Position numbers and translations under genes: made by a program. From assembly GCA_965220375.1 (NCBI GenBank), contig OZ244824.1, forward strand, positions 98,311 to 162,310: a stretch of DNA of 64,000 nt, in the 5' to 3' direction. Source of the DNA: Dehalococcoidia bacterium (GTDB lineage Bacteria; Chloroflexota; Dehalococcoidia; Lucifugimonadales; JAGWBF01). The stretch's first letter is position 1; each line of letters starts with the position of its first letter. Positions 1 through 64,000 of this stretch are shown here, in pieces. A model generated the notes under the pieces. The model was not told where the DNA came from. It saw only the letters and a program-made list of their open reading frames with translations, and ran no database searches.

Positions 1-26
1 TGATGCAATACCCCTAGGGATTCGGC

Positions 27-78
27 GACTTTTGCATCAGCTTTCGGACTTTTGCATCAAGTGAGGGGTTATGCATCA
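27..78. repeat. Direct 13-nt repeats GACTTTTGCATCA (27-39, 47-59) plus further TGCATCA copies (72-78; inverted copy at 1-7)
   Basis: Read directly, with 20-nt phasing. It lies distal to an IstB-like 3' remnant, a layout reminiscent of multi-repeat IS21-family ends (inference). Confidence 0.5.
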
Positions 79-85
79 AAGCCAG

Positions 86-120
86 GGCCCACCAGACTTG
101 ATAAAATCAAGAACCTTCAC
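86..120 (-). repeat. R1 hairpin-core repeat, copy c1 (reverse complement of GTGAAGGTTCTTGATTTTATCAAGTCTGGTGGGCC)
   Basis: 35-nt core shared with 12473, 16405, 21151, 24064, 27402 and 32980. It contains the CTTGA-N5-TCAAG hairpin/palindrome. Confidence 0.85.
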
Positions 121-210
121 GTTGCGGTTCTTTCTGGAACTGTAATCAAGTCCTAAACTTGGCTGGAGCGACCAGGGACTGACGTAATAGGATCAGGCAA
201 GCTCCCTCGG

Positions 211-366
211 TCACGGACCGGGTAGATCAGAGTTCCTTGCAGTTGTGGCAGTGCCTCCGATTTGCATGCGACCCTCCCCACGGATCCTCAGCACGTGTCT
301 ATGGGGCAGCAGTCGGTCCGTGATGGTCGCAACTATGACGGTTTCGCCGAGGAGTTTGTCCCATGC
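211..366 (-). pseudogene. IS21-family IstB-like ATPase, C-terminal remnant
   Basis: Translation WDKLLGETVIVATITDRLLPHRHVLRIRGEG matches the conserved IstB C-terminus (..AILDRLLHH..vl.i.GeSyR). No upstream Walker motifs are present. Confidence 0.55.
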
Positions 367-529
367 GGTATTGACTGGCTGAGGCGGTTGCTTCTCCGGC
401 GTCGACTCTGGAGCAGCGTTTGGCTGCTGCCAGAACTCTGGCCCCAATCCCAGCCCTGCTTGGAGGTCACACATCAGCCCCCTTCCTGACTACTTGTTAC
501 ATACCCTTCTCAGGGGCTACACGGGGATT

Positions 530-1996
530 TCAGCAGAATGGCAGACCACCCAAGTCGGTATAGGCCCTTTCCAACTGACCTTGCAGGCTGCTCGGCACAC
601 ACCCGCTCAACTGGTTATCGCTTAGGTCCAGCACTGTCAGGTTGGCGAGTTTGCCCAGCTCCGGCGATATTTCCCCGCTCAACTGGTTCTCACCGAGAAT
701 CAGTTGTTCCAAATTGGACAGGTTCCCCAGCTCTACCGATATCTCGCCACTCAATCGATTTTGGGACAGGACCAGCCATTCTAGGTTGGCAAGGTTCCCC
801 AGCTCCGCCGGTATCTCCCCCCTCAACCGGTTCTCGGGCAGGTCCAGCACTATCAGGCTAGAGAGCTTGCCCAGCTCTGCTGGTATCGATCCGCTTAACT
901 GGTTCCCGGTGAGGGATAGATATTCCAAGTTGACGAGGTTGCCCAACTCCACTGGTATCTCCTCGCTCAGCTGGTTCTGTCCGAGGTCCAACCATGTCAG
1001 GCTCGCGGGGTTGCTCAGCTCAGGCGGTATCGTCCCGCTCAACTGGTTCCCAGTAAGGGACAGCGATCTCAAGCTGGCGAGGTCGCCCAACTCCGGCGGT
1101 ATCTCCCCGCTCAATTGGTTCCCAATGAGGGATAGATATTCCAAGTTGACGAGGTTGCCCAACTCGACCGGAATCCCCCTGCTCAGCTGGTTCTGGCCGA
1201 GGTCCAGCCATGTCAGGCTGGCGAGGTTCCCCAGTTCCGGCGGTATTTCCCCGCTCAACCGGTTCGCGCTGAAGTCCAGCGATTTCAAGTTGGCGAGGTT
1301 GCCCAACTCCGGCGGTATCTCCCCCCTCAATTGGTTCTCGTTAAGGTACAGCGCTGTCAGGCTGACGAGGTTGCCCAACTCCGGCGGTATTTCTCCGCTC
1401 AACTGGTTCTCATAGAGGTCCAGCCGTTTTAAGTTGGCAAGTTTGCCCAACTCCGGCGGTATCGCCCCAGTCAACTGGTTCTCGAGGAGGTCCAGCTGTT
1501 CCAAGTTGGCAAGGTTGCCCAACTCCGGCAGTATCACCCCGCTCAATTGGTTTTCGCGGAGGTCCAGCGATACCAAGTTGGCGAGGTTGCCCAACTCCGG
1601 CGGTATCGCCCCGCTCAACTGGTTCTCGTCGAGGTCCAGCCATTCCAAGTTGACGAGTTGGCCCAACTCTGACGGTAACCCCCCACTCAGTTGATTGTCG
1701 AGGAGCGACAATCCATTAATGCACCGGTCGTTACTGGCGTACACGCCAAACCAATTGTCCACAGGGGAGTCGCTCAGCCAATTGTCTTTCCCCCGCCAAT
1801 TGTCACCATTTGTGGCGTTGTACAAAGCCACGAGTGCGTCCCGTTGCCCGGCACAGGCCGCGCTGACGCCGACAGCAACTGTTGTCGCAGGCGCGGCAGG
1901 CTCGCGACTACCAGTGCAAGCAACCACCATGACCACAATGGCCAGACAGGTAACGACACCCAAGCGATATATGCGCGGTATCATTACATCCATCAA
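530..1996 (-). CDS. LRR lipoprotein (plant-type 24-aa LRRs, about 17 repeats)
   Basis: Lipobox-like signal (..VVMVVACTGS). N-cap DALVALYNATNGDNWRGKDNWLSDSPVDNWFGV. Repeats are L..L..L.L..NQLSG.IPPELGNL. C-cap GCVPSSL...GGLPFC. Confidence 0.9.
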   Translation of the reverse strand: MMDVMIPRIYRLGVVTCLAIVVMVVACTGSREPAAPATTVAVGVSAACAGQRDALVALYNATNGDNWRGKDNWLSDSPVDNWFGVYASNDRCINGLSLLDNQLSGGLPSELGQLVNLEWLDLDENQLSGAIPPELGNLANLVSLDLRENQLSGVILPELGNLANLEQLDLLENQLTGAIPPELGKLANLKRLDLYENQLSGEIPPELGNLVSLTALYLNENQLRGEIPPELGNLANLKSLDFSANRLSGEIPPELGNLASLTWLDLGQNQLSRGIPVELGNLVNLEYLSLIGNQLSGEIPPELGDLASLRSLSLTGNQLSGTIPPELSNPASLTWLDLGQNQLSEEIPVELGNLVNLEYLSLTGNQLSGSIPAELGKLSSLIVLDLPENRLRGEIPAELGNLANLEWLVLSQNRLSGEISVELGNLSNLEQLILGENQLSGEISPELGKLANLTVLDLSDNQLSGCVPSSLQGQLERAYTDLGGLPFC

Positions 1997-2211
1997 AAGC
2001 CCCTGCCCATTTCGAGTATTTCATTCACCGTGGGACCAATCGAATTCTAGCCTCTCCGAGTGTAGGCCGCCAGCCGGGACTGTTGCCGAAGGCTGTGCGT
2101 GTAGGCCGTCAGCGATAATGGGACACCGGAAGGGGTAGAAAAACCCGAGAGATTTGAGGTGGGGTCAGCTCCCTGGATGAAGTAGAGTAACTTCAGATAG
2201 AGGAGCCAAAG

Positions 2212-2619
2212 ATGTCCCAGATAGAAACAGGTAAAACAGCCGCCGCCGATGAACGCACAGAGGCAGCCAGGTCCTTCGTCAGAACGGTTAAGGCTGCTAC
2301 TAGGCGCAAGTACACCCCGGAAGAGAAGATTCGTATCGTGCTGGAGGGCTTCCGCCGCGAGGTCACCGTGAGCGACCTGTGCCGACGGGAGGGAATCAAG
2401 CCTCACTCTTACTACTCCTGGACCAAGGAGTTCATGGAGGCAGTCAAGGAGAGGCTTACCCGCGACAGCGTGCGAGACGCCTCCAGGGAGGAGGTCCATC
2501 AGCTCAAGCGGGAGAACGGAGAGCTAAAGCAGCTGGTCGCCGATCTGTCCCTTGAGGTCTATCGTCTCAAAAAAACGTCCATACCAATGCCTCAGGGCGC
2601 CGGCAGTATCACCGGATGA
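2212..2619 (+). CDS. IS-A transposase OrfA (HTH, IS3/IS911-like)
   Basis: RKYTPEEKIRIVLEG....VSDLCRREGI..HSYYSWTKEF followed by a coiled-coil (LKRENGELKQLVADLSLEV). A GGAG-like RBS lies upstream. Confidence 0.85.
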   Translation: MSQIETGKTAAADERTEAARSFVRTVKAATRRKYTPEEKIRIVLEGFRREVTVSDLCRREGIKPHSYYSWTKEFMEAVKERLTRDSVRDASREEVHQLKRENGELKQLVADLSLEVYRLKKTSIPMPQGAGSITG

Positions 2620-3602
2620 GTGGCGCAGAGAAGGCAGAGGTGCTGACCAAGATGGCTTCCTCTTCTCTGCCAAAACGTCAGGCCCTCAGTGAGCTGGGAG
2701 TCCCCAAGAGCACCTACTACCGGTGGCTGAGACGGAAGGAGCAGCAGGGACTTGAGGACGACGTGGGAGGCGGCAATCCCCCATGGAACAAGCTGGCTTC
2801 CAAGGAAGTAGACTCCGTTCTGTCGGCAGCCAGGGAGATGTCGGAACTGAGCCCTCGGCAGTTGGCCGCATGGGCCACCGACCACATGGGCTTCTCCGTA
2901 TCAGAGTCTACGGTCTACCGCATCCTGCGCAGAGAGGGTCTGGTGAAGAGGCCCGAGACACGGTTGGCTGCGGGTAAGGAGTACCACCGCAAGACGACGG
3001 GTCCCCACCAGATGTGGGCCACCGATGCCTCCTACTTCAGGGTGGTGGGTTGGGGCTACTACTACATGGTCACCGTCATGGACGACTACTCACGCTTCAT
3101 TCTGGACCACAGGCTTCAAAGAGACATGACCTCCGACTCCTTCATAGAGGTGGTCCAGGAGGCCGTGGACAGGACAGGCATGGACCGGACCCCGATAACA
3201 GACCGGACCAGGCTGCTGAGCGACAATGGCCCCGGCTATATATCCAGGGCCTTCAGGGACTACCTGGGCATGGTGGGCATCAAGCACATCCTGGCAACGC
3301 CCTTCCATCCTCAGACCAACGGCAAGCTGGAGCGCTACCACCAGACCCTCAAGCGTGACGTGAACCAACTGCCGTATGAGATGCCGTCCGACTTGGAGGC
3401 AGCCATCGTGGCCTTCGTCAGCTATTACAACTACCGGCGCTATCACAAGGCCCTGGGCAACGTGACGCCATCAGACGTCCTCAGGGGAAGACGCCAGGAG
3501 ATCCTACGACGCAGAAAGGAGGTGCAGGCCCAGACCATCGAACGGCGCAGACGGCACAACAGGGCCCAAAGGGAGCTTACGAGACCTCCGTCCAACCCCT
3601 GA
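2616..3602 (+). CDS. IS-A transposase OrfB (HTH + rve DDE integrase core)
   Basis: KSTYYRWLRR HTH. WATDASYF..VMDDYSRF..SDNGPGY..HPQTNGKLERYH..YYNYRRYHKALGNVTP is typical of the rve core. Confidence 0.9.
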   Translation: MSGAEKAEVLTKMASSSLPKRQALSELGVPKSTYYRWLRRKEQQGLEDDVGGGNPPWNKLASKEVDSVLSAAREMSELSPRQLAAWATDHMGFSVSESTVYRILRREGLVKRPETRLAAGKEYHRKTTGPHQMWATDASYFRVVGWGYYYMVTVMDDYSRFILDHRLQRDMTSDSFIEVVQEAVDRTGMDRTPITDRTRLLSDNGPGYISRAFRDYLGMVGIKHILATPFHPQTNGKLERYHQTLKRDVNQLPYEMPSDLEAAIVAFVSYYNYRRYHKALGNVTPSDVLRGRRQEILRRRKEVQAQTIERRRRHNRAQRELTRPPSNP

Positions 3603-3644
3603 TCTCTCGGGTCCCGCAGTGTCCCACTTTTGCTGGTTGCCAAC

Positions 3645-3813
3645 AGTCGGGAGCCCGGGTATGGCCCTGGTTCTTGGTCGTACTCCACACTCTATAACTC
3701 CAGAGTGTAGGGGACGGGGTAACAGTTTAGCTCCCGGGCTCTGGGGCGCTGAATGCCCTATAGGGGCAGCCACATCTCGAAGATAGTTCTGTTTATCGTC
3801 AAAATAGGCCCAC
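3645..3813 (+). repeat. C repeat, copy 1 (outer arm of the R1 module); perfect inverted copy at 27429-27597
   Basis: Manual reverse-complement comparison shows the two copies identical over about 169 nt. Internal stems include GAGCCCGGG/CCCGGGCTC, CACTCT/AGAGTG and the palindrome CCCTATAGGG. Confidence 0.85.
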
Positions 3814-3853
3814 CACAGTTTACGGTAGATACCACCATCTTCGAGATGTGGCT
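3768..3853. repeat. Palindromic element: 17-bp arms AGCCACATCTCGAAGAT / ATCTTCGAGATGTGGCT around a 52-nt loop
   Basis: Read directly. The left arm is part of the C/R1 tail. The same arm sequence recurs at 27460-27476 and, diverged, at 42149 and 61298. Confidence 0.75.
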
Positions 3854-4005
3854 GGGTAGCCTGTCAAAGCAAAAAAGACTAGCGATTCTTGTATTGTGAC
3901 GGTTGAGGATACCAAACGGCCAAGTGGAGACCCTTCATTTCGCGGACTCAATCGATGCGGAAAGCTCAAGTACTCCTGGGCGGTCGACTTGTGAGGTGGA
4001 CCCGG

Positions 4006-4947
4006 TTAGTTGGACAGAATCAGGGCAGAGCTAAGTGAGAATCCCGGCACTCCTGCCAGTAGTGCTCCTCCAGTACCGGGTGAACACCTCCTTCCGCTAG
4101 ACTCATCTTCTTTAACTCCCTGCCCCCCATGGAACACCTCGGCCGGGGTCCGGTAGCCCAGGGTCTGATGGGGCCTCAGGTCGTTGTAGAACCGGAAGTA
4201 GTCTTCCAACCCCCTCTGGGCCTCGAGGACGCTGGCGTAGGCCTTCAGGTACACCTCTTCGTACTTCACCGTCCGCCACAGCCGCTCCACGAAGATATTG
4301 TCGGAGTACCGACCCTTCCCGTCCATGCTGATCCTCACACCTCGGTCCACCAGGACTTGGGTGAACTCCCAACTCGTGAACTGGCTCCCCTGGTCGGTGT
4401 TAAACACCTCGGACTTGCCCTTGCCCAGAGCCTCCTCCAGAGCCCCGGCGCAAAAGCCGGCGTCGAGAGTGTTGGACAATCGCCATGCCACCACGTACCG
4501 GCTGTACCAGTCCATTACTGCCACCAGGTAGAGGAACCCTCGGGCCATGGGCAGGTAGGTGATATCCGCCGCCCACACCTGGTTGGGCTGGGTGACCCTG
4601 ACATTCCTCAACAGGTAGGGATAGACCCGATGCTCCGGTGCCCTTCGGCTGGTGCTGGGCCGCCGGTAGATGGCCCGCAGCCCCATAGCTCGCATCAGTC
4701 GCTGTACTCGCTTCCGGCTCACCTGTATCCCATGCCTCCCCAGCCAGGCCCTCATCCGTCTCGACCCGTAGAAAGGAGTCTCCAGGTACTGCCGGTCGAT
4801 CTCGCCCATCAGGGACAGGTCCTCTTCCGAGGCTGCCTTGGGACGGTAGTAATAGCTGGAACGGCTGACGCCCAGCAGGGTGCACTGCCGCGCTATCGAC
4901 AGCTTCGGATGTTCCCGGTCTACCATCCCCCGCCGCCCCGGACTCAT
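4006..4947 (-). CDS. IS-B transposase OrfB (rve DDE core)
   Basis: NQVWAADITYLP...LVAVMDWYSRYVVAW...NTDQGSQFTS...ERLWRTVKYEEVY...FYNDLRPHQTLGYRTPAEVF. Confidence 0.9.
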   Translation of the reverse strand: MSPGRRGMVDREHPKLSIARQCTLLGVSRSSYYYRPKAASEEDLSLMGEIDRQYLETPFYGSRRMRAWLGRHGIQVSRKRVQRLMRAMGLRAIYRRPSTSRRAPEHRVYPYLLRNVRVTQPNQVWAADITYLPMARGFLYLVAVMDWYSRYVVAWRLSNTLDAGFCAGALEEALGKGKSEVFNTDQGSQFTSWEFTQVLVDRGVRISMDGKGRYSDNIFVERLWRTVKYEEVYLKAYASVLEAQRGLEDYFRFYNDLRPHQTLGYRTPAEVFHGGQGVKEDESSGRRCSPGTGGALLAGVPGFSLSSALILSN

Positions 4948-5228
4948 GGACCGGACCTCTCCGCCAAGAAATCCCGCTCCACCTTCAGCTGGCCGATCTC
5001 CTGGTATAACCGTGCCACCAGGGCGGCGTCATTCTTGTCCTTCTTCCCCTGGCTGTTGCCGAAGACGCCAGAGGCCCCTTCTATGAGGGCCTTCTTCCAA
5101 GTCTGAATCTGGCCCGGGTGCACTTCGTATCGGGCGGCCAACTGGGCTATAGTCTCCTGACCCTTCACTGCCTCCAAAGCCACTTTGGCCCTGAAGGCCG
5201 GGCTGTGCTTCCTTCTCCCTCTCGACAT
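4944..5228 (-). CDS. IS-B transposase OrfA (HTH_Tnp_1-like)
   Basis: RRKHSPAFRAKVALEAVKGQETIAQLAARYEVHPGQIQTWKK plus a leucine-zipper-like tail; overlaps orfB at ATGA. Confidence 0.85.
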   Translation of the reverse strand: MSRGRRKHSPAFRAKVALEAVKGQETIAQLAARYEVHPGQIQTWKKALIEGASGVFGNSQGKKDKNDAALVARLYQEIGQLKVERDFLAERSGP

Positions 5229-5318
5229 TTCCCACTCCTTCCCGACAGCAACCGCTGCCCTTAGTTTAGGAGCAGGACTCTCACTTGCCTACCTGTCCAG
5301 TCTTCCGGGTCCACCTCA

Positions 5319-5375
5319 TCAGCCTGCCTGAGGGCAAAGGCGATCTGCTCAGCTGTGTACCGGGAACTCTTCATG
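5319..5375 (-). pseudogene. 5' stub of a different IS3-type orfA, truncated by IS-B insertion
   Basis: An AAGGAGG RBS (reverse complement of 5383-5389) precedes ATG at 5375. The stub translates MKSSRYTAEQIAFALRQA, resembling the IS-C OrfA start MTRKRYTEEQIIGVLNEA. The reading frame stops at the IS-B terminus. Confidence 0.5.
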
Positions 5376-5643
5376 GAATGACCCTCCTTAATGTGTGTGA
5401 TCATCCCACAAAACTAACACTCCAGGTGGACCAGAATCCGGGGTACGTACCAAGTGCTTGTCGGACTGACATAACGAGTGGTATAAAGACTGGGGGCAGG
5501 TCAATAGATCTGAGTCATTCGCACTCATCACATGGCCAACGGACGCCCATCACTGTCTGACTCCGTTTGGTGGCACCTGTGTCGACGGGCACGGCGTGAT
5601 TAAGGTGGTGGGTAGTCCCCTTTCGGATTGGCTATGACACTGG

Positions 5644-8600
5644 TTGCGATCGCCCACGGTTGGTAAGCGAGAGAGGCTAACGTTGGCGCGGCCTATCGGC
5701 ACAAGCTCAGTAAACTTCAAATCCTCGCTTTGGGCGGGTTCGATTGCTCTAGCCCTTCTTATCATCACAATAGCCGCTCAGCCCACGGACGCACAGGCGG
5801 GTTCGCCTTCTGTTGACCGGGATGCCCTAGTTGCGCTTTATGAGGCCACCGACGGGCCGAATTGGAAGAACAACAGCAACTGGATAAGCGACGAGCCCCT
5901 GGGCGCTTGGCATGGCGTTTGGACTGATGTCACAGGGCAAGTAACAGACCTAGACCTCCAGGACAATCAGCTGACCGGAGAGATACCGGCGGAGCTGGGC
6001 AACCTTACGAACCTGAGACGACTAGACCTCTGGGGCAACCAGTTAACTGGGGAGATACCAGCGGAGCTGGGTGGCCTTGTCAATCTGGGAAGGCTGGTCC
6101 TGGGTGGTAACCAGTTAACTGGGGAGATACCAGCGGAACTTGGTGACCTCGCCAATCTTAGACAGGCGTGGCTAAGGTCTAACAGATTCACCGGGAAGAT
6201 ACCGACTGAATTAGGCAAACTCGCCAATTTGCAAGCCCTGTTACTGTCGGACAACCAGTTGACCGGGGAGATACCAGCGGACCTGGGTCGCCTCAATAGC
6301 CTGAGTTTACTGTCTCTACGGGACAACCAGTTGACCGGGGAGATACCGGCGGATTTTCTCAACCTTACAAACCTGCGATGGCTAGACCTGAGAGATAACC
6401 GGTTGAACGGGGAAATACCAACCGAACTAGGCGGCCTAGTCAATCTAGAATCGCTGTACCTGGATGGTAACCAGTTGACTGGAGAAATACCGGCAGCGTT
6501 GGGCGACCTCTCAAATTTGCAAGAGTTAGCGCTATCTGACAATCAATTAAGTGGCGACATACCGGTGGAACTGACCAAGCTTAACAATCTGAGAAAATTA
6601 TTCATAAAGGGAAACGCGTTGACCGGGTGCATACCGCGAGAGTTGCGGGATGGGGTATGGGTATGGGTTGACGCTGGCCTACCGTTCTGCGACTTGTTGC
6701 TAAACGACCTAATTTTCAGCCCGGGGTCGTTGACTCCATCCTTCGACCCCCATCGCGCACACTACACAGCAGTGGTAGCTCCACTCTTTACCGTGCTGAC
6801 TAGCAGCTACCAGGACACGACTGTCCATTTCCTCGACGAAGACAGCGTTGAAATGGCGGACGCCGATCTCACTACACCGGGGTTCCAAATCGACTTCCTC
6901 GACGAAGACAGCGTTGAAATGGCGGACGCCGATCTCACTATACCGGGGTTCCAAATCGGCATCGGGCCTGTAAGCTCGACCATTAGGATCAAAGTAGTCA
7001 CCGAAGACGGCGCTGCAACGCATACATACACCGTTGAAGTAATCCTCATACCCGGGGCTCCAACCATACACACAGTCAAGGAGGGTGGCGGGTATTTGTC
7101 CGTCTCGTGGACCGCCCCCGAAGAGGCCGCCGGGGTTCAGATTGCCTCCTACGACTTGCGGTATATCATGACCACTGCCGATGAGACTGTGGATTCCAAC
7201 TGGACTGTGTCGAGGAATGTTCGGAGCGCTATGACGGACACCGACCTCCAGTATCCCATCACCGGCCTGAGCGCCGGTGCGCAGTACGAGATACAAGTGA
7301 AGGCGGTCGACCATGGCGGCCTCTCTGGCCTCTGGTCGGCAGCTGCCACGGGAGTGCCGTCGACTCCAAGCGTCTGCGTAACAGGCGGCTCGGTGACGGA
7401 CGTGACCAACTCTGGCATTATATCCGACTGTGAGACCCTTCTCGCTGCGCGCGACATACTAGCTGGGGACGTGGCGCTCAATTGGTCACCGAACACGCCC
7501 ATGAAGGACTGGGACAGCGTCGCTATCGGGGGAACACCGTTGCGCGTGGCTAGCCTGTCAGCCAACAACAAGGGGCTAAACGGCACCATTCCGGCAGAAC
7601 TAGGCGATCTAGCCGGGTTACAGCAGTTAAACCTTGCGCAAAATCGATTGGCCGGTTCGATTCCGGCAGAACTTGGGGAGCTCGTCAATCTACGCATGTT
7701 GGACTTCAGCGCCAACCGTCTGACCGGAAGAATTCCCTCTCAGATAGGAAGATTGCGCGACCTGCGGAGTCTGTTGCTACAAGGCAATGAGTTTACGGGA
7801 GTGGTACCGCCTGAGCTGGGAGGACTTCACAACCTTGTTGAAGTTGACTTATCCGACAACGATTTACTTGGTTGCCCGCCACAAGTATGGGGCGTGCGCA
7901 TCAGTCAGATTGCCGTGCCTGCCTGTTTTGCTGCGGAGGGTATGGGCTTTACCGTGGAGACTTCGTATCTGCAGAACGCCGACTTACTCAGGATCACAGC
8001 CGTTGGAGATGCTGTCAACGGAATGGTGACTCTAGACGGCTCCACGATCAACTACGTACATGACGGCTCTGAGACGACCGCAGGTAGCTTCACCTACACC
8101 GTCTCCGACGGCACTCACTCCGCCACGGTCCAGGTTAACATCATCGTCAGCCCGGTGAACGATCCCCCCGTCGCAGTCGAGGATGCGCTTGCGGTTCTAG
8201 AGGGCGCCACGGTGGCGGTCCAGACCCACGAGCTTCTGGCCAACGACTTTGACGCGGAGGCTGATGCGCTCAGTGTCACAACAGTCGCAGGTGCGAGCAA
8301 CGGTTACGGCACGCTAGATGGCACCACGATTATCTATGCCCACGACGGCTCTGAGACGACTGTTGGCAGCTTCATCTACACCGTCTCCGACGGTACCGAT
8401 TCCGCCACGGGTCTAGTTAACATCATCGTCAGCCCGGTGAACGACCCGCCAGTGGCAGGCGCAGACAAGGCTGCCGTGAGCGAGGGAGGTGCGCTCTTGC
8501 TGGATGCATCAGAACTGCTGGCCAACGATTCTGACTTTGACAGCGAGACACTCTCGGTGGTCCAGGTCAGCAACCCTGTTAACGGCATTGTTCGCCTGGA

Positions 8601-9402
8601 TGGTGCCATCATCATCTATGAACACGACGGGTCTGAGACCACCACCGGAGGGTTCTCCTACACCGCCAGCGATGGCAGTGCCCAGGACACAGCATCGGTC
8701 GTGCTAGATGTGATCCCGGTGAACGACCCGCCAGTGGCAGGCGCAGACAGGGCTGCTGTGAGCGAGGGAGGCGCGCTCCTGCTGGATGCATCAGAACTGC
8801 TGGCCAACGATACTGACCTTGACAGCGAGACACTCTCGGTGGTCCAGGTCAGCAACCCTGTCAACGGCATTGTTCGCCTGGATGGTGCCATCATCATCTA
8901 TGAACACGACGGGTCTGAGACCACCACCGGAGGGTTCTCCTACACCGCCAGCGATGGCAGTGCTCAGGACACAGCATCGGTCGTGCTAGATGTGACCCCG
9001 GTGAACGACTCGCCAGTGGCAGGCGCAGACAGGGCTGCTGTGAGCGAGGGAGGCGCGCTCCTGCTGGATGCATCAGAACTACTGGCCAACGATACTGACC
9101 TTGACAGCGAGACACTCTCGGTGGTCCAGGTCAGCAACCCTGTTAACGGCATTGTTCGCCTGGATGGTGCCATCATCATCTATGAACACGACGGGTCTGA
9201 GACCACCACCGGAGGGTTCACCTACACCGCCAGCGATGGCAGTGCCCAGGACACAGGATCGGTCATACTGGATGTGTCCCTGATCAACGACACCCTCCCG
9301 CAGTTTGCAATTGGTCTTTTGATTGGAGTGGTGATTCTTATAGGCGGGGTACTTGTGGTAGTACTTCTGATCAAAGTTAGGAGGTCAAGAGGGACCTCAT
9401 AG
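5644..9402 (+). CDS. Giant surface protein: signal peptide, LRR block, FN3-like domain, second LRR block, five ~94-aa cadherin-like (tandem-95 type) repeats, C-terminal TM anchor
   Basis: N-cap DRDALVALYEATDGPNWKNNSNWISDEPLGAWHGV followed by about 10 LRRs. FN3-like stretch (YLSVSWTAPEE...YEIQVKAVD). Repeats are PVNDPPVA..D...V.EG...L....LLAND.D.....L.V..V....NG.V.LDG..I.Y.HDGSETT.G.F.Y..SDG. TM anchor FAIGLLIGVVILIGGVLVVVLLI + KVRRSRG. The TTG start at 5644 is uncertain. Confidence 0.85.
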   Translation: MRSPTVGKRERLTLARPIGTSSVNFKSSLWAGSIALALLIITIAAQPTDAQAGSPSVDRDALVALYEATDGPNWKNNSNWISDEPLGAWHGVWTDVTGQVTDLDLQDNQLTGEIPAELGNLTNLRRLDLWGNQLTGEIPAELGGLVNLGRLVLGGNQLTGEIPAELGDLANLRQAWLRSNRFTGKIPTELGKLANLQALLLSDNQLTGEIPADLGRLNSLSLLSLRDNQLTGEIPADFLNLTNLRWLDLRDNRLNGEIPTELGGLVNLESLYLDGNQLTGEIPAALGDLSNLQELALSDNQLSGDIPVELTKLNNLRKLFIKGNALTGCIPRELRDGVWVWVDAGLPFCDLLLNDLIFSPGSLTPSFDPHRAHYTAVVAPLFTVLTSSYQDTTVHFLDEDSVEMADADLTTPGFQIDFLDEDSVEMADADLTIPGFQIGIGPVSSTIRIKVVTEDGAATHTYTVEVILIPGAPTIHTVKEGGGYLSVSWTAPEEAAGVQIASYDLRYIMTTADETVDSNWTVSRNVRSAMTDTDLQYPITGLSAGAQYEIQVKAVDHGGLSGLWSAAATGVPSTPSVCVTGGSVTDVTNSGIISDCETLLAARDILAGDVALNWSPNTPMKDWDSVAIGGTPLRVASLSANNKGLNGTIPAELGDLAGLQQLNLAQNRLAGSIPAELGELVNLRMLDFSANRLTGRIPSQIGRLRDLRSLLLQGNEFTGVVPPELGGLHNLVEVDLSDNDLLGCPPQVWGVRISQIAVPACFAAEGMGFTVETSYLQNADLLRITAVGDAVNGMVTLDGSTINYVHDGSETTAGSFTYTVSDGTHSATVQVNIIVSPVNDPPVAVEDALAVLEGATVAVQTHELLANDFDAEADALSVTTVAGASNGYGTLDGTTIIYAHDGSETTVGSFIYTVSDGTDSATGLVNIIVSPVNDPPVAGADKAAVSEGGALLLDASELLANDSDFDSETLSVVQVSNPVNGIVRLDGAIIIYEHDGSETTTGGFSYTASDGSAQDTASVVLDVIPVNDPPVAGADRAAVSEGGALLLDASELLANDTDLDSETLSVVQVSNPVNGIVRLDGAIIIYEHDGSETTTGGFSYTASDGSAQDTASVVLDVTPVNDSPVAGADRAAVSEGGALLLDASELLANDTDLDSETLSVVQVSNPVNGIVRLDGAIIIYEHDGSETTTGGFTYTASDGSAQDTGSVILDVSLINDTLPQFAIGLLIGVVILIGGVLVVVLLIKVRRSRGTS
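8434..9279 (+). repeat. Three near-identical 282-bp tandem coding repeats (cadherin-like units)
   Basis: The CCGGTGAACGAC unit start recurs at 8434, 8716 and 8998 (exact 282-nt period). The translated units differ at only a few residues. Confidence 0.9.
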
Positions 9403-9449
9403 CCCAGGAATCTTCCGGGCATCGGTGATCTAATTTGTGTGAATGGGCT

Positions 9450-9766
9450 CTGCCCCGTACTTTGTACCAGTCGTGGTGTTAGTCTCGCGGGGTCATGGTC
9501 CTGCCCCATTCTCTGTACCAGTCGTAGTGTTAGTCTTGCAGGTCATTGGACCCCTGCCAAGGCCACCAGGGCAAAGGGTTCCGTTTGCTTCTGAGGTATG
9601 GACTATCTGGACATTCACACTATACGCCAAAAGCAAACGGAACCGTGAGACCCAATGGGAGTGTTGCCTGCTGGGGCCCCCTATCCTTCCCACTACATGA
9701 GTGGTTCAGATGATGGGGCAGGACCAACGACACGCGAGCCTAACATCGCAGTTGTATTTAAAAGGG
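9450..9766. repeat. Composite non-coding repeat: A units (9450-9500, 9501-9578), B palindrome (9577-9644) and an inverted A-like unit (9715-9766)
   Basis: A-unit core TGTACCAGTCGTRGTGTTAGTCT recurs at 16193, 16272 and 16326. The inverted unit GGGGCAGGACCA..CGCGAG.CTAAC matches the reverse complement of A1. Confidence 0.75.
9577..9644 (+). repeat. B palindromic element, copy B1 (68 bp; 14-bp perfect arms GGTTCCGTTTGCTT / AAGCAAACGGAACC)
   Basis: Read directly. Same family as 41675-41744 and 41892-41961; a half copy lies at 18586-18605. Confidence 0.85.
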
Positions 9767-9850
9767 GGCACAACCACCGGGGGCAGGTCACTTGCACCGG
9801 CAGAATGGTATAGTGCATTAAGATGACAACGTGTTCATATTGACATCACT

Positions 9851-11920
9851 TTGAAGATGAATGAGGATCCTGTCTTTTTGAGGGATTGTCTTTTGATTGA
9901 CCGAACAAGACTAATGCGGCGGGCTGCTTGTATGGGGGTTTTGCTCCTGGTCGCCACCGCGATGGCTGCAGGTTGCGAGGGCGCCCCCCAGCCCACACAC
10001 AGCCCGCCTCCAACCTCGGTTCCCCCGCTCACTCCCACGTCGCTCCCTACGCCTTTTCCTCATACAACCTTGACTGCCACCTCGGAGCCGAAATCCACAC
10101 TCCGGCCGACGGCAACGTCGGGCCCAACACCAACCCTCGTGCCAACCGCCACACCACACCCTACCCCAACCCGACTACCAACCGCCGCCACTCCTCCGAC
10201 ACCCTCTCCAACACCTGAGCCGACGATCGGTGCAATAGATTGCAACGACCAACGTCTCATAGCCGAGATCATTGAACTATCGGAGGAACGGGAGAACACC
10301 CTCTCTCCCCGCATTCTAAAGCTCTACGAAGACAAGCTCGAGGAGGTTGAGCGCTCAACGAAGATGTTGAGCTGCCAAGCTGATGCAAAACTCAGCGCCG
10401 GGGGGGATTTTCATATTACCTATCGCTACGAGGTTGATAGGGATGGTGACGCTTTCATTAGTTATACCGTCGGAGACCCAGTACAGCCGCCTAGCGCCCA
10501 TTTGAGTGACGCATTCCCTATCGGCGCAACCATGAGAGGAGCAGACGGCACTGAGATTCGGGAATTACAAACTATAGCGGATGCTCGGCCACTGGTGTAT
10601 GCAGAAAACCAATTCAACGACCCCCCGAAAGAAGGAAATCGCTTCGTCATGGTCAGAGTGGAGGTTGTCAATCCCTCGGATGCTCTGCAATCCGTTGAAG
10701 TTAGCTCCTTGGAGTTTGAACTAATAGGAAACAACAGAGTTATTTACACTTTCTCTGATGGTTGTGGAGTAATCCCGAATGAACTGGACCGCGAAATTTT
10801 TCCTGGAGGACGTGAAGAGGGCAATGTTTGCTTTGAGATACCGGAGACCGAGGGCGGACTGATACTGGTCTATAATCCCGGGTTCGATACAGAGACCCGG
10901 CGTTTCCTCCAACTCGGGGAGATTGAAGACCCGGCGGCAATCGTCTTTTCAGACTTGAATTGGACCACCGTCCAAGTCCAGAACCGTATTGCCCAGTTTA
11001 TCGTCGAAAACGGCTATGGGTATCCTACTGACACAATTCTTGGCTCAATCGCCCGGAACTTCGAGTTTCTTCGTCAAGGTGATATTCACGTATCTATGGA
11101 GGTGTGGCTACCTAATCAACAGGATGACTGGGATGAAGCTGTCGCCCTCAGACAGGTTGTTTCCCTTGGAAAGAGTCTGGGTGAGAACTGGGAGAGCAAC
11201 TTTGTCATCCCTAAGTATATAGCTGACCAATACCCTGGCCTCAGGACCGTTCAGGACCTGAAAGCACCTGAGTACAGCAAGCTCTTCCAGACTCACGATT
11301 TTATGGGTAAGGCTCGTCTGGTTAGCTGCGTTGTGAGGTGGTCTTGCGAGATGGTGGCCCAACAACAGGTCGAGTCTTACGGACTCACTGACTTCGTGAG
11401 TGTCGTTACTCCCAGTTCATTCCAAGTATTCTTGTTGGACCTAGAGGGCAACTACAGCCTACAAGAACCCTGGCTGGGGTATCTTTGGGGGACCGCCGAC
11501 CCTGCGCTGGTTTTGGACCTGGTGCGTTTGGAAGAACCACCTTATACCGAAGAGTGTTGGGCTGCCACTAGGGCCTGCGCATTCGAAGATATCACGATCA
11601 TCATTGCAGCACACGCCAGCTTGGAGAAAAGGGCACCTGACGTAGCGGAGTTTCTCAGGAACTGGGACCTGAGCATTGAGCGTTACAGGCCAATTGCCAA
11701 GTACATCCACGCAAATCTTGACGTGGACATCTGGAATGCAGACAACTGGGACCTGAGTGATGACCAAGCTTGGGATGCCGCCATATGGTACCTGAACAAT
11801 TACGAAGGAGTTTGGTCCGAGTGGGTACCCGCCCATGTATCGGCGAGGGTGAGGGAAGCGCTCAAGAACGAGATTCCAGAGCGGGACCTCGTGATCACGA
11901 GAACCCCCAATATCCCCTGA
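9851..11920 (+). CDS. Lipoprotein with Pro/Thr-rich linker, DUF4352-like beta domain and a ProX/OpuAC-like glycine-betaine-type substrate-binding domain
   Basis: Signal LLLVATAMAAGC. PT-rich linker. GNRFVMVRVEVVNPSD..FELIGNN is DUF4352-like. IVFSDLNWTTVQVQNRIAQFIVENGYGYP..LRQGDIHVSMEVW...YIADQYPGLRTVQDLKAPEYSKLF resembles ProX. No ABC permease or ATPase gene is nearby. Confidence 0.7.
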   Translation: MKMNEDPVFLRDCLLIDRTRLMRRAACMGVLLLVATAMAAGCEGAPQPTHSPPPTSVPPLTPTSLPTPFPHTTLTATSEPKSTLRPTATSGPTPTLVPTATPHPTPTRLPTAATPPTPSPTPEPTIGAIDCNDQRLIAEIIELSEERENTLSPRILKLYEDKLEEVERSTKMLSCQADAKLSAGGDFHITYRYEVDRDGDAFISYTVGDPVQPPSAHLSDAFPIGATMRGADGTEIRELQTIADARPLVYAENQFNDPPKEGNRFVMVRVEVVNPSDALQSVEVSSLEFELIGNNRVIYTFSDGCGVIPNELDREIFPGGREEGNVCFEIPETEGGLILVYNPGFDTETRRFLQLGEIEDPAAIVFSDLNWTTVQVQNRIAQFIVENGYGYPTDTILGSIARNFEFLRQGDIHVSMEVWLPNQQDDWDEAVALRQVVSLGKSLGENWESNFVIPKYIADQYPGLRTVQDLKAPEYSKLFQTHDFMGKARLVSCVVRWSCEMVAQQQVESYGLTDFVSVVTPSSFQVFLLDLEGNYSLQEPWLGYLWGTADPALVLDLVRLEEPPYTEECWAATRACAFEDITIIIAAHASLEKRAPDVAEFLRNWDLSIERYRPIAKYIHANLDVDIWNADNWDLSDDQAWDAAIWYLNNYEGVWSEWVPAHVSARVREALKNEIPERDLVITRTPNIP

Positions 11921-12330
11921 GGCCCCTGTTGAGTGGTCTTGAATCCGAAGACTGGTCCAAGAGGAATGTTAGGCTTAGACAGCATTGGTCCTGCCCTGGA
12001 ACAGGATCGGCAAGCGTCAAGGTCTCCGGCGCTGGCGGCGTGTAGCCCCGGGAGTTGTGCGGCCTGACCACGTTATAGGTCTGCCTGTGCCGCTCGGTCA
12101 GCACTCTCACCTCCAGCATCGTGTTTTATCCAGACTTTTTCCCCTTAGTGGTGGTCCCCCAGGCTCGGACGGAGTTCAGGCGCCGTCGATCTTGGCTTAG
12201 AAGTCGCTCTTGGACGCACTTTTCAATTCCTGGCGCGAACCAGACTGAACACCCGCTCCGGGTGTTTGCCCAGTCTGCTCCACAAAGATGTTCCGGATCG
12301 GCAAGGCTACATAGGTCGAAGGTCTAGCCC
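11895..12330 (-). pseudogene. rve-type transposase C-terminal remnant (multiple stops and frame changes)
   Basis: MLEVRVLTERHRQTYNVVRPHNSRGYTPPAPE matches the conserved ..YN..RPH..LGY.PPAPE tail. The upstream frames are broken. Confidence 0.5.
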
Positions 12331-12472
12331 ATGACAAGCGCTCGGCCCCGCTTGGGTCGGCATGCACCTCCATTTGGCCCACGTCCTAATCTGTGAGCAT
12401 TCACATCGCGCTGACCTGCGATAGGCCGCGTATAGTCAGTGCGGGGTTCAAATCTCCAAAGCGAATCGAAGC

Positions 12473-12507
12473 GTGAAGGTTCTTGATTTTGTCCAGTTAG
12501 GTGGGCT
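12473..12507 (+). repeat. R1 hairpin-core repeat, copy c2 (tail homology continues to about 12545)
   Basis: GTGAAGGTTCTTGATTTTGTCCAGTTAGGTGGGCT followed by TCTATTGACGATTAACAGAAC, matching the c6 tail TATTTTGACGATAAACAGAAC. Confidence 0.8.
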
Positions 12508-12595
12508 TCTATTGACGATTAACAGAACAGTGGTCGAACTCTTCTCGGGCCTTTGCCCACTTCCCCCGATACGCGCTCTGCGCAATACTAGGCCC

Positions 12596-15500
12596 CTAGG
12601 TCCGGTTGCGATTCCTCAGCACAACGACAGCTCCGCTGCTGGCGATTGCCACGGCCACAACGGTGATGAGCAAGATGACCCACAAGCCAATCCCGCCATC
12701 GTCGGATAGTGTCACAGATATCTTAACTGTGGCAGTGTCGGCATCCGTACCATCGCTCACAGTGTAAGAGAAACTACCCTCCGTCGTCTCTGAATCGTCA
12801 TGTTCGTAGATGATGGTCGCGCCATCTAAGAGGACTCTTCCGTTGACCGCATCCCCGACAGCCGTGATGCTCAGGGTGTCATTCTCCTCATCAGTGTCGT
12901 TGGCCAAGAGGGCTGACGCCTCAATATAGAGAGTGTTTCCCTCATCCACCGTCTCCAAGTCACCGGCCGCCACTGGCGGATCGTTCACAGGGGTCACTGT
13001 GAACGTAACTGTGGCAGTGTCTGTATCCGTGCTATCGCTCACGGTGTAAGAGAAACTACCCTCCGTCGTCTCCGAATCGTCATGTTCGTAGATGATGGTC
13101 GCACCATCTAGGAGGACTCTTCCGTTGACCGCATCCCCGACAGCCGTGATGCTCAGGGTGTCATTCTCCTCATCAGTGTCGTTGATCAAGAGGGCTGACG
13201 CCTCAATATAGAGAGTGTTTCCCTCATCCACAGCGCTCATATCGCCGGCCGCCACTGGCGGATCGTTCACAGGGGTCACTGTGAGCGTAACTGTGGCAGT
13301 GTCTGTATCCGTGCCGTCGCTCACGGTGTATAAGAAACTACCCTCCGTCGTCTCCGAATCGTCATGTTCGTAGATGATGGTCGCGCCATCTAGGAGGACT
13401 CTTCCTTTGACCGCATCCCCGACAGCCGTGATGCTCAGGGTGTCATTCTCCTCATCAGTGTCGTTGGCCAAGAGGGCTGACGCCTCAATATAGAGAGTGT
13501 TTCCCTCATCCACCGTCTCCAAGTCACCGGCCGCCACTGGCGGATCGTTCACAGGGGTCACTGTGAACGTAACTGTGGCAGTGTCTGTATCCGTGCTATC
13601 GCTCACGGTGTAAGAGAAACTACCCTCCGTCGTCTCCGAATCGTCATGTTCGTAGATGATGGTCGCGCCATCTAGGAGGACTCTTCCGTTGACCGCATCC
13701 TTGACAGCCGTGATGCTCAGGGTATCATTCTCCTCATCAGTGTCGTTGACCAAGAGGGCTGACGTCTCAATATAGAGAGTGTCTCCTTCATCCACAGCGC
13801 TCATATCGCCGGCCGCCACTGGCGGATCGTTCACAGGGGTCACTGTGAGCGTCACCGTTGCCGTTGAAGAATGGCGGACGTCGCTAGCCGTGTAGGTGAA
13901 GCTATCAGTCGTTGTCTCCGAGCCGTTATGCACATAGACAATCGTAGACACGTCCAGTGAAACCGTACCATTAGCAGCGTCTCCAACGTCCGTGATGCGG
14001 AGGGTGTAGTTTTCTGTTTCCAAGTCGTTGGCTAGCAGTACCGACTCATCGATCCTTATCGCACCTTCCTCTTCCACCGTCAACAAAATGGAGGAATCGA
14101 CGACGGTCGGATTGTCGTTGATTGCGAAACAGAACTTTAGGTTAGTGTCCTCGAAGCGGTCCTTATAGAAACGGCTCAACCCCAGTGGCACACAACCGGT
14201 CAGATCGTTTGCCTGCACCCAGAAACCAGTTAGGTTAGGGAGGTCGGCTAGAACAGACGGGATCTCCCCGGTTAACCGGTTGTCGCCCAACTCCAAGTTA
14301 CCGAGATTAGCGAGTAGTCCTAAGGCGGCCGGTATCTCGCCAGTCAACATGTTGCCGCTTAGGTACAGATGCGACAGATTGGCAAGGCCGCCCAAAAAGG
14401 GTGGGATTTCGCCAGTGAGCCGATTGTCACGCAATGCCAAAATCCACAACTTCTCCAGACTGCTGAATCCCCTAGGGATAATTCCGGATAGGTGGTTGCC
14501 AGATAGGCTCAGCGACGTAAGATTGGAGAGCCTTCCCAATTCTACCGGTATTTTACCGAAGAATTGGTTGTCGCTAAGATCCAAATCCTCGAGTTGGCTT
14601 AATTTGCTGATCTCTCCAGGAATCTCTCCCATCAACTCGTTGTCGCTAAGATCCAAACTCTCGAGTTGGCTTAGTTTGCTGATCTCTCCGGGAATCTCTC
14701 CTGTCAACTCATTGCCATTCAGCCACAATAGGTGTAGGTTGGCAAGCTGTCCGATCTCCGTCGGTATCTGTCCGGAGAGCTTGTTATTGTTCAATGTCAA
14801 TATCTCTAGAGAGTTCAGCTTGCCTAGTTCTGGCGGTACACCCCCAGTCAATTCGTTGCTCCAAAGGTCTAACCATTCTAGGTAAAAGAGCTCACCCAAT
14901 GCCGCAGGGATACTCCCTGCCAGCTTGTTGTAGCCAAGACTCAGAGACTTTAGATTGGTTAGCCCGCCAAACTCCTCCGGGATCACTCCAGTTAACCGAT
15001 TACTACTTAGATGTAACTCGGTTAGGTTTTTCAGAGCACCTAACTCCTCAGGTACCTCGCCGCTCAGCTGGTTGCCATATAGCCGCATCTCTTTCAGATT
15101 CGTAAGTCTTCCAAGTTCTGTCGGAATTTCGCCCGTCAACGAATTATGGAACAACAGCAGTCCCTCTAGACTTACGAGATCGCCGAGTGCTGGCGGGATC
15201 CCTCCTTCCAGCTGGTTTTTGCCTAGGTCCATGGTGTGGAGGGTTGTAAGTCGGCCCAGAGCATCCGGGATCCCTCCTTCCAGCTGGTTTTTGCTTAGGT
15301 CCATGGTGTGGAGGCCTGTAAGTCGGCCCAGAGCATCCGGGATCCCTCCTTCCAGCTGGTTTCTGCTTAGGTCCATGGTGTGGAGGCTTGTAAGTCGGCC
15401 CAGAGCATCCGGGATCCCTCCTTCCAGCTGGTTTTTGCTTAGGTCCATGGTGTGGAGGCCTGTAAGTCGGCCCAGAGCATCCGGGATCCCTCCTTCCAGC

Positions 15501-15988
15501 TGGTTTCTGCTTAGGTCCATGGTGTGGAGGCTTGTAAGTCGGCCCAGAGCATCCGGGATCTCTCCAGTCAAACTATTATTATCGAGCTCCAAGACCCACA
15601 GGCCTGTAAGTCGGCCCAACGCTGCAGGTATGCTGCCCTTGAGGCTGCTATTCGCACCACCGTCTCCACCAAGCCACAACCCCCTGAGCCTTGCTGGAGA
15701 TCCTCCTATGGTAAGACCCTCCCACTTGTACATCGATGTATCGGCGTTCCAGATGAGCCTCCGTCCACCCTGCGATAGAATGTCTCGAGACTCCAGGAGT
15801 ACTTCGCAATCCTCCACTAACAAAGGGTTGTCTTCCGGGTTTTCCACAGCAATGCCACTGGAACAAGTCTCGGCCGCAGCATCGGCCACAACCATGTCTC
15901 TGTCCGATGACAGGAACATGATCAAGGTGATTAGGCCCACCTTCATGAACATTGCGAACGGTCCAAGGTTGGCAGGATGATTGGTCAT
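12596..15988 (-). CDS. Giant surface protein: signal peptide, about 21 LRRs, five ~94-aa cadherin-like repeats, C-terminal TM anchor
   Basis: Cap EDCEVLLESRDIL...WNADTSMYKWEGLTIGG. The LRR consensus is as in the paralogs. C-cap GCVPLGL...LKFC. Repeats carry TPVNDPPVAAGD...LLANDTDEENDTLSITAV.DAVNGRVLLDGATIIYEHDDSETTEGSF.YTVSD. TM anchor GLWVILLITVVAVAIASSGAVVVL + RNRNRT. Confidence 0.9.
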   Translation of the reverse strand: MTNHPANLGPFAMFMKVGLITLIMFLSSDRDMVVADAAAETCSSGIAVENPEDNPLLVEDCEVLLESRDILSQGGRRLIWNADTSMYKWEGLTIGGSPARLRGLWLGGDGGANSSLKGSIPAALGRLTGLWVLELDNNSLTGEIPDALGRLTSLHTMDLSRNQLEGGIPDALGRLTGLHTMDLSKNQLEGGIPDALGRLTSLHTMDLSRNQLEGGIPDALGRLTGLHTMDLSKNQLEGGIPDALGRLTTLHTMDLGKNQLEGGIPPALGDLVSLEGLLLFHNSLTGEIPTELGRLTNLKEMRLYGNQLSGEVPEELGALKNLTELHLSSNRLTGVIPEEFGGLTNLKSLSLGYNKLAGSIPAALGELFYLEWLDLWSNELTGGVPPELGKLNSLEILTLNNNKLSGQIPTEIGQLANLHLLWLNGNELTGEIPGEISKLSQLESLDLSDNELMGEIPGEISKLSQLEDLDLSDNQFFGKIPVELGRLSNLTSLSLSGNHLSGIIPRGFSSLEKLWILALRDNRLTGEIPPFLGGLANLSHLYLSGNMLTGEIPAALGLLANLGNLELGDNRLTGEIPSVLADLPNLTGFWVQANDLTGCVPLGLSRFYKDRFEDTNLKFCFAINDNPTVVDSSILLTVEEEGAIRIDESVLLANDLETENYTLRITDVGDAANGTVSLDVSTIVYVHNGSETTTDSFTYTASDVRHSSTATVTLTVTPVNDPPVAAGDMSAVDEGDTLYIETSALLVNDTDEENDTLSITAVKDAVNGRVLLDGATIIYEHDDSETTEGSFSYTVSDSTDTDTATVTFTVTPVNDPPVAAGDLETVDEGNTLYIEASALLANDTDEENDTLSITAVGDAVKGRVLLDGATIIYEHDDSETTEGSFLYTVSDGTDTDTATVTLTVTPVNDPPVAAGDMSAVDEGNTLYIEASALLINDTDEENDTLSITAVGDAVNGRVLLDGATIIYEHDDSETTEGSFSYTVSDSTDTDTATVTFTVTPVNDPPVAAGDLETVDEGNTLYIEASALLANDTDEENDTLSITAVGDAVNGRVLLDGATIIYEHDDSETTEGSFSYTVSDGTDADTATVKISVTLSDDGGIGLWVILLITVVAVAIASSGAVVVLRNRNRT
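12700..13860 (-). repeat. Four near-identical ~282-bp tandem coding repeats (cadherin-like units, alternating A/B subtypes)
   Basis: Long identical DNA blocks, e.g. GTCACTGTGAACGTAACTGTGGCAGTGTCTGTATCCGTGCTATCGCTCACGG, recur two units apart. Boundaries are approximate. Confidence 0.8.
15189..15548 (-). repeat. Five tandem 72-bp LRR-coding units (nearly identical)
   Basis: GCATCCGGGATCCCTCCTTCCAGCTGGTTT recurs at 15261, 15333, 15405 and 15477. The units encode alternating RLT(S/G)LHTMDLS(R/K)NQLEGGIPDALG. Confidence 0.9.
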
Positions 15989-16172
15989 TGCTAAGACCCC
16001 TTTCGGAATGCCAACAAACTCATTTGCCGCAATGCAATTCTAACAGCGGTTGCCAAACCCATGCTGAACAACTTACTCCCCCGCTACCAACTTGAGCGAT
16101 TCCCTCATTCAACACTTGACATGCTCTCCGAAAGCGGTATCAGTGGCAACGAGCGTCCTCCGGGGGTTTGAT

Positions 16173-16387
16173 CCTGTCCTATTCTATGTACCAATCGTAG
16201 TGTTAGTCTTCCAGGTCATTAGACCCCTGACGAGGCCACTAGGGCAAAGGGCTCTTGGCCTGCCCCACGAAAACTGGTCAAGTCTATTGTTAGTCTTGGG
16301 CCACATGGGCCGGCTCCGTTCCTCGTACCGATCTTAGTGTTAGTCTTGCGGGTCATTGAACCTCTACCGAGGCCACTAGGGCTAAGG
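16173..16387. repeat. Array of three A units (non-coding), upstream of the 12596-15988 gene
   Basis: Units share ..GTACCRATCKTAGTGTTAGTCTTSC.GGTCATT.GA.C.CT....GAGGCCACTAGGGC.AAGG with 9450-9578. Spacing is irregular (about 80 and 54 nt). Confidence 0.75.
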
Positions 16388-16404
16388 ATTATGAAGTGTA
16401 AATG

Positions 16405-16439
16405 TCTCCACCACGCTTGACAAAATCAAGGACTTTCCA
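16405..16439 (-). repeat. R1 hairpin-core repeat, copy c3 (diverged)
   Basis: The plus strand reads TCTCCACCACGCTTGACAAAATCAAGGACTTTCCA. The CTTGA-N5-TCAAG stem is kept. The downstream ACCTTCAGATTGG matches c6/c7 ACCTTCAATCTG. Confidence 0.7.
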
Positions 16440-16649
16440 GTTGACCTTCAGATTGGTCCTATAGACTCTCGGCCCTTCTGGTCTTGGAAGAACGCGTGTA
16501 TCGCGGGGGCCAGTAGTCAACTGGCCCCCGCGCATTGGTCCATAGCTTGGTGCATTGCTGCGTGTTCCCGTAAGGGCTGCCTGATATGCGATGATGAGCG
16601 GGGCTACAGCACCAGGGATTGGGCTGACGGCCCGGTTAGTGGGGGCAGC

Positions 16650-17420
16650 ATGCATGACAGATTCTTACCTGGGGTTCCACGTAGGCAAATCGAGGAGATC
16701 TACAATGCCGCACCTGGCAAGGAGATCGTAAACGGGAAATTCGACAGCCCGGAATCCTCAGCTGCTCTTGCCGCCAACACCTTCGGCTTCTTCCTCAATC
16801 GACCGGGCGACCTCCCACCCCTGCCAGGGTTTGAGGATATCGAGTGGCCCGCGACTTCACTAGCCCTTGAGAAGAAAGTATCTCTCCCTTGGCGTGGAGG
16901 CACGCATCCCGTTCTGGATGTGCTAGTAGACACATCATCAGCCCTCATCGGAATCGAGTCCAAGCGCTTTGAGCCTTTCCGGGATAAACCCGAGGCACAC
17001 TTCTCGGATGCCTACTGGCGGGACGTCTGGGGCGATTGCATGAGTGGTTATCAAGGGATCAGAGATGCTCTCCGTGACAATGGAAAGCTATTCAGGTCTC
17101 TCAAGGCTGATCAGCTTGTCAAACATGCCCTGAGCCTGCGGACGCGTACTAGACCTGGCAAGCAATATGCAGGTCTATCGCCCGTCCTCCTCTATCTCTA
17201 TGCCGAGCCTGTCCTGTTGCCGAATTCAAACAAGCGAATTTCCGATGAGGCGAAGGCCGTTCATTGCAATGAGATCAGGTACTTTGCCCAGAGCGTCCGG
17301 GGTGACGAAGTAAGATTCGCGGTCTGCGCGTACCGATACCTGCTGGCGATGTGGAGCCGCAATGCAAACCCGCAAATACGAGAGCACGCGAAAGCAGTGA
17401 TCTGTCACTATTCACCATAG
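16650..17420 (+). CDS. Hypothetical protein with a PD-(D/E)xK nuclease-like motif
   Basis: SSAALAANTFGFF near the N-terminus, then LDVLVD....ALIGIESKRFE (a D...E-x-K arrangement). No recognisable partner gene. The family was not identified. Confidence 0.6.
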   Translation: MHDRFLPGVPRRQIEEIYNAAPGKEIVNGKFDSPESSAALAANTFGFFLNRPGDLPPLPGFEDIEWPATSLALEKKVSLPWRGGTHPVLDVLVDTSSALIGIESKRFEPFRDKPEAHFSDAYWRDVWGDCMSGYQGIRDALRDNGKLFRSLKADQLVKHALSLRTRTRPGKQYAGLSPVLLYLYAEPVLLPNSNKRISDEAKAVHCNEIRYFAQSVRGDEVRFAVCAYRYLLAMWSRNANPQIREHAKAVICHYSP

Positions 17421-18079
17421 GTAGCCGTGTGAATCAACCTGAAAGGATCTAGAACCTTCGCCCTGACACTCGAGTTGGAACCTGTAGTCGGTCACAGTTG
17501 TTCCGCACCATACGAAGGCCCCTACCCGGGTGGTAGACTGGTAGGAGCCCAGAATCGGGCGAATAGGCGCTCTATGCCGAACAATGACTGTGAACTGGTT
17601 GACCTTATCCTCGTCGGCTGCGTCCCCAAACGCCTCGTGCCACATACTGACTGCATGAGAGAGAGTCCAAAGCGCAGTCGGGAAAGGTATGTACGCGTAT
17701 TTCCGAACCGAAGCTAATTCGTCTTGATCGTAGGCCTCTATGTGCACGTCTTTGGCTTGGAGTGAGGTCCACATGCGCTCAGCCCATATTCGGAGGTTGT
17801 CGGCAACATGGCAGACGTAGGCTCCTACCGACCAGACCAGGCTCGGATGCCGTACAGAGAGCCATCCTGGCCTTCAAGGAGCCTAGTGTATCGATCCGGT
17901 ACATCAGTTATAAGGGCCGCGGCAGCCTCCATCGGAGTCGACCAATCGAATCCACATTCCCTACAAGGATTCCCATAAATCTTGGTTCCCCAGGTGTCCA
18001 CTGTCACACCTCCCGGGATTTGGATGACCCGATTAGATGCTTCTGCACCCTCTGACCAGAAGGAAATCTTGATGAACAT
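17412..18079 (-). pseudogene. DinB-like (DinB_2-type) protein, frameshifted
   Basis: ORF 17825-18079 (..CRECGFDW...RYTRLLEG) ends at ..AWSGR*. A shifted frame reads LVWSVGAYVCHVADNLRIWAERMW, continuous with ORF 17412-17774. One indel near 17830 is implied. Confidence 0.55.
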
Positions 18080-18169
18080 CGGGCGTACTCTGTGTCTAGC
18101 TCACTGGCTGGAGGACGGATCTATCACCTCGTGCTTGAACACGCTCCCTGTACACGAGCTAGCAGATGG

Positions 18170-18310
18170 AGGTGCTTGCCTTGGTTCGGGGCAACGTTAT
18201 ATAGTCAAGGCAGAGGTAGACAGGCTGGAGGGTAAGCTGGACCGGTTCATCACGCTTGCCAAATGTGCGTCCACCGACATAGGTTGCATCAATCTCAATC
18301 TCCCCAAATA
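18170..18310 (-). pseudogene. Possible IS1595-family transposase scar
   Basis: The minus-strand translation contains FGEIEIDATYVGGRTFGKRDEP, resembling the conserved vEvDEtyvGGk..gkRG block. There is no intact ORF context. Confidence 0.3.
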
Positions 18311-18320
18311 GGAGGACATC

Positions 18321-18539
18321 ATGGAAATCAAAGCCAATCTGGATGCGGTGTTGGTTGGGAGGATACTGGCGGGAGTGATAATCGTCGTCAGTTTTGCCTA
18401 CAGTGTCAAAGCTGCGGCGAGTGCGCACAGCGACGGGTTCTGGTTGTTCCTCGGCTCTTTTGCAACCCCCTTGGCGTTGTCGTTCGTGGTCATAATGGCG
18501 ACGGAGATTCTGAGAGAGTTGAGGGGACGGAGCGAGTAG
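18321..18539 (+). CDS. Small hypothetical membrane protein (two predicted TM helices)
   Basis: Good RBS (AGGAGGA, 5-6 nt before the ATG) and two hydrophobic stretches. It overlaps antisense to the transposase scar, so coding status is uncertain. Confidence 0.35.
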   Translation: MEIKANLDAVLVGRILAGVIIVVSFAYSVKAAASAHSDGFWLFLGSFATPLALSFVVIMATEILRELRGRSE

Positions 18540-18585
18540 CATGGATAAAGTTGCTATCACCCGGTTTATGCTGGGGGGGCCGTTA

Positions 18586-18605
18586 CCCTAAAAGCAAACG
18601 GAACC
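18586..18605 (+). repeat. B element half copy (right arm only)
   Basis: CCTAAAAGCAAACGGAACC matches the right arm of B1/B3. Confidence 0.6.
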
Positions 18606-18615
18606 GACGCCATCA

Positions 18616-19161
18616 TTGCCAGCACGTCAAGGATGTGAGATGAGAGATACGCGCATGATTGCTAGTGGTTTGAGTGCTGGCCGGACCTGTTGGGCAGCGG
18701 GTGTGCTGGTTGCGGCAGCCCTGCTGCTACTGGTGGTCGGGTGCGGGGGAGGCAATGGAGGGCAGGACAGCCCCGGTTCCTCCGCCATCTATGGCATAGC
18801 GGCGTATGCCGAGCACAGTTGCAGCAGGGAGGGCGTCCAGAACTGGGTGACGACCCTCGACGGTGGCACTTGGGGCGAGGCCTTGGAGCTAGTTGAGGCG
18901 CACCTAGAACACCAAGCGAGCTACGATGGCCCGCTCTCGGTTGAGTTCAGGAGAGGGTTTCACGAGCCTTGGCTCAAGGCTCTGGGGCAAGCGGCTGACA
19001 CACTCAGAACAGAGGACGCCGATGAACCCTACGACGAGGACCGGCTCCAAGAGTTAGTAACCCAGCCGGCGGCATTCGATGATGCTATTGCGCACTCTGC
19101 AGAGCAGTTCGCGGAAGCATGCCAGAAGGCCATAGCCAGCTGGGGTGGGGGGCCGGGCTAG
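18616..19161 (+). CDS. Hypothetical lipoprotein
   Basis: Signal with lipobox (..LLLLVVGCGGGNGG). No recognisable domain. The true start may be an internal Met. Confidence 0.55.
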   Translation: MPARQGCEMRDTRMIASGLSAGRTCWAAGVLVAAALLLLVVGCGGGNGGQDSPGSSAIYGIAAYAEHSCSREGVQNWVTTLDGGTWGEALELVEAHLEHQASYDGPLSVEFRRGFHEPWLKALGQAADTLRTEDADEPYDEDRLQELVTQPAAFDDAIAHSAEQFAEACQKAIASWGGGPG

Positions 19162-19261
19162 AAGAGCCAGCCTCAAGTTGACAGGAGATTGCAAGGGTGA
19201 CCAAGCCCGGGACTTTTGGAACAGACACTCGATTAGTGGAACAGGGGGCATTTTCGGAACA

Positions 19262-19580
19262 CGGCCCTGTCGCTGGTAAGCCTCTCCTTCCCAGCCTCCA
19301 TGAACTTCTTGGTCCAGGAGTAGTAGGAATGGGGCTTGATTCCCTCTCGCCGCCACAGGTCACTCACGGTGACCTCGCGGCGGAAACCCTCCAGGACGAT
19401 GCGTATCTTGTCTTCCGGGGTCTACCTGCGCTTGGCAGCAGCCTTAACGGTGCGGACGAAGGACCTGGTTGCCTCTGTACGTTCATCAGCGGCGGTAGCT
19501 TTACCTGTTTCTGTCTGGGCCACTCCTCCATCTGTGAAGTATCTCCTGCATGTAAAGATACAATGGGACACCTGAGGGGG
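19262..19580 (-). mobile_element. IS-A fragment (left end + 5' part of orfA), inverted and abutting copy 2 head-to-head
   Basis: Alternate-frame ORFs on opposite strands translate to nearly the same peptide (MIPSRRHRSLTVTSRRKPSRTMRILSSGVYLRLAAALTVRTKDLVAS., 19336-19575 plus strand and 19501-19836 minus strand), showing an inverted duplication of about 300 bp. Confidence 0.8.
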
Positions 19581-21084
19581 TAGAAGAACCCGACAGATTT
19601 GAGGTGAGGTCAGCTCTCTGGATGAGGTAGATTACTTCAGATAGAGGAATGGTCCAGACAGAAACAGGTAAAGCAACCGCCTCTGATGAACGCGCAGAGG
19701 CAACCAGGTCCTTCGTCCGCACCGTTAAGGCTGCTGCCAGGCGCAGGTAGACCCCGGAAGACAAGATACGCATCGTCCTGGAGGGTTTCCGCCGCGAGGT
19801 CACCGTGAGTGACCTGTGGCGGCGAGAGGGAATCAAGCCCCACTCCTACTACTCCTGGACCAAGAAGTTCATGGAGGCTGGGAAGGAGAGGCTTACCAGC
19901 GACAGCGTGCGGGATGCCACCCAGGAGGAGGTCCATCAGCTCAAGCGGGAGAACGGAGAGCTAAAGCATCTGGTCGCCGATCTGTCCCTGGAAGTATATC
20001 GTCTCAAAAAAACATCCATACCCATGCCCCAGGGCGCCGGCGGTATCGGCAGATGAGTGGCCCAGAGAAGGCAGAGGTGCTGGACAAGGTGGCCTCATCT
20101 CCTCTGCCCAAGCGCAGGGTCCTCAGCGAGCTGAACGTTCCCAAGAGCACCTACTACCGGTGGCTAAGGCGGAAGGAGCAGCAAGGACTTGATGACGATG
20201 TGGGAAGAGGCAAGCCCCCGTAGAACAGGCTGACATCCCTGGAAGTCGGTCATGTTCTGTCGGCAGCCAGGGATATGCCAGACCTGAGTTGCAGGCAGTT
20301 GTCAGCATGGACCGCCGACAATAGGGGATTCTCCGTATCAGAGGCTACGGCCTACCGCATCCTGCGGAGGGAGGGGCTGGTGAAGAAGCCTGAGATGCGG
20401 CTGGCTGCGGGCAAGGAGTACCATCGGAAGACCACCAGCCCCCACCAGATATGGGCCACCGATGCCTCCTACTTCAGGGTAGTCGGATGGGGCTACTACC
20501 ACATGGTCACCGTCATGGACGACTACTCCAGATTCATCCTGGCCCACAAGCTTCAGAGGGACATGACCTCCAACTCCTTCACCGAGGTAGTGCAGGACGC
20601 CGCGGACAGGACTGGTATGGACCAGGTCCCTGTAGAAGACCGGACCAGGCTGCTGAGCGACAACGGCCCCGGCTATGTATCCAAAGCCTTCAGGGACTAT
20701 CTGGGCATGGTGGGCATCAAGCACATACTGGCAACACCCTTCCACCCTCAGACCAATGGGAAGCTGGAGCGCTACCACCAGATCCTCAAGCGTGATGTGA
20801 ACCAACTACCGTACGAGTTGCCTGCAGACTTAGAGGCGGCCATCGTGGCCTTCGTCAGCTACTACAACTACCGGCGCTATCACAAGGCCCTGGGGAACGT
20901 GACGCCCTCGGATGTCCTCAAGGGAAGGCGACCGGAGATCCTACGACGGAGGAAGGAGGTGCAGGCCCAAACGATTCAACGGCGAAGACGCCACAACAGG
21001 GCCCCTAAGGGAGCTGGCTAGACCTCAATCAGACCCCTGATCTCTCGGGTCTAAAACTGTCCCAGTTTTGCTGGTTGCCAACAG
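19562..21084 (+). mobile_element. IS-A copy 2, degenerate
   Basis: Collinear with copy 1 from AATGGGACACC to ..TTGCTGGTTGCCAACAG. It carries premature stops in both ORFs. Confidence 0.85.
19649..21021 (+). pseudogene. IS-A copy 2 orfA/orfB with nonsense mutations
   Basis: orfA has TAG at 19748-19750 where copy 1 has TAC (Tyr). orfB has TAG at 20221-20223 where copy 1 has TGG (Trp, ..NPPWNKL..). Confidence 0.85.
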
Positions 21085-21150
21085 TCCTACTGTGTGGAAG
21101 AAGAGTTCACGGAATCAGCGCAGGATCATATGTCCAGAGCGAACCTCAGC

Positions 21151-21185
21151 GTGAGAGTTCTTGATTTCGTCAAGTCTGGTGGCGG
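21151..21185 (+). repeat. R1 hairpin-core repeat, copy c4
   Basis: GTGAGAGTTCTTGATTTCGTCAAGTCTGGTGGCGG. Its inner flank is cut about 65 nt away by the IS-A copy 2 right end. Confidence 0.8.
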
Positions 21186-21302
21186 AGTTGAAACTGCCGA
21201 CAGCAGCACTAGGAGAGACGACCCGAGGTCATCTGCTGTCTTCCATCCCGTGGAGACTCACGGTGTTGGGGAGCCTGAGTAGCAACCGGCGGGGTGGCAG
21301 GT

Positions 21303-22367
21303 CTAATCCGCGTCCGCGGTGGGAGGCGAGGCCAGATGCTGCCGGACGCAATCTACAAGACGCCGGGCTTGGCCTTTGACGCCAGCTTTATTGTTGTGGT
21401 CGAAGTAGAAACTGTAGGGTTCGATTGTACTGCCTTCGAACTTGACGCCGGAGGAGATCATCCCATCGTTGTATCCGACGTCATCGATGCGGTCGTAGGG
21501 CAGTTCTATTTCCCTGGAGCCGAGCGCACCACTCCGCAACAGGAGGACACGGCGGTCTGTAGCGACTGCGATACCCTCGTGGCCTGTCTTGCCCCCCCCA
21601 CGGAAGGTGGAGGCCTCGAAATCGTTGGGCAAACCCCAGCGGCCTCCCAGCCAGTACTCGATGTTCTCGTCGCCATCAAGGATCTCGTGGAGCTTCTTGC
21701 GTTCACCCTCGTACTTCTTGAGATTGGCGCCCGAGACATTGGTAAGAAGGCGGCTAAGAAGTCCGGGATTCATCCGGCCGGCCATTGCGGAACGCTCCTG
21801 CCACTGGGCGTCAATGCGTTCAGTCTTGCTCATTCCGAAGACTTGACCGCCCGAGGAGGGAGCGACAGTTGCGGGGGGAGCGACAGTTGAACGAGGCGCG
21901 GTCTGGAGTTGCTGCACCAGTTGGGCGAAGCGGTGGCCCGCTTCGCCGTGGATATCCCGGACTTGGAAAGGGTCGTCCTGCCCCCACCCGGCCCAATTAT
22001 GGATACCGTTGCCGGCCACGGTTACTACTCCGCCTCCGTGTTCCACTGTGTGTTCCACTGCCGTGATGCTGGGCAATGGCATCCGGGTCACAAGTTTGTT
22101 GAGGCCCTTGTGGGCGATGAAGTGGACGCTGAGGTCGGTGACGACGGCGGCACCCTTGAGCTTTTGCTGCCGCAACACAAGTCCCGCGCCCTCGGCGAAT
22201 GCCGACTCGGGCCCCCAAGTACAGCCCACCAGCCCCATGATGTTTTCATCTTGGTCCAGGTAGTCGTAAATCAGCTTGCGCTCGCGGTCGTGCTTTTCCT
22301 GACCCCATGAGAAAGCCTGCTGTCCCCACTGGGCATCAACCCGGTCGCGCAGTTCTTTCGTCGCCAT
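21303..22367 (-). CDS. Hypothetical protein with two tandem bacterial PH-like (YokE/bPH-type) modules
   Basis: Internal duplication: R.DAQW....E.....L...LD.DENI......G.WG.... then TD..V......G.......LP...I..V. Domain naming is from motif resemblance only. Confidence 0.6.
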   Translation of the reverse strand: MATKELRDRVDAQWGQQAFSWGQEKHDRERKLIYDYLDQDENIMGLVGCTWGPESAFAEGAGLVLRQQKLKGAAVVTDLSVHFIAHKGLNKLVTRMPLPSITAVEHTVEHGGGVVTVAGNGIHNWAGWGQDDPFQVRDIHGEAGHRFAQLVQQLQTAPRSTVAPPATVAPSSGGQVFGMSKTERIDAQWQERSAMAGRMNPGLLSRLLTNVSGANLKKYEGERKKLHEILDGDENIEYWLGGRWGLPNDFEASTFRGGGKTGHEGIAVATDRRVLLLRSGALGSREIELPYDRIDDVGYNDGMISSGVKFEGSTIEPYSFYFDHNNKAGVKGQARRLVDCVRQHLASPPTADAD

Positions 22368-22473
22368 GGTTTACCTCCTTGCTGGTTGCCCCATGCCTCT
22401 CGATCTGTTTTTGAAGGCCTGGGCAAACCACGTGCAATCCCCGCAGAGTCGAGAGAAGTGGCACGCCTGGGAC

Positions 22474-23694
22474 TCAACAGTTGGCCCGGTCTTCGATATA
22501 CAGGTGGCGCAACGCACCCGATAGACACGGGAAATCATTGCCATAAATCTCAATCTCGACTCCCCGCTCAACCATGTTCCACACCTCGGAAGGTATCTCC
22601 CCGCTTAGCTGGTTTTCGTGTAGAGTCAGACTCTTCAGGTTATCGAGGTTACCCAACTCGGAAGGTATCGCCCCGCTTAGCTGGTTTTCGTCTAGATTCA
22701 GACTTTCCAAGGTATCGATGTCGCCCAACCCGGAAGGTATCGCCCCGCTCAACTGGTTTCCGCTCAGGCTCAGCGATTCAAGCCTGTAGAAGTTTCCCCA
22801 CTCGGCTGGTATCTCCCCGCTTAGCTGGTTTCCGCTGAGGCTCAGGCCTAGTAGGTCTGAGTGGTTGCCCAGCCACGGCGGTATCCCGCCGCTCAATTCG
22901 TTATTAGAAAGGTGTAACTCCACTAGGTTGATGTTGCCCAACTCTGGTGGTAACGCCCCGCCCAACTGGGTGTTTTCGATGCGTAGCTCATACAGCTGCC
23001 AGAGGTTGCCTAGTTCAGGCGGTATCCCCCCACTAAGCCCCTCACCACGGAGCCACAGGTGTTGAAGGCTGGCCAGGTTGCCCAGCTCCGGGGGAATCTC
23101 CCCGGTCAACCCGTTCCCTTCGATTGACAAATCCCTCAGGTTGGAAAGGTTGCCCAGCTCCGGGGGAATCTCCCCCGTGAACCCGTTCCCCTGGATTGAC
23201 AAATTCGTCAGGTTGGAAAGGTTGCCCAGCTCCGGGGGAATCTCCCCCCTTAAATCGACGCCATGGAAGCCGCCAAAGAGGCCCAGTATTTCCAGGGCTC
23301 CGAGGTCGCCCAACTCAGAGGGAATCTCCCCGCTCAACCCCCCTCCAGACGCTGACCCCCCTATCCGCAACCAAATCACGCGGCCGTTGTCGTCGGTCGT
23401 GACTCCAGACCATTCGCCCAACGGCGCGTCGCTCAGCCAGTTTTCGCTGTCCTCCCAGTTTGGCCCGTCCAGCGCATTGTAGACGGTGACCAGGATTTCC
23501 CTGTCCGTTTCGGGCGAGCCCGGTGCAGGCGCACGGACTCTCTCGGTCGCCTCGGTGGCAGGCGCAGCGGTGGCAGCATCTTCTCCAGGCACTGCATCCC
23601 CGCCACAGGCGGCGAGCAGGGCGACCAGAATCAGCGCAAGGGCACAAAAGCGCAGGGGAGTGCGCCAAGTCGTCCCATGGAACATGTTGGTCAC
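22474..23694 (-). CDS. LRR lipoprotein (about 11 LRRs)
   Basis: Signal LILVALLAACGGD. N-cap DREILVTVYNALDGPNWEDSENWLSDAPLGEWSGV. Plant-type LRRs. Confidence 0.9.
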   Translation of the reverse strand: MTNMFHGTTWRTPLRFCALALILVALLAACGGDAVPGEDAATAAPATEATERVRAPAPGSPETDREILVTVYNALDGPNWEDSENWLSDAPLGEWSGVTTDDNGRVIWLRIGGSASGGGLSGEIPSELGDLGALEILGLFGGFHGVDLRGEIPPELGNLSNLTNLSIQGNGFTGEIPPELGNLSNLRDLSIEGNGLTGEIPPELGNLASLQHLWLRGEGLSGGIPPELGNLWQLYELRIENTQLGGALPPELGNINLVELHLSNNELSGGIPPWLGNHSDLLGLSLSGNQLSGEIPAEWGNFYRLESLSLSGNQLSGAIPSGLGDIDTLESLNLDENQLSGAIPSELGNLDNLKSLTLHENQLSGEIPSEVWNMVERGVEIEIYGNDFPCLSGALRHLYIEDRANC

Positions 23695-24063
23695 CTCCGA
23701 ATATTCAAAAAAGAGAGATTACTATTGATCCTAGCACTATAACTGATCACGGCACATTCTCAAAATCCCGCTTTGAGTATTGGGTATTATTCGGGTCTGG
23801 ATGGAATCAATGCGTACGTGGAACCACGAGTGACTGACGGCAGAGTCACTGTTGCTCTGCCTGTAAGTGGCTCCTTGGAAAGCGAGACGAGCATACTCTC
23901 CGGAGTAGACCGCTACGCCTCTCAGCAGACTCAACACCCCGCCACTGCCGTGGCTGCGCCTCACATGATGGGTCAGCGCTTTGACCACATCCCTCCACAC
24001 TAGTTGGCCCTCGCCCAACGAGCAAGCCCCAGCGTCTGCTACAAAACCAAGGTGAACCGGATC

Positions 24064-24098
24064 GTGAAAGTTCTTGATTTCGTCAAGTCTGGTGGGCC
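24064..24098 (+). repeat. R1 hairpin-core repeat, copy c5 (370 nt upstream of the minus-strand LRR gene start at 23694)
   Basis: GTGAAAGTTCTTGATTTCGTCAAGTCTGGTGGGCC. The tail GTGTAAGACTGAATAACGAGC matches c7 and c8. Confidence 0.85.
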
Positions 24099-24413
24099 GT
24101 GTAAGACTGAATAACGAGCTTTTCGCTGGGAGATCCTGATATAGGGGGTCGGTCAGACGTTCCCGATATCTCCCTACGAGCCTCTCGCCTCTTTGGGTTG
24201 GAGGCTCGTTTCACGCTCTGGACTGAGGGACACCGCTTCCGGCCCTAGCCGACATTATCATCTCCTCGCGCCTCTGGAAGCAAGCGGAACGCGATTCTCC
24301 ATACGTTCCGAACCCTGGGCATGTGCCTGTCAGGCCCACAGGTGACGTATTTCTGCCACATTTCACCTCTATCGTGAGCAGTGTCATAGATACCTCACGA
24401 AGGAAGGGAAAGG

Positions 24414-24950
24414 ATGATGGTCAAGAAACTGATGACGAGAGCGTTCCTGATTGGGCCGGTCCTGGCGACCATGCTCGGTGTGGGGATACTGATCAGCTGT
24501 ACGAGCGACAACGGAGCGGGAGAAGGCCACGATTCCGGCGGCGCAACGGCAGGCCAAGAGGTCTCCGAGAGGGGCGGCGGTGAGTCGGGCGGTGAGCATG
24601 GCGCCGCGGGAGAGGGCACCGAGGGCGGCGGTGCTGAAGAAGCCGGCGGCGAAGAGGGCAGTGAGGCCACGCTGGCGCCGGATGAGACCTTCGACATGGT
24701 CCGGAGCGGCGCACGGCTGATCCTGAGCTATGACGCTTCCAGCAACTCCTTCACGGGCACCGTGGAGAACACGACCAGCAACGTCCTGACACGGGTCAGG
24801 ATCGAGGTACACCTCTCGAACGGAACGGAGCTCGGCCCGACGACTCCGATAGACCTGGCGCCAGACGAAATGGCGACAGTCACCCTGCATTCGACGCAGT
24901 CGGCGTTCACTGGATGGATAACCCATGCCGAGGTTGGCAGCGGGGGCTAA
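24414..24950 (+). CDS. Hypothetical lipoprotein with Gly/Glu-rich linker
   Basis: AGGA-type RBS. Signal GVGILISCTSD. Low-complexity G/E/A linker and a beta-rich C-terminal domain of unknown family. Confidence 0.6.
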   Translation: MMVKKLMTRAFLIGPVLATMLGVGILISCTSDNGAGEGHDSGGATAGQEVSERGGGESGGEHGAAGEGTEGGGAEEAGGEEGSEATLAPDETFDMVRSGARLILSYDASSNSFTGTVENTTSNVLTRVRIEVHLSNGTELGPTTPIDLAPDEMATVTLHSTQSAFTGWITHAEVGSGG

Positions 24951-25009
24951 GGAAGCAGCGGGGAGTCCGGTGGCGAGGGTGGAGGAACAGGTGCTGAGGG
25001 CGGGTGGCT

Positions 25010-26059
25010 TCAGCAGAATGGCAGACCGCTGTAGTAGTCGTCGTCGCTATTCAGTACCCCTCGCAACCCTCCTGGTATGCACCCGGTCAACTGGTTAAAA
25101 TCTAAGCCCAGAACTTCCAGGTTCGAGAGTCTGCCCAGCTCGGGCGGTATCTCCCCACTCAAGTCGTTACCATATAGCTCCAGAATTTCCAGGTTGGAGA
25201 GGCTGCCCAGCTCGGATGGTATCTCCCCACTCAAGTCGTTACCGCCTAGCCCCAGACGTTTCAGGCTGGAGAGGCTGCCCAACTCGGACGGTATCTCCCC
25301 ACTCAAGTCGTTACCGCCTAGCCTCAGACGTTTCAGGCTGGAGAGGCTGCCCAACTCGGACGGTATCTCCCCAGTCAACTGGTTACCGTCTAAGTGCAGA
25401 AATTCCAGGGTGGAGAGGCTGCCCAGCTCGGACGGTATCTCACCACTGAACTGGTTGTCTTCAAGACGCACACTGCCTAGTCTGGGAAGGCTGCCCAACT
25501 CAGGCGGTATCTCGCCGCCTAACTGATTGCCGTGGAGTTCCAGGGCTGCCAGGTAATTGAGGTTGGCAAGTTCCACTGGAATTTCCCCGCTCACCTGGTT
25601 ATCCTTGGTTCCCAGTATTATCAGGTAAGTAAGGCTGCCCAGTTCGGACGGCAGCTCCCCGCTCAGCTGGTTGTCGGTAAGGCGCACATTAAAAACACGC
25701 CCGTCACTGTTAGTGTGGACCCCGTGCCATTCTGCAAGGGGAGCCTCGCTCAGCCAGTTTGTGTTGTTCGTCCAGTTGTCCCCGTCCATAGCATTATAGA
25801 ACGCAACCAGGACTTCCCTATCCGTGGCAACGGAGCCCTGGGGAGACCCAGACTCGCTCTCGGCCCCCTCAGTTGCCGGCGCAGCGACGGTCCCGGACGT
25901 GGACGAGGTCGAAGGCGCGTCGGAGCCGCAGGCCGCGAGCGCCGCCGTAAGGGCCAGCGCAAGGACAACGCTCAACAGGGTTATGTATCTTGTCGTGCGT
26001 GTACGGGTCGTTTTCTTTCCCCCACGGTCTTGACCGGCACCATATATCCACAGGTTCAT
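25010..26059 (-). CDS. LRR lipoprotein (about 9 LRRs)
   Basis: KKTTRTRTTRYITLLSVVLALALTAALAACGSD signal. N-cap DREVLVAFYNAMDGDNWTNNTNWLSEAPLAEWHGV. C-cap GCIPGGL....YYSGLPFC. Confidence 0.9.
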   Translation of the reverse strand: MNLWIYGAGQDRGGKKTTRTRTTRYITLLSVVLALALTAALAACGSDAPSTSSTSGTVAAPATEGAESESGSPQGSVATDREVLVAFYNAMDGDNWTNNTNWLSEAPLAEWHGVHTNSDGRVFNVRLTDNQLSGELPSELGSLTYLIILGTKDNQVSGEIPVELANLNYLAALELHGNQLGGEIPPELGSLPRLGSVRLEDNQFSGEIPSELGSLSTLEFLHLDGNQLTGEIPSELGSLSSLKRLRLGGNDLSGEIPSELGSLSSLKRLGLGGNDLSGEIPSELGSLSNLEILELYGNDLSGEIPPELGRLSNLEVLGLDFNQLTGCIPGGLRGVLNSDDDYYSGLPFC

Positions 26060-26242
26060 ACGTATCGTATAAGGGAGTCGCTATGGGTGTCAATGCTGAG
26101 ACACCCGTTTCGCCACTCCCAAATATGTGTTGGTATGTCGGCTTCCGCGGGGATGAGCGGGCGCCCATGCGCCATAGCCAACATGCGCTGGGAGCGCCGC
26201 CAAAACGATATGCCGTCCGTCCCCGGCTGAGGGCGCGTGGCT

Positions 26243-27283
26243 TCAGCAATAGGGCAGGCCGTTAAAGTCGTAATGCCCTGGCTTCAAACCAATGTGGTTT
26301 CGCAGGCTGCTTGGCACGCATCCGCTCAAGTCGTTGCCTTGGAGGTACAGACCTTCCAAGTAGAAGAGGCTGCCCAGCTCCGCCGGTATCTCCCCGCTCA
26401 AGTCGTTGTCGCCGAGGTTCAGCCCTACCAGGTTGGAGAGGCTGCCCAGCTCCGCCGGCATCTCCCCGCTCAAGCCGTTGCCGTAGAGGTTCAGAGATGT
26501 CAGGTTGGAGAGGCTGCCCAGCTCTGCCGGTATCTCCCCGCTCAACTGGTTGTTTTCGAGCCACAGCCTTCCCAGGTTGGAGAGGCCGCCCAACTCTGCC
26601 GGTATCTCCCCGCTCAAGTAGTTTTCGTTGAGGGACAGCGCTTCCAGGTTGGAGAGGCTGCCCAGCTCCGCCGGTATCTCCCCGCTCAAGTCGTTGCGGC
26701 CGAGGCTCAGCCTTGTAACGCGCCCGTCGTCGTCGGTGGTGACGCCCTCCCATTCGCCGAGGGGAGCGTCGCTCAGCCAGTTGTCGCTTTCATACCATGT
26801 CTCACCGTTCGTTGCGTTGTAGACGGCAACCAGCGCTTCACGGTCCGTTTCGTCGGAGGTCGGCCCAGTGGCGGGCGGCGCAGTCGCATCGGTGGCGGTA
26901 GTCGCGTCCCCTGACCCTGTCGTGGTAGGCGTCCGTGCGGGGGAGACCGGCGTCTCCGTTGGCGTGGACGCGGTCCGGTCGGGGCCTGTCACGCCGGACG
27001 GCTCATCAGAGCCGCAGGCCGCGAGCGCTGCCGTAAGGGCCAGCGCAAGGACAAAGCTCAACAGGGTCACATATCTTGTCGTGCGTGTACGGGTTATTTT
27101 CTTTCCCTCCCGTTCTTGACCGGCGCCATAGTCACCACGCGCTGGGAGCGCCGTCTCTATTCCATCTACTGGCCTGTCGAACGCCAAGCGGACATCTCCG
27201 AACTTCATTGGCAAAAGTACCCCAGCCATTTTAAACCCCGTGTCATATGAGACGTGTAATAAGTAGCCCCCTTTGTATATCAA
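26243..27283 (-). CDS. LRR lipoprotein (about 6 LRRs); start uncertain (candidates ATG 27208, GTG 27070)
   Basis: KKITRTRTTRYVTLLSFVLALALTAALAACGSDEP signal. PT-rich linker. N-cap DREALVAVYNATNGETWYESDNWLSDAPLGEWEGV. C-cap GCVPSSL...FNGLPYC. The upstream part of the ORF lies in a repeat shared with 32566-32931. Confidence 0.85.
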   Translation of the reverse strand: MIYKGGYLLHVSYDTGFKMAGVLLPMKFGDVRLAFDRPVDGIETALPARGDYGAGQEREGKKITRTRTTRYVTLLSFVLALALTAALAACGSDEPSGVTGPDRTASTPTETPVSPARTPTTTGSGDATTATDATAPPATGPTSDETDREALVAVYNATNGETWYESDNWLSDAPLGEWEGVTTDDDGRVTRLSLGRNDLSGEIPAELGSLSNLEALSLNENYLSGEIPAELGGLSNLGRLWLENNQLSGEIPAELGSLSNLTSLNLYGNGLSGEMPAELGSLSNLVGLNLGDNDLSGEIPAELGSLFYLEGLYLQGNDLSGCVPSSLRNHIGLKPGHYDFNGLPYC

Positions 27284-27436
27284 TATTTGTACGATCTTGC
27301 TCCCAGACGGTAAAATGGCGTGCGGACGGTCCGGAGAGATCGAATCCGGCCATGAATCAGCCGGCCCTATGGCTGATTACAGTGTCAGATTGAAGGTAAT
27401 GCTGAAAGTTCTTGATTTCGTCAAGCCTGGTGGGCC
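27120..27436 (+). repeat. R1 module copy c6 (hairpin core 27402-27436 plus about 280 nt inner arm), paralogous to 32745-33014
   Basis: Near-collinear with 32745-33014, e.g. TTGCTCCCRGACGGTAAAATGGCG..GTCGAATCCGGCCATGAATCAGCC.GCCCTATGGCTG.TTACAGTG.CAGATTGAAGGTAATG.TGAA.GTTCTTGATTT.GTCAAG. Contains hairpin AATCAGCC-N8-GGCTGATT. Confidence 0.85.
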
Positions 27437-27597
27437 TATTTTGACGATAAACAGAACTATCTTCGAGATGTGGCTGCCCCTATAGGGCATTCAGCGCCCC
27501 AGAGCCCGGGAGCTAAACTGTTACCCCGTCCCCTACACTCTGGAGTTATAGAGTGTGGAGTACGACCAAGAACCAGGGCCATACCCGGGCTCCCGAC
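27429..27597 (-). repeat. C repeat, copy 2 (perfect inverted copy of 3645-3813)
   Basis: The reverse complement is identical to 3645-3813 by manual comparison. It is contiguous with the c6 core. Confidence 0.85.
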
Positions 27598-27651
27598 TTC
27601 ATTCTGAGTCCTTCCGGAATTCCGTAATGTAATCGGTAGTCTTACGTACGC

Positions 27652-28944
27652 CTAAGAAGTTTGAGATACTTTCATCTTGACCCGTTCCGAATGGCTTGTA
27701 CCGCCGAGTCTGACGAAAAGCAGGACGGCCACCGACAACACTGGCAGGACCATCATCAGGATGATGCCAAGGTTATACGTCCCGGTGAGGCTGTGAAACA
27801 CCGCTAAGGGCAGGGGGCCAACCGCCGAGGCACAAATGGAAATGGTCATTGCCGGCCCCTGAATCCGGCCTAATCCGATACGGCCGTAATAGTGAGCCCA
27901 TATAGTGCCATGGACAATGGTGTAGGACCCTCCGGAGACACCCATCAACACCACATAGACCATTGCCAAGAACATCGAGTTGAATACTGCAGCCAGTGCC
28001 AAGGTTGCTAACAGGATGGCCATCGAGAAAACAAGGAGGGCCTTTGGGCCGACTCGGTCCGCTACGAACCCAGTGGCCAGCGAGCTAACCGCGGATGCGG
28101 CGGAGTAAATTGTAAAGACTGCCGCCGCAAGGGTTGCACTCAGCCCGTTCTCTTGGAAGATGGATGTCTGGTGGAAGATCAGCGCCGTTGTAACGAGGCT
28201 CGGCGAGCTTAGCGACAACGCCAGCAGCCAGAAACTGGGAGACCTGTAAACCCTGGTATCCCTACGGACTCCGGCCATCTCCGGCCTGGTCTCTGAGACG
28301 GGTGGGTGTGACAGGCCATCCGGGAACAAACCTACATCTTCGGGCCGGTTTCTGACGATCAATAACACCACGGGAACAATCAGTGCAATTACAGCCACGC
28401 CAAGTACAGCGTAAGCCCCGCGCCAGCCGATGCTGTCAATCAGGACTCTGACAAACGGGGGCAATAGAGCGGTGGAGATCACCGCTCCCATGGTCATCAA
28501 GCCGATGGCCCGGCCTCGCCGCGAGACGAACCATTGGTTCACCAGCAGGATGCAATTGATGCTTAAGGAGCCCTGGCCCAGAGCACGCAAACCAGCGAAT
28601 ACGATGAAGAAGAGGAGAATGTTAGTGGCAGTAGCCATACCGAGGCACACTGCACCGAGTCCCAATCCGGCGGCTGCCAACATTATTCTCGGCCCGTAAC
28701 GGTCAGCAAGGCGGCTCACGAATGTGACCAGGACGGCGCTTAGTACGGTGCTTGCGGTGTACAGAATTGAAATTCCGGTGCGGGACAGCCTGGTATCTTC
28801 GATAATGGAATCAATGAATACCGAGAAAACGTAAGACTGACCCGGGCCGGTGCAAAATATGACCAACCCAGCTGCCCCGACTATGAACCATCCATAGTAA
28901 ACGCGGTGGCCGGGCTTGGGATGGAGTCCAGTTAGTCGGTCCAT
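27652..28944 (-). CDS. MFS transporter (12 TM type)
   Basis: Twelve hydrophobic segments and an MFS-like loop motif (ADRYGPR). Confidence 0.8.
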   Translation of the reverse strand: MDRLTGLHPKPGHRVYYGWFIVGAAGLVIFCTGPGQSYVFSVFIDSIIEDTRLSRTGISILYTASTVLSAVLVTFVSRLADRYGPRIMLAAAGLGLGAVCLGMATATNILLFFIVFAGLRALGQGSLSINCILLVNQWFVSRRGRAIGLMTMGAVISTALLPPFVRVLIDSIGWRGAYAVLGVAVIALIVPVVLLIVRNRPEDVGLFPDGLSHPPVSETRPEMAGVRRDTRVYRSPSFWLLALSLSSPSLVTTALIFHQTSIFQENGLSATLAAAVFTIYSAASAVSSLATGFVADRVGPKALLVFSMAILLATLALAAVFNSMFLAMVYVVLMGVSGGSYTIVHGTIWAHYYGRIGLGRIQGPAMTISICASAVGPLPLAVFHSLTGTYNLGIILMMVLPVLSVAVLLFVRLGGTSHSERVKMKVSQTS

Positions 28945-29281
28945 TTCATACGACTGACTGGTGGGTAAGGAGGGGAAGGCCGGACCAGGTCCACATTACC
29001 CCTGGTGATCACGATCATACGTTTTCCTGAAAAAGGGTGACAACAGCAGCACTCTGGAGGACTTGACCGTCAGCGTGGTGTTGATGCGAAGCGCTACGGG
29101 TAACTGAGTACGCCTTTGCCTGAGATTAACCTGGTTTCTCTTTGGAGTTCTTAGACTTGTCAATGGATACGTTCGGGCTATGACGGGTCCCGATGGCTTA
29201 CCGCCCAGGCGCCTCTCCACCTTTTAAAAGGGAATGGGAGTTGATGCTGCGTCCAGCATTGAGTGTCTTCTTTTGAATTTG

Positions 29282-30467
29282 TGACCTTACCCCAAAGTTA
29301 GTATCACCGGCTAGTAGAGTCCAGCCAAAGATCCAGCAAACTCTTTGGGTGTTCTTCCCTTCAGGGAGCTGTGAGGCCTGACCTCGTTGTAGTCCTGCCG
29401 CCAGTTCTCTATGATCTCCCTGGCGTGCCTCACGCTCATGAACCAGTTGGTGTTGAGGCACTCATCCCGTAGCCGGCCGTTGAAGCTCTCAGCAAAGGCG
29501 TTCTCTACTGGCTTGCCAGGCCGGATGAAGTTCAATTTGACGCCCATCCTGTATGCCCACTCATCCATGACCTTGCCTGCGAACTCCGGACCGTTATCTA
29601 CGGTGATCACCTCTGGCAGTCCCCTTGTCTCCGCCAGTCTCTCCAGGATCCCCACCACTCTGGCGCCACCCATGGATGTGTCCACCTAGATGGCCGGGCA
29701 CTCCCGGGAGTAGTCATCCACTATGGCCAGTGCACGGAAGCGCCGTCCAGTCACCGTACTGTCAGAGACAAAGTCCATGGACCACCGCTGGTTGGGTCGC
29801 ACGGGTGATGGAATGGCCTCTCGAACTCTTGCAGCCCCTTTACGCCTTCTCTTCCTCCTCAGGGCAAGCCCCTCTTCACTGTATATGCGCTCTGTACGCT
29901 TGTGATTGACCACCAGGCCCTCTCTCTTCAGCATGATGTGCAACCTGGGACTCCCAAAGCGCTTCCTCTCACCCGCCAACCCACGCATCCTTAGGCGCAG
30001 GTCACCATCATCACCCCGCATTGACCTGTACCGGTAGATCGAGGGTGAGATGCCAGCCAGTTGACAGGCCTTCCTCTCGCTCAGCCCAAGACTCTCCGTA
30101 GCATATTTCACCGCCATCCTCCTCATCTTGGGCTTCAGAAGTTTTTTGTTCCTTCAGGGCCCAGTTATCCAATGTCTGCTGCGCGACAATCTGCTTCAGA
30201 CGCTGGTTCTCTTCTTCAAGGGACCTCAGTCTCTTCAGTTCATTCATCGTCAATCCAGCGTATTTGGCCTTCCACTTGTAGAAGGTGGCCTCGCTCATGC
30301 CGTGCTTCCGACACAGATCCCCAGTCTTGGCCCCAGCCTCTGCCTCATTCAAGACCCCAATGATCTGCTCCTCTGTGTACCTCTTCCGTGTCATCAGTCC
30401 TCCTTGTGAATCCCATTCTATTGGAGGACTCTCTTTGCCACTGATACTGTTTTCGGGGGTAAGGTCA
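29282..30467 (-). mobile_element. IS-C: IS3-family element, 1186 bp, defective
   Basis: Terminal IRs TGACCTTACCCCAAAGTTAGTATCAC (29282-) and reverse complement TGACCTTACCCCCGAAAACAGTATCAG (-30467). orfA/orfB layout. An A6 run at 30142-30147 sits where the frames overlap, but orfB is +1 relative to orfA. Confidence 0.8.
29311..30394 (-). pseudogene. IS-C transposase orfA-orfB with in-frame TAG in the DDE core
   Basis: OrfA MTRKRYTEEQIIGVLNEAEAGAKTGDLCRKHGMSEATFYKWKAKY (AAGGAGG RBS). OrfB ..[72 protein letters not shown]. The stop is at 29686-29688. Confidence 0.85.
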
Positions 30468-30685
30468 GCATGTCTGGTGCCGTTGGCCGTCAGGTAGTAT
30501 CTCTGGCTCGAAGGCAGGTGGGCAGTCCCGTGGCTCACGCGCCCGGCGATGCCGTCGGCCAGCAGGTCGGACAGTACTCGGTGGACCGTGGCGTGAGGTT
30601 CGCCCAAGGTGCCTGCCAATTCCGCCGAATCGACGAACGGCGTCCGGCTGAGAGGGTCAAGTAGCTGTTGGTCGGACAGGGCCAT
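30468..30685 (-). pseudogene. N-terminal winged-helix-like gene fragment truncated by IS-C
   Basis: MALSDQQLLDPLSRTPFVDSAELAGTLGEPHATVHRVLSDLLADGIAGRV...YYLTANG runs straight into the IS-C terminal repeat. Confidence 0.45.
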
Positions 30686-30901
30686 GTTTCGAGCGTAGCA
30701 AAGGAGGGCCACGCTGTGCATCCGTCACATGGCAGCGCCGGTGTGTGGGAAGGCAGCGGACGCCGTTCTCCTCGGCCAAGGAGCGGTCAAACCGCCGTCA
30801 ACAGGGAGGCCGACGGAAGGAGAGGCTGATACCCGTTTCTTGGCGGCGCCCGATGTGCCATAGCCAACACGCGCTCGGAGCGCATTCCGGACGATATGCT
30901 G

Positions 30902-32134
30902 TCAGCCCCCGCCTGAGGGCGCGTCGCTTAAGCAGAAGCCACGATAGGTGTCGGTAGTAACGTTGGACCCCAACTGGTCTCGCAGGCTGCTTGGTATGCA
31001 CCCGCTCAAGTCGTTCTGGCCGAGGTGCAGATGTGTCAGGTTGGAGAGGCTGCCCAACCACGCCGGTATCTCCCCGCTCAAGGCGTTCTCGGTGAGCCAC
31101 AGCTGTGTCAGGTTGGAGAGGCTGCCAAGCTCCGCCGGTATCTCCCCGCTCAAGTCGTTGTAGGAGAGTTCCAGCACTGTCAGGTTGGAGAGGCTGCCGA
31201 ACTCCGGCGGTATCTCCCCGGTCAACCAGTTCACGCTGAGGTTCAGATATTCCAGGTTGGAGAGGCTGCCAAGCTCCGCCGGTATCTCCCCGCTCAAGTC
31301 GTTGCTGTGGAGGTACAGATATATCAGGTTGGAGAGGCTGCCCAGCTCTGCCGGTATCTCCCCGCTCAACTCGTTCTTGTTGAGGTACAGCTCTATCAGG
31401 TTGGAGAGGCTGCCCAGCTCTGCCGGTATCTCCCCGCTCAACTCGTTCTTGTTGAGGTACAGCTCTATCAGGTTGGAGAGGCTGCCCAGCTCCGCAGGTA
31501 TCTCCCCGCTCAACTCGTTGTTGCCGAGGTACAGCTCTGTCAGGTTGGAGAGGCTGCCCAGCTCCGCCGGTATCTCCCCGCTCAACCCGTTCTTGTTGAG
31601 GTACAGCTCTGTCAGGTTGGAGAGGCTGCCCAGCTCCGCAGGTATCTCCCCGCTCAACCCGTTCTGGTTGAGGTCCAGTGTCTCCAGCCTGGAGAGACTG
31701 CCCAGCTCCGCAGGTATCTCCCCGAGCAAGCGGTAGCCGCTGAGGTTCAGCCCTATAACGCGCCCATCGTCGTCAGTGGTGACGCCCCCCCATTCGCCGA
31801 GGGGTGCGTCGCTCAGCCATTTGGCATTGTCTCCGCCGTAGATCTCAGACGAAAGCCATTGCCAACCTGCCGTTGCGTTGTGGAGGGCAACCAGCGCCTC
31901 CCGGTCTGCTTCGACGGAGTCGGAGGCCGCGGGCGGCTCTGTCGCAGGCGCATCGGTGGCGGTGGGCGCGTCCACTGCCCCTGTCGTGGAAGGCGTCCGT
32001 GCGGGGGAGGCCGGCGTCTCCGTTGGGGTAGACGCGGTCCGGTCGGGGCCTGTCACGCCGGACGGCTCATCGGAGCCGCAGGCCGCGAGCGCTGCCGTAA
32101 GGGCCAGCGCAAGGACAATGCTCAACAGGGTCAC
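30902..32134 (-). CDS. LRR lipoprotein (about 11 LRRs)
   Basis: GTG start. LALALTAALAACGSDEPSGVTGPDRTASTPTETP is nearly identical to the 26243 paralog. C-cap GCIPSSL.....YRGFC. Confidence 0.9.
   Translation of the reverse strand: MTLLSIVLALALTAALAACGSDEPSGVTGPDRTASTPTETPASPARTPSTTGAVDAPTATDAPATEPPAASDSVEADREALVALHNATAGWQWLSSEIYGGDNAKWLSDAPLGEWGGVTTDDDGRVIGLNLSGYRLLGEIPAELGSLSRLETLDLNQNGLSGEIPAELGSLSNLTELYLNKNGLSGEIPAELGSLSNLTELYLGNNELSGEIPAELGSLSNLIELYLNKNELSGEIPAELGSLSNLIELYLNKNELSGEIPAELGSLSNLIYLYLHSNDLSGEIPAELGSLSNLEYLNLSVNWLTGEIPPEFGSLSNLTVLELSYNDLSGEIPAELGSLSNLTQLWLTENALSGEIPAWLGSLSNLTHLHLGQNDLSGCIPSSLRDQLGSNVTTDTYRGFCLSDAPSGGG
31325..31468 (-). repeat. Two identical 72-bp LRR-coding units
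   Basis: TCAGGTTGGAGAGGCTGCCCAGCTCTGCCGGTATCTCCCCGCTCAACTCGTTCTTGTTGAGGTACAGCTCTA is repeated back to back and encodes LSNLIELYLNKNELSGEIPAELGS twice. Confidence 0.9.
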
Positions 32135-32269
32135 GTATCTTGTCGTGTGTGTACTGGTAATTTTCTTTCCCTCCCGTTCTTACCGGCCCCATCAGGCCGG
32201 TCTGAACCAACCCGGGATAGGTGTGGCGGCCGGAGCGGTAGCCGGGGCCGTTGGAAGCGTGGTGGCAGG

Positions 32270-32569
32270 CTAGGAAGGCACGTTACTGCAGGCTTCGTCG
32301 CGGCTCGCCTTCAGGTCTTCGATCGGAGCGACGGAACTCACATAGATGAACTGCGCCTTGGCCTCATCCATATTGTTGGCGGTGGGGAACGTCATGAGCA
32401 TGCTTGCCTCGAAGACTTCAGTGTTCCCCTGAGTCCAGCAGTCCCAGGTCTGATTGAGGATGTCCTCCTTGCTCTCGCCGCCTCCGCAGGCGGCCAGGAC
32501 TAGGATGGACGCCAAGATACACATAAGTGGAATGGCGATAAACAGAAAGGGTTGGGAGTGGATTCTCAA
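32270..32569 (-). CDS. Small hypothetical lipoprotein
   Basis: Signal ILASILVLAACGGGE. It is preceded by the same upstream module as the 26243 LRR gene. Confidence 0.55.
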   Translation of the reverse strand: MRIHSQPFLFIAIPLMCILASILVLAACGGGESKEDILNQTWDCWTQGNTEVFEASMLMTFPTANNMDEAKAQFIYVSSVAPIEDLKASRDEACSNVPS

Positions 32570-32744
32570 CGTTCGTTCCTAGTAGTAGTTGGCCTGCCGC
32601 CGGAAGGTCCTGCCACAGGCTTCGGCCTGCGCCCATCTATGTCACGGAAGGATGTGGAGGGAGCCGGAAGCGGCTGTGGGGCTAGGCCAGAAGGACAATC
32701 AGGGGGCGGCGTTTGCACTAGACCGCCGTGGACGGCGGCCCCAA

Positions 32745-33014
32745 GCGCGGTCGCCGTCTCTATTCCATCTACTGGCCTGTCGAACGCCAAGCGGACATCT
32801 CCAAACTTCATTAGCCAAAGAACCCGATTCATTATACACCCTGTCCCATATGAGGTGTATAGTAATCTACCCCTTTGCTCCCGGACGGTAAAATGGCGCG
32901 CGGACGGCCCGGCGAGGTCGAATCCGGCCATGAATCAGCCTGCCCTATGGCTGCTTACAGTGCCAGATTGAAGGTAATGGTGAAGGTTCTTGATTTTGTC
33001 AAGTCTGATGGGCC
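32745..33014 (+). repeat. R1 module copy c7 (hairpin core 32980-33014 plus inner arm), paralogous to 27120-27436
   Basis: See 27120-27436. On the minus strand it contains a perfect TATAAT (reverse complement of 32830-32835) at the place where c6 has TAAAAT. Confidence 0.85.
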
Positions 33015-33400
33015 TGAGCGTACCGAATTGCGAACTGTTCGGTGGGAGGTCCTGTTATGACGCTTCCAGGTTGGCGGACCGAAGATTGGTTTCTCAAAGT
33101 TCTACATCGCTAGACCACTCTTGCCTTGAATTCACGATGAAGTCCGATGGGCTTGCTCTTAAGGCGGTACCTGAGGTGTCTTCTAGGGGGTGGGGCGCTT
33201 TCACCGGCTCCTCAGGCAGTGGGTGATTCCGGCGACTTGAGTAGCGCTTCCCTTCTCGCTGACGACCTACACTCTTCGGGTTCGTGAATTCCGCACTGCA
33301 GAACAACCGTCGCTGAAGCAGGCGAGGTCCTAGTCACCTGGAAGTTCGCACCCTCGTACCGTTAGGTTCTATTATCCATGAGTGTTCTTCTGTCTTTCCT

Positions 33401-34054
33401 TCACAGCAGCCGCGGACTCTGGTTCCCGGAGGCCCGGTTCAGGGCTTCTGCGTCGCAGACTGCCATCTGATCGGCGGAGTAGGGCCGCAGCAGTTCCGTG
33501 AGAACTCCGGGGTCCTGTATCTGCTCGTCCAGCCACATCTCCTCCGTCTCCTTGGGCAGGACGACTGGCATCCGGTCATGGATGGGACCAATCAGGTCAT
33601 TGGCTGCGGTGGTGATTATGGTGCAGCTGGGTATTAGCGTGCCTGAAGGGGCCTTCCACGTCTCCCAGAGCCCAGCAAAAGCAAAGGGTTCTCCTGAAGC
33701 CAGGGAGATTCGCATGGGACGCTTGCCGTTGGGCGTTTTCTGCCACTCGTAGAAGGCGTCGGCCAGCATCAGGCAGCGCCGCCGCCTCAGCGCCGTGCGG
33801 AAGGCTGGCTTCCCCGCCACCGTCTCGCCCCGGGCGTTGAACATGCGGGAGCCCACCGACAACTCATTGGTCCACGAGGGCACCAGGCCCCAGCGCATCA
33901 CCTCAGCCTGGCGGGGGCCGCTGCCTCGCACGGTTAAGACCCGACTGGTGGGGGCAATGTTGTGGTAGGGAGAGTAGTCCTGGAACTCCTCATCGAAGGA
34001 GAACCGGCTTTGAAGGTCCCGCAGGTCGGCTATCAGGCTGTAACGTCCGCACAT
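33401..34054 (-). CDS. SOS-response-associated peptidase (SRAP/YedK family)
   Basis: The N-terminal MCGRYSL catalytic Cys2 signature plus ..WGLVPSW and ..NARGETV..KPAFR motifs. Confidence 0.85.
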   Translation of the reverse strand: MCGRYSLIADLRDLQSRFSFDEEFQDYSPYHNIAPTSRVLTVRGSGPRQAEVMRWGLVPSWTNELSVGSRMFNARGETVAGKPAFRTALRRRRCLMLADAFYEWQKTPNGKRPMRISLASGEPFAFAGLWETWKAPSGTLIPSCTIITTAANDLIGPIHDRMPVVLPKETEEMWLDEQIQDPGVLTELLRPYSADQMAVCDAEALNRASGNQSPRLL

Positions 34055-34254
34055 TTCCTGTCCATTTTACCCGATCCGCCATCTATAGGAGCATATTAGG
34101 TGACACCAGGGAGGAACGGGGCGTCTGAGCCCGCGACGCCGGCAAGAGCATAAGTTTTCCCTCATGTTCCTGATTAAGTTTAACGACCCTTCCGATATAA
34201 TGCTTGAACAATGATCCGTGAAGCTATTGAGCAACTAGTGATCGCGGCCGCAGC

Positions 34255-35359
34255 TTGGGCATGGCGGAGGGCGCCTCCGGTGTCTTCGGCAACGGTCAGG
34301 AACAGAAGGCAAAGAACGACGACGCCCTGGTGGCCCGCCTGTACCAGGAGATCGGGCAGCTGAAGGTGGAGCGGGATTTCCTGGCGGAGAGGTCCGGTCC
34401 ATTACCCCGGCACGTCGGCGGCAGATGGTGGATCGGGAACACTCTAAGCTGCCGATAGTGCGGCAGTGCGCGTTGCTGGGGGTAACCCGTTCCAGCATCT
34501 ACTACCGCCCCAGGATGGCCTCGGAAGAGGATCTGTCCCTGATGGGCGAGATCGACCGGCAGTACCTGGAGACGCCTTTCTACAGGTCGAGGCGGATGAG
34601 GGCCTGGCTGGAGAGGCGCGGTGTACAGGTGAACCGGAAGCGGGTGCAGCGTCTGATGCGAGTCATGGGGCTAAGGGCCATCTACCGGCGTCCCAGCACC
34701 AGCCGAAGGTCGGCGGAGCACCCGGTTTATCCCTACCTGCTGAGGAATGCCAAAATAACCCAGCCCAACCAGGTGTGGGCGGCGGACATCACCTACCTGC
34801 CCATGGCCCGAGGGTTCCTCTATCTGGTGGCGGTAATGGACTGGTACAGCCGGTACGTGTTGGCCTGGAGATTGTCCAACACTCTCGACGCCGGCTTTTG
34901 CGCCGGGGCTCTGGAGGAGGTTCTGGGCATGAACAAGCCGGAGGTGTTCAATACCGACCAGGGAAGCCAGTTCACCAGCCTGGAGTTCACCCAGATCCTC
35001 CAGGACCGAGGTGTGAAGATCAGCATGGACGGGAAGGGCCGGTACTCTGACAACATCTTTGTGGAGAGGCTGTGGCGGACGGTGAAGTACGAAGAGGTGC
35101 ACCTGAAAGCCTACGCCAACATCCCGGAGGCCCAGAGGGGGCTGGAAGACTATTTCCGGTTCTACGACGAGCTGAGGCCCCATCAGGCCCTGGGCTACCG
35201 GACCCTGGCCGAGGTGTTCCATGGAGAGCAGGGGATCGGGGAAGGGGAGTATAGTGGAAGGAGATCTTCACCGGGTACCAGCGCAGAACGACCGACAGGA
35301 GCACCGGGATTCTCACTTAACTCTGCCCTAATTCTGTCTAAATAACCGGGTCCACCTCA
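34255..35359 (+). mobile_element. IS-B copy 2, 5'-truncated (lacks the left IR and most of orfA)
   Basis: Homology to copy 1 starts inside orfA (..EGASGVFGN.Q..K.KNDDALVARLYQEIGQLKVERDFLAERSGP) and ends at the right IR CCGGGTCCACCTCA (35346-35359). Confidence 0.85.
34425..35345 (+). CDS. IS-B copy 2 OrfB (rve DDE core, apparently intact ORF)
   Basis: 306 aa, collinear with 4006-4947. The DDE-region motifs are conserved. It cannot be expressed as OrfAB because orfA is truncated. Confidence 0.75.
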   Translation: MVDREHSKLPIVRQCALLGVTRSSIYYRPRMASEEDLSLMGEIDRQYLETPFYRSRRMRAWLERRGVQVNRKRVQRLMRVMGLRAIYRRPSTSRRSAEHPVYPYLLRNAKITQPNQVWAADITYLPMARGFLYLVAVMDWYSRYVLAWRLSNTLDAGFCAGALEEVLGMNKPEVFNTDQGSQFTSLEFTQILQDRGVKISMDGKGRYSDNIFVERLWRTVKYEEVHLKAYANIPEAQRGLEDYFRFYDELRPHQALGYRTLAEVFHGEQGIGEGEYSGRRSSPGTSAERPTGAPGFSLNSALILSK

Positions 35360-35439
35360 GTCAAGCGTTTTGGCACACACGTATATAATTCCCAATAGAA
35401 ACGGGATATGGCTGCAGAATACGACCTTTCGTTCCGGGT

Positions 35440-38400
35440 CTAGCCCTCGTTGTCGACCGCCCCCGCTTCAACCAAGATCGCCTCGACTTCAGGCCCTCCT
35501 TGTCTCTTTGCGATGACGAGTGGAGTTAAGCCGTCGTACCATGCCGTTTGGGATTGGCATGTGTCGTTTACGTCGATGCCCGCAGCGATTTGTGCCTTCA
35601 CCTCTGCAATATCTGCGTAATTGACGGCTGAGCACAATGCCTCGTTCGCCTTGGGTTCTAGTGGGGGCCTGGCGTTCAGATTGCCATGATCGATGTCGAG
35701 AGTCCCCAAGTTGAGAACTGGAGATTCGGTCGTCGAGCCGAATCTCCACGGGTCGTCACTTGATCCGTCACCGTCCAGGTCCACGTTCCAGTCGGCGTAA
35801 ACGCCCGTGTACCCGGTGGGCGATCGCAACTCGACGGTGGTCTTGCCCTCGCCTCCAGTGCTATCGGATTGACCGGAGGTCTCCGTATCCCAGTAGCAGT
35901 TGGCTACGGTGCCATAGTTACCGTTCCATCCAATCAGCCCTCCTCCACTTTGCGGGACTCCGCCCGTGGAGAAGCAAACTGTTACGACGCCTTGGTTCGA
36001 TCCAATCAGCCCGCCGTAGCGGTCTGCTCTGCCGGACACTGATCCCTCTGCGTAGGCGGCAGTGACAACACCAGTGTAGCGATTGTCCCCAACAAGGCCG
36101 CCAACGTCGGCAAACCCGCTGCCGGACACGCCGCCCGTAGCGTAACTGGCAACGATGACGCCGGCGTTCACGCCAGCCAGGCCGCCGAAGTTGTCACCTT
36201 GCCCCGATACGCCGCCGGTAGCATAGCTAGTGATGATCTTGCCTTCGGCCTCGTTGTCCCCAACAAGGCCGCCCACGTCGGCAAACCCGCTGCCGGACAC
36301 GCCGCCCGTAGCGTAACTGGCAACGATGACGCCGGCGTTCACGCCAGCCAGGCCGCCGAAGTTGTCACCTTGCCCCGACACGTCGCCGGTGGCGTAGCTA
36401 TTGGTGATCTCGCCTCCAATTTCGTTGTCGCCCACCAGCCCGCCAACGGTGGGAAAGCAGTCGCCGCAGGCCTTGGTGGACACTTTGCCCGTGGCGTAAC
36501 TATCGGTGATGGCGCCGGAGTTTGCGCCTACCAGACCACCGAAGGTGTCCGTGAATCCGGACACGACACTGGTGGAGTGACTGCCGGCTATCGCTCCGCT
36601 GCTTCCCCCAACCAGACCGCCGCCATTGGCATAGCAGGTACGACTTTCAGAGCCGAACAGGGGAAAGCCAACCAAGTCGTTGACAAGATCGGTTATCACT
36701 CCAGATGCACTGCCGCCGGATCTACGAGCGCTAGCTACGTTGCCGGCGGAGCGACTGTTCTCAATATTGCCTGCATTGAGGCCAACCAGACCGCCAATGT
36801 GATCAACACAACCAGCAACGAGACCATCAGCATAGCTGTCGTCAATTACGCCGAGGCCAACTCCGGCCAGCGCGCCTACAGCTCCGTATCCGGAAGCCGC
36901 TACGCTTGCGTCCACCAATCCAATACCCGAGACTGTGCTTCCGGCGCCGAGAACTCCGAACAAACCGACATTGGGCGACCTGCGAATGTACAAATTGGAG
37001 ATTGTGTGGTCTCCGCCTTCAAAGGTGGCATCAAAGGGGTCTTTGCTTTGACCTATGGGATTCCACCCGCTGCCGCCGTTCCAATAGACATCGCCCTCGT
37101 CCGCTTCACCGTTTCCATTGGTGTCAAAGTCAAGATTGGCTGTCAACTCATACCCGGCACAACTTTCGATAGAACACATCGTGCCGGTGTCGGCATCGGA
37201 AAACGCGATCGCATAGTCGGCATTATCGGAGATGCCGTCTCCGTCCGTGTCCCACCGAATAGCATCAAGCTGCGTCAGGTTGTCCACCTCTATGAGACCG
37301 TCACCGTCTCGGTCACGCGCTGACGATGAAGTTTCGGTCGAGGTTGGCGGGTCTGATGTTGGAGTTGCAGTCTGAGTCGCCACAGGTTGCGGTGTGGGGG
37401 TGTCCGATGTCCTCGTTGTCGAAGAATCAGACGCCGGCTCAGCCTCCACCGGATCCGAATCGATTAGCTGGGCAGGATAGTGTGAGTCGATTTCCGAGCA
37501 TCCTCCACTGTTGCAGCTAACTACCCAGTAATAGTTTCCGCCGTCGTCTGGGCTGGTCGGGTTGGTGTGGACGTAGCTCGTCCCAGTGACGTCCGCAGCC
37601 AACTCCCCGCAGAATCTCGGTGTGCCGTCACTAGTCAACGAACAGACGTCGTCGAAGAAATCGTCGTGGTAGACCTTGTAGTAGTCCGCCCCATCCACCG
37701 CGTCCCAACTGACACGTATCGTCGAACCGTCCCAGGCATACTGCGGATTGGTCCCGTTAGGCCGCAGTATCCTCCCGCTTAACTGGTTACCATCAAGGCT
37801 CAGATTGGGTATCTTGCCAAGTGCAGCCGGTATCTCCCCCCTCAACTGGTTATCAGCGAGGTCCAGTCGTTGCAGGTTGAGTAGATTGCCCAGCTCAGTC
37901 GGCATCTCCCCACTCAACTGGTTCTCACTGAGGTCCAGTCGTTGCAGGTTGAGTAGATTGCCCAACTCAGATGGTATCTCCTCCCTCAACTGGTTATCAG
38001 CGAGGTCCAGTCGTTGCAGGTTGAGTAGATTGCCCAACTCAGATGGTATCTCCCCGCTCAACCGGTTATGATCAAGTTCCAGTCGTTGCATGTTGAGAAG
38101 ACTACCAAGTGCAGCCGGTATCTCCCCGCTCAACTGGTTACTATTGAGGCGCAGACGTTCCAGGCTGAGTAGATTGCCCAGTTCAGCCGGCATCTCCCCG
38201 CTCAACCGGTTATCACGGAGGCTCAGGGCAGTAACACACTCGCCCACAACGCGATCATTCGAAGTGATTCTATTGGCGCTGACACCGGCCCAATCGCCAA
38301 GTGGAGCGTCGGTGAGCCAGTTCGTATTGTTCCTCCAGTTCGGGCCGTCAGTGGCGTTGTAGAGCGCAACCAGCACCGCTTCATCCCTGCTGCGGGGCGC

Positions 38401-39018
38401 GCATGTAGGCAAAAAGGCAGGCCCTGTCGAACTCCGCTCGGAATCGGCTGTCGTGGTGGCATCGGGCTGAGGCGTATCGAACTCTCCCTCGTCGGTCGGC
38501 TCAGAATCGGATTCGCCTGTACATCCGGCCGCGGACAACCGCTCACGGACATCCGCGGGCATGGCATCCCATGCCGCTCCGACTTCCTCAAATAAGGACA
38601 GAGTCTCGTTGTCAAGGAAGAGAATAAACGGATCGAAGATTGCGTCTTGGGGTTTTGCATCGACCAGCCTCTTCGCGGCTGTCCATCCCGCCAGGACCTT
38701 GTTGTGCCAGTCGGCTATTTCTGTCGGTGGGTCGATCGACTCCATCCTCTCGATAAGTCCTGCGTAGAACGTCGAGACTTCACGGTTCGTGTAATCCTCG
38801 TTGTCGTCCAGTTCCTCTTGGGCTCCCTCGGAACAGAATGCTTCGTATTCGTCCCACGCTCCAGAGTCGCCATTTCTGATGGCCGTGGATTCCGTAGTGT
38901 CGCTACAGGCGGACATTGCGATGATGATAAGCAGAAGACCCGTCAGAATGCTGGCCCAGCGTAAGGTCCTGATGTCGAAGTTCATTTGCGTCCTCCCATC
39001 AATGGGCTGCTTGGTCAT
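35440..39018 (-). CDS. Giant chimeric surface protein: lipoprotein-like signal, helical N-domain, LRR block, FN3-like domain, calcium-binding-like DxDxDG stretch, GLUG-motif repeat region, C-terminal ankyrin repeat
   Basis: Signal LLLIIIAMSACSD. Cap RDEAVLVALYNATDGPNWRNNTNWLTDAPLGDWAGV plus 7 LRRs. DRDGDGLIEVDNLTQLDAIRWDTDGDGISDN. About 10 repeats of GGLVG.N.G.I..SYATG.VSG. ANK-like LTPLVIAKRQGGPEVEAILVEAGA. Confidence 0.85.
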   Translation of the reverse strand: MTKQPIDGRTQMNFDIRTLRWASILTGLLLIIIAMSACSDTTESTAIRNGDSGAWDEYEAFCSEGAQEELDDNEDYTNREVSTFYAGLIERMESIDPPTEIADWHNKVLAGWTAAKRLVDAKPQDAIFDPFILFLDNETLSLFEEVGAAWDAMPADVRERLSAAGCTGESDSEPTDEGEFDTPQPDATTTADSERSSTGPAFLPTCAPRSRDEAVLVALYNATDGPNWRNNTNWLTDAPLGDWAGVSANRITSNDRVVGECVTALSLRDNRLSGEMPAELGNLLSLERLRLNSNQLSGEIPAALGSLLNMQRLELDHNRLSGEIPSELGNLLNLQRLDLADNQLREEIPSELGNLLNLQRLDLSENQLSGEMPTELGNLLNLQRLDLADNQLRGEIPAALGKIPNLSLDGNQLSGRILRPNGTNPQYAWDGSTIRVSWDAVDGADYYKVYHDDFFDDVCSLTSDGTPRFCGELAADVTGTSYVHTNPTSPDDGGNYYWVVSCNSGGCSEIDSHYPAQLIDSDPVEAEPASDSSTTRTSDTPTPQPVATQTATPTSDPPTSTETSSSARDRDGDGLIEVDNLTQLDAIRWDTDGDGISDNADYAIAFSDADTGTMCSIESCAGYELTANLDFDTNGNGEADEGDVYWNGGSGWNPIGQSKDPFDATFEGGDHTISNLYIRRSPNVGLFGVLGAGSTVSGIGLVDASVAASGYGAVGALAGVGLGVIDDSYADGLVAGCVDHIGGLVGLNAGNIENSRSAGNVASARRSGGSASGVITDLVNDLVGFPLFGSESRTCYANGGGLVGGSSGAIAGSHSTSVVSGFTDTFGGLVGANSGAITDSYATGKVSTKACGDCFPTVGGLVGDNEIGGEITNSYATGDVSGQGDNFGGLAGVNAGVIVASYATGGVSGSGFADVGGLVGDNEAEGKIITSYATGGVSGQGDNFGGLAGVNAGVIVASYATGGVSGSGFADVGGLVGDNRYTGVVTAAYAEGSVSGRADRYGGLIGSNQGVVTVCFSTGGVPQSGGGLIGWNGNYGTVANCYWDTETSGQSDSTGGEGKTTVELRSPTGYTGVYADWNVDLDGDGSSDDPWRFGSTTESPVLNLGTLDIDHGNLNARPPLEPKANEALCSAVNYADIAEVKAQIAAGIDVNDTCQSQTAWYDGLTPLVIAKRQGGPEVEAILVEAGAVDNEG

Positions 39019-39324
39019 GGATGTAGGCTCCCTCTTTTGTGTTTCCGGCCCCCAGGCCGCCTCAGTCCGTGAAGATATGCCCCAGGCCCATATCGTCGGC
39101 CAAGTCGAGCAGCGCCATCATGTGCCGCATGCTGGCACGGTCTTTCTTCCAGCACCTCGTCGTCTAGGGGCTTTGCTCCAAAAGGGCCAGTTGTTCCAAA
39201 AGTCCGAAGTTTGTCCTGTAGTAGCCCCAGCCTGTTTGAGTCTCGGCGGTCACTCTACAGTAAGCCTCGGCTCAGGAAAACGGTCAATTGCGCACCTTGA
39301 ATCCGGGAGATCACACGACCCCGA

Positions 39325-39388
39325 AGTCTCGGGTTCTTCTATCTCTTCAGGTGTCCCATTATTGCTGGTTGCCAACAGACCTACGGCC
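39325..39388 (+). repeat. Solo IS-A-like right end
   Basis: ..TCTCGGGTTCTTCTATCTCTTCAGGTGTCCCATTATTGCTGGTTGCCAACAGACC aligns with the IS-A right ends (3603-3648, 21041-21085). There is no transposase upstream. Confidence 0.65.
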
Positions 39389-40404
39389 TACAGTGCGCCC
39401 GGACCGACCAGCTTACGCAAGAAATGCGCAAAATCTTTCAGCTGCTTGGTATCCTCCTCCGACAGGCCATCGGGCTCAAAGTGCATCACGTCGTTCCGAA
39501 TGTTTCTGACGGAATCGAGGTGTTTGACAAAAGTTCCCCGGTGAACCGTCACATTCAGTAACTCCCAGTTATCTTCGTTTTCCAGAAGCCGACAGTATTC
39601 ACCGAGCGTTAGGTCTGCAGAGCCGTTGATGGTCCTCTCAATGTCGAAAGAGGGCGTTTCACCACGCATTTGTTCGATGGTGAACTTCTTATAGATAAGT
39701 TGGCGCAAATACCCCTCTATCTCCCCAATGAACAGGAATGGACCAGCCAACTGCATTAGTTGGTTCGATAGGTCTGTTGCTGTAACGATGCCAGTTATGG
39801 TGTTGTCCGAGCCTCGCACAAGTACGTATCCGTGTTCGGCGACCACTTGTATGGCATCGAATAAAGGAGCGTCAATGGCAAGTTCTTTCGCGGTCTCCAT
39901 ACAATCACGAACACGTTCGCATTTACGGCCAAAAGAGAGATGAGCACCGATTAATTTCCAGCTGACAATCCCTTTTACTGTTCGCCCATTCTCCATGACG
40001 GGAAGTTGCGAAAAGTCCTGTAGCTCCATTATTGTTGCAGCTTCCGCTAGAGCATTGTCAGGTTTAACGCTCACTGGCTTATTGTTCGCCGCTTCAAGGG
40101 TTCCAACGCGGTATGTTGAGTCGGACGGTTGTCCTGAAGATGGGGAGCCGTCTGCTTCCTGGTCCAATTCGATCAATATCTTTGAGCCTGCGTACTGGAA
40201 CTCAAAATCTGGAACGACGCGAAGATTCGCCTGTTCCAAGTCATTCCGGATACGACTATTGACTGAAGCTCCGCGTCTCTCATACCCATACAAACGTACC
40301 AATTCACGTGCCGTAATTTCGTGTGGGGTGGGAACCGCGCCTTTGGCGCTTTGTTCCTGCATTTGCTGAGCGATTTCTGCGAGTCTATTCTTCACCGCAC
40401 TCAT
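39388..40404 (-). CDS. CBS-pair domain protein with C-terminal HEPN-like (Rx4H) domain and an unassigned ~100-aa N-terminal domain
   Basis: Two CBS-like modules (..SVKPDNALAEAATIMELQDFSQLPVMENGRTVKGIVSWKLI.. and ..IDAPLFDAIQVVAEHGYVLVRGSDNTITGIVTATDL..). The C-terminal helical region carries VRNIRNDVMHF (R-x4-H). Confidence 0.7.
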   Translation of the reverse strand: MSAVKNRLAEIAQQMQEQSAKGAVPTPHEITARELVRLYGYERRGASVNSRIRNDLEQANLRVVPDFEFQYAGSKILIELDQEADGSPSSGQPSDSTYRVGTLEAANNKPVSVKPDNALAEAATIMELQDFSQLPVMENGRTVKGIVSWKLIGAHLSFGRKCERVRDCMETAKELAIDAPLFDAIQVVAEHGYVLVRGSDNTITGIVTATDLSNQLMQLAGPFLFIGEIEGYLRQLIYKKFTIEQMRGETPSFDIERTINGSADLTLGEYCRLLENEDNWELLNVTVHRGTFVKHLDSVRNIRNDVMHFEPDGLSEEDTKQLKDFAHFLRKLVGPGAL

Positions 40405-40467
40405 GTCCGTGGCACTCCTCTAATCCCGGTTACGCGACGATCCGCAACTTCTCCTCACTGGGTTAGC

Positions 40468-40752
40468 TGAGGTAGACCCAGTTATTTAGACAGAATCAGG
40501 GCAGAGTCAAGTGAGAATCCCGGCTCTCCTGCCAGTCGTTCTGCGCTGGTACCCGGTGAAGATCTCCTTCCACTATACTCCCCTTCCCCGATCCCCTGCT
40601 CTCCATGGAACACCTCGGCCGAGGTCCGGTAGCCCAGGGCCTGATGGGGCCTCAGATGGTTGTAGAACAGGAAGTAGTCTTCAGCCCCCTCTGGGTCTCC
40701 AGCATGTTGGCGTAGGCTTTCAGGTACACCTCTTCGTACTTCACGGTCCGCC
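40468..40752 (-). mobile_element. IS-B copy 3: 3'-terminal ~285-bp remnant
   Basis: Degenerate IR TGAGGTAGACCCAG and the orfB C-terminal coding sequence collinear with 35060-35359 and 3992-4290. Confidence 0.8.
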
Positions 40753-40948
40753 GGAGCTGATCGCCGAGCAGGTGGGGGTCAGCGTGGCCAAGGCCCGCCA
40801 GTGGATGAACGTCTGGAAGGCGGCGGAGCTGAGGACACCCTACGAGGTCATAGCGTCGAGTCTGTATCTGAGCATCAACCAGGTGCAGCGGTTGGTGAAG
40901 GCGGCCTGGGTGATGGGGGTACTCCTGTCGGCGCGGACCCGGTACTAG
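40753..40948 (+). pseudogene. HTH-containing gene fragment (phage/regulator-like), 5'-truncated by the IS-B remnant
   Basis: ELIAEQVGVSVAKARQWMNVWKAAELRTPYEVIASSLYLSINQVQRLVKAAW. It begins abruptly at the IS remnant boundary. Confidence 0.35.
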
Positions 40949-41674
40949 AAGCGGAAGCACGCGGGCTGGGTGCACATCGCAGCCTGGAGGTAGGCGAGGG
41001 ACCGGCCTCGTGGGGCGGTGCTGCGGGTGCTCCAGGGTGATGTTCCGAGAGTAAAAGGCGCGACGGCGGAAATAATTATCTATGAATTATGGGGAATATT
41101 CTGGACATCACGAATGAAAGGAGGCAACGACCGGCGATTTGACCGTCGATTTCTCGTAGCTGGAGCATGGCGATCTCGGCGATGTCGGAGATTTGACCGG
41201 CGATTTTGCGACAGCACGAACAAAAAGAGGAAAATGAGCGACAACTCAGCTATAAAATGGACGGACGCCACATGGAATCCGACGACGGGCTGCACCAAGG
41301 TCTCTGCGGGCTGCGACCGGTGCTATGCTGAGCGGATCGCGCTGAGGTTCGGCAGGAGCTTTGACCTGGAACTCCACCCTGACCGGCTGGAGAAACCGTT
41401 GACATGGCGGAAGCCTCGGAGGGTGTTCGTCAACTCGGTGTCGGACCTGTTCCACCGGGATGTTCCCTGGGGATTCGTTGACCAGGTGTTCGGCGTGATG
41501 GAGGCGGCCGAGCATCACACCTACCAGCTGCTTACGAAGCGCAGTTCCACCATGAGGGATTATCTGCGGTCGAGGTACGCCGGCAGGGAGTGCCCAGCTC
41601 ACATCTGGTGTGGTGTGTCGGTCGAGGACCGGAAAGCCCTGGTGAGAGTGAAGCATCTACAGGAGAGCCCCGCG

Positions 41675-41744
41675 GGTTCCGTTTGCTTTTGGTGTATGGT
41701 GTGGCTATGTCCAGATAGTCCATACCTCAGAAGCAAACGGAACC
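41675..41744 (-). repeat. B palindromic element, copy B2 (70 bp)
   Basis: Exact reverse complement of B3 (70/70 by manual comparison). It is inserted in the DUF5131 coding sequence after ..CAGGAGAGCCCCGCG. Confidence 0.9.
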
Positions 41745-41891
41745 CCCGCGCCCAATCCGGTGACATCGGACGGGCGCCAGGTCCGGACTCACCCCGGACG
41801 ATCACCTAGGCGATCCCGGTCAGTTGCCCGAGCGACAGGTCCAGCCCATCAATCAACGGCTCACACGACAGGAACCACACTGACGCGGGGC

Positions 41892-41961
41892 GGTTCCGTT
41901 TGCTTCTGAGGTATGGACTATCTGGACATAGCCACACCATACACCAAAAGCAAACGGAACC
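41892..41961 (+). repeat. B palindromic element, copy B3 (70 bp)
   Basis: GGTTCCGTTTGCTTCTGAGGTATGGACTATCTGGACATAGCCACACCATACACCAAAAGCAAACGGAACC, with the inner stem GTATGG/CCATAC. Confidence 0.9.
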
Positions 41962-42148
41962 CCTCAATTCTATCCATTCGAGGTCCGCTACCGAACCCTT
42001 GGGAAGACGCTGGTGGAGATTTCCCGGAGGCAGCCACCTCCGCACTGACATCGTGGCGCACGGGCAGACTCGCTCCGATGCGGTTTCCTACCCCGTATCT
42101 GACCACAATGTTGTAGCCGGGAGTCTTCTGTAGGCTCACAGGCTACCA

Positions 42149-42195
42149 AGCCACATCTCGAAAACGGTTCTGTCTATCGTCAAAATAGGCCCACC
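42149..42195 (-). repeat. R1/C tail fragment (no hairpin core)
   Basis: AGCCACATCTCGAAAACGGTTCTGTCTATCGTCAAAATAGGCCCACC aligns with 3768-3813. Confidence 0.7.
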
Positions 42196-42490
42196 TGACT
42201 GGACTCGAACCATAAAAGTGAGCTGTATGATGTGGTAAGGAACGTGGGAATAGCTAGCTATGATAGACGATTTTATAGCTACATCCTAGTCCCCTCAGCT
42301 CCACCAATTTCCGACCTACTGAGACTGAATTCATAGCTCTCCTAGCCCACATCTCCCGAACCGGCAAGGCCGCCTTCCACAACTCCTGACCGTTGCTGTG
42401 ATCGTTCTCCTGGGGCCGAGTCCATGGCCCAGAATTGAAGCAGAGTGGCTGTAAGCACAAGCGGTTATGGGGCCGTGGCTGCCTCTCAGG

Positions 42491-42934
42491 CTAAGGGCAG
42501 GCGGGGGTAAGCGCCACCACGGGAATCCGGCGGTCTGTTCCAGCACGGTAGCCTGCGAAGCGTGGACTTGCCTCAGCCACTTTGTCGAACAGCGCGGCCC
42601 GTTCCTCGCCCTGGGCTATACGCGCCTCGGCCGGGAAGCTCCCGCTCTCAGTTTCGACAGTAACGCTTGGATTGGCAGCGGCGTTCAAATACCACGCCGG
42701 ATGATGGTCCTGGCCGTAATTCGAAGCAACGACTATGAGATCCCTTGACCCTTCGAATTGGAAGTAAATCAAGGGCGAGGACCGCGGCTTGCCGCTCTTG
42801 CGGCCCCTGGTCACGAGAACGAGGATTTGGTGGCCTTCCAAGCGGTTCAAGAGACGGCCACGGGAAATGCGGAACAGCAGCCCGTGAATCGGGACGAAAA
42901 GCCACGCTATGATGAGGCGTTTATAGGTAGGCAT
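42491..42934 (-). CDS. Deazaflavin (F420)-dependent nitroreductase-family protein (DDN/DUF385-like)
   Basis: ..ILVLVTRGRKSGKPRSSPLIY......LIVVASNYGQDHHPAWYLN..ANP.V.V.. Confidence 0.8.
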   Translation of the reverse strand: MPTYKRLIIAWLFVPIHGLLFRISRGRLLNRLEGHQILVLVTRGRKSGKPRSSPLIYFQFEGSRDLIVVASNYGQDHHPAWYLNAAANPSVTVETESGSFPAEARIAQGEERAALFDKVAEASPRFAGYRAGTDRRIPVVALTPACP

Positions 42935-43416
42935 GGCGGGCCCCTTCCCGAGGTTACAGCCATGTAAGCATTGTTGCAGGCCGCTGTCAAGGAGACCGGC
43001 CGCCCAGGTGCCGTATCGTTAGGTGTGTAAAAGAAGGGGAGTATCCTTCCGGGTGAAACCAGCCCATGAAGGGGGGGTACGCCCGTGGTGCAGGTCAAAG
43101 ACCAGACAGAGCTGACATTAGAGGAAAGAAGGTCAACCCTAGTCTGCTCCCCGAAGACTAAACCAGCCACAATGCGAGTCTTGTGGGATGATCTAAACCG
43201 ACTGGAAAAGAGGATCGTCCCATGAAGAGGTCTCGATGCAGCCCGGAGCAGATGGCCATGCACACGCTCACGACCATGGCTCGACGTTGTTGGGATCGAC
43301 CCTGACGACCGCACTCGGTCTGAGCGCCTGATCTTCTTGCCGGTGCTCGCGACCCAAGAGTATGGCAACACAGCGGCGATCGTGATTGGCTACGCGCTGA
43401 TCTCAGCCACCCTCCT

Positions 43417-43494
43417 AATGCCGCCGTCAATGACAGTCTGGGGCGTGCACTAGTAAATGCCGCCGTCAATGACAGTCTGGGGCGTGCACTAGTA
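43417..43494. repeat. Perfect 39-bp tandem duplication
   Basis: AATGCCGCCGTCAATGACAGTCTGGGGCGTGCACTAGTA occurs at 43417-43455 and 43456-43494. Confidence 0.9.
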
Positions 43495-43568
43495 CATGCG
43501 GCTGCGCTCGAACCTAGAGTCTATGTGAGACGAATTAGATGAAGCGCTGGAGGAGCAGCGTAGCGAAC

Positions 43569-45594
43569 TCAGACTCTAAGCTCGTGTCGCTGCTCAACGA
43601 GCCTGAACTTCAGTTTGTTGCTGGGCGACTGTGAATACAGCGGATCCATAGGCAGCCGCTTGTAGGGGCGGGCCAGCTCGATCTTGAAGTAATGCGTGAG
43701 CATGAGCAGGCTGAGCGCCAGGTGAAGTTGGGACCATCGGGATCCGAGACATGAGTGCGTGCCCAGCCCGTAGGGCGCGTAGCCTGCGTCCAGATGCTCG
43801 TTTCGCGGGGGCGTGTAGCGGTCGATGTCAAATGTCCCCGGATCGGGGAACGCCTCTTCCATGTAGTGCGGCGCCGTCTGCGCTATCAGGAGCCGCCCCC
43901 CGACCGGTAATTCGCAGCCCTCCACCACGTAGGTATTCATCACCGTGCGCATCGACATGGCCACGATCGGCGACATTCGCAGAGACTCCATCGGCACCCG
44001 GTGGGTCACGTCGATCCGGTCCAGACTAAGGTCGTCCTCGCTGGGATCGCCCTCGGCCCACAAGGCGTCCGCTTCGGCCGTGACTCGCTCGTACAATTCG
44101 GGGTGCTGCACCAACCAGTAAAGGGCGAAACCAAGCTGATCGCCCATGTACATGCTCGTCATCAAGATCGCCCCCAGCGGCAGCGATAGGTCCGATTCGG
44201 GCAGGAACTGGGGATCAGCCGCGTGCAGGGCCAGATACGCGTCCACCACATCCTCAGGCATCCCGACCCGCTGCGCGGCCGTATGTGTGCTTTGCATACG
44301 GTCTTCGATTCGTTGCATTGCCTTCGCCCGGCGGCGCATGGGCAGGGTCTTGAGCATGAAACTCGGCATCAGCTTCACAAGGCCAACGTTGAGCACCCGC
44401 ATCTTGTATTTGAGGGCATCGGCAATCTCGTCTTGGGTGTCGATGCTGGCCAGGAGCGGCGATGCCTGCGCGTTCAGAAATGGTCGCAGCATCGTCTGCG
44501 CCGGGATCGCTTTACCTACATCCCAGGTCGCCATGTGCGTCCGGGCCAGGTCATAGACCTCCCAGACGCCTGGTCAAAGTCGTACGGGCGTAGGCGGGCT
44601 GCATCGATTTGCGAAAGCGAAAATGATCGGCGCCGTCAACCGAGTGCATTGAGCGCGATACCCAATACGCCTTGTCGACACCCTCGAAGTACTCCTTGGC
44701 CCTCAAGAACAGCGGTCCCTTGTTATAGGCCCATTTATTCGTCTCCACCCCTGCCAGTACAATCAGATTATTCCGGAATGGAATCCGTATCTCGAACACC
44801 GGACCGTACTTTTTGGCCAAAGAGGCGAACGCTGACGGCAGCCTGCCCTCTCGCAAATTGCGGTTGAACACTAGATCACGAACGGAGACGGTTGGAATCG
44901 GCTTGGTCAGTGAGGGGCGACGAAGCGAGGGCCCGATGATGCTCTCGGCCACCGTCGCCGCGATCGCTTGGCCGATCAGGTCCATCTGGCTGACGAACCT
45001 AATCCGTTCTTCCACCTCCTCGTCGATCGGAAACATCACATGGAACGCGCGGCAGGCGTTGACGAGGCCGGTGATAGCCACGTCGCGCGGATCCGGAATC
45101 GCGTCCGCGAAGATGATCATGGTCAGCCGGGCCTTAACGAATTCGCCCGCCGAGTAGTCTTCTCCTGGCGCTGTTTCGCCCCGCCGATGGCGCTTGGTAA
45201 AGGTGTAGAACTCTCCTGGGTGGAGGTCGAGAATCTGTCGCCTAACGAGCCCGGCCAACGCTTGGGAGATCATCGACTCGGACTGCGGGGCAAGCCGCTC
45301 GACCCAGTAGCGGGCATCGTGTGGTTCCGCTTCGGTCACGATCTCCCGCAAAATTGGGTCAAGTAGCGGACGGCCGGTTTCGGTCGCATCGACACCGATC
45401 TGAATTCGCTGATTCTGGTGGATGCGACCGATCAGCGACAGTTCAGCCAGCGCCGCGCCGGCCATGGCGCAGTTCAGGTTCCATCCGGGTACCTGATGAA
45501 AGTAGCCGCTCTCTTCGTTCAGTAGCGCCAGCAGCAGCTCTTCCGGCAGACTCAGCGCCTGCGCCGCCGGATCCGTTCCAGTTGCGTCAGTCAT
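43569..45594 (-). pseudogene. GPP34/GOLPH3-like domain fused to a cytochrome P450, interrupted by a frameshift near 44534-44590
   Basis: N-terminal LSLPEELLLALLNEESG......L..AMAGAALAELSLIGRI (GPP34-like). P450 N-terminal half (..KKYGPVFEI..DGADHFRFRKSMQPAY). The second ORF carries ExxR (MESLRM) and heme loop YAPYGLGTHSCLGSRW. The two ORFs are in different frames, with GVWEVYDLARTH readable across the gap. Confidence 0.75.
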
Positions 45595-46372
45595 GAATCA
45601 GTCTCTCCTCCGCAGGAGTTACCACTATTTTGTTATTTTATGAGACCATTAGCACCCTCTTCCTAAGGATCGTAAACCGATCAGTGCAAGTAATAGACGG
45701 AAATGGAGATATCGCCAAGCGTTGTGAATCGCTGTTCCCGGTAGATCAGGTGGCGTACCTCCTGTGAGCTAATCGATCGCTCTCGTCCGGCCAGACCGGT
45801 CACTACTTCAGCACCCCGTCCATGAAGAGGCTTCCCGCGAGGACTACCGCCACGAGGTGGGTCACGTTAGCTTTGGCTAGCGCAACTGGGCAGCGTCGAG
45901 CAGCATGCAAGCCATCGCCAATCCCGCCGAACGCGACCCCGCCACTTCCGTCACGCTCTAACGCAGCCGGACCGCCGCGAACGTCGACGCGATCGGGTTT
46001 CTCGGGTTCAGGCGCCCGTGGTGCTCAGCGGGTAAGTCATTGAAGGCGAGCAGCCGCTCGAGGTCGCCGTGACCTTCGCCGTCACCCTCGGCCACTGTGC
46101 AAACTGCTCGCTGAAGGCCCGCGCCGCATCGAGCGTCGGTGCGAACATCTCCTGGGAGGCGAGGATGACAAACTGGTCCAGCTCAACCGGCGGCACAGCT
46201 CCCGTTCCCCGCTGGCCACGCTCGTGCGCCATGCTCAAAATCCGCCGTACTCCTACCGGTCTGTTGTGCTGGCCTCTGTTCATTGACGGAGGGTATGCCT
46301 TCTTCCTCTCCGGGCTGATCCACAACTTCCAAGCACACTCCTACGCCCACCGTATGGTAGTATAGGAGCCAT

Positions 46373-47485
46373 ATGGACTCACAGCCATCTGCCAGTCCCT
46401 CAGGCACCTCGCCGCCTGTGTTCCTGACAGGTGCGGCCGGACATGTAGGGGCCAACCTCGTGCGCAGCTTGCTTGGTGACGGCGTTCGAGTCCGGGTATT
46501 GCTCAGACACGAGAACAACAATGAAGCATTGGATGGGCTCGATGTTGAGCTGGCCTACGGCGACATTCGAGACCTGAACGTCACCAGGAAGGCCCTTGCG
46601 GGGTGCCACGGCGTCTATCACTGTGCGGCCCTCGTCTCAACCATCGATGGCAACGACGCCCATCGCCGGGAGATTTACGGATGCAATGTGTTAGGCACAC
46701 GCAACGTGCTTCAAGCGGCGCGGGAGGTGGAGGCCGGACGAGTGGTTGTGACAGGATCCATAAGCGCTGTCGGGTACGATCTGGACGACCCATCCACCCC
46801 AGTCACGGAGTCCATGCCCTTTAATCACATGGAACGCGCAATGCCCTATGAGCGCAGCAAGGCGATGGTCGAAACTGAGTGTTGGCAGGCCGCGGCGGCT
46901 GGTCAGGATGTCGTGGTCGCCACTTCCTGCGCGGTGGTCGGGGGTAATGACTTCTTCCCTTCGCGATTGGGGGGGACCTTGTGCGACTTCGCCAACCGCA
47001 AGCTGCCCGCCTACGTCGATGGGGGGTGCGAATTCGTCGCGACACAAGATATCGCCCAGGGACATCTGCTGTGCATGCGCCGCGGGCGTTCGGGAGAAAA
47101 GTACATATTCAGCAGCGAGTACAAGACCATCTCCAACCTCCTGGATATATTCCAGGAGGTCTCAGGCGTACAGCGGCCGCGTCTGCAGTTGCCCTTAGGT
47201 CCGATGCTCGCTTTATCCGAAGTAAAGAGCTATGTCCTTAGTCGCCTCTATCCCAGCTACCCACAGCGATTCACGCCTGGCGCGATCCGGCTGTTGCAGC
47301 AGCGCCGTCACGCCGACACCAGCAAGGCGAAAGAGGAGCTTGGCTTTCAGCCGACGACTATCCGCGCCGCGGTCGAGGATGCCTATGCGTTTCACTATCA
47401 GCGCGACGCCATTGCCAATCCACGCGCAAAGCGTCCAGACCTGAGCGCCTTGACAGACATGCCGTCCAGCCGAGTTGGGCACTAG
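46373..47485 (+). CDS. NAD-dependent epimerase/dehydratase-family extended SDR (HpnA / 3-beta-HSD / DFR-like)
   Basis: FLTGAAGHVGANLVRSLL Rossmann motif and catalytic YERSK. AGGAG RBS. Confidence 0.8.
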   Translation: MDSQPSASPSGTSPPVFLTGAAGHVGANLVRSLLGDGVRVRVLLRHENNNEALDGLDVELAYGDIRDLNVTRKALAGCHGVYHCAALVSTIDGNDAHRREIYGCNVLGTRNVLQAAREVEAGRVVVTGSISAVGYDLDDPSTPVTESMPFNHMERAMPYERSKAMVETECWQAAAAGQDVVVATSCAVVGGNDFFPSRLGGTLCDFANRKLPAYVDGGCEFVATQDIAQGHLLCMRRGRSGEKYIFSSEYKTISNLLDIFQEVSGVQRPRLQLPLGPMLALSEVKSYVLSRLYPSYPQRFTPGAIRLLQQRRHADTSKAKEELGFQPTTIRAAVEDAYAFHYQRDAIANPRAKRPDLSALTDMPSSRVGH

Positions 47486-47904
47486 ACATGACTCTGGAAG
47501 GGGTCAAGCCATGGGTATAGACCTTGCCCGGACCGCGCAGCTTTAGCAAGACGGCAATCTGCGCCATCGGGGGCAGGCCGCTAATCGGGGCCATGCCAAC
47601 ACGGCCATGGGAGCCGCTCGAGGACTGACCACGGGTGCTGCGTGCGACTGCACAGAAAGAGAAAGCAACGTAGAAGCAGGTGCATCCCGTTCGCACGAGC
47701 GCGTCGTCATGCCGATGTTCGTGCGCCTGTGAAAAGCGACGTTGTCGGCGACGGAGATAACGCCGAACTAGACAGCGCGGCTCGCGCAGGAATGACTCCT
47801 TGGTTGCTTAGACCCCCGTACAAAAACCTACGTCGCAGCAAGAGCCACCAGAGGCAATGGAGAGGTGGCGCCATCGTGATCTGGGTTCATTACGGGAAGT
47901 GCTC

Positions 47905-48050
47905 GACGTACTCTAGACCCACCACTCTAAACTCGAACCTCCCAGCCAGAAGTTCGCAATTCAGTCTTACACGGCCCACCAGTTTATAGCTAAGACCTCA
48001 GCTCTACCACTACCCTTGGTCATCACGCTCCCTATACTTCACGAAACGCC
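47905..48050 (-). repeat. R1-related variant c8 (expanded core)
   Basis: The minus strand reads GTGAAGTATAGGG...GTCTTAGCTATAAACTGGTGGGCCGTGTAAGACTGAATTGCGAACTTCTGGCTGGGAGGT. The tail matches c5 and c7. It lies in an ~850-nt region without a convincing ORF. Confidence 0.6.
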
Positions 48051-48343
48051 CCAAGCCAGTTTCTCGTCCCCTGCTTTATCGATGAGATGCAGTAGTATGA
48101 AGGAAGTGTGTTCCGGGATTCGATTGCGATGCAATGTACTCCACCCCGCTGGATGAGCTGAGAACTGCCGGTTTGGTAGCCAGTCCGGACCGCCAGCAAT
48201 AGGTTCTGATATTTGGCGATCCGGTTTCGCTATTCCAACAGTCACCTACGTTGCAGTCATGCTGCTGGCACACATCGTTGGCAGGCGCATTGACGCTGGC
48301 AAGGCTTTTCCGTCGTTGTCATTCATGCGGCTAGGCTTGCACC

Positions 48344-49354
48344 TCACGGGCAGGCCGGCATGACCTTCTCTCCGAACAGCTCGATCGCCTCCATTATCTT
48401 TTCGTGGGATGGCCCTCCTGAATGGGCATGGCGCAGGCGCAGCAGGAAATAGTCCGTGCCCACAGCTTCGCCCCAGTGCCGGAACTCGGCCGCGCATTCA
48501 TCGGGACTGCCTAATATGAGCCGGTCTTTCCCCAGGTTGTCCAGGGTTATGTCATCCTCGGATCCGAACCTCCGAAACTCGGACAGGCCGTTACGCCAGT
48601 AGTACTTGTAGGCCGCCGTTACCTCCGGTCCGTACACTTCAGCCGCCTCAGCCCGGCTCCCGGCCACCCAGGCGTCCCGCATCAGGGCGACCACGGGCTC
48701 CCTGCCCGCCTGCATCGCCGCCTCACGGTAAGCCTTCGTCAACTCGATGGTGTTGGCGAGGTCGGTGCTGGGTCCGGCCACGAACCCGTCGGACATGCGT
48801 CCGGCCCGGCGCGCGCCGGACAAGGTGCTCGCCCCGATCCACAGGGGAGGGCCGGGCTGCTGGAAGGGACTTGGCCTGATGTGCAGATCTTCAAGGTGGT
48901 GGTACTTGCCACGGAAGGAGAAGGGTTGTCCGCTCCAGCAGCGACGGATGACCTCCACCCCTTCCTCGAAGCGGCCCACCCGCTGGCTGATTGGCACCTC
49001 GAAGGCCTGGAAGTCCGCATCCTGGTACCCGAGGCCAACGCCCAGGATTATTCTGCCTTTGGACACCAGGTCCAGGGTGATCACATCTTCCGCCAGGTGT
49101 ACGGGATTGTGCAGGGGCAGCAGGATTACCGAGGTTCCGACGTTCAGGGTGCTAGTCCGGGCGGCAACGGCCGTCGCCACTATAAGCGGGGATGGAAGGA
49201 AGCCGTCCCGGTCCTGGTGGTGCTCGCCGAAGAAGCAAGAGTCGAATCCCACCTTTTCCGCCAGCCTGGCCTCGGCGATAACCTCGTCTATCCGCTGGTC
49301 CAGACGCTCGCCCCGGGGCGGGTCTGCTATGGAGCTATATATGCCGAACTTCAT
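48344..49354 (-). CDS. LLM-class (luciferase-like) flavin/F420-dependent oxidoreductase
   Basis: MKFGIY....... ..FDS.FFGEHH ... ILGVGLGY ... typical LLM layout. Confidence 0.8.
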   Translation of the reverse strand: MKFGIYSSIADPPRGERLDQRIDEVIAEARLAEKVGFDSCFFGEHHQDRDGFLPSPLIVATAVAARTSTLNVGTSVILLPLHNPVHLAEDVITLDLVSKGRIILGVGLGYQDADFQAFEVPISQRVGRFEEGVEVIRRCWSGQPFSFRGKYHHLEDLHIRPSPFQQPGPPLWIGASTLSGARRAGRMSDGFVAGPSTDLANTIELTKAYREAAMQAGREPVVALMRDAWVAGSRAEAAEVYGPEVTAAYKYYWRNGLSEFRRFGSEDDITLDNLGKDRLILGSPDECAAEFRHWGEAVGTDYFLLRLRHAHSGGPSHEKIMEAIELFGEKVMPACP

Positions 49355-49438
49355 TTCAGGTCTCCCTCGATTCTCCTGTGGATAAACGCTACCCCGGGCG
49401 CAAAGGGAACACCCTTCCCATCATCCCTTCTGGGGACC

Positions 49439-51223
49439 CTAGGGGACATTTCCCCGGTTCTCCTTCCAGACAGACGCCTGCTCCAGCATCTCAAGGGCAT
49501 TGCTGAGAGCGGCGCTTCCCTCGGTACCGAGCATCTGGCCAAGCTCCGCCACCCTGGTCTCGTCATCCAGCACCTCAACATTTGTCGCATCCCTGTCATG
49601 CGTGGCAAGCTTTGCAACCCTGATGTGGTGGTCGGCGTAGCACGCCAGCTGAGGCAGGTGGGTGACGCACAATACTTGATGGCTCTTGGATAGGTCCCAC
49701 AGCTTCCGGCCCAGGATGCCCCCGATGCGGCCTCCCACGCCCGCATCTACTTCGTCGAACACGAGAATGGGAATCCGGTCTACAGTGGACAAGATGGTCT
49801 TTATGGCAAGCATCAGCCTGGAGGACTCTCCCCCGGAGGCAATCCGGGCCAGCGGCCGTGGTGGTTCGCCCAAGCTGAGAGATACCAGCAGCTCTACGGA
49901 GTCTATCCCGGTGCTGCTGAATGCCAAACACTTGGTGCTTTTGTTGCCGTCGGGACCGGAGTCTGGACCCCACACCTCCGACCCAAGGGGAACGCCTTCC
50001 CCCGATTCCGTCTGGTGTATGTCCACATGGACCTGGGCATATTCGGCCGCCAGATGGGAAACCTCCTCTTCTATAGACCGCGCCAAGAGTCCTGCCGAAT
50101 GCCGGCGGGCCTCGGAGAGCTGACTCGCCAGGCTCCCCACTTGCTTCACAAGATCTGTCTCTTGGAGCTTAAGCTCCTCCCCACGCTCTTCGCTGTGGGA
50201 TATCCTTTCCAAGTCGTCGGATGCCCGCTGTGCAAAGGCGAGTACCTCTTCAATGGTGCCGCCGTATTTCCTCTTGAGGCCCGTGATTAGGTCCAGCCGT
50301 TCCTCGATCTCCCGAAGACGGTCGGGGCTGTGCTCGATGCTGTCGCAGTAGCCACGGAGGGTGCGCGCCAGGTCGTCCACCTGGTGGGCCAAGGCTTCTG
50401 CCGCCTCACGCTCTTGCCTCAACGAAGGGTCCAACTGCTCCAGCTGGCCAAGGTCCTGGGACAGCAGTCCCACAAGGTCCATGATCGAGTCTCCCCTGTC
50501 CATGCCATCGTAAAGCACCCTATGGGCATGATCGGAGAGCTCGGCAAGTCGCCCGGCATTGGCGATACGGTCCCGCTCCAGCGCCAAGCCTTCATCCTGT
50601 CCGGGCTGAAGATCGGCGGCGCTGATCTCACGTACCTGGTAATTGAGGAAGTCCATTCTCTGGGCAAGTCCTTGCTCTTCGGTCCTAAGCCTCTCCAGCT
50701 CTTTGCGCACCTCAGTTAGCTGGCTGACTCGTTGAGAAACCTGGGTGCGGAGCTGCCACAGTCCGGCATACCGGTCCAATATATCCAGGTGCTCACGCAC
50801 ACGGAACAGGGACAAGTGCTGATTTTGCCCGTGGACGTCCACCAGGTGTTGTGCCAGGGTGCTCAGTAGCCGGAGAGGCACGATCCGCCCGTTCACCCGG
50901 CACGCATTGCGCCCATCTACGTTTACCTCACGGGCCAGTATCAGCTCCTCCTCGCCATCGTCCATGTTGTACTCGATCAGGCTATCCCTGATCTTCTGTA
51001 CAAGGTCCCCATTGAGCAGGAAGACGCCTTCCACCCTGGACTGTCGGGCCCCGGAGCGCACCATGCCGCCGTCGGCCCTTCCCCCCAAAAGGAGGCCCAG
51101 CGCATCTACTATGATGGACTTGCCAGCCCCGGTTTCACCGGTCAGCACGTTAAAGCCCGGCGCCAGCTCCATATCAAGCTGTTCTATGGTAGCGAAGTTG
51201 GTGACGCTAAGAAGTCTAAGCAT
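49439..51223 (-). CDS. recN: DNA repair protein RecN
   Basis: MLRLLSVTNFATIEQLDMEL.PGFNVLTGETGAGKSIIVDALGLLLGGRAD, a long coiled-coil and C-terminal ..ASGGESSRLMLAIK..PILVFDEVDAGVGG. The start is taken at the internal ATG at 51223. Confidence 0.9.
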   Translation of the reverse strand: MLRLLSVTNFATIEQLDMELAPGFNVLTGETGAGKSIIVDALGLLLGGRADGGMVRSGARQSRVEGVFLLNGDLVQKIRDSLIEYNMDDGEEELILAREVNVDGRNACRVNGRIVPLRLLSTLAQHLVDVHGQNQHLSLFRVREHLDILDRYAGLWQLRTQVSQRVSQLTEVRKELERLRTEEQGLAQRMDFLNYQVREISAADLQPGQDEGLALERDRIANAGRLAELSDHAHRVLYDGMDRGDSIMDLVGLLSQDLGQLEQLDPSLRQEREAAEALAHQVDDLARTLRGYCDSIEHSPDRLREIEERLDLITGLKRKYGGTIEEVLAFAQRASDDLERISHSEERGEELKLQETDLVKQVGSLASQLSEARRHSAGLLARSIEEEVSHLAAEYAQVHVDIHQTESGEGVPLGSEVWGPDSGPDGNKSTKCLAFSSTGIDSVELLVSLSLGEPPRPLARIASGGESSRLMLAIKTILSTVDRIPILVFDEVDAGVGGRIGGILGRKLWDLSKSHQVLCVTHLPQLACYADHHIRVAKLATHDRDATNVEVLDDETRVAELGQMLGTEGSAALSNALEMLEQASVWKENRGNVP

Positions 51224-52081
51224 GGCAACTTCCACAATCCCTACCTGCACCTTGGTCCCTCATACGATGGTTGTACCACCCCTGAAGCTTGGCCCGCAAG
51301 GGCATAGCCCGCCTATCAACGGCGACGGCCATATCTGGCACCATGGAGATTGGCTTCTCGGTTGAATTGTTGAGCAGGGGAGTCTCAGGCATCGGTCAGC
51401 GAGAGCGACCCGTTTCCCATGGACCGTTCCCCATGGAGTAAGGAAGGCTGGAGCCTGCCGCCAAGGCACAGGACTCCGGGAAAATGTCCGAGCTTAGCGA
51501 AAATCGCGTAGTCATATCAATAGACACTCCAGGTCCCCTTCGTAATATAATCGCAGTACCAACGGCGCGACGGCACTCACCGAGGCTTCATCCTTACGGC
51601 CCAGGAAGCGTTAGCAATGGGAAGAAGAGTGCCAACTTCCAGAGATCAGCGAGACAGAAAAGGGGCAACCAAGGCTGATGGCGTTGTCTCCCAGTAAAGG
51701 AAAAACGATATGCGTTGCAGTATTGGAATCTCGATGAAACCCGAAGACCGGCTGACGGCATGGCGTCTGGGAAAATTTCACACGATGGACCGGCAGGAGA
51801 TCCTGGAAGAGTACAATAGCAGAACGAAAGCGCAAGAGTGCGAGACCCTTTTCGCCCAGGCGCATGGTTGCGAGCCTACGCCGGTCGCCGCAGGTCCCGA
51901 AGATGCAACCTGGTACCTTTATCACTTCTTTCACCAGGGTACCTAACTGCACAAGCCCAATAACCGGCGATGAAGCGGACGCGGATTGGTCCGAATTGCC
52001 CAAGTCCTCGTGGGCAATGGGATTGGGTGAGGTTGAAGACATCGCCGCTTGGAATTGCAGCCAGCTGTATATGGCAGTTTG

Positions 52082-52612
52082 ATGTTATTGATTTTCGGAG
52101 GCCTTCCCGCCGTGGGCAAAACAGCAATTGCCGTTGGACTGGCGCGAGCCCCTGAGGCCGTTCATCTGCGCATCGATTCCATCGAGCAGGCGTTGCGCAA
52201 CTCATCCGCAACGATATCGGGACCGGAGGGGTATCTGGTCGCCTATGCGCTTGTTGCGGATAACCTGAGACTGGGGCGCACCGTGGTAGCCGATTCTGTG
52301 AACCCGGTGGAAACGACCCGAGGGGCCTGGAGGGAAGTCGCGCTGCGGGCTGGCACACGTTACATTGAGATAGAGATCGTCTGTTCCGACCAGGCGGAGC
52401 ACAGGCGCAGGGTTGAGTTACGGATAGCTGACATCGCCGGGCACCAGATACCTACGTGGCAGCAGGTGTGCGACCGTGAGTATGAACCCTGGCAGGCCGG
52501 TATCGTCATAGATACGGCGGGACAGCATATCGAGGAGAGCGTTCTAGCATTGCGGGAAAGCCTGGAAGGCTTCGAGCAGGCGCTAGGGGCAATGGGCGGT
52601 GCAGGGAATTGA
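52082..52612 (+). CDS. P-loop kinase-like protein (AAA_33-type)
   Basis: MLLIFGGLPAVGKTAIA Walker A. Small size. The start is taken at ATG 52082. Confidence 0.65.
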   Translation: MLLIFGGLPAVGKTAIAVGLARAPEAVHLRIDSIEQALRNSSATISGPEGYLVAYALVADNLRLGRTVVADSVNPVETTRGAWREVALRAGTRYIEIEIVCSDQAEHRRRVELRIADIAGHQIPTWQQVCDREYEPWQAGIVIDTAGQHIEESVLALRESLEGFEQALGAMGGAGN

Positions 52613-52970
52613 TGGATCAGAACGAACAGTTCAGGCAGAGATTCTGATCATAGCCGGCTACGGCTACGTGCTGGGACTCGCCACCGTCAGCCTGGGTCTG
52701 TACTTACGCTTCCCCTCGGGCCTGTACAGGTGCCTCGCCCTGTTGTTCATCCTGGTAGCCTTGGCTGCGCTGGTGGTGTTGATAATCGGGGACCGCTTTC
52801 ACAGCCTGAGTTACTTTCACACGATATCCAAGTGTTTCTCTCTACCGCTGAACTCCTTGGCCCTGGTCCTGGGCATCGCTCTGTATCAGGGGCACTCCAC
52901 CTTGACCCAGGAAAGGTCCAGCTGGACGGGCGCTGCTGGGGAACTCAACGAAGGTCTGAAGGCAGCATAG
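52599..52970 (+). CDS. Hypothetical membrane protein
   Basis: Three hydrophobic segments. GTG start overlapping the upstream stop. No recognisable family. Confidence 0.4.
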   Translation: MQGIDGSERTVQAEILIIAGYGYVLGLATVSLGLYLRFPSGLYRCLALLFILVALAALVVLIIGDRFHSLSYFHTISKCFSLPLNSLALVLGIALYQGHSTLTQERSSWTGAAGELNEGLKAA

Positions 52971-53146
52971 CTCCGGCAGGTTGTTGCAGATCTGTCAGGC
53001 TGGCGCCGCTCCTGCCGAAGTGTGGGTCCGAGCTACCGGGAATTTTCGTTTGAGGGCGCTTGAGCAGGTTAGTGCACAATGCCGCGCCGCCTTAAAATGG
53101 ATAGGCCCGACAACAAGGTAGGTGTCGACCGGTGGGGCATGTCTTG

Positions 53147-54376
53147 TCAGCTGGGCTCCGACACATAGGCTTCCTCGCCATGCTGCGAGATGTCGAGCCC
53201 TTCTTCTTCCTGCTGTTCGTCCACCCTGAGTCCCATCGTGTACTTCAGGACGACCAGTAGCGCCAAGGTGGTGACGAATGCCCAGCCAAAGGAAGCTCCT
53301 ATGGCGATTAGCTGCCTGAGGACTTGTTCACCGCGGCTCAGATCGGTCAGCTGTCCTATGCTCAGGAACCCAACTCCGATGAAAATTCCCGCCGCCAACA
53401 TCCCCCAGGCTCCGCCCACTCCGTGGATAGCCCATACGTCGAGGGAGTCGTCCAGCTTGACTCGGGTCTTTATCAACACCGCCGTGTAGCAAAGAACGCC
53501 GGCGCCTAGGCCAATAAGCAACGCCGGCATCGGCCCAACGAACCCCGATGCCGGGGTGATGGTGGCCAGACCCGCTACTGCTCCGGTAGCCGCTCCCACG
53601 ACACTTGGCCTCCGGTTTCGCAGCCAGTCCAAGGCGACCCACGCCGACGCAGCAGTCGCAGCCGAGATGTGGGTTACAACGAAAGCTGAAGTGGCCCTCG
53701 ATGTGGAAGAGAGGTCGCTGCCAGCATTGAAGCCAAACCATCCAAACCAGAGGAGAGAGGCGCCCAGCACTACGAAGGGCACGTTATGAGGCGTAAGGTC
53801 TAACTTTCCGAACCCCAGGCGCCTACCGAAAATGATTGCGGCAGCCAGGGCGGCCGCCCCTGAGCTGATGTGCACCACCGCGCCTCCGGCAAAATCAAGG
53901 GCCCCTGCTTCCCCCAACCACCCGCCGGAACCCCACATCCAGTGGGCCAGCGGCGGGTAAACTATGGTGGACCAGGCAATGATGAAGACTACGAAGGTGC
54001 TGAACTTGATGCGCTCGGCGAACGCACCGGCAATGAGGGCAGGAGTGATTATGGCAAACTTAGCTTGAAACACCATAAAGGCTTGGTGAGGGATCGTGTC
54101 TGCGTAAGGGCCTGGCTCGGTAGCGGATACGCCGGCAAGGCCAAACCATTTCAGGTTTCCTATAAACCCTCCAACGTCAGGACCGAAAGCCAAGCTGTAT
54201 CCCCATAGGACCCATGTCAGTCCCACGATAGCCAAGGCGATGAAGGACTGCATAAGGGTTGCCAGGGCATTCTTGCTGCGGACAAGTCCTGCGTAGAAAA
54301 AAGCCAAGCCGGGCACCATGACAAAGACCAGCGCTGACGAAGTTAGTACCCAGGCAGTATCCCCGCTGTCTATCAT
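53147..54376 (-). CDS. amt: Ammonium transporter (Amt family)
   Basis: DTAWVLTSSALVFVM.PGLAFFYAGLVR.KN, AGGAVVHISSGAAALA, FGWFGFNAGS, WAIHGVGG.WG. Confidence 0.9.
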   Translation of the reverse strand: MIDSGDTAWVLTSSALVFVMVPGLAFFYAGLVRSKNALATLMQSFIALAIVGLTWVLWGYSLAFGPDVGGFIGNLKWFGLAGVSATEPGPYADTIPHQAFMVFQAKFAIITPALIAGAFAERIKFSTFVVFIIAWSTIVYPPLAHWMWGSGGWLGEAGALDFAGGAVVHISSGAAALAAAIIFGRRLGFGKLDLTPHNVPFVVLGASLLWFGWFGFNAGSDLSSTSRATSAFVVTHISAATAASAWVALDWLRNRRPSVVGAATGAVAGLATITPASGFVGPMPALLIGLGAGVLCYTAVLIKTRVKLDDSLDVWAIHGVGGAWGMLAAGIFIGVGFLSIGQLTDLSRGEQVLRQLIAIGASFGWAFVTTLALLVVLKYTMGLRVDEQQEEEGLDISQHGEEAYVSEPS

Positions 54377-54597
54377 GCTCCTACGACCCCCCTGGGGATG
54401 GTTTCTCGGGAAAACCAGATAAAGTCCAGAGGAATAGTATCACAATCGTCAACCTTACCCATTGGCTCCGCCATCCAGGATCGAAAGCAGCTTGGTCCAA
54501 ACCTAAGTTTGACGCTCACACTAAACACCAAACCGTTTGGCGAGGTTGCGCGCTCTATTCATAGCTGACTCACCGCACGGACTCCCCAATGCTCCCC

Positions 54598-55390
54598 TCA
54601 ATAAACGCCGGGAAAGATCCGGTATTTCGCCTGCGCCTTGTATTCCGCCCGAGTATCGGCGCCGTATTTCTCGGCGCAGTGCCTGTCATCATCCCGTTGG
54701 CAGAAGGTGAATTGCGTCACGATGAAAAGAAAGTAAGTCCAAGCCCTGGGATTTGCGCAGTGACCGAACACCAGGGCGATGGATAAGGCAAGGAAGCCCT
54801 CGCCCAAGTAGTTGAAGTGGCGGGCGACTCCCCATAGGCCGCTGTACAGGATCTTTCGATCGCCTGCTTCGATGTACTTCGGCTCGATGATCCCAAGAAA
54901 CTTACGGTCTGGCCATCGCTTGAACGTGTATTTCTGGAGATTGGCGCCGCGGGAGATCGCCCATCCAAACTGGAAAAGAGCCGCCGTTCCGATGAGCCAG
55001 ACGTATATCCACGCAGTAGAGAATCCGGGGTCCAGATAAGCGGCCATGCCCCACAAAGAGAGAATGAACAGCCACACGTAAACCACAAGGCCACCTCAGA
55101 ACAACATGAAGCCGAGCCTGTCGTGGATCAGGTCGTAGGTATATAGCTGGACGCGTTCAATGATGAAGTAGTCCAGGACGTAGAATGTGAAGAAGGCCGC
55201 ATACAGATAAACGCCTGGATTGACGTCTTCGCCAAAACGTACATGGTGGTAAGCAGCGCCGGACAGGGCGTTGAGGGACAACATCGCCCCGCCGACGACG
55301 TAGAAGCACATCTTAATGTCGAACCGGTTCTTGAACAGGGACAGCTCCCTGGCCCGCCCGGTCCACAGCTCGGCGATAAGACTCTTTGTC
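54598..55390 (-). pseudogene. ERG4/ERG24-family (sterol-reductase-like) gene: C-terminal ~260 codons only, with in-frame TGA at 55096-55098
   Basis: ..ELWTGRARELS.FKNRFDIKMCF.., YVLDYFIIE....TYDLIHDRLGFMLF*GGLV.., LYSGLWGVARHFNYLGE.., ..RDDDRHCAEKYG......Y......RIFPGVY (family C-terminal signature). The 5' boundary is approximate. Confidence 0.7.
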
Positions 55391-56042
55391 CCGCCGCGCG
55401 GCTGGCTGAACACCGCGATCCTTGCAATCTTCCGGACCCTTCTGAAGCTGAAGTCGCTCTGGAGACGGGGCCCGTCAACCGAAATCCGCCCGATGCGTCC
55501 CACGCTGTCGTAGCCGTGAACGTAGCGCAGGTGGCCCAGATCCACTGAGTTCTCAGTCGTATCCTGGGGATGGCCGGCAAAGCGGATGGTCCTGATGCTG
55601 AGGCTGCTCCAACCAGCCTGCTCCAGGGTGTCGGCGGGCAGGGCCCACTGGGGAGGGCGTCCTCTTATGCCGCACCAGGCAAAGATAATACCGGCAATCT
55701 CCCGGGTCTCGAATACCCGCAGCCTGGCGGTCTTGGGCGGATCGGCAAATGGCGTGGCCACACACTGGCCGGCACCATCGTACTCGAAGCCATGGAATGG
55801 ACATACAAGCCATCCACCCTTTATGCAGCCCCTGAGTCGGGTCCCATGTAGGAGCCCAGGTAGGGACAATAAGCCTCAGCTACGCAGACAGCACCCTTCT
55901 CGTCGCTCCAGGCGACGACCTTCTCCCCCATCCAGGTCTTCTCGATGAGCCTCGCCTTTAGTATCTCCCAGCGACTTGCGACGAAGTGCCACCCCTCAGG
56001 AAACGGGGAGTTCCCAGGCTCCCAAGGCCGGGTTGACATCAA
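55390..56042 (-). pseudogene. Rieske [2Fe-2S] oxygenase remnant: frameshifted, first Cys-x-His ligand mutated, 3' end fused to the ERG4/24 remnant
   Basis: ..GW.FVASRWEI....EKTWMGEKVVAWSDEKGAVCVAEAYCPYLG (Tyr where His is expected). A frame change near 55821-55869 is followed by GGWLVCPFHGFEYDGAGQC and a partial catalytic domain (DLGHLRYVH). Confidence 0.65.
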
Positions 56043-56187
56043 TAGAGACTCCTCACCCGGATGCTCGACTGGGGAGCTTTGCTCCCTGTCCGGTCACCCG
56101 GTTAGAATACTAAAGTCTCTTGCCCATCCCTCCCAGGTATTTGCACTCCAGCACGTCCCGTTCCAGATAGGCAATGAAATCGCGGCC

Positions 56188-57651
56188 TCATTCGAACCCT
56201 TCTCCTTCTTCGGTATCTTCCACCCTCATGAGCAGCGCCGGCACGATGGCCAATAACGACAAGAACCCCGCGATCATGAACAGGTTTTGAAAAACGGTCA
56301 CCCCAGCTTCAATCAGGGGGGCCTGGGTCTCCTCGAATGTGGACCCGATGGTCACGTGGGCTGTCAAGCTGTAGAAGCGCTCTATACCCCACGCGGACAA
56401 AGCCGCCAATCCCAACGCCATACCCACCATGCGCGATGCCGTTACCAGTGAAGCCGCGGTGCCCCAATAATGACTGGGGGCAGCGCTCAGGGCACTGACG
56501 CTTATTGGGGGGATGACCAGCCCGAAGCCCAGCCCAGCGGCTATCAGGGGAACAGTCAGCCGGACCTCCTCCACATCCGTCTCCCAACCGCTCATAAACA
56601 ACAGACCTGTGCCCATAAACGCCAGGCCGGTTACGCATGCAGCCCTCACTCCCGTCCAGCGCAGGATGTAGCCTCCAATCACAGCCCCGATGGGAATGGC
56701 TGCCGTAAGGCGGACCAGGTGTAGCGCGCTCTCCAGGGCGCTCTTCTCCATGACGGTAGCTGCCATGACGGGCACGGCTACCAGGGCAATGATCAAGCCG
56801 ACCCCCACCAGGAACTGGGCGATGTTGGAGGAGACAAAGGCCCTGGAACTGTACAGGAATGCCGCCAACAGGGGGTGCGACGACCGGCTTTCCACCACGA
56901 TCAGCACCAGGACCAGGAAACCTCCCAGGGCAGCCATAAGGTACGGAATTATGGCCTCCCCCGAGAAGATGCTCCTCTGGGACAGAGCGATGGTCAGAAC
57001 GGTGAGAGCCCCCGCCAGCGCCAACGCCCCGAGATAGTCCATTTTGACCGCAGGGTTGGGCCGGTTCGGCAGAATAGCCAGAAGCGCAATCAGGAAAAAG
57101 CTCTGGGGGATATCCAGCCAGAATATCCACCGCCAGCCGATCCACTCGATTATGCCCCCTCCGTAGAGGGGACCCAGGACGGACCCTGCCTCGGCCGAGG
57201 CGGCCACAAGGCCCAGCGCAATGCCCCTTCTTTGTGGGGCTACCGCAGCCACCGCCAAAGCCAGGGCTATGGGAACTGTGGCCCCACCGCCGGCGGCTTG
57301 GATCACCCTGGCAGACACTATCCAGGAGAAGTCCGGCGCGAGCGCCACCAGCCCCGAACCGATGGCGAAGAGTAACAGGGCCGCCTGGAACATCCTGACC
57401 CGGCCATAGACGTCGGAAAGGCGTCCAGCCAAGGGCATGGCCACAGTGTAGCTGACCAGATACCCCACTACGATCCATGATGCCTTGTCCAGGTCCGTCA
57501 GGGGTATCTCCAGGTCCACCATTACGCTGGGCAGCGCGGCGACCACCACAGTCTGGTCTAGGGCAGTCGAAAATACTCCCAGGCAGAGGATAGCCAGGAC
57601 GGCCGTCTCCGAGGAACCCAGGGAAGCTAAGGCAGACCTGGCTGTGTTCAC
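56188..57651 (-). CDS. MFS transporter, 14-TM DHA2 (EmrB/QacA-like) type
   Basis: LDQTVV..ALP.....L, GRLSDVYGR, 14 hydrophobic segments. Confidence 0.85.
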   Translation of the reverse strand: MNTARSALASLGSSETAVLAILCLGVFSTALDQTVVVAALPSVMVDLEIPLTDLDKASWIVVGYLVSYTVAMPLAGRLSDVYGRVRMFQAALLLFAIGSGLVALAPDFSWIVSARVIQAAGGGATVPIALALAVAAVAPQRRGIALGLVAASAEAGSVLGPLYGGGIIEWIGWRWIFWLDIPQSFFLIALLAILPNRPNPAVKMDYLGALALAGALTVLTIALSQRSIFSGEAIIPYLMAALGGFLVLVLIVVESRSSHPLLAAFLYSSRAFVSSNIAQFLVGVGLIIALVAVPVMAATVMEKSALESALHLVRLTAAIPIGAVIGGYILRWTGVRAACVTGLAFMGTGLLFMSGWETDVEEVRLTVPLIAAGLGFGLVIPPISVSALSAAPSHYWGTAASLVTASRMVGMALGLAALSAWGIERFYSLTAHVTIGSTFEETQAPLIEAGVTVFQNLFMIAGFLSLLAIVPALLMRVEDTEEGEGFE

Positions 57652-57689
57652 GGTGGCAGGTTATGGGTAGAGAGCAGCCCCTGCATCAC

Positions 57690-58436
57690 TCACGGCTGCG
57701 AGGCTGATTCTGGAAGCTGAATTTCGATGGGGACGTTGAATTCCGTGATGACTATCAGACGCATGGTTTCCGGTCCATCATCGTCGAAGACCTTCCCGGT
57801 CAATCTCAGCTGCTGCAGGGTGTGCTCGTCCTCGTCAATCCACAGGGTCAGCATGACCGCGTGCCCGGAATCGGCCGAGGTGATGAGATCGGAAAGGTCC
57901 TCGGACGCTACGAACCCCTCAACCCGAATAGCCTGGGCACCTCCTACCGACTCCCGGCCCGCAATTGTTGCGTCCTCGAGGAGAGGCACCAGTTCGCTCA
58001 AGGTAACACCCATCCCCGTAAAGTTGAAGGGCACCTGCGCAAGGTCCAGGGGCGCCCATGGAGCATCCTTGGAGAACTTCATGTACGCCTGCTCTCCGGC
58101 AGCGACTATTTCGATCTCCACAAATCCAAAGGCCGCAGACTCCACATCCACCAGTATCCTCATGCTGTCGGATGCGCTAACTTCCCCTTCCACACCCTTT
58201 AGGGTCTGTCCAAAGAATTCGGCCCCCGTTTGCATCTCATCGGTCATTCGGAACCTGACCGAGGACAAGGCGGCCAGACTTTCTCCCACCCTGGAAAGAA
58301 GTTCATCCACCGACAACTCGGGTCTCTCGGTGGGAGTAGGCGTAGCTCCACCCTGACATGCGACCGCCAGCGAAAGCAGACCAATCGCCATAACCACGTA
58401 CAAGAGCTTCCGACGTACTGCTTTTAACAATTCCAT
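57690..58436 (-). CDS. LppX/LprAFG-family lipoprotein (LprG-like)
   Basis: Signal AIGLLSLAVACQGG. About 250 aa. The pattern ..SVRF.M........G......EG.V.......I.V......G.VEIEIV..G...Y.K resembles LprG/LppX. It lies immediately upstream of the DHA2 MFS gene on the same strand. Confidence 0.65.
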   Translation of the reverse strand: MELLKAVRRKLLYVVMAIGLLSLAVACQGGATPTPTERPELSVDELLSRVGESLAALSSVRFRMTDEMQTGAEFFGQTLKGVEGEVSASDSMRILVDVESAAFGFVEIEIVAAGEQAYMKFSKDAPWAPLDLAQVPFNFTGMGVTLSELVPLLEDATIAGRESVGGAQAIRVEGFVASEDLSDLITSADSGHAVMLTLWIDEDEHTLQQLRLTGKVFDDDGPETMRLIVITEFNVPIEIQLPESASQP

Positions 58437-58932
58437 CTGCTTCTCTCCATGCCTCTTTGTTCGCGAGAGTCGAAAATGCCACAGGATATTATACTACCCA
58501 CGAACACCTAAGAAGTTGCCTGCGAAAGCGCCTTTTTCTCCATGAAAGGCATCCTCCAAAAGCTGCTCCTTACCCCCAACATCGCCCGGCGTTTCCCACA
58601 TGCACCGGTAACGGCGTCCGACGCCGTCCGCCTATCCCCAAGTCGTCCACGCCCCCCATCTGCTCTTGGCGGGCGTTGCCAGGGGCAGGTCTGCTGACAA
58701 TGAAAGAAGTCTTCTTCTCGTTGCCTTCTTTGTGAGAGAACACGCGCCGGTTGACGGAATGCGGCCCTTTTCTCATAATGGCCCATACTTTGCAATGCTA
58801 CCCTCTTTGCTTTCCAACATGTACCATTCTCATCCATGAGAAAACATTCAAGACCGGAAAACACTGCCTGTTCACCTGCCTTCCGGTAACCGCCGCCCAA
58901 AGGTAGATTCTGCTTAGGGGGTACACCGCAGA

Positions 58933-60579
58933 TTGGAACTTCATGAGACCCTGTTTTCCATTGGCCTCTTGATCGTCGTAGCCAAGCTGCTGGAAGGCGT
59001 TTTCAAACGCTTCGGCCTGAATTCGATCATCGCTTACGCAACCGCCGGGGTCATTCTCGGCCCCGTTACCGGGCTGGTCGGCCCCGGCTCTGAGGCCGAC
59101 GTCATCCTCAGCATTGGCATCTTCATTTTCTTTTTCCTCATCGGCTTGGAAGAGCTCGACATCAGGGGTTTCCTTGCGGCCATACGAGGACGCCTCTTTC
59201 TCGCCTCGGTGCTGTCCGTGACCATTTCCCTGTTGGTGTCGTTGGCCGTTACCACCGACATCTTCTTCGACCTGGGACTGGGCCTCGACTTTACTCAAGC
59301 CATGGGACTGGCCGGAGTGCTGTCCCTCTCCAGTCTGGGCATCGTCGCCAAAGTGCTCATCGACGAAGGGCGTCTCAAGGAGCCTGTGGGCGTTCAGATC
59401 TTTACCACAGTGGTTATCGCCGAGCTGATAGCTCTGTTCGTGGTGGGATTCGCTATAAGCGAGCACTTTTACTCAGAGGGACACGGCCCCACCTCAAATG
59501 CGCTCAGCGTGGCAACCATCCTGGGCCAGATTATAGGATTTGCGATAGCCACATGGTTCTTTTCCACCAAGGTACTCCCCAAGATGATCTTCGCTCTGCA
59601 CCACTTTCTGCAGGTGCCTCAACTCTCCTTCGGGCTGCTGCTGGGAGGGCTCTTCCTGGTCGTCGTAGGAGCGGAATATGTGGGTCTCCACGGTTCCTTG
59701 GGGGCGCTGCTCTTCGGCGCGGCCCTCTCCATGCTGCCATACCAGGTGCGGCGCGACATCATGCCGGGATTGAAGGGCACGGCCGAAGGCTTCTTCGTTC
59801 CCATCTTCTTCGCCTCGGCAGGGCTTCATTTGAGCCTGGATTTCCTGAAATTGCCCCCGGAGACTATAGCTGCCCTCGTCCTCGTGCCCCTGACGGGCAA
59901 GTTCGCCGGATCGATTGTCGGCGCTTATGCCACGAGACTGGATTCTCCCTTGGCCGTTGCCGCAGGTCTGATGGCAAAGGGAGTGGCGGAAATCGCCCTT
60001 CTACTCCTGCTGCTTCACACAGGCGCCATAGACAAGGGCATCTTCTCCTTGTTGATGCTGGTCATGTTCGGCTACATGCTCGTCACTCCCATGGGCATCA
60101 GTTTCGCCCTCAAGCGGCTGAAGCGGTCCGAGGCTGTTAGTCAGCCGGAGCAGATCCCGCCCTCACTTACGCGATTTGCCTTGGAGAATATCAGGGTTCA
60201 GGATATCTTGGACCGCTCCAGAACATTTCCTGAACAGTCTCTGACAGTTAAGGCCTTTACGGAAACCTGGCTGCTGCCCGAGCAGCACGACTATGTGGTG
60301 GTGGACAAGGGCAAGCTGGCTGGGATTGTGTCTCTTAGCATGCTGCGTTACCTCCCACGGAACGAGTGGGAGGGGACCCCTCTCAGCAGGGTGTTGCGCC
60401 GGAATACTCCTAATGCCTTTGCCGACGAGCTGGTGGAGGATGCGCTCCAACGCATGATCGAAAACTCCCTCAGCGTGCTCCCGGTGGTAGACAGGGAAAC
60501 GGGAACACTGATTGGCTCCTTCTCCAGTTTCGAAGCGCTGGAGATGCTCACCCTGTCCACCCAGGGTCACGAAATCTAG
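58933..60579 (+). CDS. Cation:proton antiporter (CPA2-like) with C-terminal CBS pair
   Basis: N-terminal LLIVVAKLLEGVFKRFGLNSIIAYATAGVILGP is typical of Kef/NapA-type exchangers, with about 12 TM segments. C-terminal ..HDYVVVDKGKLAGIVS.. and ..LSVLPVVDRETGTLIGS.. are CBS motifs. TTG start. Confidence 0.8.
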   Translation: MELHETLFSIGLLIVVAKLLEGVFKRFGLNSIIAYATAGVILGPVTGLVGPGSEADVILSIGIFIFFFLIGLEELDIRGFLAAIRGRLFLASVLSVTISLLVSLAVTTDIFFDLGLGLDFTQAMGLAGVLSLSSLGIVAKVLIDEGRLKEPVGVQIFTTVVIAELIALFVVGFAISEHFYSEGHGPTSNALSVATILGQIIGFAIATWFFSTKVLPKMIFALHHFLQVPQLSFGLLLGGLFLVVVGAEYVGLHGSLGALLFGAALSMLPYQVRRDIMPGLKGTAEGFFVPIFFASAGLHLSLDFLKLPPETIAALVLVPLTGKFAGSIVGAYATRLDSPLAVAAGLMAKGVAEIALLLLLLHTGAIDKGIFSLLMLVMFGYMLVTPMGISFALKRLKRSEAVSQPEQIPPSLTRFALENIRVQDILDRSRTFPEQSLTVKAFTETWLLPEQHDYVVVDKGKLAGIVSLSMLRYLPRNEWEGTPLSRVLRRNTPNAFADELVEDALQRMIENSLSVLPVVDRETGTLIGSFSSFEALEMLTLSTQGHEI

Positions 60580-61140
60580 GGTGCTTTACCTCCGGACCTC
60601 CCTCCCCAGCCCCACGGCAATCTTCCATCTTGCCGGCGGCTGTCAGGTGCGAGCGTAACAGGTATCGGTCTTCACCGGCGGGGAGGGTCTCGTCGCAGGG
60701 CCGCCACTGCATTGAGGCAATGAGAGGTTGCTCAAGGCTTGCTGAGTATGGGGGTTCCGAGTCCCTAGGGCATCAGAAAAAGGTGGTGGGCTGGGCGACT
60801 GAGCGTCGTGTTTCGAGCCTCCGAAAGGGGCCCGACCCCAGCCTAGCCTCAGCTAATTCCGCGCCTTGGCGGATGAAGTGCTCACCGGTGTAGCAAGACA
60901 GGGGGCACAGCTATCGGGGCAGGTCATTGCACTAAGTGTTCTCGTTTCGGCATTTCCGAAGGCCAATCTGTAGCCTCGTGTAATACCACTTTTCCTTCAG
61001 GTGTCTCAAAGTATGCAGATGTTCGTCTCGGGGTTTCACCAGCTCTCAGGATTCTGCGTATGGCGGCTAGGGCATTGTATGTACCGTCCGTTTGGAACTT
61101 GCGCAAGATTGTCTGTTGGCCTTCACGTTGTGCGAAATTC

Positions 61141-61154
61141 CGGGTCCACCTCAA
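61141..61154 (-). repeat. Solo copy of the IS-B terminal inverted repeat (CCGGGTCCACCTCA, plus 2 further matching nt)
   Basis: 16-nt identity to the IS-B left end (TGAGGTGGACCCGGAA on the minus strand), with no IS-B body adjacent. It overlaps the TTG start of the unassigned 76-aa ORF 60924-61154. Confidence 0.6.
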
Positions 61155-61297
61155 CCATCGGTGATTTTTTCGATTGGGGAAACGGTCTAAGAAGGCGAGT
61201 ATCTGATCAAAAGTGGTACCACGTGCTGTCTCCGTAGCCCCAAATCAGGAGGGTCTCAAGGTCTCCGGACCCTGATTCCGGGGATCACAAGTACCCT

Positions 61298-61333
61298 AGC
61301 CAAAGCTAGAAAATGGTTCTGTTCATCGTCAGG
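61298..61333 (-). repeat. R1/C tail fragment directly abutting the 3' end of tRNA-Glu
   Basis: AGCCAAAGCTAGAAAATGGTTCTGTTCATCGTCAGG aligns with AGCCACATCTCGAAGATAGTTCTGTTTATCGTCAAA (3768-3803). Confidence 0.55.
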
Positions 61334-61335
61334 TT

Positions 61336-61412
61336 TGGTGGCGCATGCGGGGTTCGAACCCGCGATCTCCGCCTTGAGAGGGCGGCGTCCTAGTCCACTA
61401 GACGAATGCGCC
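61336..61412 (-). tRNA. tRNA-Glu (anticodon CUC), CCA encoded
   Basis: Hand-folded cloverleaf: acceptor GGCGCAT/ATGCGCC, anticodon stem CCGCC/GGCGG with loop CTCTCAA, T arm GCGGG-TTCGAAC-CCCGC, discriminator A, CCA. Confidence 0.9.
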
Positions 61413-61466
61413 CCATTTGAGGATTTGGCGCCGGGATGCCGGGCCTGCCGAAATCCCAGGTTGCCT

Positions 61467-61540
61467 TGGCTGGGGATCGTGGATTCGAACCACGGCTTGC
61501 AGATCCAGAGTCTGCCGTCCTACCACTAGACGAATCCCCA
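61467..61540 (-). tRNA. tRNA-Gln (anticodon CUG), CCA encoded
   Basis: Hand-folded cloverleaf: acceptor TGGGGAT/ATCCCCA, anticodon stem GCAGA/TCTGC with loop CTCTGGA, T arm CGTGG-TTCGAAT-CCACG, discriminator G, CCA. Confidence 0.9.
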
Positions 61541-61551
61541 TCCCTCCGAAA

Positions 61552-63063
61552 TTATAGCATCCTCTCCGTACCACCCTCAAGGATGGAGGGAAGGGCGGGC
61601 GCCCCGTGCCTCCGTGCCGCCGACGGCGATGTGATCAGATGATTAAGGTGGAGCAGCCCCTGCTGCTCCCGGGCGCGCCCGACTAAAGAGGGGGACTTAA
61701 CCCGCGGCGTCCCCGCTCCAGCATCAGCATCCCCATTGACCAGGTGCCTGCCCAGCTGCTCCTCCATCTCAGTGGTAATCTCATTGGGTTGCAGCCTTGG
61801 AAAGGCCCGGTACAAAGTGGCGCACCTGGCCGCCAAGCCCTCCCAACCCCGGCGGTCGGCCAGGGCCCGGTAGAAGGGCAGCGCCACGTTTATGCAAATG
61901 TCTGCCGCCCTGCCCTTGCCGATGGTGCCGAGGCCATGCGCCGGGGCAACCATCAGCCCACCCAACAGGTCCCGGCATCCCCGGGCCGCATCATCATCGG
62001 GACCAGCTTCCAGGACATCCATCAGCCCCTTCAGAAGGCCCTTACCTTTAGGTGTGCCTGGGACGCCCCCACAGGTAGGTGGGTCCGGGGCCGATCCCCC
62101 AGCACCTGCTACCAAGTACCGCTCCAGCAGCTGGGCAGCCCCCAGTATTCGGTTCTTGGGGTGGTTGGAAGGCCTCACCCGGAAGGTGTTCCACTTGAGC
62201 TGGTTCCCCCAGCGCCTGAGCAGGCCACCTTCCCCACCTTCCGGAGTTACATCCTCCAAGCCGGCCGCCCTAAGCAGCAATCCCGCAATCGGGGAGGAGC
62301 CCTCCTGCCGCGACTCCTTCAGCGCGGTCGTCTTCAAGCGCCTGTATGGGACCATCCGGGCCAGGTCCAAGAACCCCTGCCTGTTCTGGCTGTACCCCAA
62401 GGCTTCCATGATCCCCGCGTACAGGGTCTGCTCCGGCTCTTCCCCGGCATCCAGCAGGATGCGGAAACCCTCTACGGCATTATGGAACCAGGCATCCCCG
62501 GCCCTGCCCAGGCTTCTCGCCAGTTCCCCAGGGCTATCGGGGCAGTCATATCCGTGGGCAGAAAGCAGCTCCCACAAAGGGGAGCGGGTGCTTTCTCCCC
62601 CGGTTCCATTGAGCATGGCCGCCAGGGATATTACGGGGACTTGATTGCCATTCTGCAGGGTTGTGGCCCCGCCTTCGCCCGATACGACAGCATGCAGGAC
62701 CACGCCGTTGTACCGGGGGTCCGTGCTGTGTCCATGGGCGCGCCAGTCTCTCTCGTCCAGGTGGAGCTCGACATCCCCGCTGACCAAGCCCACTCCCTCT
62801 TCTTCCAGGACCGCCCCCCGGAAGTCCGGGCCGGCCCCGGAGCTGCTCCGGCCAGGGTATATCACCCGGTATCTTCGGCCATTCTTGGCCCGGAACACCC
62901 CCTGCCGTGCCGCTCTCTCCTTCCAGAGCTGCCCCAGCAAGCGTTCAGGGATCTGTCCCAATCTCGGCGCCACCCAAACCTCCCGACGATGAGGGAAGAT
63001 GCTCCATCGGGAATTTCCGGGCACCCTTACCCATGCCTCCGGCGTCCCTCGCGATTGTTGCAT
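61552..63063 (-). CDS. DUF2851-family protein
   Basis: ..RYRVIYPGRSSSGAGPDFRGAVLEEEG....SGDVELHLDERDWRAHGHSTDPRYNGVVLHAVV matches the DUF2851 signature. The start is taken at ATG 63063 (the ORF is open to 63243). Confidence 0.75.
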   Translation of the reverse strand: MQQSRGTPEAWVRVPGNSRWSIFPHRREVWVAPRLGQIPERLLGQLWKERAARQGVFRAKNGRRYRVIYPGRSSSGAGPDFRGAVLEEEGVGLVSGDVELHLDERDWRAHGHSTDPRYNGVVLHAVVSGEGGATTLQNGNQVPVISLAAMLNGTGGESTRSPLWELLSAHGYDCPDSPGELARSLGRAGDAWFHNAVEGFRILLDAGEEPEQTLYAGIMEALGYSQNRQGFLDLARMVPYRRLKTTALKESRQEGSSPIAGLLLRAAGLEDVTPEGGEGGLLRRWGNQLKWNTFRVRPSNHPKNRILGAAQLLERYLVAGAGGSAPDPPTCGGVPGTPKGKGLLKGLMDVLEAGPDDDAARGCRDLLGGLMVAPAHGLGTIGKGRAADICINVALPFYRALADRRGWEGLAARCATLYRAFPRLQPNEITTEMEEQLGRHLVNGDADAGAGTPRVKSPSLVGRAREQQGLLHLNHLITSPSAARRHGAPALPSILEGGTERML

Positions 63064-63163
63064 TTCCCGCCCTTTACAGTACAGTATCTTAGCATATGCT
63101 ATCGCGGAGCTCGGCTGGATTATGGCATCCTCCCGAGACAATCCCACCGTTAAAGGAGAAGCT

Positions 63164-64000
63164 ATGGCCGGCATAAAGTTCGGAGCAAGGATCCCTGTAT
63201 CGGGACCTGTAAGCAGCGTAGAGCGCCTTATCGAGTCCACCAAGCTGGCCGAGGAGCTGGACTACGACATGGTCTTTGGAGTGGACCACATTCACAACTC
63301 CTTCGACCGTCACAAGCAGTATCCCGTCGGCATGGGTTCCTTCAAAGATCCCGGCAACACCCTGGACCCCAACGAGTTCGAGACCATGACAGCCTACTCC
63401 TTCCTGGCGGGGGCCACCAACAGGATAGAGTTCGGCGTGGGAGTGATGCCCCTGCCCTTGCGGGCCGACCCCATCGTCCTGGCAAAGGAGGTCGCCACCA
63501 TGGACGCCCTCTCTGGGGGCAGGTTCGTCTTCGGCGTGGGTTCGGCCAACGTATCCGACCGAGAGGAATTCAGGGCCATGGGGCGCCCCTTCAGCCCCTA
63601 CTCCGAACGCTACGACCTTATGTCCGAGTACGTCGAGTCCATGCGCACCATCTGGAACAATCCCGTTGCTTCCTACCATGGCAAATATGTAAACTTCGAC
63701 GACCTGATCGTGTACCCCAAGCCCGCCCGCCACGTCCCCGTCTGGATTGGCTGCTACACCCTAGTCGGCGGCCCCGAGCGTCCGGCGGTCAAGTTTGCCC
63801 TGGACCACGCCGACGGCTGGATATACGGCTTCATGATGACGCCGGACCATATCCGTTCCATGATCGACGACTTCAGCAAGACAGCCCAGCAGGTCGGCAA
63901 GGACCTGACCAACTTCGACTGGTGCATGCAGCTGCGTCTCAGCATCGCCGACACCGAAGAAGAAGCCCGGAGAAACTGCCAGTGGCTTTTGGAAGACCAA
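63164..64000 (+). CDS. LLM-class F420/flavin-dependent oxidoreductase, 3'-partial (runs off the window)
   Basis: Not in the supplied ORF track. Own translation from ATG 63164 (RBS AAAGGAGAA) gives 279 codons without a stop: MAGIKFGARIPVSGPVSS...LDYDMVFGVDHI...FGVGVMPLPLR.DPIVLAKEVATMDALSGGRFVFGVGS...HGKYVNFDD...PVWIG. The minus-strand ORFs 63089-63733 and 63761-64000 are its antisense shadows. Confidence 0.8.
   Translation, partial: MAGIKFGARIPVSGPVSSVERLIESTKLAEELDYDMVFGVDHIHNSFDRHKQYPVGMGSFKDPGNTLDPNEFETMTAYSFLAGATNRIEFGVGVMPLPLRADPIVLAKEVATMDALSGGRFVFGVGSANVSDREEFRAMGRPFSPYSERYDLMSEYVESMRTIWNNPVASYHGKYVNFDDLIVYPKPARHVPVWIGCYTLVGGPERPAVKFALDHADGWIYGFMMTPDHIRSMIDDFSKTAQQVGKDLTNFDWCMQLRLSIADTEEEARRNCQWLLEDQ

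Follow-up and report, generated by a model that had tools for sequence, protein, structure and literature searches.

A partner-less CBS–HEPN gene in a Dehalococcoidia genome as a probable ortholog of the anti-phage protein DS-11

The stretch of DNA analysed here (the window; 64,000 nucleotides of a Dehalococcoidia genome) holds on its minus strand, at 39388..40404, a gene of the DS-11 family. It runs intact from an ATG to a stop codon at 39388-39390 and encodes 338 amino acids, as had been predicted for this open reading frame. An AGAGGAG ribosome-binding site (Shine-Dalgarno) can be read from the sequence 9 nt 5' of the ATG. It lies in a leader (40405..40466, minus strand) which DNA homology shows to accompany the gene in other genomes, and which presumably contains the promoter as well. 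A scan of 38900-41100 revealed no sigma-70 consensus promoter, and terminator-like sites in the same interval were not above shuffle expectation. The base composition of the gene is foreign to its surroundings, with a GC content of 48-51% against 56-64% in both flanks.

We compared the window with other loci and with metatranscriptome contigs. DNA homology to the loci of the closest homologs, L006 (92.5%), L001 (89.8%) and L002 (90.3%), begins at 39378-39383 and ends at 40448-40454. In a metatranscriptome contig of 1952 nt, the match covers 39378-40467 at ~95%. Thus, the unit common to genomes consists of the gene and a leader of ~50-60 nt, ~1.09 kb in all. On each side, an IS terminus lies exactly at the border of this unit. 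The first, 10 nt past the stop codon, is a solo terminal repeat (about 39325-39378) of an IS with an rve transposase ('IS-A'); it aligns with the ends of the full copies, which lie at ~2110-3646 and ~19550-21090 and were recognised by their transposase domains. The second belongs to a truncated IS3-family copy (40467..40757, minus strand), of which the last ~290 nt and the terminus are left, and which abuts the leader. This remnant shares 92.7% identity with 35074-35360 and 85% with 3992-4277 (inverted-repeat pairs I1 and I3). An intact IS3-family copy is found at 34267..35360 on the plus strand, with an rve OrfB at 34425-35345. This copy and the remnant at 40467 have opposite orientations, so that their right ends point at each other, and they bracket the DS-11 gene together with a gene for a 1192-aa LRR/GLUG protein (35440-39018) located downstream of it. 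We also considered a currently functional composite transposon formed by these inverted ends, and rejected it since the right-hand copy retains only ~290 nt.

Further upstream lies a broken DUF5131 (phage Gp37/Gp68) gene (41018-41809), which covers profile positions 1-153 of 243 and runs into a 289-bp palindromic element (41674-41962). The original prediction had placed the gene between a solo IS-A end and the remnant of a second element, next to a prophage scar; both IS features were recovered at these positions, and the scar is the truncated DUF5131 gene. We propose that the DS-11 gene arrived by horizontal transfer as the 1.09-kb unit and now resides between two IS termini.

Membership in the DS-11 family was established with NF053863.1 ("DS11_antiphage - CBS domain-containing anti-phage protein"), a curated NCBI equivalog model. 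Its cutoff is 260 bits; the window protein scored 352.4 bits, with residues 33-329 corresponding to model positions 1-305 of 305, and all other NCBIfam matches were weak and concerned generic CBS modules. DS-11 was published in the DefensePredictor study (bioRxiv 10.1101/2025.01.08.631726; Science 2026, PMC13092281) as a one-protein CBS and HEPN system cloned from E. coli (WP_000257686.1, 365 aa), which protected E. coli MG1655 against phage. In the same study, defence was lost upon the Y157A substitution of a predicted adenine contact in the CBS part and in each of the HEPN catalytic mutants, R330A and H335A, and a dimer with ATP was modelled with AF3 (PMC13092281).

A BLASTP comparison of the window protein with the validated E. 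coli protein, whose reference sequence was taken from supplementary file 7 of the DefensePredictor paper (PMC13092281), gave an E value of 1e-82. The identity was only 39%, which speaks against the DS-11 reading. The alignment is collinear over 98% of the length (window residues 3-332 against residues 2-359 of WP_000257686.1), and its only large gap falls in a linker which is 31 residues longer in E. coli. The residues needed for defence in E. coli all have counterparts in the window protein: Y157 corresponds to F131, R330 to R303 and H335 to H308. With the equivalog model passed and the required residues conserved or conservatively replaced, the predicted ligand-gated HEPN ribonuclease or defence effector with a CBS sensor agrees with the description of DS-11. 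We consider it likely, with a probability of about 0.8, that the window gene is a DS-11 ortholog, namely a stand-alone anti-phage protein of a Dehalococcoidia (Chloroflexota) genome, with the mechanism and the horizontal arrival proposed here. The protein is thus a divergent new member of a known family and no new kind of system, given that the CBS–HEPN fusion has been characterised before and is represented by a curated NCBI model. Defence itself, and the need for the CBS tyrosine and the HEPN arginine and histidine, are results obtained for the E. coli ortholog only.

The original prediction had named PADLOC as a check. PADLOC-DB v2.0.0 (2023) does not contain the DS-11 family, and in it the window protein went unrecognised, with only a weak match to the tail of CARF_HEPN (E 0.035).

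A search of 5.8 billion proteins returned 1063 relatives, and the residue counts given below derive from an alignment of 43 sequences. Four relatives are 87-93% identical to the window protein; the others reach 59% at most and come mostly from Dehalococcoidia/Chloroflexota MAGs. The protein itself was modelled with AF2 at a mean pLDDT of 81, and the model, together with conservation, divides it into an N-terminal domain, a linker, a CBS pair and a C-terminal domain.

The N-terminal domain comprises aa 1-80 (40165..40404, minus strand). In the model it consists of a helix followed by a strand-helix-helix-strand-strand arrangement, and its residues R44, R53 and D66 are invariant in the 43-sequence alignment. 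Pairwise alignment showed that this domain is also conserved in E. coli DS-11. It had been described as an unassigned domain of ~100 aa, and unassigned it stays: a scan of 17 N-domains gave no recurring Pfam family, a profile search found no PDB sequence relative, and no fold match was obtained. It spans ~80 aa and is followed by a variable linker (aa 81-99; 40108..40164, minus strand) which appears as a gap in the alignment and is modelled with low confidence, with pLDDT below 50 at the apparently disordered residues 83-96. The domain description of DS-11 in the DefensePredictor paper (PMC13092281) does not include this ~80-aa region.

Matches on plasmids include haloarchaeal CBS and HEPN proteins which align over residues ~105-327 only and are devoid of the N-domain. 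We suggest, tentatively and as the less probable view, that the N-domain might be a new module for sensing or substrate selection (directed, for example, at a phage protein or a specific RNA), to which the CBS pair would add a second, metabolic gate. If this were true, the haloarchaeal homologs would imply that the family holds both 'two-input' and 'one-input' CBS–HEPN effectors.

The CBS pair, or Bateman module (aa 100-208; 39781..40107, minus strand), was assigned by Pfam, Foldseek and residue counts. The predicted tandem arrangement was borne out by Pfam CBS, which matched two tandem stretches (E 4e-13, 49.8 bits against a cutoff of 24), and in the AF2 model this region (~100-208) reaches pLDDT values of 85-96. 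When the full model was compared with the PDB by Foldseek, the matches were CBS pairs only, at a probability of 1.0 and with target-normalised TM scores of 0.7-0.8 to many of them. The top matches are ligand-bound structures: OpuCA with c-di-AMP, which ranked first, human CBS with SAM, MJ0100 with SAM or MTA, CorB with Mg-ATP, and DarB with AMP, c-di-AMP or cGAMP. The NCBIfam model CbpB matched the module with an E value of 3e-5.

Within the second CBS motif, G205-I-V-T208-x-x-D211 is invariant in the 43-sequence alignment, and we take it to be a form of the canonical CBS ribose-binding motif. The counterpart of E. coli Y157 in the CBS pair is F131 (codon 40012-40014), and at this column tyrosine occurs in 27 of the 43 sequences and phenylalanine in the remaining 16, so that the position is aromatic in 43/43. 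The presence of phenylalanine in place of the tyrosine that is critical for defence in E. coli is a second point against the DS-11 reading; the mutant described in the paper was Y157A.

The C-terminal domain (aa 209-338; 39391..39780, minus strand) is all-helical in the AF2 model, where a 29-residue helix (209-237) joins it to the CBS pair. It carries the predicted VRNIRNDVMHF stretch, and within it the putative catalytic motif R-x4-H, R303-N-D-V-M-H308 (39481-39498, minus strand), which maps to R330/H335 of the E. coli protein. Conservation of this motif had been suggested as a check on the prediction, and R303, N304, H308 and F309 proved to be invariant in 43/43 homologs, N304 being the polar residue that follows the arginine in HEPN motifs.

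We assessed the assignment of this domain to the HEPN fold in several ways. Modelled alone, it was again all-helical, with a pLDDT of 84 and a pTM of 0.79. A Foldseek search with this model returned no HEPN structure and nothing better than E 1.1 in the PDB or 0.45 in BFVD, and when the PDB was searched with profiles of the entire protein, of the C-domain and of the N-domain, only CBS matches or noise came up. Among 20 C-domains of the family, 14 matched PF18731 (HEPN_Swt1) below threshold, the best with an E value of 2.2e-4 and 21.9 bits against a cutoff of 27.5. Along the profile these matches run collinearly from position 43 to 114 of 115, and thus include the motif helix. Three family members also matched HEPN_RiboL-PSP, and the PADLOC match to the CARF_HEPN tail (E 0.035) counts as further support at the sequence level. 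The C-domain of the window protein itself gave no match to HEPN_Swt1 in Pfam, where its only match was to DUF4145 (E 0.11).

For the E. coli protein, residues 252-359 were assigned to Pfam HEPN_Swt1 by HHpred with a probability of 98% (PMC13092281), in line with the Swt1-like subfamily named in the original prediction. Since Foldseek recovered no HEPN fold, the assignment made here rests on the motif and on the sub-threshold profiles. Thus, the predicted C-terminal HEPN domain stands as regards its invariant motif and its profile matches, but the fold comparison gave no confirmation. We accept the domain as a putative Swt1-like HEPN on the invariant motif, the sub-threshold profiles, and the published HHpred result and mutagenesis.

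The state of the flanks raises the question of whether the gene is still in use. It is surrounded by the ends of truncated IS copies and by the broken DUF5131 gene, and the scan of 38900-41100 found no consensus promoter, all of which would suit a non-functional passenger in decay that IS activity had left in place. We regard such an origin as very improbable in view of the gene itself, which has a full-length frame with its ribosome-binding site in place and encodes every family-invariant residue. Moreover, dN/dS against three close alleles is 0.23-0.33 and is similar across the three domains; thus, the gene is under purifying selection and is no relic. A near-identical allele is also present in metatranscriptome contigs: those of two metatranscriptomic runs span the whole gene at ~95% identity, and although these are assembled contigs for which DNA carry-over is possible, they suggest that a close DS-11 allele is transcribed in situ. 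In DNA runs two coexisting alleles were seen. The runs with the sequence include a "sponge metagenome", and the host genome is probably that of a sponge symbiont.

The preferred reading, that of a functional DS-11 ortholog, was then considered against the distribution of the family. GTDB representative genomes hold 486 encoding loci, mostly in Dehalococcoidia, and further ones in Acidobacteriota, Verrucomicrobiota, Planctomycetota, cyanobacteria, Burkholderiales and other groups. Clear defence islands surround the closest homologs, those of L001 and L002 (87% identity). In the first of them we found two type ISP restriction-modification genes, Abi_2, PaREP1, NYN and several transposases, and in the second a type I restriction-modification system (HsdR/HsdS), a BstXI-like nuclease and PIN. 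Another homolog (P0053) has Phd/YoeB, HigB, an AAA_21 ATPase and Schlafen/AlbA_2 as neighbours, and P0015 and P0083 sit among metabolic genes.

We then scanned two ORFs on each side of 37 GTDB loci (148 proteins). No conserved partner gene emerged, the most frequent Pfam family being present 4 times and the most frequent PADLOC family 3 times. The commonest neighbours, Aminotran_3 and PIG-L, occur at 4/37 loci and reflect a syntenic position in one Dehalococcoidia clade. Defence families (DrmMI, type IIG restriction-modification, Dnd/Ssp, PglX and mad2) stand beside a minority of the 37 loci. The island that holds the E. coli DS-11 gene is degraded and located at a tRNA-Ile gene; a 603-nt tyrosine-recombinase gene and an IS3 fragment lie beside DS-11. 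A tblastn search of 50,697 phage records found no phage-borne homolog. The neighbourhood check proposed in the original prediction therefore gave a mixed picture: homologs are not consistently found in housekeeping operons and the closest are in defence islands, but several do sit among housekeeping genes. These neighbourhoods fit a partner-less gene that is only sometimes located in defence islands, the kind of gene DefensePredictor was built to find (PMC13092281).

The homologs between metabolic genes bear on another explanation, in which the protein would be a housekeeping or stress RNase that senses the cell's own adenine-nucleotide pool via the CBS pair and tunes RNA stability, so that the locus would hold no dedicated phage-defence gene. 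Anantharaman et al. 2013 (PMC3710099) had already catalogued Swt1-like-clade proteins that combine CBS with HEPN and have an active Rx4-6H motif. They expected nucleotide ligands to control the RNA cleavage, and thereby the RNA stability, exerted by these fusions. This prediction, the several Dehalococcoidia homologs in metabolic surroundings (the Aminotran_3/PIG-L loci, L003 and L005) and the lack of copies in the phage records would all agree with a housekeeping role. We nevertheless find it unlikely, as the E. coli ortholog is phage-protective (PMC13092281), the distribution over many phyla is patchy, and the closest homologs are in restriction-modification/Abi islands. The foreign GC and IS-delimited flanks of the window copy also argue against it.

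HEPN domains are common toxins of toxin–antitoxin systems, as in the HEPN-MNT pairs, and the window gene is found in mobile DNA. It could thus be imagined as the toxin half of a toxin–antitoxin or addiction module, with a protein or RNA antitoxin that has escaped recognition; the frequency of HEPN domains among such toxins is documented (PMC3710099). As originally predicted, no antitoxin, MNT or cyclase gene lies next to the DS-11 gene in the window, and no neighbouring ORF is conserved in the 37 loci. Moreover, the unit common to genomes is just the gene with ~50-60 nt upstream, too little to accommodate the gene of an antitoxin protein. In E. coli, in addition, the gene was cloned by itself and tolerated (PMC13092281). 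There is thus hardly any likelihood of an addiction module here. A HEPN-MNT or other toxin–antitoxin pairing was accordingly rejected, given that no conserved partner was found in the window or in the 37 loci.

For the DS-11 ortholog of the window we propose the following course of events. The CBS pairs of two protomers would dimerise in the manner usual for Bateman modules and hold a ligand that contains adenine, to whose binding the aromatic residue 131 and the T208/D211 motif may contribute. Infection would alter the occupancy of this ligand, so that the long connecting helices could reorient and the two HEPN domains could meet, forming a composite R303/H308 (R-x4-H) active site. This site would cut RNA, and phage production would stop, probably by growth arrest or abortive infection. 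For the window protein we infer the dimerisation, the gating by a ligand and its direction, the identity of that ligand, the RNase activity, the RNA target and the abortive outcome.

As the DS-11 family and its defence role are already published, the value of the window gene is incremental. It indicates that DS-11 is widespread and under selection far beyond Enterobacteria, with the three experimentally required residues conserved or conservatively replaced across the range of phyla, and that the gene moves between genomes in a minimal, ~1.1-kb cassette without a partner. The diverse orthologs, together with the archaeal variants that have no N-domain, form a comparative basis for work on the CBS ligand, the role of the N-domain and the RNA target.

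In Csm6 and Csx1 of type III CRISPR systems, a dimerising, nucleotide-binding CARF sensor controls a HEPN RNase that is itself dimeric and has a composite Rx4-6H site. The logic proposed for the window protein, in which a sensor gates HEPN, is similar, and there is the weak PADLOC match to the CARF_HEPN tail. However, its sensor is a CBS pair and not a CARF domain, it has no cyclase or Cas10 partner, and neither the sequence nor the fold of the window protein gave a significant match to Csm6/Csx1. With no such partner, the ligand has to be supplied by host metabolism or by the phage. The window protein would work like the CARF–HEPN effectors yet belongs to another family.

The stand-alone CBS-pair nucleotide receptors CbpB/DarB, CbpA and OpuCA (CBS part) are the nearest matches of the CBS module of the window protein, both in sequence and in structure, but they lack a nuclease and act as regulators of partner proteins or transporters. 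As the scores fall far short of the cutoffs of these families, the identity of the ligand is not transferable from them. The fusions of the Swt1-like/Abi2 clade (PMC3710099) resemble the window protein in combining CBS and HEPN with an Rx4-6H motif, and DS-11 C-domains match HEPN_Swt1. The 'CBS and HD (alr3009)' proteins of the same survey (PMC3710099), with their alr3009 and Pelobacter examples, are set apart by their description, as there is no HD domain in the window protein.

The closest known system is E. coli DS-11 itself. The window protein differs from it in sequence (39% identity), in a linker shorter by 31 residues, in F131 for Y157, and in a host that belongs to Chloroflexota and not to Enterobacteriaceae. 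The two proteins nevertheless share the order of N-domain, linker, CBS pair, long helix and HEPN, an identical Rx4H motif (RNDVMHF) and an aromatic residue at the ligand-contacting CBS position, and both are encoded by single genes in a degraded mobile island beside an IS3 remnant.

DNA comparison of the window with other genomes encoding homologs of DS-11, the CBS-pair + HEPN anti-phage family, revealed a discrete 1.09-kb unit (39378-40467) made up of the DS-11 gene and a leader of about 50-60 nt. The unit is common to the window and these genomes at 90-95% identity (counterparts at 9951-11027 in L001, 250-1317 in L002 and 5951-7022 in L006, the loci of the closest homologs), and the flanks are unrelated between the genomes sharing it. 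In the window, it is directly bordered, with exact junctions, by the termini of two different IS, namely a solo repeat of an rve-transposase IS (39325-39378) and a truncated IS3-family copy (40467-40757).

The truncated copy is inverted relative to a 92% identical partner of the same IS at 34267-35360, and the 5.1 kb between these facing copies contains an LRR/GLUG gene and DS-11. This layout resembles a composite transposon, but no more than about 290 nt of its right arm is left today. In the metagenome runs, word depth over the IS3-family element reached 2,500-4,500, compared with about 10-100 in the flanks. The IS3-family copy at 34267-35360 is directly adjoined by a gene for an SOS-response-associated peptidase (SRAP, YedK-like; 33401-34054).

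Over window positions 39500-40150, individual metagenome samples (runs X1 and X2) contained two DS-11 alleles side by side, differing at about 12-13 sites per ~200 nt. The alleles lie on separate contigs of comparable depth and indicate strain-level diversity at the DS-11 locus.

The LRR + GLUG protein adjoining DS-11 is 1192 aa long, and the window as a whole is rich in genes with leucine-rich repeats of a 72-nt (24-aa) unit (530-1996, 5644-9402, 12596-15988, 22474-23694, 25010-27283, 30902-32134 and 35440-39018). Sponge symbionts typically show such an expansion of eukaryotic-like proteins. The label 'sponge metagenome' is carried by one run containing the window sequence; several MAGs with DS-11 homologs also bear names resembling those of sponge-derived bins.

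At 41018-41809 lies a DUF5131 (phage Gp37/Gp68) gene, whose profile match is restricted to positions 1-153 of 243 and which continues into a 289-bp palindromic element (41674-41962). The element has 78-nt arms that are 97% complementary, an extra arm copy (93% identical) is found at 9576-9644, and it looks like a MITE-type insertion. Further along, a 39-nt unit is perfectly duplicated in tandem (43417-43494) upstream of a cytochrome P450 gene fragment.

In one Dehalococcoidia clade (L003, L011, L012, L016 and related loci), the DS-11 homolog lies between class-III aminotransferase and PIG-L deacetylase genes; this conserved position suggests vertical inheritance in that clade, whereas the context elsewhere is mobile. 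Haloarchaeal plasmids (NZ_CP084091.1, NC_006394.1 and others) encode CBS+HEPN homologs that align solely to residues ~105-327 of the window protein and are naturally occurring forms lacking the N-terminal domain. The E. coli DS-11 protein that was validated experimentally, WP_000257686.1, is encoded in identical form on the E. coli KE47 chromosome (NZ_CP141089.1, 3333490-3334587), a 4.9-Mb replicon yet entered as a plasmid in PLSDB. This E. coli gene sits inside a degraded island close to a tRNA-Ile gene. It is flanked by a tyrosine-recombinase gene, short at 603 nt, and by a fragment of an IS3 element.
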